From assembly GCA_030167865.1 (NCBI GenBank), contig JALAGF010001625.1:58644-78643 (forward strand): a DNA stretch of 20,000 nt. The letters run 5' to 3'. The stretch is from Craspedostauros australis (taxonomy: Eukaryota). Positions 1-20,000 of this stretch are shown here, piece after piece. The notes below the pieces were generated by a model. The model did no database searches. It had not been told where the DNA came from and worked only from the letters and a program-made list of their open reading frames with translations. How positions within the stretch are numbered: position 1 is the first letter of the stretch; each line of letters starts with the position of its first letter. The position numbers and the translations under genes were made by a program.

Positions 1-2
1 TC

Positions 3-1082
3 TTGGATGCTTTCGATGGAAGCGACATGTCCGACGACGCAAGGCGATTGGTGATCCTTCGATCCTCGCAGGTCCTCGTCATGTACTTTGCCGTCGCGCA
101 GGCAATCCTTGAGGCTGTCGATGAATGCGAAACCGTGAAGGCAGCAGTGTCCGCGAATGCCGTCGGTACTCCAGGAGTCAACGCAGCCTGGGATCGTGCT
201 GCCGCGTTGATGATCGGCAGCCTTGAGGGCAGCGAGAACAATGGCTCCGGCAACGGATTCATGTTCTACAACATCGCTCAAGAGCACTGCGTCGAGTTCG
301 GCACGTGCAAGTCTCCGGACGACAACTCCAGAGTGAACGAAGAAATGGTCACCCTCCTGTTCGCAGGACGCGGCGCTGTTATCTCCAACAGCTGCGACGC
401 GCTGCGCAAGACGGCTGGCGAGCTGAAGGCTCTGACCCTGATCCCAATGATCCAGGCCACCCTCAGCTCCGCCCTTCGTCTCGGCCGAGACTTTTCCGCG
501 GCCAACCGGGCCGAGGGCGATATCCTCGCGAAGTCATTGGTTCCGCTGGTGCAGAACTCCAATCGCGATTCCGCCAAGGTTCTGTCCGACACCATGCTGA
601 ATCCAAGCTACGATTCCAGGAAGAAGGCTCGGATCGCCCCAGATGTCTTCAGCGCCTTGGCCAACGTCTACGGCGACCTGGACGTCGACTGCAACCTCAT
701 CGGAGACGCCGGAGGGTACGACGCCTGCAGCGGCGCTGGTGTCAGCTCGGACGGCAAGAACCCCGGTGTGATCGCTGGAATCGTTCTCGGCGTAGCAGCC
801 GCGGTGCTGATCATCGTCGCTTGCGCATGCCGCTTCTGCAAACGCAAGAAGACTGAGCAGAAGAGACTGCCCGAGAACAACCCAACCTTCGTCACTGCCA
901 ACGGCGAACTGAATCACTCGATGGACCTGCTGACGAAGGCCTTCTCATCGAACTCGCATTCGCGCAACCCAGTCGACACCGAGGAGATGAAGGGATTGAA
1001 CGATGCGTCACCGACAGTCGATGATGACTTCGAAGAGTCGCCGGCACTTCTGTCGAAGGGCCGTGGCACGGACATCATCTAG
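3..1082 (+). CDS. 5'-truncated FEA1/ISIP2a (low-iron-inducible, phytotransferrin)-like type I membrane protein, C-terminal part
   Basis: The frame is open from the window edge to TAG at 1080-1082. The motif order AAWDRAAALMIGSLEG...FMFYNIAQEHCVEFGTC...VNEEM...C...IPMIQATL...AEG...LVPLV...VDCNLIG resembles algal FEA1-type domains as I recall them. A transmembrane helix GVIAGIVLGVAAAVLIIVACAC (765-830) is followed by basic RFCKRKK and a cytosolic tail. Confidence 0.75.
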   Translation: MDAFDGSDMSDDARRLVILRSSQVLVMYFAVAQAILEAVDECETVKAAVSANAVGTPGVNAAWDRAAALMIGSLEGSENNGSGNGFMFYNIAQEHCVEFGTCKSPDDNSRVNEEMVTLLFAGRGAVISNSCDALRKTAGELKALTLIPMIQATLSSALRLGRDFSAANRAEGDILAKSLVPLVQNSNRDSAKVLSDTMLNPSYDSRKKARIAPDVFSALANVYGDLDVDCNLIGDAGGYDACSGAGVSSDGKNPGVIAGIVLGVAAAVLIIVACACRFCKRKKTEQKRLPENNPTFVTANGELNHSMDLLTKAFSSNSHSRNPVDTEEMKGLNDASPTVDDDFEESPALLSKGRGTDII

Positions 1083-1251
1083 AGTCGAGCAGAGTGCTTG
1101 GGGGTAGGGTGGCGAGGTGACTGGAGCCACCTATTATATGTGGCAGTCTGCTCTGCCATACTGTGCTCTGTTCTAATCGAGTGGTGTGTCTGTGGTTGGA
1201 CTCAAGGGGAAGCTGAACCTACTCGAACGCTAGCACGTGACGATCTGGAGT

Positions 1252-1286
1252 ATGCCATGCCATGCCATGCCATACCATGCCATGCG
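1252..1286. repeat. (ATGCC)n microsatellite, about 7 units with 2 variants
   Basis: ATGCC ATGCC ATGCC ATGCC ATACC ATGCC ATGCG, in the convergent spacer after gene 1. Confidence 0.9.
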
Positions 1287-1664
1287 ATGGCGTGACTTGT
1301 GGAGTAGGTTCGACCATCCTCCTCCCCCCCCCCCATTCTTGCAAAGGGAGCAAGAAAAGGGCGCCGGAGATGGTTACTCGAGTCAGCGACGTCGCCAACA
1401 CCAACACCGATCGCAGCAGCATTGTGGCGAGCCTTTTCGTCTCCACAACGCGGCTGTTTGGAGGTGTCTCAGCCAGCGATGGTTGATAGTAGCAAGGATA
1501 CCACTGATGAAAACAGCACCCTTGCAACGTATCCGCATTGTATTATTCCTATTGTTTTAACGCTCATGCGACTGTATTACATAATAGATTACACAGGAGT
1601 CCTCAACAACGATGACGCAGCGCGCATGCATTCGTTGGTACAGAGCGCCGATCTAGAGCCCTCC

Positions 1665-4600
1665 TCATTCCGCTTTTGCCGACGGTTCTTCGCATGATCC
1701 ATCGCGGATTGATAGCTGCGTCGGCTCCTGCGGCTGCTTCGAGCATGACGGTCCGAAATCGCCAACCATCTTTCCTGGACCGTGCTCAATTGTGCTTGGA
1801 CATGCAGTTTGGGTTGTTGGTACGCTCCGAGTCAATGTAAAGCATCTTTGATGCATGATGCCTTCGATGTAGCATTTTCCCAGCGTGATCGTTGAGAATA
1901 TGCCGTAATGGCCAGAGATGCTCGATTCGTCCACCACGGCCCCATCACCAAAGGTTACTAGCGCAGCTTCGTAGATCCGGAAGCCAAAGTACAGCAATCT
2001 TCCCTGTACATCTGCACCCTGCATTCGGAGCACTGTATTCATCATTGGTGTGCCCCACAAAAGCGACACGAAGGACCAGACTTGGACCGAGTAGCACAAG
2101 GCTTGGTAGACCATGTACAATGGGACGCACCATGGTTCGGTGCGGCTGCCACTTCCCGCAAGCGTGACTAGCTCAACTGCTCGCAACAGGATGAGCCAAA
2201 CGATGGTCTGGATGATGACGCACGCTACAACAACCGGCACCGCACCCAACGGCGTCTGTGGCTTGATGACATTCATCCACAGCTCGAATGCTGGAATGAA
2301 GCTGGCAGCGACCATGACCAGCATGATGACGTGCAGGATCGTGTTCAGGAGGATGATCCGTCCCAACTCCCAACCTGCGACAAGTTCATATCTTGGGTGG
2401 TGTCGATCGTGGACCAGGTTGGTGGCGAAGTACGTGGCTGGAGACACCAAGGACCTACTGACTGTCACGCCTGGGCCGCAGACCACGTTCAACCCGATGC
2501 TGCTGTCTTCAACCTTGATGGCTTTGTATTGACCATCCTGTTTGATGTCGAAGGTAGATTTGGACACGAAGGATCGTTTGACTGAGATGAGGTCCAACTG
2601 GGATGGAAGGAAGGCATGTGCTGCGACATGCGATCGGAGATCAATGTCCATCCCGAATGCCAAGAGGATGACATTCCAAATCGAGGAGTGAAACGTCAAT
2701 CCATATAGCACGGCGCCTCCGATGCTGTAGTGGAAGTCACATGCCCAACTGGCAAGTTCCGATGGTACACTCTGACATGCAGGGCCTGGCCGTTGTTTGC
2801 CGATTATCACCCACTTGAGCATGATGCTGGAAACGATGAAGAATGTGGAAGTTAGGCCAATGGAAGTAATCCAATAGAGCAGCCTCGCGTACCTCCAGTC
2901 TGGCAACTCATCCCGGACCAGGATGTCGACCACCAGAAAGCAGGTGAAAGCGAAGTAAAGTTCCGCCAGCAACCACAGCATTTTCATTGCACCCAATATG
3001 ATCCATCTGCGATTACCCGCGGTGGAATGTGTGGTGGGGAGAGTTTCGCTTGTCGTCATCTCCAGACTGTCATTGTTACTGTCAGCTTCTGCGTCTGTGG
3101 CTCCATGTGTGCGTGTGGAATGGATGAAACCCGGATTGCCGCGGATGGTAGTGTTGGGCGGTGCTTGTGCTCCTTCCACCAGCACAGACGTGNGAGAGAC
3201 TTGGCAGTTGGACCCAACCTTGACTCCAGGACAAAGAATGCCCTTGATGTCTGCACTTGCTCCAACTTGGATCGTGCGGAATCTCAAGGTGGGGCCTTGG
3301 CAGCCGTCTTTGCACGGACCGAACATGCGACACCGGATACCCTCGCTCACCGTAGCATCAGGACCGATATCCACGAGATCGAACTCACGGATGAATTCGT
3401 CGATGCTCGATGATGCATGCACATTCGCTCCCATCAAGTAATCGAAGAACACCACCAGTGGGGTGCCCATGATGAAGCGTCCAAGGAAGCTCTCCCAGAT
3501 GTGCACAAGCCGATCCACAAACCACCATCGAAGAAAGTAAATGTCGGTCTGGCTGATGTACCCCTCTCTGTATCTGCCAATGACGATCCACTTTGCGAGA
3601 ATGACTTCGACGGTGAATGTGATGGCCCAGAACGGGACGACCAGTGGATACCACACCCACACATACGGAGAGAGGTCAATGAAGAAGAGCTCGTAGGCGC
3701 GATCGTCGTTGACCAGCACCTTCCCAATCTCGTAGGCGGGCACGATGGGAAGTGCGAACATGAAGAGGATGGCGAGCACACCGACGAACTGAATGGTGGC
3801 GGATGTGAGTGGTGCAAGCGGTTTCTCATCTGGAAAGGTGACAAGTCTCTTGAGTTTTGGAAGGCTGGTTGGCAGCGCCTGCCCAGTAGATGCCTCCAGG
3901 AATACTTCCAAGTCTACGACTGTCGGGAACAGCTCGAAGCAATCGGAAGGGAGGGATGTGTTGTATCGTTGAGCAAGGGACTGTCGCAGCTCAAGCTCCA
4001 TCATGGATGATAGCCCAACGTCCTTCCACGTGTCTTTGGCCTTGACGTCTGATCCAATGCAGCTCTTCACAAGTTCGTAAAAGTCCATGTCTCTGATGTC
4101 GACATCTTCGATGACGGATTTCCTCAACGAGAGGCGCTTGGGTTGGCTTGCAATGTCGCCATCCTGTGTACTGAAGAAGTGTGACTTTCCAATCACGTCC
4201 AGCACCATCTTCTGGTCTCCATCATGCAAGCGCTGTCGGTTACAACGTCTCTGGATCTTGCTGCTTGTTGTTTTGGAGATGGTGCGTTCTTCCACAGCTG
4301 CGATTGTTGCTGGCGTCAATCCAATGTGCTCGATCACGGCCTTTCTGATCTCCTGACAGACTGTTGCTGCATCGTCAGCACGATTGGCCCGGATCTCAAA
4401 GACGATCTCGAGCTGTCCGTCGTTGCCCGTTTCATCGGACGAAAATGCCGCGACACATCCTGGACGGACGGCAGATGAGGCCTCTTCAACGGCGTGCTCG
4501 ATATCTTGCGGATAGTAGTTGACACCGTTGACGATGATGATGTCCTTCTTGCGGCCGCAGATGTAGAGATAGTCATCTTGGTAGAATCCGTAGTCTCCTG

Positions 4601-6155
4601 TCCGCAAGTACATCTTGCCAACGGCATCGGATGATGAATCGCCTTGGAGTGTAGCTTGGAAGGTTTCGGCAGTGAGCTGTGGCTGATTGTAGTACCCAGC
4701 GGTCACAGAGGCCCCGGCGATCCAGATCTCTCCCGTGACGTTGTCTGGACGTTTTACACGAGTATCCGGGTCCACGATGATGATATCGATGGAGCTGTGC
4801 AGATTGCTGCGCTGTGCGATGGCGATGAATGGTTGGAGATCTTCACCTTCGCGGATGGTGGAAAGATGGGAGCCGTGATTGTAGCTGACACCAACGACGT
4901 TCTCTGCCAGTCCGTATGCTGCGAGGAACCAGTCCTTGCGTAGACCATGTGGACCAAATGCGTCAGAGAAGTGCTTTTCCGTGTCCAGCCGGATTGGCTC
5001 TGCGGCATTCTGGAAATGAAGCACGCTGGAGAGGTCCAGCTTGTGAGTAAGATTTGCCTTGGCCTCATTGAACTTGCGGGTGACCAACCGATACCCAAAG
5101 TCGGGAGCGGCACTGATGTGGCACTTGTGCTGGGACATGAGATCAATCCAGAGCAACGGGTTGCGGATGAACGAGACTAGTGATATCATGTGGGAATGGA
5201 AGGCGCCTGCCAATGGCGCAATGCCCATCTCGATGAGGCCCATGTCATGGTACTGCGGCAACCAAGAGCATGTGGCGATGCGTTTTGGGATGGCGCTTGT
5301 ATCACCCAACTGGTCTTGGAATGAAGCGAACCAGTAGCTCTGTACGAGCTCGATGTTGGCCCGCAGTGCTTCGTGGGTCACCATGACGCCCTTTGGGTTA
5401 CCGGTACTTCCAGATGTGTACTGGAGGAACGCCAGATCCGATCCTGCAATGTTTGGTTCATCGAAGGAAGGTGGCGGCGACGAGGAGCTGCCAGAGATGA
5501 GACTGGAAAGGAAGCCTTTCTTGGCTTGCTTGGAGTTGTTGTCGCTCTTGTTTTTGTTGGCGATGAATGGGTCGTGACGAATGATGCGATCGGTGACCTG
5601 GTACTTCACCCCGCTGGGCCACATGGCGCGACTTTTGGATGTTGGGTTGGCGCGATCGGCGGCACGGAGCAGATTGATGGATGTTTGGGTGAGGATGAGT
5701 GCTGGTGCACAATCCCCGATGACCTTGTTCATCTTGGTGAGCGACTTGACGAGCGGCGGCCCCGGAGGGTAGACCAACACGGCGGTCACGCCCGCACGCA
5801 GACATCCCAGAAAGATGGCGAAGAAGTGCAGACCGAAGTCGTAGCAGAGGACCACGCGGTCCCCTTTGTTGGTGCCCCATTCGTTGCGGAGGAGGTGGGC
5901 GCAGTGCCCCGCTTCATCCCAGAGCTGCTGGAAGGTGTAGTTGTTGGTTGCCTTGCCTTTTTCGTTGTACCAGGTGGAGAAGACGGTGTCGGACTTGAGT
6001 TCGACGACGAACTTGATATGGTCGATGAAGGACTTGTTTTGGATGGATTTGTGGATGATTTCATGCTCAGTGGTGATGACGTTGGCGATGCCGGCTTCGA
6101 TATCATCAACAACGATGGCGGGGTTGATATTGGAGGGTGGCGATGGGATTCTCAT
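1665..6155 (-). CDS. NRPS-like synthetase: fatty acyl-AMP ligase (FAAL) + acyl carrier domain + Pls/PosA-type membrane terminal domain with beta-helix-like repeats (~1496 aa)
   Basis: FAAL motifs: GDRVVLCY, AFLQYTSGSTGNPKGVMVTH, SWLPQYHDMGLI, AAEPIR, YGLAE, GEIWI, LRTGDYG, GRKKDIII, NYYPQDIE, KTTSSKIQR. Carrier motif WKDVGLSSM (Ser codon 4005-4007). Then TM pairs and three related units (AKWIVIGRY...WWFVDRL...GTP...MGANV; LKWVIIGKQRPGP...FGMDI; GTPMMN...QGADV). The ORF-track start at 6401 is TTG; in-frame ATGs lie at 6344 and 6155, and I chose 6155 (uncertain). One N at 3193 keeps the frame. Confidence 0.88.
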   Translation of the reverse strand: MRIPSPPSNINPAIVVDDIEAGIANVITTEHEIIHKSIQNKSFIDHIKFVVELKSDTVFSTWYNEKGKATNNYTFQQLWDEAGHCAHLLRNEWGTNKGDRVVLCYDFGLHFFAIFLGCLRAGVTAVLVYPPGPPLVKSLTKMNKVIGDCAPALILTQTSINLLRAADRANPTSKSRAMWPSGVKYQVTDRIIRHDPFIANKNKSDNNSKQAKKGFLSSLISGSSSSPPPSFDEPNIAGSDLAFLQYTSGSTGNPKGVMVTHEALRANIELVQSYWFASFQDQLGDTSAIPKRIATCSWLPQYHDMGLIEMGIAPLAGAFHSHMISLVSFIRNPLLWIDLMSQHKCHISAAPDFGYRLVTRKFNEAKANLTHKLDLSSVLHFQNAAEPIRLDTEKHFSDAFGPHGLRKDWFLAAYGLAENVVGVSYNHGSHLSTIREGEDLQPFIAIAQRSNLHSSIDIIIVDPDTRVKRPDNVTGEIWIAGASVTAGYYNQPQLTAETFQATLQGDSSSDAVGKMYLRTGDYGFYQDDYLYICGRKKDIIIVNGVNYYPQDIEHAVEEASSAVRPGCVAAFSSDETGNDGQLEIVFEIRANRADDAATVCQEIRKAVIEHIGLTPATIAAVEERTISKTTSSKIQRRCNRQRLHDGDQKMVLDVIGKSHFFSTQDGDIASQPKRLSLRKSVIEDVDIRDMDFYELVKSCIGSDVKAKDTWKDVGLSSMMELELRQSLAQRYNTSLPSDCFELFPTVVDLEVFLEASTGQALPTSLPKLKRLVTFPDEKPLAPLTSATIQFVGVLAILFMFALPIVPAYEIGKVLVNDDRAYELFFIDLSPYVWVWYPLVVPFWAITFTVEVILAKWIVIGRYREGYISQTDIYFLRWWFVDRLVHIWESFLGRFIMGTPLVVFFDYLMGANVHASSSIDEFIREFDLVDIGPDATVSEGIRCRMFGPCKDGCQGPTLRFRTIQVGASADIKGILCPGVKVGSNCQVSXTSVLVEGAQAPPNTTIRGNPGFIHSTRTHGATDAEADSNNDSLEMTTSETLPTTHSTAGNRRWIILGAMKMLWLLAELYFAFTCFLVVDILVRDELPDWRYARLLYWITSIGLTSTFFIVSSIMLKWVIIGKQRPGPACQSVPSELASWACDFHYSIGGAVLYGLTFHSSIWNVILLAFGMDIDLRSHVAAHAFLPSQLDLISVKRSFVSKSTFDIKQDGQYKAIKVEDSSIGLNVVCGPGVTVSRSLVSPATYFATNLVHDRHHPRYELVAGWELGRIILLNTILHVIMLVMVAASFIPAFELWMNVIKPQTPLGAVPVVVACVIIQTIVWLILLRAVELVTLAGSGSRTEPWCVPLYMVYQALCYSVQVWSFVSLLWGTPMMNTVLRMQGADVQGRLLYFGFRIYEAALVTFGDGAVVDESSISGHYGIFSTITLGKCYIEGIMHQRCFTLTRSVPTTQTACPSTIEHGPGKMVGDFGPSCSKQPQEPTQLSIRDGSCEEPSAKAE

Positions 6156-6417
6156 GTTGGAATGCGCTGTTGACACGGACAGGTAGCTGCAGATGTGGTA
6201 TGGGTATTGCGGTTGCTTTGATCTTGTTGAATTGCTTGATTTGTGAATCTGTTTGCCCTCGGACTGAAATTGTGAGGGGTTGGGAAGGTGAAAGCTTGTG
6301 TGGCAAGCATCGTTGTGCAGAGCAATCTGTTGCTGGCAACACATCTCGCTGAGCCGCTCGCCCTGCCTTCGGCAATTGGGCGCAAAATGCTCTCGCTTCA
6401 AGCTTCTGTGACCTGGT

Positions 6418-6540
6418 GAATTCCTTCACAGATTGTTCCATTGGTCGATCGAGGGAGGAATTCCTTCACAGTTTGTTCCATTGCCAGATCGAGGGAGGAA
6501 TTCCTTCACAGATTGTTCCATTGGCAGATCGAGGGAGGAA
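6418..6540. repeat. Tandem repeat, 3 x 40 bp, in the divergent intergenic region
   Basis: Unit GAATTCCTTCACAG(A/T)TTGTTCCATTG(G/C)(T/C)(C/A)GATCGAGGGAG starts at 6418, 6458 and 6498, followed by a partial GAA. There are no spacers. Confidence 0.95.
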
Positions 6541-7287
6541 GTTGCAGTTATGCTGAACGGCTACGAGTATTCTGATGTCAGTTTCACCGGCCATTTTTGC
6601 AGGGAGGATACGGTTAAAACCGCATCCTCCCACAAAACAACGAGTCACGGGGAGAGATATTTATTAGAGGCTTTTTGCATTCAGGGACACCCAATAATTT
6701 GTCCACAATTCCGAAAATTATGTGTTTCTGAATCTTGCGAGACTAATACAAGAGAAATCAGATGAGAAACAATGTGCTCGTGACTGGTGCAGTCTTGGAT
6801 ACGGATCGTGGAACTCTTTCAGGAGGAAGACGTGCGAATTGTTCGTGGAACGAGTTGCTCGTCCCAACCCGCCACAGAAACGGAAAGAGCAACGAACAGA
6901 AGAGAGGACATCCACGCTGATGGCACTTTTGGGCGCTTGTGTGGTGTGGATACAACTACTCATAGTCGAGCGCGCACGAGTGTCATAGTAGTACGATCTA
7001 GAATATCGTGCAAAGCGAGAGAGTTGCAAGAGAGAGAGAGAGCAAACGAAGATCGCATTGCCTCGGCAAGGGGAATGTGAGCAACGGCGGCGGAGATCCT
7101 TTTCTACGAATACGCGTACGCAAGCATTGCTTCAACGTGGCACAGCAACCTTGTTACATATTCTACAATACATACACACCGTATTAGTGCTTGTCCCACA
7201 GCAACCACAACCACAACCACAACCAGAATCAATCTGCAAGTGCAAGTGGGAGTGCAAGCGTCAGAACTGGAAACGAAAGCAGGCGCG

Positions 7288-8979
7288 ATGTCTTTGGCTG
7301 AACCCTTGCTGGACTTGCCCTCCGCCTCATCACTACAGCCAGCAAATGACTCTGCGAATGGTGCTCGCAGTGGTGCTGGCGAGACGGGCAATCCCCACTT
7401 ATACGGCACCGTTCACGACGGAGGGCAGAATGGAAGAGATCCATCATCATCTCCTTCGTTTCCGAGCGATGAACATACTTCTTCGCTTCTATGGCTGAAG
7501 CTGAGACGGGTTGCCAGCCAGCTGCTTTCTGAGATGGCAACCCCGCTGACAGATGACTCTGGGTCGCCTCGGTCTGTTCTGGTGGGATTGGCGACCATCC
7601 TTTCGGTTGGAACGATCCTTGGGCTCATCATTGATGCGATCGCTTCCGGCGGTTCTGAAAACGACGGAAGTGCAGATGGCGATGATGATGATGATGATGA
7701 TGGAACCACTTGCAAGTCCCTAGCAACTTTCAGCGCCATTCTGGGCTACTGCTACTTCTCGTGCTGGGGGATCTCCTTCTACCCACAGGCCCTGTCCAAC
7801 TTCCGTCGCAAATCCACGGATGGATTGAACCTGGACTTCTGCGTGTTGAACGTCCTTGGCTTCGCGTGCTACACGGCCTATACTCTGGCCTTCTACTGCA
7901 ACTCCACCATCCAACTTTTGTACCGCGAACGGTACGATGCAGACATCTCCGTCCAATCCAACGACGTCGCTTTTGCTGCCCATGCTCTCCTTCTGTCCTC
8001 CATCACGCTGGGCCAAATCGTTTACTACAACTACAGCTGCGGCAAAGCCAACACCAACACCAACAACGGCGGCAACAATGCTGGCAACGTCAGCCACAAC
8101 ACAGACAGCAATACTACCGACAACAACAACGACGATAACGACGACAGATCCAACGAGGTCTTGATCAGAGCCCCATTCTCAGGCCCGCTGTCATTGAGCC
8201 CACCCATCTTCATGTTGCTGACCCTTTTCCTCAGCATCATCATTTCATGCGCGTTGGGCCTTGTTTGGTCGCAGCATGCCACAAGCAAAGGCAACGACGA
8301 GAGTCAATACTTCGACAATCACGGTTACCCATCTGCACATCCGTACGAAGCAACGTCACTACAGCATTTTCTGTCGGCGGATGGACGGCATGATCCGTCT
8401 TGGTTTAGATCTCTTGGCGAACATTCTCGTGGCACCGATGTGAATGAGCATTCATCCACGATCAACAGGCTCTTTCGTGTCGGCAACTGGCTGGACTACA
8501 TCTACCTCCTGAGCTACATCAAAATTGCCATCTCCCTGATCAAGTACATCCCACAGGTCATCCAAAACAAGCAACGCCAATCCACTGAGGGCTGGAGCAT
8601 TTGGAACATCGTTCTTGACTTCACGGGTGGAACCCTCAGCACCGCTCAGCTCATCCTCGACTGCTACGCAGCGTCGGCTGGCAGTCCTAGCAGCTCGAGC
8701 TCTTTCTGGCACCTCGTCCAAGGCAACCTCGTCAAGCTCATGCTGGGATTGATCTCCATCTTCTTTGATGTCATCTTCCTCGTCCAGCACTACGTCCTGT
8801 ATCCCGAACCACCAACAGTGGAAGGCGATTCAGCTCTGCCGCAAGAATCCCAGGCACAAGAGGATTCCGATGCCAACGTTGATGGTGATGTTGGGGAAGC
8901 AGAAGGAGAGGAAGACGCCGATGCCGACAACGACAATGTTGTAGAGGGAGGAGAATGTCCACAGGCGGTCTTCGTTTGA
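7288..8979 (+). CDS. Cystinosin-like PQ-loop lysosomal/vacuolar transporter (~563 aa)
   Basis: Cystinosin/ERS1 signature segments: GYCYFSCWGISFYPQ (PQ 7783-7788), NFRRKSTDGLNLDF, NDVAFAAHA, YLLSYIKIAISLIKYIPQ (PQ 8551-8556), STEGWSIWNIVLDFTGGTLS, KLMLGLISIFFDVIFLVQHYVLY. The first in-frame ATG is 7288 (7240 is GTG). Confidence 0.92.
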   Translation: MSLAEPLLDLPSASSLQPANDSANGARSGAGETGNPHLYGTVHDGGQNGRDPSSSPSFPSDEHTSSLLWLKLRRVASQLLSEMATPLTDDSGSPRSVLVGLATILSVGTILGLIIDAIASGGSENDGSADGDDDDDDDGTTCKSLATFSAILGYCYFSCWGISFYPQALSNFRRKSTDGLNLDFCVLNVLGFACYTAYTLAFYCNSTIQLLYRERYDADISVQSNDVAFAAHALLLSSITLGQIVYYNYSCGKANTNTNNGGNNAGNVSHNTDSNTTDNNNDDNDDRSNEVLIRAPFSGPLSLSPPIFMLLTLFLSIIISCALGLVWSQHATSKGNDESQYFDNHGYPSAHPYEATSLQHFLSADGRHDPSWFRSLGEHSRGTDVNEHSSTINRLFRVGNWLDYIYLLSYIKIAISLIKYIPQVIQNKQRQSTEGWSIWNIVLDFTGGTLSTAQLILDCYAASAGSPSSSSSFWHLVQGNLVKLMLGLISIFFDVIFLVQHYVLYPEPPTVEGDSALPQESQAQEDSDANVDGDVGEAEGEEDADADNDNVVEGGECPQAVFV

Positions 8980-9484
8980 TGAACTTCGCAATGAATGCTC
9001 CTGGATCATGGACCGCGCAATACTTTCACCCTTGTGAAGCTTGGGAGCACTCATGCGCATGGGATGGTCCACAAACACTTCGAGAACAGGACTCTCTCTT
9101 TCTCCCCAGAGGACTGTTCAAATACATCATTACATCAATACACTCCAACATACAACATGGCACTGCATAGATAATACCGTTCCACTCCTTTCCTTGTTGC
9201 AGACTTGTACCTGTTCAGTGGATATGAGTTGACTAGAGTAGAGTAGACTTGACTTGAGTACTCAAGAGAGAGCACTCTGGAAGAAGCGTCGCACTTGCAC
9301 ACCTCAAGCACCACGAGCCGATTTGTTAGTGCTTTGTTCTGGAGAACAACAACAACTGCTGCTGCTGGCGATGTTGGTGGTATTGATTCTGGTGATGCTA
9401 TCATGCAAGCATGGTACACATACTAGGAGAGTATCATATCGTGCATCAGTGGTCATTCCAGCGTACTATTATACAACGGATACA

Positions 9485-9541
9485 TACTACTACACGGATG
9501 CGTACTACTACACGGATGCGTACTACTACACAGATGCGTAC
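9485..9541. repeat. 18-bp tandem repeat (TACTACTACACGGATGCG) x3
   Basis: Units start at 9485, 9503 and 9521 (one mismatch in the third). A degenerate copy lies at 9464-9484. Confidence 0.9.
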
Positions 9542-9804
9542 GTTGGTATGGTGTCGCGTCAGATGATGATGCTTTCTAGTCAGCGTCTGATAGCCTGTTG
9601 ATGGGTACGATGATGAGAGTGGCCGAGCTGGTCGTTTCGCAAGCCGTCGTACAGGACGACTATGGCATGATGAGTCATTGAACACAAGCGGATTGCTCAC
9701 TCAACGCACCTACTATACCATTCCATCTTCTCTCTCTCTCTCTCTGTCTCACTGTCTCTTTGTGCCGTGATCGACCAACACTCCATCGCTTATCCAAGAA
9801 TCGC

Positions 9805-9840
9805 GAGGACCACGAGGACCACGAGGACCACGAGGACCAC
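9805..9840. repeat. (GAGGACCAC)4 just upstream of the cyclophilin-like start, probably 5' UTR
   Basis: Four perfect 9-bp units directly before AAGGGCACCATG. A (CT)n tract at about 9729-9745 lies upstream. Confidence 0.9.
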
Positions 9841-9849
9841 AAGGGCACC

Positions 9850-11004
9850 ATGATGCAACGAAAAAAGCTGTCAAATCTCAGCAACCGCGTCACTGCGCAA
9901 AGATCCACACAAAGCAAAGCCTGCCTTGGCTTTGGTTTGTTGGCCATCGCCTCTGGCTTCGCGGTCCTCCTCGTCTCCTTCTGGACATTCTCCATCATCA
10001 ATCTCACCACGGAGACCAGCAGCTTGGGTGGCAGAAGCGACAATGTTCTTGACAGTAGCAGCAATGGCCATCGCAAAGGCGAGATGAGCGACGCCGAAAA
10101 GATGCTCTTGCGAAAACAGAGGCGGAACCACGATGGTCGACCGTCGATGACGCATGTGAACTTCACCAACGACGCGTTCCATCACCTTCAAGACACACAA
10201 CAGAAGGGATCTTCGGCGGTCGGGCAAGAAGACGATGGTACAGCATCTACCTTGCACCAAGCATCAGCAACAGCATCAGCAACAGCATCAGCAACAGTGT
10301 GCCCCAACCAGAATATTCTCAAGGACCTGACCGAGCGAGAATTGCATCCGCGTGCTGGAGCCAGGCACATGGTGGATCCCCCCGCAGGTGGAAACGTGAC
10401 TCTGGTTTGCTGCAAGACTACTGCCGGTCCCCTCAGCATCCTCATCCATCACAAGTGGGCGCCGCTGGGCGCACAGCGGGTGCTGGAGATGATCACATCT
10501 GGTTACATGAGCAAGCCGATACCCCTCATGCGTTGTATCCGAAACTTTATCTGCCAATTCGGTCTGCACTCCCTCGAGGAGTACAACAAACGGAAGCATC
10601 CCACGTTCGGAAAGTTTGCCCAATCGTTTCCGGACGACCCCAACTGGCTGCCCGAGGGAAAGCTGCATCGGGTGAACGACCAGGGCGTCAAGCGATTTGC
10701 CAAGGGGTACTTTGCGTTTGCTGGCGGGGGCAAGAGCAGCCGCACAAAGCAGCTCATCGTTGCGTTGAAAGAGAACCCTGGCCTCGCGGGGGGATCTCCG
10801 TGGGAGGTGCCGTGGGGTGAGGCAGTCGGCGAGTACTCCTTCCGCACGCTGAGTGCCATCAGTACCGCATACGGCGAGAAAGGGCCACCGCAGGGCAAGC
10901 TCATGAACCATGGATTCACGGCAGAGATGGCGCAACAGTACCCCGATTTGGACATGTTGGAGCAATGCACAGTCGTCGATCAGGTCAATCTGGATGTCAT
11001 ATAG
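9850..11004 (+). CDS. Cyclophilin-like peptidyl-prolyl isomerase domain protein with N-terminal type II membrane anchor (~384 aa)
   Basis: A basic N-terminus is followed by a hydrophobic helix (ACLGFGLLAIASGFAVLLVSFWTFSII, ~9919-9999) and a low-complexity stem. The domain reads CKTTAGPLSILIHHKWAPLGAQR...LMRCIRNFICQFG...FAFAGGGKSSRTKQL...PWGE...YGEKGPPQG...YPDLD. R-x4-F-x2-Q (10531-10557) matches the cyclophilin A R55/F60/Q63 spacing. First ATG is 9850. Confidence 0.8.
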   Translation: MMQRKKLSNLSNRVTAQRSTQSKACLGFGLLAIASGFAVLLVSFWTFSIINLTTETSSLGGRSDNVLDSSSNGHRKGEMSDAEKMLLRKQRRNHDGRPSMTHVNFTNDAFHHLQDTQQKGSSAVGQEDDGTASTLHQASATASATASATVCPNQNILKDLTERELHPRAGARHMVDPPAGGNVTLVCCKTTAGPLSILIHHKWAPLGAQRVLEMITSGYMSKPIPLMRCIRNFICQFGLHSLEEYNKRKHPTFGKFAQSFPDDPNWLPEGKLHRVNDQGVKRFAKGYFAFAGGGKSSRTKQLIVALKENPGLAGGSPWEVPWGEAVGEYSFRTLSAISTAYGEKGPPQGKLMNHGFTAEMAQQYPDLDMLEQCTVVDQVNLDVI

Positions 11005-11025
11005 AGGATCGGACGGTGGTGGGAG

Positions 11026-11055
11026 AGTGGCTCATAAGTGGCTCATAAGTGGCTC
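11026..11055. repeat. 11-bp tandem repeat (AGTGGCTCATA) x2.7
   Basis: Read directly from the sequence, just after the stop codon at 11004. Confidence 0.85.
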
Positions 11056-11177
11056 GTGAGTGTATGTAAGGATGCAACGATTGGCGAGAATATTCGACCG
11101 TTTCCGCCATACTCGTAGCTCGTACTATACTCGTACCAGTGCACACAAAGCGCAAGCGTCGATCTTGCTGAGATCGA

Positions 11178-11309
11178 GCACGCTGAAAGGCACGCTGAAA
11201 GGCACGCTGAAAGGCACGCTGAAAGGCACGCTGAAAGGCACGCTGAAAGGCACGCTGAAAGGCACGCTGAAAGGCACGCTGAAAGGCACGCTGAAAGGCA
11301 CGCTGAAAG
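11178..11309. repeat. Perfect 12-bp minisatellite (GCACGCTGAAAG) x11
   Basis: Eleven identical units in the convergent spacer between genes 4 and 5. They produce the spurious TLKG/ACLS/SVPF ORFs. Confidence 0.97.
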
Positions 11310-11714
11310 ACACGTGCACCACGAAACCACTACTCCCCATCACGGTCGGCTTGCGATATAGCCTTTCATACTTCCCATCAGCCTCCTGCGAATACTGAGG
11401 AGAATGTTGCTTTCCGCGCGCTTGTGCATGCGTCTGCTCTGTGCTCAACTCTACGCGATACGTGTTCTATGTAAGCATGATTGTAGTTTGGATGAGACAT
11501 TGGATGTGAATTGATACTACGAGCAGGATAGCACGCTCCAGAGAGAGCGAGAGACACTTGATGGAACGCTGACTCTCACAGGAGAGGGCGGGCACAGGCC
11601 CACGCGCAGGCACATACCAATACTAACGCTAATACTGATGCTAATAGTAGTACGATTCCCCGACGAGTAAGGGTACATCAAGGAAGTCGATCCCAGCGGT
11701 CCGCCTCCTGGTCC

Positions 11715-14700
11715 TTATTCGTCATCCCAAAACCGTGTCAGCACCTTGCGCTTTGGTGCAGGTTGCGCCTGCACCATGTCCAGCTGCGGTTGATCGTACA
11801 CCCGTTCTCCGAACAATCGCCTGATGTTCATGGCGGTCAATTCCGAGAATGACACGGCCGTGGCGTCGGCTGCGAGCAGATCGTATCGGGGATACGTACC
11901 GACGAAGGCGACGGTCCTCATCTCCACATCCTGGCCTGCCAAGGCTGCGTTGGGCGTCGTATCGAAGACGGTGCACTGGTCGGGTCGGCGTTCCATCCGA
12001 AGCGCAGCGCCAAGAAGCTGCTGGCTGTCGCGGTCGTAGTTGTCATCTGCTGTCACGCAGTGCTCTGGCGGGATGACGTTTTGCAGACCAGCAAAGTCCA
12101 GCAGCATCAGCGCTTGATCTCGCGTCAGGTGAGATGTGATGCCGCAGCCCATTTCGACGTCGAGCAAGGATTTGATCCATTGATGGATCCCTGCGACTGG
12201 TGCCACAGCAGGTATGTCCGCCGCGTCATCGCGGATGCCTTCTCCGTCTCCATTGCGGCCCGCTCCGAAAGAAGACCCTTGGCTGCTGGCGTCCTTCCAT
12301 CTCGATCGCTTTGATGTGATTTGATCTCTGTACTCCTGCGCGATCTGAAGAGACTGCTCCATGTCATCCGCCCAACCAAAGCCGTTGAGGATAGCCTCCT
12401 CCGGGCCAACGGTCAAAGCAAAGAGCACGTCTTCATTGCTGGGCATCGCATAACCGCGCTTCCATGCCACCTCCGTCCACGCATCGAATGCCACCTTGAA
12501 CAACTCATCGGTGCTGGGTTCTGTTGATGCCGTGCTCGCGGTTCCTTGTGCGCCGTTCGCTCTCGATGATGCGGCGGCATCCATCAACGGTTTCGACGAC
12601 TCAGACGCCGCGATTCCGTTCAAGGCCTCTTCGTAAGTTGACGAGATCGTTCGGATCTGCTCATCATTAAAATTGTGCGTCCACGCCAATAACCGCCGCA
12701 CGGATTCGTCGGGCTGCATGCGCATCGTCAGCTCGATTTGATCGATGGACGGCGAGTCGAAGCCGTGCTTTGCGGCCGTAGTGGCCCACGCGCTGGCCTG
12801 CGCGTCAAGCAAAGCCTCAAGTTGCTGCTTCTGTGCTTGCGCTTGTTGCGACGAGTGTTTGCCTGGTTGCTTGGTAGCTGCTTGATCCGGACTTGGCAGA
12901 GCCGTGTTGAGTCCAACACCACCGGTTTCACGATCAACCAGTTCATGTGCTCGGCCGTGCACCTTGGTGTTGATGATCTCCGTCAATTTGGATTGGTACC
13001 TGTGCGCCAACTCCTGCGCCTTCACTGCGTCGTCCGTCCATCCAAAGCCATCCATGATGACGATCGCTGCGTCATTCAGAACAGCTGCCGCAAGGACGGC
13101 TTCGGGTTCCGGTTCCGGCTGGCCGATCTCCTTCGCCAGCTCGCTCCATGCCACGAATTGGATCTCCAGCATGTCATTCTCGTTGATTGCTTCGAGACGA
13201 GTACTGACGTTCACCGGTGCTCCCAGCGGCAAGTCGGATCCTGACCCAGATACTGGCTTTCTACCGTGGTCGTTACCATTGGATCGCTGTTCTCGCAGTT
13301 GCTGCATGAAATGACGGTACGCAGCAACGATGCGATCGACTTGATTCGGATCTGCTGACCATCCGAACATGGTCTGGACAGCGATGTCGGGCGACATGGC
13401 CGTGCTTTGGACGATGAGATCGAAGGGCGGGTTGGGAAAGCCGTACTTGTTGGCGGTTGCCTCCCATGCATGCTTCACGATCGACAGCCGTTCCTGCTCA
13501 TTCATCGCTGGGTTCGCTCGTGCGGCGGTTGAATGCCCCGATCCAAGTTCGGCTGCACCCATCGCTATGGGATTGATGTCGTTGGTATTTGCAGCGGAAG
13601 CGGAAGCATTGGATGCATCATCAACTGGCTTTTCGATACCATTTTGCTCCGCCCATTCATCGAACAGCAGCTGGAATTGCAGATCGTGCTCCTGTGCAAT
13701 CTCCCTGCTCTCCAACAGATCCTTCGTCCAATAGAAGACATCTCGGACCGCCACCTCGGACTGAACCACAGATGCGCGACGCGCATCTTCCACCGTCGGC
13801 AGCCGGACGGCGAACTTCTTGGCGACTGCTGTCCAGGCTCTATATGACAGCCCGGTGAGGTCCACAATCACGCCTTCCAATCGAAGGATGGCGCCGAATT
13901 CCTGGAACGGTTTGTTGATGCGCGGCATGTACTGCGAGACACCGGTAGCGTAAACGGAAGTCTTGTGATCGATGAGGTTGCTGACTTCGATGGTGCTGAG
14001 CTCCGTGTACTCCAGCAAGTGGCGTTTGCGCGCTTCGAAGCTTGTCATCCCCCACTCGTTGTTGCGTCCTCGGAAGTACTCGGTATCGTAGGAGTAATCT
14101 GCGTAGTCATCTGTCCCACGACCGCGACCAAGAGCGACGTTAATATCGATGCCCAGACCGCCGCCGCCTTTCTGACCCGATCGACGTCGCTGGTACTCAG
14201 CCAGTTGCCGCATGTTGTGATCGTACTTGTCGTCATCGAAGACATCGTCCATGTCGCGTCCCTGAAAAGTGTTGTCGTTCGCATTGGTCGATTGATCAGC
14301 GCCGCTGCTCCCACCGGATGCGATCCTGCCCGTCTCCTGTTCCTTGCGCAACCATTCTGGGATGCTTGCGTCACCGACGTCGTTGTCAGCATCGCTGTTG
14401 TCCTCTTCGTCCTCGTCATCATCGTCCTCAATCTCGTTGTTGGACAGAATTCCACCTCTATCGCTGTACTCACCCGCTTCAGCCGTAGTTTTGCGACGGA
14501 CGAATGTTGGCCGAGGCCCCAGCGACTGCAGTGCATCCTTGGCGTATTGGTCAACGTCGATTGCCTGTTGTTGCTGCTGCTCCTGCTGTTGTCCATCGGC
14601 GGTGTTGTCGGCGCTGTCCAACTGTTTGCGCATCTCTGCTTCCTTTGCCATGTAGGCTTCGAAGTCAGCCTTTTGCTCTTCCTTCAGGCTTGGGTCGTCC

Positions 14701-17700
14701 TTGACACGTCCACCTCCGACAGCAGAAATAGAACGGTACAATGACTCTGAGACTTCAGCAGCATCAAGTTCCGTCGATGGAACATAGGTGGTGTCGCTGT
14801 CGTCGCTGGCGCCACTACTCGCGCTCGTCAAATCTACTGAAGATGTGTCGTCTTGATTCGCTTGTGCCTGCGCCTGCGCTGGTGCTTGCGATGCGATGGC
14901 CGCCGCCGCCGATGCTTCCAGTCCGGCTGCAGAATCCCGCTTCGTTCGAGATGGTCTTGGACCGATCGATGCCAAGATCTTGTCGGCATCGACGTCGCCG
15001 TCCTCGCTGACGACTTCGGAAATATCGTACTTCAAATTCGTTGGGAGATCCGTGTTCGCATCGTCGACACCAATTCCACCATTGCTGCTTGTACTCCTTT
15101 CGCCGTCACCACTTTCGTCGCTTCGGTCGGTCGAGGATAGTCCCGACATTTGCCGTCTTTCCGTCTCGAACTGTTGGAAGGCTTGCCATTGAGCTTTCAG
15201 CTCTTCCTTTTCTTCCGTCGTTTTCGCTCCAGCTCTCCTGTACATCGCGCGTAGTTTCTGTTCTTCCAGAGTGCCCAATTTGGAGACCGCCAGCTCGTCA
15301 TCTTCGATCGGAGCAGTGCCATCTTCAATGAGACTTTCAGTGCTATCACCTTCATACTCGTATGTGACTTCGTCCTCCTGAAAGAATGGTGTGTTCGGCG
15401 GCGGCCGTGTCGCCGACGGTTGCGGGACCGTTGCCTCCATGGGGGTTTGCTGGAGATCATCCTGAAAGAATGGTGTGTTTGGAGGTGTGGATGACACTGT
15501 TGTTGGCATTTCTGGGTCTCTTGACGAAACTCCATCGTCGTTCGCTCCCACCCTTCCTTCATCGGCAGATGGGAAGGACCAAGATGGGGGTGAGATGGTT
15601 TGGATTGGCTGGGAAGGCTTGTTATCGTAGCGACTGTCGTCGTCGGTTGCGTCATCCGATGATTGTCCAAACACATCTGAGAAATCCACGGGTTGGACAT
15701 CCTTGACCTGGTCGGCTCCTTCATTATCCTCTGGCTCCCTGTTGTCGATTGCGGATTGGAGGTAGTCAATTTCGGATTGCAGTTTGGTGATGCGAGATGG
15801 ATCGGTTGTTTTGGATATCAAGTCCCTCAGCGCGACAATGGCCTGTTGGTTCATGTCCGGGTCCGCTTGCGATGGTGCCTTCCATGCGGGCGTGGACGTA
15901 GACGTGGGCGTGGATGCACCATCTGCATTGGCGTCCTGGGCTGTCTCCGAGGTGGCGCTGCCTCGTGACAGCGGTGGGATCACTGACTTCCTTGGAGGTT
16001 CGTGCCATTCGAAGGGCATCTTTGGATTCTGCTCCGAAGATAGGCCGAATAGTTGCCTTGACTTTTCCTCCTCCGACACGTAGCGCTTCCAAGATTCCAA
16101 CTTGGCCGCGATCTCGGCTTCGTCGTCGCTATCGACGGTGTTGGCGCTGAGGTTGGTGACGCCGCCGCCGCCGCCGGTCTGACCTTCCGTGTCTTTTGCG
16201 TTGGAACGGGTCGCGGTTGCGATGGATCTGTACATCTGCCATTCCTTCATGGTCTCTGGGCGGATGGTTCCTTTGTTGGCCTCCTTGTCGATTTGTGATC
16301 TAAGCTCTTCGATGGTATCCTCGAGGATGTCCGAAACGGCCGTTTCATCAACGTCATCCTCAGAATCGGCCTGGCCTGTGCTCGCGCTCGCGCCAGTGCT
16401 TGTTGCCATTGCGCTGACGTAGTAGCCTGTCTCGTAGCTATTGCCGGAGCTGCTGCCATTGCCGTTGCTGTTGGTGTCCGAAGCGTCCATGTCTGTGCTT
16501 TGCGATCGTTTGGCCAACATTTCCTCGAGGCTTTGCAAGGCCCATTCGTCCAAGTCTTGCGTTTCGGAAGGGATTGCTGGCACTGTTGACGATGTTGCAG
16601 ATGTGGGCGAGGATGTTGAGGACGCTCCTGCTGCTGATGATGGTGACGACGACGAATTGTTGGCGGCTTTCGCAGGAGCACCGTCGTCGTGTTGTTGTTG
16701 TTGTTGTTGTGTGGCGTAGTACTCCTGGAACTCATCGTATTGTTGCTGCATGTGCAGGTTACGATCGTACTCCTGCTCTGCCTCCTTGAGGATGGACTCT
16801 GCGATGTCTGTGGTCTCATCGGCCCCAATGAATGTGAGCTCCATCTCCTCCTCGAGGAGCCGCTCGTACTCCTGCAATCGTTCCATTGCCATTTTCCGCT
16901 TTTCGGATTTGAGGGTGCGGTCCAGCTCCTGTTGGATGATGGAATCCACGATCCCTTCGGCATTGTCGGGAATACTGAATTGCTTCTCGTCGTCTTTCAT
17001 ATCTGCATCAAAGGAAGGAGTCTTGCTGGCATCAGCCCCGCCGTCTCTACCTAAGGGAGAGCTGACGTCTTCTCGTGATGGTTCGAGCAGCACATCGAGA
17101 GCGGCATCAAGGTTGGCCGGAGAAGTGGGGAGAGTTTGGTCCAGTTGTTGCTCCTGCCCCTGCTGCTGTTGAAGATGCTGATTTTGATTGCGTTCATTAC
17201 GGATGCTCTGCTTCATCTCATCCTGGATGGTGGCGTAATCTTTTCTGATGCCCTGTTCCTCTTTGTGAAACCACGAATCATCTTTTTGTTGCTGCTGCTG
17301 CTGCTGTGATTGTGTTGGTATATCGCCATCTTTACTGTTATTGTCATCGCTCATGTTCGGCAGCGGAAGCTTTGCGGTCGGATCACGCTCTTCCTCAACT
17401 GATGCAGCCCCACCGGCAGTAAGGATATCATCCAACGACGGCATGCCTTCGAAGAGACTATCGAAACTGGTGGCGACGACCTTGGGGGTGTCCTCGTTGG
17501 CATCATCTGTGCTATCCTTGGTATCTTCAGAATCTGCTTGATCGTCGATGGAGATTGGTTGCACCTTGGCCTTGGAAGCTTGCGTGGGCGAGTTATTGGT
17601 TGACATCCACGGGAAGATTCGATCTCTTTTGCGCACCCGTTCCGCATCCGACTCATCCTGCGTGCCGTATCGGTTTGGATAGCCAGCACCAACATTTCCT

Positions 17701-18239
17701 GTGCTAGTATTTTCATTGCCGCGGCCACGGCCACTGAGCTGTTGTTGCCGGCGTGTGAGGAATTCGTACAGGTCATCGGTGGTCGGAGATTGTCGTTGGG
17801 CAGTTTCGTTGGTTCCATCTTCTTCATCCCCACTGATACCATCGCTGTTGCCGTACCCACGTGACTCGTCTTCGTCTGGTCTAAATGACATGAATGCGAC
17901 GATCGAAGATCCTTTCACGATTGACGAATCCAGAGCGAGACGAGGGTGATGGCGGTGCTGAATTTGGGTTTGTCCGAATGCATTGCTCTGCATGCGTGAT
18001 GTCGAATGGACTGGCAATGGAACGGTGAAAGCATCTGCACCTGCGCCAGTGTTTGCACCTGAAATGGCCATCGTGGCGGTTAGCGCAAGCCCGGTGATTG
18101 CTGCGAGTCCGTACCGGGGTCGATGCGTCGGAATTGGCACTGGAATCTGATTGCCACCATGATCATGCTCATTCCGGTGTTCATTCTCATGTTCGTGGCG
18201 CTCCTGGCGGCGGCTGATGCAATTGCGCCGTCGAATCAT
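11715..18239 (-). CDS. Large, probably plastid-targeted protein (~2174 aa): acidic low-complexity N-terminal region plus a C-terminal degenerate HAD-superfamily (CbbY/beta-PGM/PYRP2-like) domain with 5 tandem cap repeats
   Basis: Uninterrupted 6.5-kb ORF with first ATG at 18239 (18392 is TTG). Hydrophobic YGLAAITGLALTATMAISG then ADA|FTVP, an ASAF-like motif (Phe at 18027-18029). HAD motif-I region FGAILRLEGVIVD (~13860-13898). C-terminal HAD core GIHQWIKSL...CGITSHL...AALRMERRPDQCTVFD...YDLLAADA...FSELTAMNIRRLF. Confidence 0.85.
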   Translation of the reverse strand: MIRRRNCISRRQERHEHENEHRNEHDHGGNQIPVPIPTHRPRYGLAAITGLALTATMAISGANTGAGADAFTVPLPVHSTSRMQSNAFGQTQIQHRHHPRLALDSSIVKGSSIVAFMSFRPDEDESRGYGNSDGISGDEEDGTNETAQRQSPTTDDLYEFLTRRQQQLSGRGRGNENTSTGNVGAGYPNRYGTQDESDAERVRKRDRIFPWMSTNNSPTQASKAKVQPISIDDQADSEDTKDSTDDANEDTPKVVATSFDSLFEGMPSLDDILTAGGAASVEEERDPTAKLPLPNMSDDNNSKDGDIPTQSQQQQQQQKDDSWFHKEEQGIRKDYATIQDEMKQSIRNERNQNQHLQQQQGQEQQLDQTLPTSPANLDAALDVLLEPSREDVSSPLGRDGGADASKTPSFDADMKDDEKQFSIPDNAEGIVDSIIQQELDRTLKSEKRKMAMERLQEYERLLEEEMELTFIGADETTDIAESILKEAEQEYDRNLHMQQQYDEFQEYYATQQQQQQHDDGAPAKAANNSSSSPSSAAGASSTSSPTSATSSTVPAIPSETQDLDEWALQSLEEMLAKRSQSTDMDASDTNSNGNGSSSGNSYETGYYVSAMATSTGASASTGQADSEDDVDETAVSDILEDTIEELRSQIDKEANKGTIRPETMKEWQMYRSIATATRSNAKDTEGQTGGGGGVTNLSANTVDSDDEAEIAAKLESWKRYVSEEEKSRQLFGLSSEQNPKMPFEWHEPPRKSVIPPLSRGSATSETAQDANADGASTPTSTSTPAWKAPSQADPDMNQQAIVALRDLISKTTDPSRITKLQSEIDYLQSAIDNREPEDNEGADQVKDVQPVDFSDVFGQSSDDATDDDSRYDNKPSQPIQTISPPSWSFPSADEGRVGANDDGVSSRDPEMPTTVSSTPPNTPFFQDDLQQTPMEATVPQPSATRPPPNTPFFQEDEVTYEYEGDSTESLIEDGTAPIEDDELAVSKLGTLEEQKLRAMYRRAGAKTTEEKEELKAQWQAFQQFETERRQMSGLSSTDRSDESGDGERSTSSNGGIGVDDANTDLPTNLKYDISEVVSEDGDVDADKILASIGPRPSRTKRDSAAGLEASAAAAIASQAPAQAQAQANQDDTSSVDLTSASSGASDDSDTTYVPSTELDAAEVSESLYRSISAVGGGRVKDDPSLKEEQKADFEAYMAKEAEMRKQLDSADNTADGQQQEQQQQQAIDVDQYAKDALQSLGPRPTFVRRKTTAEAGEYSDRGGILSNNEIEDDDDEDEEDNSDADNDVGDASIPEWLRKEQETGRIASGGSSGADQSTNANDNTFQGRDMDDVFDDDKYDHNMRQLAEYQRRRSGQKGGGGLGIDINVALGRGRGTDDYADYSYDTEYFRGRNNEWGMTSFEARKRHLLEYTELSTIEVSNLIDHKTSVYATGVSQYMPRINKPFQEFGAILRLEGVIVDLTGLSYRAWTAVAKKFAVRLPTVEDARRASVVQSEVAVRDVFYWTKDLLESREIAQEHDLQFQLLFDEWAEQNGIEKPVDDASNASASAANTNDINPIAMGAAELGSGHSTAARANPAMNEQERLSIVKHAWEATANKYGFPNPPFDLIVQSTAMSPDIAVQTMFGWSADPNQVDRIVAAYRHFMQQLREQRSNGNDHGRKPVSGSGSDLPLGAPVNVSTRLEAINENDMLEIQFVAWSELAKEIGQPEPEPEAVLAAAVLNDAAIVIMDGFGWTDDAVKAQELAHRYQSKLTEIINTKVHGRAHELVDRETGGVGLNTALPSPDQAATKQPGKHSSQQAQAQKQQLEALLDAQASAWATTAAKHGFDSPSIDQIELTMRMQPDESVRRLLAWTHNFNDEQIRTISSTYEEALNGIAASESSKPLMDAAASSRANGAQGTASTASTEPSTDELFKVAFDAWTEVAWKRGYAMPSNEDVLFALTVGPEEAILNGFGWADDMEQSLQIAQEYRDQITSKRSRWKDASSQGSSFGAGRNGDGEGIRDDAADIPAVAPVAGIHQWIKSLLDVEMGCGITSHLTRDQALMLLDFAGLQNVIPPEHCVTADDNYDRDSQQLLGAALRMERRPDQCTVFDTTPNAALAGQDVEMRTVAFVGTYPRYDLLAADATAVSFSELTAMNIRRLFGERVYDQPQLDMVQAQPAPKRKVLTRFWDDE
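18027..18239 (-). other. Putative bipartite plastid-targeting presequence (signal peptide + ASAF-type cleavage site)
   Basis: A hydrophobic stretch precedes A-D-A|F, followed by a Ser/Thr/Arg-rich transit-like region (FTVPLPVHSTSRMQS...). The n-region is unusually long (~40 aa), so the start is uncertain. Confidence 0.6.
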
Positions 18240-19684
18240 TGTGTGCGGTTTCTCTTGGAGTTGGAATTGTTGTCGTAATTGGAGTTGCAGTGGCAATTGT
18301 GGGAGATTTGTGAGTGCTTCCAAACTCCCAGCCTTTCTCTCTCGCGCCGCCTCGTTGTCCAGCCGCTTAGTTCTGTGCTCACGATTGCGCAACGATGCTC
18401 AACTGCGAAGATGGTATTGTACCAGTTCCAGTACCAGTGCCAGTACGAGGATGTGTATTGTGGTTGTCAGATGCTTGGTGCTTACACCACGTGTACCGAC
18501 GGTAATGAGTCTCCCACCACGATTGCAGAGAGTGGTTATCGCGGCACAAATATTGGTATTGCACGACCAAGAGCAGAGTCTTCCAGAAGGAATAGAAGGT
18601 ATAATAGCTGGAAGCGTGGAATGGTACACTAGAGTACTCCAGTGTGAAACGTGACCCTTCAACGCGTGGAGCTTTGGGTTTGCTTCTCTCTCTGTTGTGC
18701 TCTCTCTTCCCCAAGTCTCAGTAATACGAATCGATGCCCAAGGATGCGCTGCCGTCTGAGCTGACACTGATAGAGGTGAGGTGATCTTGATGCGGTTAGC
18801 CTCAGTAGTCGTACGACTAGTAGTATGGTACCAATGCGGATGCGACAGAAGGTGGAGTGGCGGAATACAAAGAATGACGCCAGACGCCAATGAAAGCGGA
18901 TGCTGCTCCTTTGCACACTCGTCCCGCTTGCGCTGACAGATGAGTTCTGCGTGCGATGAATCAGATGAAGCTTGTGGAATCGTGGAATGTGGTGAAAGAG
19001 TGTGTTGGTATGTTGGTGTGTTGGTGAAGTGATGGAGTGGTCGAACGCGTGGAATCTTCTGCTCGACAACCTGCTCCGCCCCTCGACGATACTTGCACCA
19101 TCTGCCACCAAACACGCTACAATCGAAAGTACCCGCATCCATCACCAGCTGTCTCATCGCAGAGAGGTGGCATCCCCATTTCCACCACCCACCAACACAA
19201 CACGACACAAACGGAAGCGAAGCGAAGCGGAACGGCAGCCGAGAGACATCTGTCACCACCCACGATCGCGGCAGTCACTGTTTCCGTCACCACGCAACGT
19301 GTGACGTCGGCAACAAACAGAGTCCAGGTGGTCGATTACGAGCTCTACTACGAGCTGCACACGGAATAACAACACAGGACCAACGCTCTTCGCTTCTTGC
19401 TATCACGAGGTCTGAGGCGGTGACATCATCGTTGACGCGAGGTCCATGTCGAGGGAGCAGCGACATCCACGACTGACGCACACCAAACCGTGCGTTCTGC
19501 GCCAATCATTGCGGTTCTTTCTTTCGTCTTTGGGACGCGGAACATCGAAACCAGGGACACGCGGCAAAATGTCGAGTATGACCCCAAAACCTCATGACTT
19601 AAATACGAACGACAGTTTCAGTGACGTTTGATATTTATTTGGTCATCACGTCTAAATTGATAGTATCATGCTGTCATGTGTCAT

Positions 19685-19833
19685 TGTCGGGAATGTCGGG
19701 AATGTCGGGAGTTTTGTCGGGAATGTNNNNNNNNNNNNNNNNNNNNNNNNNNNNNNNNNNNNNNNNNNNNNNNNNNNNNNNNNNNNNNNNNNNNNNNNNN
19801 NNNNNNNNNNNNNNNNTGTCGGGAATGTCAGGA
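19685..19833. repeat. 9-bp tandem repeat (TGTCGGGAA)n spanning an assembly gap
   Basis: Units start at 19685, 19694, 19703 (variant) and 19715, with a partial at 19724. After the gap come 19817 and a variant at 19826. Confidence 0.9.
19727..19816. other. Assembly gap (90 N)
   Basis: A run of N flanked on both sides by the same 9-bp repeat. Confidence 0.99.
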
Positions 19834-20000
19834 TTCTCTCCAACACACACCCGCAGCTGATTCAGCACAGCCCCTGGCGACGGACAGACGAAAGAATGAA
19901 GAAAACAAAAACGTGTGTCGTGGTAACAACAGACACAGTCACACAGAGTGCGAAACCGACACGCTTGCGCTCATTTTGTGGATGTGCACTTGACTCAATG

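What the first reader, a model, noticed from the sequence alone, without database searches (positions are those of the whole stretch)
1665..6155. Single-module FAAL-ACP-Pls-type membrane synthetase in an alga: candidate uncharacterised lipidation or polymer-forming system
Seen: a FAAL-type adenylation domain (~6000-4220), a carrier domain (~4090-3890) and about 700 aa with TM pairs alternating with three related soluble units. There is no canonical C, KS, TE or reductase domain. Established: this A-T-(TM + tandem domain)x3 layout is that of epsilon-poly-L-lysine synthetase (Pls/PosA family, NRPS terminal domain TIGR02353), where the terminal domains form the amide bonds, and FAALs load fatty acids onto carrier proteins rather than CoA. 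Inference: a fatty-acid loader replaces the amino-acid A domain, so the enzyme may transfer acyl chains to an amine or hydroxyl acceptor at a membrane, or polymerise hydroxy/amino fatty acids. I know of no defined product for this architecture in diatoms, although similar uncharacterised ORFs probably exist in other algae and plants.
Basis: partly seen in the sequence, partly recalled or inferred. Interest (0 to 1): 0.8.

Follow-up and report, generated by a model that had tools for sequence, protein, structure and literature searches.

The report
Expanded algal fatty-acid membrane synthetase family
This gene encodes a membrane enzyme that probably loads a fatty acid onto its own carrier arm and joins it to an unknown partner molecule; it is one of at least twenty copies in this alga and belongs to a widespread, unstudied family whose product is unknown.

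Summary
Confirmed: one intron-free 1,496-aa ORF (6155-1665, minus strand) with a FAAL, a carrier domain (Ser717) and a Pls-like terminal domain. The AlphaFold model (pLDDT 93) shows three units, each a membrane-helix pair plus a left-handed beta-helix of the acyltransferase type. Repeat 3 carries His1416, kept in 35/36 Pls and 72/79 FAAL-linked relatives: the likely general base. It is not a Pls member: TIGR02353 scores 84 against a cut-off of 423, and Pls's amino-acid loader and acidic residues are absent. (2) This genome has about 24 distinct copies under purifying selection, and their loader and transferase trees disagree. (3) 17 of 18 Seminavis robusta FAALs retrieved have this layout, which may explain a published, uncharacterised diatom FAAL excess. 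(4) The window's copy alone carries P326L and G632S, so it may be impaired. Best reading: a carrier-dependent membrane acyltransferase making ester or amide lipids (0.5). Main rival: a hydroxy-fatty-acid polyester synthase (0.25). Acceptor, product and expression are untested.

The parts
1665..6155 (-). Whole gene, 1,496 aa, intron-free: FAAL - ACP - (2 TM + left-handed beta-helix) x3
4206..5999 (-). FAAL domain, aa ~53-650. W298/P300/M305, helix 326-333 and F353 fall at the spacing of the EcFAAL CoA-rejection elements; the FAAL-specific insertion is shortened
5178..5180 (-). Leu326: private to this copy. Pro in 25/25 paralogues and 50/51 homologue rows (1 gap); first residue of the FAAL-specific helix
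4257..4262 (-). A10 motif: Ser632 is private to this copy (Gly in 27/28 paralogues with 1 X, and 51/51 homologue rows); catalytic Lys633 is intact
3876..4088 (-). Carrier (ACP/T) domain, aa ~690-760. Predicted phosphopantetheine Ser717 at 4005-4007, motif GLSS
3582..3812 (-). Membrane helix pair 1 (aa ~782-858)
3111..3473 (-). Left-handed beta-helix repeat 1 (aa ~895-1015); contains the N at 3193
2802..3020 (-). Membrane helix pair 2 (aa ~1046-1118)
2406..2687 (-). Beta-helix repeat 2 (aa ~1157-1250)
2163..2375 (-). Membrane helix pair 3 (aa ~1261-1331)
1776..2054 (-). Beta-helix repeat 3 (aa ~1368-1460), with His1416 (1908-1910, predicted general base) and Asp1409 (1929-1931)
6156..6460 (-). 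About 300 bp of upstream sequence copied together with the gene into other loci (probable 5' UTR/promoter)
6418..6540 (.). Three tandem copies of a 40-bp unit; absent from the 5 other copies aligned

Best explanation
A self-contained, membrane-embedded acyl-carrier-dependent acyltransferase that works like Pls but with a fatty-acid donor. Step 1 (inferred from family): the FAAL adenylates a fatty acid with ATP. Step 2 (inferred): it loads the acyl group onto phosphopantetheine on Ser717 of its own carrier, primed by one of the genome's PPTases, bypassing CoA. Step 3 (fold predicted; chemistry inferred): the carrier delivers the thioester to the three beta-helices. These probably pack as a pseudo-trimer on the same membrane face as the loader, with one working groove at His1416 of repeat 3, possibly assisted by Asp1409. 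His1416 deprotonates the hydroxyl or amine of a separate, non-polycationic acceptor held at the membrane surface (for example a sugar, polyol, glycan or amino alcohol). The product is an ester- or amide-linked lipid released into the membrane. The roughly 24 paralogues, with varied loader pockets and swapped loader/transferase modules, would make a set of related lipids. The window's copy may be a weakened allele or a decaying copy.
For: FAAL identity: the 8 best NCBIfam families after PRK05691 are FAAL or related fatty-acid ligases; the top PDB sequence and fold hits are FAALs. The CoA-blocking elements described in PMC8460268 (passages) occur at the same spacing. Ser717 is invariant in 47 rows, and the genome has 2 PPTase matches above the Pfam cut-off. 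Terminal domain model: pLDDT 93, pTM 0.92; best structural matches are hexapeptide acyl/acetyltransferases (3ect Z 10.9, rmsd 3.2 over 144; 3srt Z 10.4, rmsd 3.4 over 148), and LpxA/LpxD, which use acyl carrier protein, are also listed. PMC10522769 (passage) models PosA the same way. His1416 is the only His/Asp/Glu/Ser/Cys/Lys shared by both groups: 35/36 Pls and 72/79 FAAL-type rows. The Pls His aligns with the His of galactoside acetyltransferase 3ftt (E 0.046) and with His1416. LbH acetyltransferases use a His general base (PMC8786284, passage). Pls-only acidic residues (at positions 1176, 1199, 1272, 1358, 1398, 1420) are not kept. In Pls the acceptor is a freely diffusible molecule (PMC9205021, passage). 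Purifying selection: median dN/dS 0.15 for the FAAL (229 pairs) and 0.28 for the terminal domain (207 pairs).
Against: No activity, product, acceptor or expression data exist. Every characterised homologue of this terminal domain that I read about is an iterative polymerase, which favours the polymer rival. No recurrent partner gene was found among 50 flanking ORFs. The FAAL-specific insertion is shortened (A5-to-A6 spacing 56, against 42-44 in amino-acid A domains and about 68-70 in two bacterial FAALs). The link of the His to the acetyltransferase His rests on a weak alignment, and I had no coordinates to check the geometry. The structural matches cover only repeat 1 (model residues ~70-270). 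The Pls/FAAL-type alignment in repeat 2 is uncertain. This copy has P326L and G632S.
Confidence: 0.5

Rival explanations
1. An iterative polyester (estolide-like) or polyamide synthase: the FAAL loads a hydroxy- or amino-fatty acid, and the terminal domain adds it to the free OH/NH2 of the growing chain, exactly as Pls does with lysine.
For: The fold, six membrane helices and His are shared with Pls. A fungal A-T-C-like enzyme with six membrane segments makes the polyester polymalate (PMC11286673, passages; its homology to this family was not tested). Several relatives carry FAD oxidoreductase, FMO-like or hydrolase domains next to the carrier, which could supply hydroxylated chains (P0003, P0013, P0062, P0129). 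Paralogues here have polar Glu/Gln where the two bacterial FAALs aligned have Gly.
Against: An ordinary fatty acid cannot polymerise. The window protein has no tailoring domain. Free swapping of loaders between transferases fits a loader-independent acceptor better than a donor that must also be the acceptor. Pls-specific residues are lost.
Confidence: 0.25
2. The loader is FAAL-like in sequence but activates a non-fatty acid (an aryl, short or keto acid, as recalled for McyG), or has regained CoA ligase activity. The product would then not be a fatty-acyl lipid.
For: McyG A-PCP with a phenylalanyl adenylate appears among the sequence and fold hits. The insertion is shortened. All NCBIfam FAAL scores are below their curated cut-offs.
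Against: The best hits are long-chain FAALs (olefin synthase FAAL, TM-score 0.87 to the target; LpFAAL; FadD32). The helix and bulky residues that PMC8460268 found more important than the insertion are present. The fused carrier Ser is invariant.
Confidence: 0.12
3. This particular copy is non-functional or decaying (compatible with any reading of the family): recent duplication, then loss of two invariant FAAL residues.
For: P326L and G632S occur in none of the other copies or homologue rows. Two related copies (C6237, C6464) already have two stops each and end after the FAAL.
Against: The frame is open. Lys633, Ser717, Asp1409 and His1416 are intact. Its 3 private changes are within the range of other copies (0-20). 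dN/dS against its nearest copy is 0.19 (FAAL) and 0.28 (terminal domain). Both changes are single transitions and could be allele or assembly differences.
Confidence: 0.3

Closest known systems
epsilon-poly-L-lysine synthetase Pls / delta-poly-L-ornithine synthetase PosA (TIGR02353; PMC10522769, PMC9205021)
   Same: Single module, no C or TE domain; about 700-aa terminal domain of three membrane-helix pairs and three left-handed beta-helices; repeat-3 His; Q789, R876, W878 and W1137 shared.
   Different: A FAAL replaces the amino-acid A domain. About 18% profile identity; TIGR02353 84 bits against a cut-off of 423. The QTHLFEDR acidic tail and other Pls-only acidic residues are lost. Forms a separate clade whose named members are eukaryotic.
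Bacterial FAAL and FAAL-ACP loading modules (olefin synthase FAAL 7r7e-g, LpFAAL 3kxw, FadD32, EcFAAL 3pbk; PMC8460268, PMC11837247)
   Same: Core motifs, FAAL-specific helix, bulky pocket residues, fused carrier.
   Different: Shorter insertion. The downstream partner is a membrane beta-helix transferase rather than KS or C domains. This layout is not mentioned in the passages I read of either paper or of PMC12820801.
Hexapeptide (LbH) acyltransferases: maltose/galactoside O-acetyltransferase, QdtC/WlbB/AntD N-acyltransferases, NeuO, LpxA/LpxD
   Same: Beta-helix fold (Z up to 10.9), three-fold assembly, loop His as general base; LpxA/D use acyl carrier protein.
   Different: Those are soluble homotrimers with three sites (recalled). 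Here three diverged repeats sit in one chain on a six-helix membrane anchor, with the His in one repeat only and the donor made in cis.
Aureobasidium polymalate synthetase (PMC11286673)
   Same: A-like, T and C-like domains with six membrane segments; forms ester bonds.
   Different: Activates malate. Homology to this family was not tested directly; black-yeast proteins with a weak match (P0033, P0036) fall outside the FAAL-linked clade.
Plant FAAL-like multidomain proteins (PMC8460268, section 10)
   Same: Eukaryotic, uncharacterised, FAAL fused with oxidase domains, as in some relatives here.
   Different: Described with HemY, catalase or amine-oxidase domains; no Pls-type terminal domain is mentioned, and none appeared among my named hits.

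Membership tests
Pls/PosA homopoly-amino-acid synthetases | Single module A-T-terminal domain with six TM helices and three tandem soluble domains, no C or TE | tested here: met
Pls/PosA homopoly-amino-acid synthetases | TIGR02353 score above the curated cut-off | tested here: not met
   84.3 bits against 423.1
Pls/PosA homopoly-amino-acid synthetases | Amino-acid A domain with the Asp/Glu pair binding a diamino acid (Asp217/Glu221 of PosA) | tested here: not met
   FAAL-type A4 motif instead of FDxS; PMC10522769 passages
Pls/PosA homopoly-amino-acid synthetases | Repeat-3 histidine (my own criterion from the alignments, not a published one) | tested here: met
   His1416; 35/36 Pls and 72/79 FAAL-type rows
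Pls/PosA homopoly-amino-acid synthetases | Makes an isopeptide homopolymer | not testable with these tools
   Needs an enzyme assay
Fatty acyl-AMP ligases (FAAL) | FAAL-specific helix and bulky residues blocking the CoA pocket (EcFAAL W224, M231, F279, helix 251-259) | tested here: met
   W298, M305, F353 and helix 326-333 at identical spacing; aligned to LpFAAL and olefin synthase FAAL. The EcFAAL alignment itself was not displayed.
Fatty acyl-AMP ligases (FAAL) | Prolines lining the alternative pantetheine pocket | tested here: inconclusive
   P130/P131, P300 and P333 present; P326 is Leu in this copy only
Fatty acyl-AMP ligases (FAAL) | FAAL-specific insertion | tested here: inconclusive
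   A5-to-A6 spacing 56, against 42-44 in 16 amino-acid A domains and about 68-70 counted by hand in two bacterial FAALs: about half retained
Fatty acyl-AMP ligases (FAAL) | CDD cd05931 match | not testable with these tools
   CDD is not available; NCBIfam FAAL families are the top hits but all below their whole-protein cut-offs
Fatty acyl-AMP ligases (FAAL) | Loads holo-ACP and rejects CoA | not testable with these tools
   Needs an assay
Acyl/peptidyl carrier domain (PF00550) | Helical bundle with a conserved Ser at the start of helix II | tested here: met
   Ser717 invariant in 47 rows; helix starts there; weak PDB hits are mostly PKS carrier domains
Acyl/peptidyl carrier domain (PF00550) | Pfam gathering score | tested here: not met
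   17.2 against 20.8 bits; a paralogue (23.2) and many homologues exceed it
Hexapeptide (LbH) acyltransferases | Left-handed beta-helix fold | tested here: met
   (matches cover repeat 1)
Hexapeptide (LbH) acyltransferases | Active-site His in the loop between coils, at a subunit interface | tested here: inconclusive
   Sequence position matches through Pls; the 3D geometry could not be measured

The most novel reading that the evidence does not exclude
A eukaryote-wide, undescribed family of membrane synthetases that polymerise hydroxylated fatty acids, or graft them onto secreted glycans, to make a surface lipid polymer. Some diatoms diversify it combinatorially by swapping loader and transferase modules among dozens of paralogues, and it accounts for most long diatom FAAL proteins.
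Probability: 0.2. Interest if true: 0.9.

Novelty: new variant of a known kind. Interest (0 to 1): 0.7.

Why it matters
Pls-type enzymes are known as amino-acid (and perhaps malate) polymerases; a fatty-acid-loading branch would extend this chemistry to lipids. A 2026 survey (PMC12820801) found diatoms to have the most FAALs among eukaryotes, with 16 in Seminavis robusta, and assigned no product in the section I read. Here 17 of the 18 S. robusta-named FAAL proteins of 822-2618 aa that I retrieved carry this terminal domain, so the excess can be tied to one architecture and tested. The alignments also point to a single candidate catalytic residue (His1416, the His of Pls QTHLFEDR) for a terminal domain with no solved structure among my PDB hits. 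That prediction can be tested at once in Pls or PosA.

Tried and rejected
Two separate genes or introns: rejected at DNA level, since the frame is continuous here and in most long paralogues. Upstream start at 6344: rejected. Copies as mere alleles of the window locus: rejected for the 4 of 5 nearest copies whose flanks I held, as only ~300-450 bp upstream is shared; C4488 flanks were not tested. Bacterial contamination or recent transfer: GC3 0.66 lies within the neighbours' 0.61-0.75, and the nearest relatives are diatom proteins. Bacterial FAAL-linked form: not seen. A two-pattern scan of GTDB genomes gave 6 loci; the 2 I read are Pls-type proteins with amino-acid A domains. None of the bacterially named FAAL proteins among the 100 new hits has the terminal domain. 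These scans are shallow and many hits are unnamed. Gene cluster: 50 of 107 flanking ORFs were scanned; no recurrent biosynthetic neighbour. A PPTase ~9 kb from one copy sits among housekeeping genes. A solved Pls terminal domain did not appear. Chain-length prediction from olefin-synthase mutants: PMC11730487 has no passage on them. The extra domain in P0072 gave no Pfam or Atlas hit. Earlier scan notes: none. Literature: searches listed no paper describing this architecture. The search on diatom estolides/polyesters timed out, so candidate products were not surveyed. No complex prediction was run.


Full report
OBSERVATION. The minus strand carries one open frame from 6155 to 1665, 1,496 aa, with one ambiguous base at 3193. 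The start at 6155 is supported by an invariant context in 6 of 6 aligned copies; the longer frame from 6344 is not conserved. Pfam gives AMP-binding (aa 69-489, E 6e-54) and a weak PP-binding match (aa 703-749, 17.2 bits, cut-off 20.8), and no C, KS, TE or reductase domain. NCBIfam ranks FAAL families at the top, all below their cut-offs, and TIGR02353 at 84 bits against a cut-off of 423. That the host is a diatom is inferred from its nearest named relatives.

LOADER. The best PDB matches by sequence and by fold are FAALs: Legionella FAAL, the olefin-synthase FAAL (TM-score 0.87 to the target) and FadD32. The CoA-rejection elements listed for E. coli FAAL in PMC8460268 (passages and section 10) recur at identical spacing: W298, P300, M305, helix 326-333 and F353. 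Against this, the FAAL-specific insertion is short. The A5-to-A6 spacing is 56, against 42-44 in 16 amino-acid A domains and about 68-70 in two bacterial FAALs (my hand count). That paper found the helix and bulky residues to matter more than the insertion, so I still read the domain as a FAAL. In the carrier, Gly714 and Ser717 are two of three invariant columns in 47 rows, and Ser717 begins helix II in the model. The genome has two PPTase matches above the Pfam cut-off.

TERMINAL DOMAIN. Profile against profile, aa 775-1465 match a 14-row Pls alignment at probability 100 and E 1e-47 over 660 columns, at 18% identity. The AlphaFold model (71 rows; pLDDT 93, pTM 0.92) has three helix pairs, which coincide with the hydrophobic peaks, each followed by a beta-helical unit. 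The closest solved folds are hexapeptide acyltransferases (3ect: Z 10.9, rmsd 3.2, 144 aligned; 3srt: Z 10.4, rmsd 3.4, 148 aligned); these matches cover repeat 1 only. PMC10522769 (abstract, section 10, passages) describes the same predicted layout for PosA and proposes that the three repeats form one catalytic domain. I aligned 36 Pls rows with 82 FAAL-clade rows, after dropping 6 near-duplicates, 13 outlying rows and 6 own paralogues. His1416 is the only His, Asp, Glu, Ser, Cys or Lys shared by both groups (35/36 and 72/79). It lies in repeat 3 only, aligns with the His of the Pls motif QTHLFEDR, and that His aligns weakly with the loop His of galactoside acetyltransferase 3ftt (E 0.046). 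That this particular His is catalytic in the acetyltransferase is recalled; the general His-base mechanism of the superfamily is stated in PMC8786284 (passage). Asp1409 is kept in 76/79 FAAL-type rows (Asn in Pls). Six acidic positions nearly invariant in Pls are not conserved in the FAAL type, which argues against a polycationic product; the repeat-2 part of that comparison is uncertain. A few relatives lack the His (P0015, P0053, P0063).

FAMILY. A profile search of 1.84 billion representatives gave 382 proteins at E<=1e-30 and 2,795 at E<=1e-3; only the best 150 were listed. In a FastTree of 121 terminal domains, all 60 FAAL-labelled sequences fall in one clade (support 1.0) apart from the 15 amino-acid-loading Pls types; the root is arbitrary. 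Of the 100 new proteins from the FAAL-region search, 39 match the terminal-domain profile (one marginally), and none with a bacterial name does. Some relatives add FAD-oxidoreductase, FMO-like, hydrolase or KS domains, or an unclassified ~370-aa domain, mostly between loader and carrier, as assembly lines with tailoring steps do. PMC12820801 (sections 25 and 26, passages) reports diatoms as the eukaryotes richest in FAALs, with 16 in S. robusta, and names FAAL-PKS as their multidomain form. Among the 18 S. robusta-named hits (one identified by its Sro prefix), 17 carry the terminal domain and 1 is a FAAL-PKS. That search saw only proteins of 822-2618 aa, so stand-alone FAALs were excluded.

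THIS GENOME. The terminal domain has 58 matches and the FAAL 67 in the 65.9-Mb assembly. I analysed 34 copies. Of these, 28 have more than 450 terminal-domain codons and form 24 clusters at 97% identity. Most partial matches stop at contig ends; two copies are truncated and carry stops. The seven own sequences in the tree form one clade (support 1.0), so the expansion is lineage-specific. Copies are mostly dispersed and share only ~300-450 bp upstream with the window copy. No partner gene recurs among 50 of 107 flanking ORFs scanned. Median dN/dS is 0.15 for the FAAL and 0.28 for the terminal domain. Trees of the two regions for 19 copies reject each other (AU p 9e-37 and 7e-4). For example, C5573 is about 90% identical to the window in the FAAL and about 65% beyond it; C984 and C4387 have different loaders on an identical terminal domain; C3820 and C4069 have nearly identical loaders on terminal domains 89% identical. 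This points to module swapping or gene conversion, though chimeric assembly in a fragmented genome is not excluded. Residues after the HDMGL motif vary among paralogues. The window copy alone has P326L and G632S, at positions invariant in all other readable copies and homologue rows, so it may be impaired; Lys633, Ser717 and His1416 are intact.

MECHANISM. Shown: the architecture, the homology to Pls, the predicted fold, conservation, selection and distribution. Inferred: fatty-acid adenylation, loading of Ser717, and His1416-catalysed transfer to an acceptor at the membrane. In Pls the acceptor is a freely diffusible molecule that is never tethered (PMC9205021, passages), so the same machinery can do a single acylation if the acceptor differs from the donor. 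I favour single transfer to a hydroxyl or amine acceptor (0.5), because a plain fatty acid cannot polymerise, this protein has no tailoring domain, and loaders appear to be exchanged between transferases. Iterative polyester formation from hydroxy-fatty acids is the main rival (0.25), with polymalate synthetase as a possible precedent (PMC11286673, passages; homology untested). A non-fatty-acid donor is less likely (0.12). Independently, this copy may be inactive (0.3).

NOVELTY. It works like Pls but fails two Pls membership tests, so it is a new variant of a known kind. Ten searches of the held library listed no description of the FAAL-ACP-Pls-type layout. Passages of PMC11837247, PMC8949500 and PMC12055004 did not mention it either; PMC8096840 and PMC11730487 (passages) added nothing decisive. 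Subscription papers are not covered. The domain tables and Figure S4 of PMC12820801 were too large to read and may list the layout, and genome-mining pipelines probably flag such genes as NRPS-like (recalled). The proteins sit in databases as 'putative FadD21' or hypothetical. Interest 0.7: an uncharacterised biosynthetic family, widespread and strongly expanded, with a concrete catalytic prediction, but no product or expression evidence yet.

Noticed in passing
window 3-1082 (+), continuing from L073:4076-9643: The downstream neighbour is the end of a very long ORF (over 2,000 aa in all) with Fea1 (low-iron-inducible) domains and a C-terminal membrane anchor.
   Followed up: partly
window 6418-6540: A 40-bp unit is triplicated just upstream of this copy only; it is not in 5 other copies aligned.
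   Followed up: partly
window 7288-8979 (+), 9850-11004 (+), 11715-18239 (-): PQ-loop protein, cyclophilin-like protein, and a 2,174-aa low-complexity protein with a faint HAD-like C-terminus; ordinary-looking neighbours.
   Followed up: no
window 11072-11398 (+): A short ORF with a run of LKGT repeats, suggesting a 12-bp tandem repeat.
   Followed up: no
window 19554-19995: A repeated element around an N gap, also found in L021 and L043, both loci with family copies.
   Followed up: no
P0072 aa ~560-940; similar by eye in P0010, P0018, P0046, P0093, and by its gap in Pfam coverage in P0061: An unclassified ~370-aa domain between FAAL and carrier; no Pfam or Atlas hit. A candidate new tailoring domain.
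   Followed up: partly
P0013 (Seminavis robusta) aa ~700-1010: By eye it has cytochrome-P450-like motifs (ExxR and a Cys near the end; labels recalled) before the FAD oxidoreductase; Pfam did not detect P450 at E<=0.05.
   Followed up: partly
L057 (G000:C1378): One of two PPTase genes lies about 9 kb from a family copy, with housekeeping genes between; probably coincidence.
   Followed up: yes
L037, L038, L039, L077: Two copies are truncated after the FAAL with two stops each; two contigs (C5783, C6186) hold tandem copies.
   Followed up: partly
L029:934-3231, L030:2634-4550: A FAAL without carrier or terminal domain (C4162) and a more distant FAAL with a weak carrier match (C3954) also occur.
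   Followed up: no
L062, L063, L072, L075: Ankyrin-repeat genes flank 4 family copies, suggesting that copies sit in regions rich in expanded gene families.
   Followed up: no
P0040, P0135, P0147, P0163: The Pls-type terminal domain is also fused to PKS modules, to a PPTase, and to a C-A-T module in unnamed proteins.
   Followed up: no

What the first reader, a model, noticed from the sequence alone, without database searches (positions are those of the whole stretch)
12330..13838. HAD domain with its helical cap region repeated five times in tandem
Seen: between HAD motif I and the rest of the core lie five ~51-53-aa units with the pattern AW-x3-A-x2-(F/Y/H)G-x3-P...(F)GW...(Y/H). They are AWTAVAKKFAVRLP (13838-13686), AWEATANKYGFPNP (13469-13317), AWSELAKEIGQPEP (13151-12996), AWATTAAKHGFDSP (12791-12633) and AWTEVAWKRGYAMP (12482-12330), separated by low-complexity linkers. 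Established: C1-type HAD enzymes have one helical cap inserted right after motif I, and it sets substrate specificity. Inference: the cap has been amplified into a multivalent array inside a single Rossmann core, an architecture I do not recognise. It suggests a binding or scaffolding role.
Basis: partly seen in the sequence, partly recalled or inferred. Interest (0 to 1): 0.75.

Follow-up and report, generated by a model that had tools for sequence, protein, structure and literature searches.

The report
Dead HAD enzyme with five lids
A very large diatom protein, probably sent to the chloroplast, ends in an enzyme-like HAD domain that has lost its catalytic residues and carries five copies of its helical lid instead of one; I found no description of this arrangement, and its purpose is unknown.

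Summary
The region is the C-terminal third of one uninterrupted 2225-codon frame on the minus strand (11715-18392). Five homologous four-helix units of 71-85 aa lie between a HAD motif-I strand and the rest of one Rossmann-like core, joined by variable, predicted-disordered linkers. Leave-one-out HMMs recover each unit (27-49 bits). An isolated middle unit folds at pLDDT 92, and beta-phosphoglucomutase caps are its best PDB matches, although none reaches significance. Of 101 long homologues, 67 have five units and the rest have 1-4 or 6. Units group by position, so the copies are old and each is conserved.

The nucleophile Asp is Arg and Asp+2 is Glu in 59 of 59 aligned sequences, the motif III Lys is absent, and the second motif IV Asp is mostly Ser or Thr (51 of 59), never Asp or Glu.

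My best reading is a plastid-targeted, non-catalytic HAD scaffold with five tethered lid modules. The function is inferred, not shown. I found no paper describing it.

The parts
11718..18239 (-). Coding sequence from the first ATG (ORF residue 52) to the last codon; the stop is at 11715-11717. It encodes 2174 aa with no interruption.
   Evidence: colinear with orthologues of 1229-1952 aa
18027..18239 (-). Probable two-part plastid-targeting presequence: a charged N-region, a hydrophobic stretch, then Ala-Phe.
   Evidence: Read by eye. A crude scan of 65 M-start rows (window plus long homologues) found a hydrophobic stretch in 47 and [AGSC]F soon after it in 39. No targeting predictor was available, so this is an inference.
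13911..18026 (-). N-terminal region of about 1370 aa, rich in D, S, A, E and Q, with conserved short islands. No family was found for it.
   Evidence: Pfam found nothing at threshold. The A2 profile matched nothing in the PDB here. The ESM Atlas gave no usable hit. The islands are shared with long homologues that carry 1-3 units.
13857..13910 (-). Strand beta-1 with the degenerate motif I (L-R-L-E-G-V-I-V-D). Arg replaces the nucleophile Asp and Glu replaces Asp+2.
   Evidence: R 59/59, E 59/59, G 59/59; AF2 strand at C-terminal residues 6-10
13644..13856 (-). Cap unit U1 (four helices).
   Evidence: hhalign 99.1%, E 6.9e-19
13500..13643 (-). Linker 1, predicted disordered, 30-50 aa across orthologues.
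   Evidence: pLDDT below 50; low conservation, 0.29
13275..13499 (-). Cap unit U2
   Evidence: 98.3%, E 1.1e-14
13182..13274 (-). Linker 2, disordered, 14-36 aa
12960..13181 (-). Cap unit U3
   Evidence: 98.0%, E 2.4e-13; folded alone at pLDDT 92.1 and pTM 0.80; top PDB matches are beta-PGM chains
12852..12959 (-). Linker 3, disordered, 12-36 aa
12597..12851 (-). Cap unit U4
   Evidence: 98.0%, E 2.2e-13
12513..12596 (-). Linker 4, disordered, 17-37 aa
12264..12512 (-). Cap unit U5
   Evidence: 98.2%, E 6.2e-14
12201..12263 (-). Linker 5 between U5 and the core, 9-23 aa
11766..12200 (-). Remainder of the HAD Rossmann-like core. Motif II Ser is kept, the motif III Lys is absent, and motif IV reads F-D-T-T. 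The family-specific E-R-R-P-D and N-I-R-R-L-F motifs are also here.
   Evidence: Weak Pfam HAD_2 match at ORF residues 2061-2162; column counts; AF2 strands at 588-592, 646-650, 665-669 and 683-685; Foldseek against beta-PGM; motif coordinates
11718..11765 (-). Conserved basic-then-acidic tail ending F-W-D-D-E

Best explanation
This is the C-terminal module of a large diatom protein that is probably plastid-targeted. It is one HAD-fold (beta-phosphoglucomutase-type, subfamily IA) domain whose C1 cap, normally a single four-helix lid inserted right after motif I, has been copied. Five paralogous lids now sit on flexible linkers between strand beta-1 and the rest of the core.

The domain is a pseudoenzyme. 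Arg occupies the nucleophile position, Glu the acid/base position, the motif III Lys is gone, and the second motif IV Asp is mostly Ser or Thr, never acidic. Aspartyl-phosphate chemistry with Mg2+ is therefore not expected.

The most likely working mode is a non-catalytic scaffold or reader. U2-U5 are mostly acidic beads on a string, each conserved in its own position, and probably offer four further binding surfaces.

What is shown:
- the repeat, its homology to HAD caps, and the single split core
- the loss of catalytic residues
- conservation of the architecture across diatoms

What is inferred:
- plastid targeting
- lack of activity
- U1 as the resident lid
- a binding or scaffolding role

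No partner is known.
For: - Repeat: (leave-one-out 27-49 bits).
- Units are caps: (E 8.9e-20 to 6w04_A, covering motif I, cap and core).
- Fold: mean pLDDT 79.3; units above 90; linkers below 50; strand 6-10 plus core strands after residue 588; 82 PDB matches at E<=1e-3, and the rows listed are beta-PGM and other HAD phosphatase structures; U3 alone.
- Dead site: R 59/59; E 59/59; S/T 59/59 at motif II; no conserved K; motif IV second position S/T 51/59, never D or E; RxE in 91 of 102 long proteins, none with DxD.
- Conservation: five units in 56 of 59; n=101 long homologues: 1 unit in 10, 2 in 8, 3 in 10, 4 in 4, 5 in 67, 6 in 2; units 0.44-0.58, linkers 0.13-0.29 with variable length, core 0.74.
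- Same gene with fewer caps elsewhere.
- Charge: (median -1 for U1, -4 to -7 for U2-U5).
- Targeting.
- Precedent for a non-catalytic, protein-binding HAD: PcrP, PMC12632274 (abstract read).
Against: - The window's own sequence does not reach Pfam's HAD_2 cut-off (18.1 bits against 23.8) and alone finds nothing in the PDB. The HAD assignment rests on profiles of relatives.
- A profile of the five window units alone found no HAD chain in the PDB, only two designed TIM barrels at E about 0.03.
- Foldseek E-values for the isolated unit are not significant (0.26-3), and the whole-model match has TM about 0.5 with rmsd 13-16 A.
- The unit tree is a quick tree on 80 columns: 57 of its 118 inner branches fall below 80% support and only 14 reach 95%.
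- I could not see the model's coordinates or PAE, so which lid sits on the core is unknown.
- No activity, localisation, partner or phenotype data exist.
- The motif II Ser/Thr and the first motif IV Asp are retained, so some ligand binding, or even an unorthodox activity, is not excluded.
- 18 of the 65 M-start rows show no N-terminal hydrophobic stretch. These may be truncated gene models, but that is my assumption.
Confidence: 0.55

Rival explanations
1. Phospho-metabolite sensor. The dead active site still binds an anionic ligand, such as a sugar phosphate, through the invariant Arg and the retained motif II Ser/Thr. The five lids are alternative closures that report or tune ligand occupancy.
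For: Arg is invariant at the nucleophile position and Ser/Thr is kept at motif II in 59 of 59. The core is the most conserved part (0.74). The relatives' nearest solved kin are sugar-phosphate enzymes.
Against: The motif III Lys and the Mg-binding Asp are gone. In the family consensus a Pro aligns with the Arg of the beta-PGM cap loop (alignment 3); that this Arg binds substrate phosphate is recalled, not tested. In one-cap relatives the nucleophile position is variable, so no common ligand site is evident. No ligand test was possible.
Confidence: 0.15
2. Network former. Lids of one molecule close over the dead cores of other molecules (five lids to one core). Together with the roughly 1400-aa disordered arm, this builds a multivalent plastid assembly or condensate.
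For: The array is a 5:1 arrangement of structured modules on disordered linkers, next to a long low-complexity N-terminal region. Cap-core closure is the native interaction of this fold (established knowledge of C1-capped HADs, recalled).
Against: There is no evidence of self-association. Main-text word searches of two diatom pyrenoid preprints found no HAD or phosphatase term, and a full-text search for diatom + pyrenoid + haloacid dehalogenase found 0 papers. One-cap long forms exist (10 of 101), so multivalency is not needed for the basic function.
Confidence: 0.1
3. Active phosphatase with five interchangeable specificity lids, working as a multi-substrate 'Swiss-army' enzyme.
For: In C1-capped HADs the cap sets substrate specificity (established, recalled). 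JGI's automatic name for many homologues is 'beta-phosphoglucomutase-like phosphatase'.
Against: The nucleophile Asp is Arg and Asp+2 is Glu in 59 of 59. There is no motif III Lys and no second motif IV Asp. None of 102 long proteins has DxD.
Confidence: 0.04
4. Artefact or junk: an assembly or gene-model error, a recent low-complexity expansion, or repeats that are spliced out.
For: The linkers are low in complexity. There is no RNA evidence for this organism.
Against: There is no DNA-level repeat. Five units occur in 67 of 101 long homologues from independent sources, including four transcript-derived proteins. Conservation is position-specific. The 6.7-kb frame is open throughout.
Confidence: 0.02

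Closest known systems
Beta-phosphoglucomutase-type HAD enzymes, subfamily IA with a C1 cap (e.g. 1lvh, 3nas, 4gib, 6w04)
   Same: Same fold and the same insertion point: a four-helix cap directly after the motif I strand. The family profile matches these chains at E 8.9e-20 to 1e-12. They are the top Foldseek matches for the whole model and for a single unit.
   Different: Those enzymes have one cap and a complete D-x-D, S/T, K, (E/D)-D catalytic set. Here there are five caps on disordered linkers, and three of the four motifs are replaced at their key residue.
One-cap relatives in other algae (P0150 Tribonema minus, P0200 Closterium; P0184, name cut off 'Chatto...') and, as a lead only, Streptophyta chloroplast HAD clusters of the PYRP2 / PYRP2-related / 'CBBY-like' kind
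   Same: They share the pre-motif-I extension, the W-T-x-D cap motif, the R-P-P / E-R-R-P-D loop and the N-(V/I)-R-R-L-F helix. Most also lack the nucleophile Asp. The language-model nearest clusters of P0155 are Streptophyta HAD families. At4g11570 is PYRP2 and At3g10970 is a PYRP2-related HAD according to PMC8889267 (passages read).
   Different: They have one cap, are 250-460 aa long, and have no long disordered arm. Orthology to PYRP2 was not tested. Atlas scores are not alignments.
CbbY xylulose-1,5-bisphosphate phosphatase (4uar, 4uav)
   Same: A plastid or photosynthetic HAD IA protein with a C1 cap. It is hit by the family profile at E 2.1e-7 to 2.5e-6.
   Different: The match is weaker than to beta-PGM types. 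CbbY is an active enzyme with one cap.
PcrP (PA2803 subfamily), a non-catalytic HAD of Pseudomonas aeruginosa
   Same: A HAD-fold protein that lacks catalytic activity and binds protein partners instead (abstract of PMC12632274). It is a precedent for the proposed working mode.
   Different: It is a small bacterial protein with a single cap and was not compared by sequence here. It is only a functional analogy.
Tim50, whose FCP1-like HAD domain serves as a presequence receptor in mitochondrial import (recalled, from no call)
   Same: A catalytically silent HAD-fold domain used as a binding module in an organelle.
   Different: It belongs to a different HAD branch with no C1 cap and has no repeats. 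It was not tested here.
Pyrenoid linker proteins (PYCO1, EPYC1)
   Same: Plastid proteins with several repeated modules on disordered spacers (PMC10288592: search listing and start of abstract only).
   Different: Their repeats are short sticker motifs, not folded enzyme subdomains. I found no link between this protein and pyrenoids.

Membership tests
HAD superfamily (Pfam HAD_2 / Hydrolase) | Own sequence reaches the Pfam gathering score | tested here: not met
   HAD_2 scores 13.1 bits on the whole protein and 18.1 bits on the 731-aa C-terminus, against a cut-off of 23.8. Only profile positions 76-177 match.
HAD superfamily (Pfam HAD_2 / Hydrolase) | Homology shown through a profile of relatives | tested here: met
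   The A1 profile gives 56 PDB HAD chains at E<=0.01, best 8.9e-20. 29 of 35 A1 members match HAD_2 and Hydrolase. 6 of 6 one-cap relatives match HAD_2 end to end.
HAD superfamily | Rossmann-like core fold | tested here: met
   The AF2 core has strands at 6-10, 588-592, 646-650, 665-669 and 683-685. Foldseek to beta-PGM gives E 1.2e-5 and target TM about 0.5. The squiggle and flap elements were not examined.
HAD superfamily, catalytic members | Motif I D-x-D (nucleophile and acid/base Asp) | tested here: not met
   R-x-E in 59 of 59 aligned sequences and in 60 of 60 rows. None of 102 long proteins has D-x-D.
HAD superfamily, catalytic members | Motif II Ser/Thr | tested here: met
   S in 52 and T in 7 of 59.
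HAD superfamily, catalytic members | Motif III Lys | tested here: not met
   No conserved Lys in the aligned segment. The commonest residues are G, Y, D, R, D, S; the column correspondence comes from the alignments.
HAD superfamily, catalytic members | Motif IV acidic pair | tested here: not met
   The first position is Asp in 56 of 59. The second, the canonical Mg ligand, is S or T in 51 of 59 and never D or E.
HAD superfamily, catalytic members | Phosphatase or mutase activity | not testable with these tools
   This needs an enzyme assay of the recombinant module.
HAD subfamily IA, C1-capped (beta-PGM type) | Helical cap inserted directly after the motif I strand | tested here: met
   U1 starts immediately after motif I. 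All five unit profiles map to residues ~199-267 of P0155, just after its motif I at 191, inside its HAD_2 match at 190-365.
HAD subfamily IA, C1-capped (beta-PGM type) | Cap is a four-helix bundle | tested here: met
   Each unit is predicted as four helices in a long-short-short-long pattern. U3 alone gives pLDDT 92.1 and TM 0.64-0.68 to beta-PGM chains over about 70 columns.
HAD subfamily IA, C1-capped (beta-PGM type) | A single cap per core | tested here: not met
   The window has five caps, as do 67 of 101 long homologues.
CbbY / PYRP2-type plastid HAD phosphatases | Orthology (closest kin by tree or reciprocal search) | tested here: inconclusive
   CbbY is hit at E 2e-7, weaker than beta-PGM types. 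The Atlas lists PYRP2-type and CBBY-like clusters near a one-cap relative.
Pyrenoid linker proteins | Repeated Rubisco-binding sticker motifs and pyrenoid localisation | not tested
   Only text searches were made: 0 papers for diatom + pyrenoid + haloacid dehalogenase, and no HAD term in the main text of two pyrenoid preprints. Their supplements are closed.

The most novel reading that the evidence does not exclude
The lid-core closure of an enzyme fold has been repurposed as a 'sticker' interaction. Each of the five lids can close over the catalytically dead core of another molecule. The protein, with its roughly 1400-aa disordered arm, would then build a multivalent network or condensate inside the diatom plastid, and lid number (1, 2, 3, 5 or 6 in different lineages) would tune its valency.
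Probability: 0.1. Interest if true: 0.85.

Novelty: new variant of a known kind. Interest (0 to 1): 0.6.

Why it matters
HAD enzymes are one of the largest enzyme superfamilies, and their classification rests on cap type (recalled: C0, C1, C2). An internal array of caps within one core is not among those types as I recall them. My literature searches found no description of one.

The family shows a graded natural series of 1, 2, 3, 4, 5 and 6 caps in the same gene. That makes it a clean case of a subdomain being amplified inside its parent domain after catalysis was lost.

The protein is large, well conserved across diatoms and probably plastid-targeted. It therefore likely has an unrecognised role in diatom plastids. 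It also offers a tractable model for how pseudoenzymes acquire multivalent binding functions.

Tried and rejected
- Pfam on the whole protein and on each unit alone gave no HAD hit for any single unit. U4 gave a sub-threshold Death-domain match (21.2 bits against a cut-off of 22.6), which I take as chance likeness between helical bundles.
- phmmer of U5 plus core against PDB sequences gave 0 hits.
- A profile of the five window units alone against PDB sequences gave only two designed TIM barrels (E about 0.03) and no HAD chain. The cap assignment therefore rests on deeper profiles.
- The whole-orthologue profile (A2) against the PDB gave nothing for the N-terminal 1400 aa, and only a beta-PGM match at motif I.
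- The ESM Atlas gave no usable hit for the N-terminal region.
Names and taxa of the long forms with 1-3 units therefore stayed unknown. A later homologue search with a one-cap protein named only Tribonema minus and Closterium, and a profile search added 'Chatto...'.
- The pyrenoid idea has no support from text searches. bioRxiv supplements are closed, so proteome tables that might list an orthologue were not seen.
- I considered a recent DNA-level duplication and rejected it, because there are no DNA repeats.
- I considered five decayed whole HAD domains and rejected it. The linkers are only 9-50 aa and carry no core motifs.
- I did not run complex prediction. No partner is known, and a split-core design would pass trivially.
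- The careful tree did not finish in the time allowed, so only the quick tree is reported.
Full report
**What is there.** The finding lies in the C-terminal third of a single uninterrupted reading frame on the minus strand, window 11715..18392 (2225 codons as listed). The first ATG is at 18239-18237, giving a 2174-aa protein. The five 'AW' anchors are at ORF residues 1519, 1642, 1748, 1868 and 1971.

**Is the repeat real?**
- Eighty-residue windows around the five anchors align with only 1-2-residue gaps, at 15-30% pairwise identity.
- In 9 of 10 pairs no shuffle out of 500 reached the observed local-alignment score (z 6.4-17.3). U3-U4 is the weak pair (z 2.2; 19 of 500).
- An HMM built from any four units recovers the fifth at 27.2-48.8 bits. 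It finds nothing else in the 2225 aa beyond one -3.1-bit noise hit.
- At DNA level the units share only three short chance-like matches, so the duplications are old.
It has four helices over 71-85 aa, starting about 12 residues before 'AW'.

**Is it a HAD domain, and are the units caps?** The window's own sequence is a poor witness.
- Pfam HAD_2 reaches only 13.1-18.1 bits against a cut-off of 23.8, and only over the second half of the profile.
- phmmer of U5 plus core finds nothing in the PDB.
- A profile of the five window units alone finds no HAD chain.

Relatives settle the question.
- A search of 1.84 billion representatives found 315 proteins at E<=1e-3 and 189 at E<=1e-10. These include short one-unit proteins.
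- I aligned the window's U5 plus core with 34 such proteins (A1). The resulting profile hits 56 solved HAD chains at E<=0.01. The best is 6w04_A (HAD IA variant 3, E 8.9e-20). Beta-phosphoglucomutases score 1e-12 to 5e-16 and CbbY scores 2e-7. The best alignments run from motif I through cap and core.
- 29 of 35 A1 members match Pfam HAD_2 and Hydrolase. 6 of 6 tested one-unit relatives match HAD_2 over positions 1 or 2 to 177 or 178 of 178, above threshold.
- I cut each of the five unit profiles from the 59-row orthologue alignment. Each aligns by hhalign to the same segment of a 27-row one-unit profile, at probability 98.0-99.1% and E 6.9e-19 to 2.4e-13. That segment is P0155 residues ~199-267, which follows its motif I at 191 and lies inside its HAD_2 match at 190-365.

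**Structure prediction.**
- AlphaFold2 on the 731-aa C-terminus with 59 sequences gave mean pLDDT 79.3 and pTM 0.44.
- Every unit is four helices in a long-short-short-long pattern, with most blocks above 90.
- The five linkers fall below 50.
- The strands come from residues 6-10 (before U1) and from 588-685 (after U5).
- Because DSSP strands need partners and no other strands exist, I infer one sheet built from both ends. I could not see the coordinates.
- Foldseek of the whole model gave 82 PDB matches at E<=1e-3. The rows listed are beta-PGM and other HAD phosphatase structures, with target TM about 0.5 and high rmsd.
- The middle unit U3 folded alone at pLDDT 92.1 and pTM 0.80.
- U3's top PDB matches are beta-PGM chains: probability 0.98-0.99, TM 0.64-0.68, rmsd 2.5-3.6 A over about 70 columns, 23-28% identity. 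For so short a query no E-value reaches significance.

The counts below are from the 59-row alignment.

| Motif position | Canonical residue | Found |
|---|---|---|
| Motif I, nucleophile | Asp | Arg in 59/59 |
| Motif I, +2 | Asp | Glu in 59/59 |
| Motif II | Ser/Thr | kept, 59/59 |
| Motif III | Lys | no conserved Lys |
| Motif IV, first position | acidic | Asp in 56/59 |
| Motif IV, second position | Asp | Ser or Thr in 51/59, never Asp or Glu |

Among 102 long proteins including the window, 91 have R-x-E and none has D-x-D. The segment before and including motif I is the most conserved part (0.89), followed by the core (0.74). The fold is therefore under strong constraint without the chemistry.

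**Distribution and history.**
- All 59 long homologues from the first search cover 80-100% of the C-terminal query. The readable names are diatoms: Cylindrotheca closterium, Fistulifera solaris, Bacillariaceae sp., and two cut-off names, 'Stauro...' and 'Pseud...'.
- The unit HMM finds five units in 56 of these 59, six in 2 and four in 1.
- Over all 101 homologues of at least 1000 aa, the counts are 1 unit in 10, 2 in 8, 3 in 10, 4 in 4, 5 in 67 and 6 in 2. Partial models may undercount.
- The long forms with 1-3 units share the conserved N-terminal islands, so this is the same gene with fewer lids.
- In a quick tree of 121 units the labels cluster by position (27 changes against a shuffled mean of 89; 0 of 200 shuffles as low). 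Most U5 units form one group that also holds three of the 14 U4 units. Support is weak: 57 of 118 inner branches fall below 80% support.
- Units are conserved (0.44-0.58), while linkers are not (0.13-0.29) and vary in length.
- Four transcript-derived orthologues keep all five units.

**The rest of the protein.**
- The N-terminus has a charged stretch, a hydrophobic stretch and then Ala-Phe. In a crude scan of 65 M-start rows, 47 had the hydrophobic stretch and 39 had [AGSC]F soon after it; 7 rows without an M start were skipped.
- This looks like the diatom two-part plastid signal. That motif is recalled, and no predictor was run.
- About 1370 aa follow that are rich in D, S, A, E and Q, with conserved islands but no detectable family.

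**How it most likely works.** I commit to a non-catalytic scaffold.
- One dead HAD core has U1 as its resident lid. U1 is attached at the hinge, is near neutral in charge, and is most like the lone cap elsewhere.
- Four further lids, mostly acidic (median net charge -4 to -7), are tethered as independent binding modules.
- The architecture, the loss of catalytic residues and the conservation are shown. Targeting, inactivity and the binding role are inferred.
- A non-catalytic, partner-binding HAD has a precedent in PcrP (PMC12632274, abstract).
- The rivals are a phospho-ligand sensor, a lid-core network former, an active multi-lid enzyme, and an artefact. They are weighed in their own sections.

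**Novelty.** Seven full-text searches found no paper on a HAD with tandem caps or on this protein. The library lacks most subscription journals, so this does not prove the arrangement is undescribed. I rate it a new variant of a known kind: a known fold and a known kind of pseudoenzyme, with an internal five-fold cap array that I have not seen described.

**Left open.**
- Orthology to plant PYRP2-type proteins; the Atlas result is only a lead.
- Which lid docks on the core.
- Any partner, location or phenotype.
- Supplements of the pyrenoid preprints (closed).

Noticed in passing
window 13911-18026 (-): The N-terminal region of about 1370 aa has no detectable family but holds conserved islands. 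These include two copies of P-P-N-T-P-F-F-Q (15462-15485 and 15378-15401), two copies of G-P-R-P followed by basic residues (14952-14963 and 14508-14519), and M-K-E-W-Q-M-Y-R (16227-16250). Homologues with fewer caps share the islands.
   Followed up: partly
window 11811-11828 and 11718-11732 (-): A helix motif N-I-R-R-L-F after the HAD core is conserved from diatoms to green-alga-like one-cap relatives. The protein ends in a conserved F-W-D-D-E tail after a basic patch. Neither belongs to the canonical HAD fold.
   Followed up: partly
window 12606-12839 (-), unit U4: U4 alone gives a sub-threshold Pfam Death-domain match (21.2 bits, cut-off 22.6, E 3.1e-4). I take this as chance likeness between helical bundles.
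   Followed up: no
window 11178-11314: A perfect-looking 12-nt tandem repeat (GCACGCTGAAAG, 11.4 copies, 99% matches) lies in the spacer between this gene's 3' end and the neighbouring cyclophilin-like frame. It produces spurious ORFs in several frames.
   Followed up: no
window 1668-6401 (-), 7240-8976 (+), 9760-11001 (+): The neighbouring long frames are a 1578-aa AMP-binding (DIP2-like) protein, a protein with two PQ-loop repeats, and a cyclophilin-type isomerase-like protein that also contains a 9-nt tandem repeat at 9804-9844. I see no functional link to the finding.
   Followed up: partly
window 6418-6540: A 40-nt tandem repeat (3.1 copies, 92% matches) lies just upstream of the AMP-binding frame.
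   Followed up: no
P0024 and P0046 (homologues): Two homologues carry six cap units. The extra unit sits between the fourth and last units and scores low (28-34 bits). P0060 shows only four.
   Followed up: no
P0196 (one-cap relative): Among the sequences I read, this one-cap relative alone keeps Asp at the nucleophile position (F-D-W-E-G) and a G-K-P motif III. It may mark the still-catalytic edge of the family.
   Followed up: no
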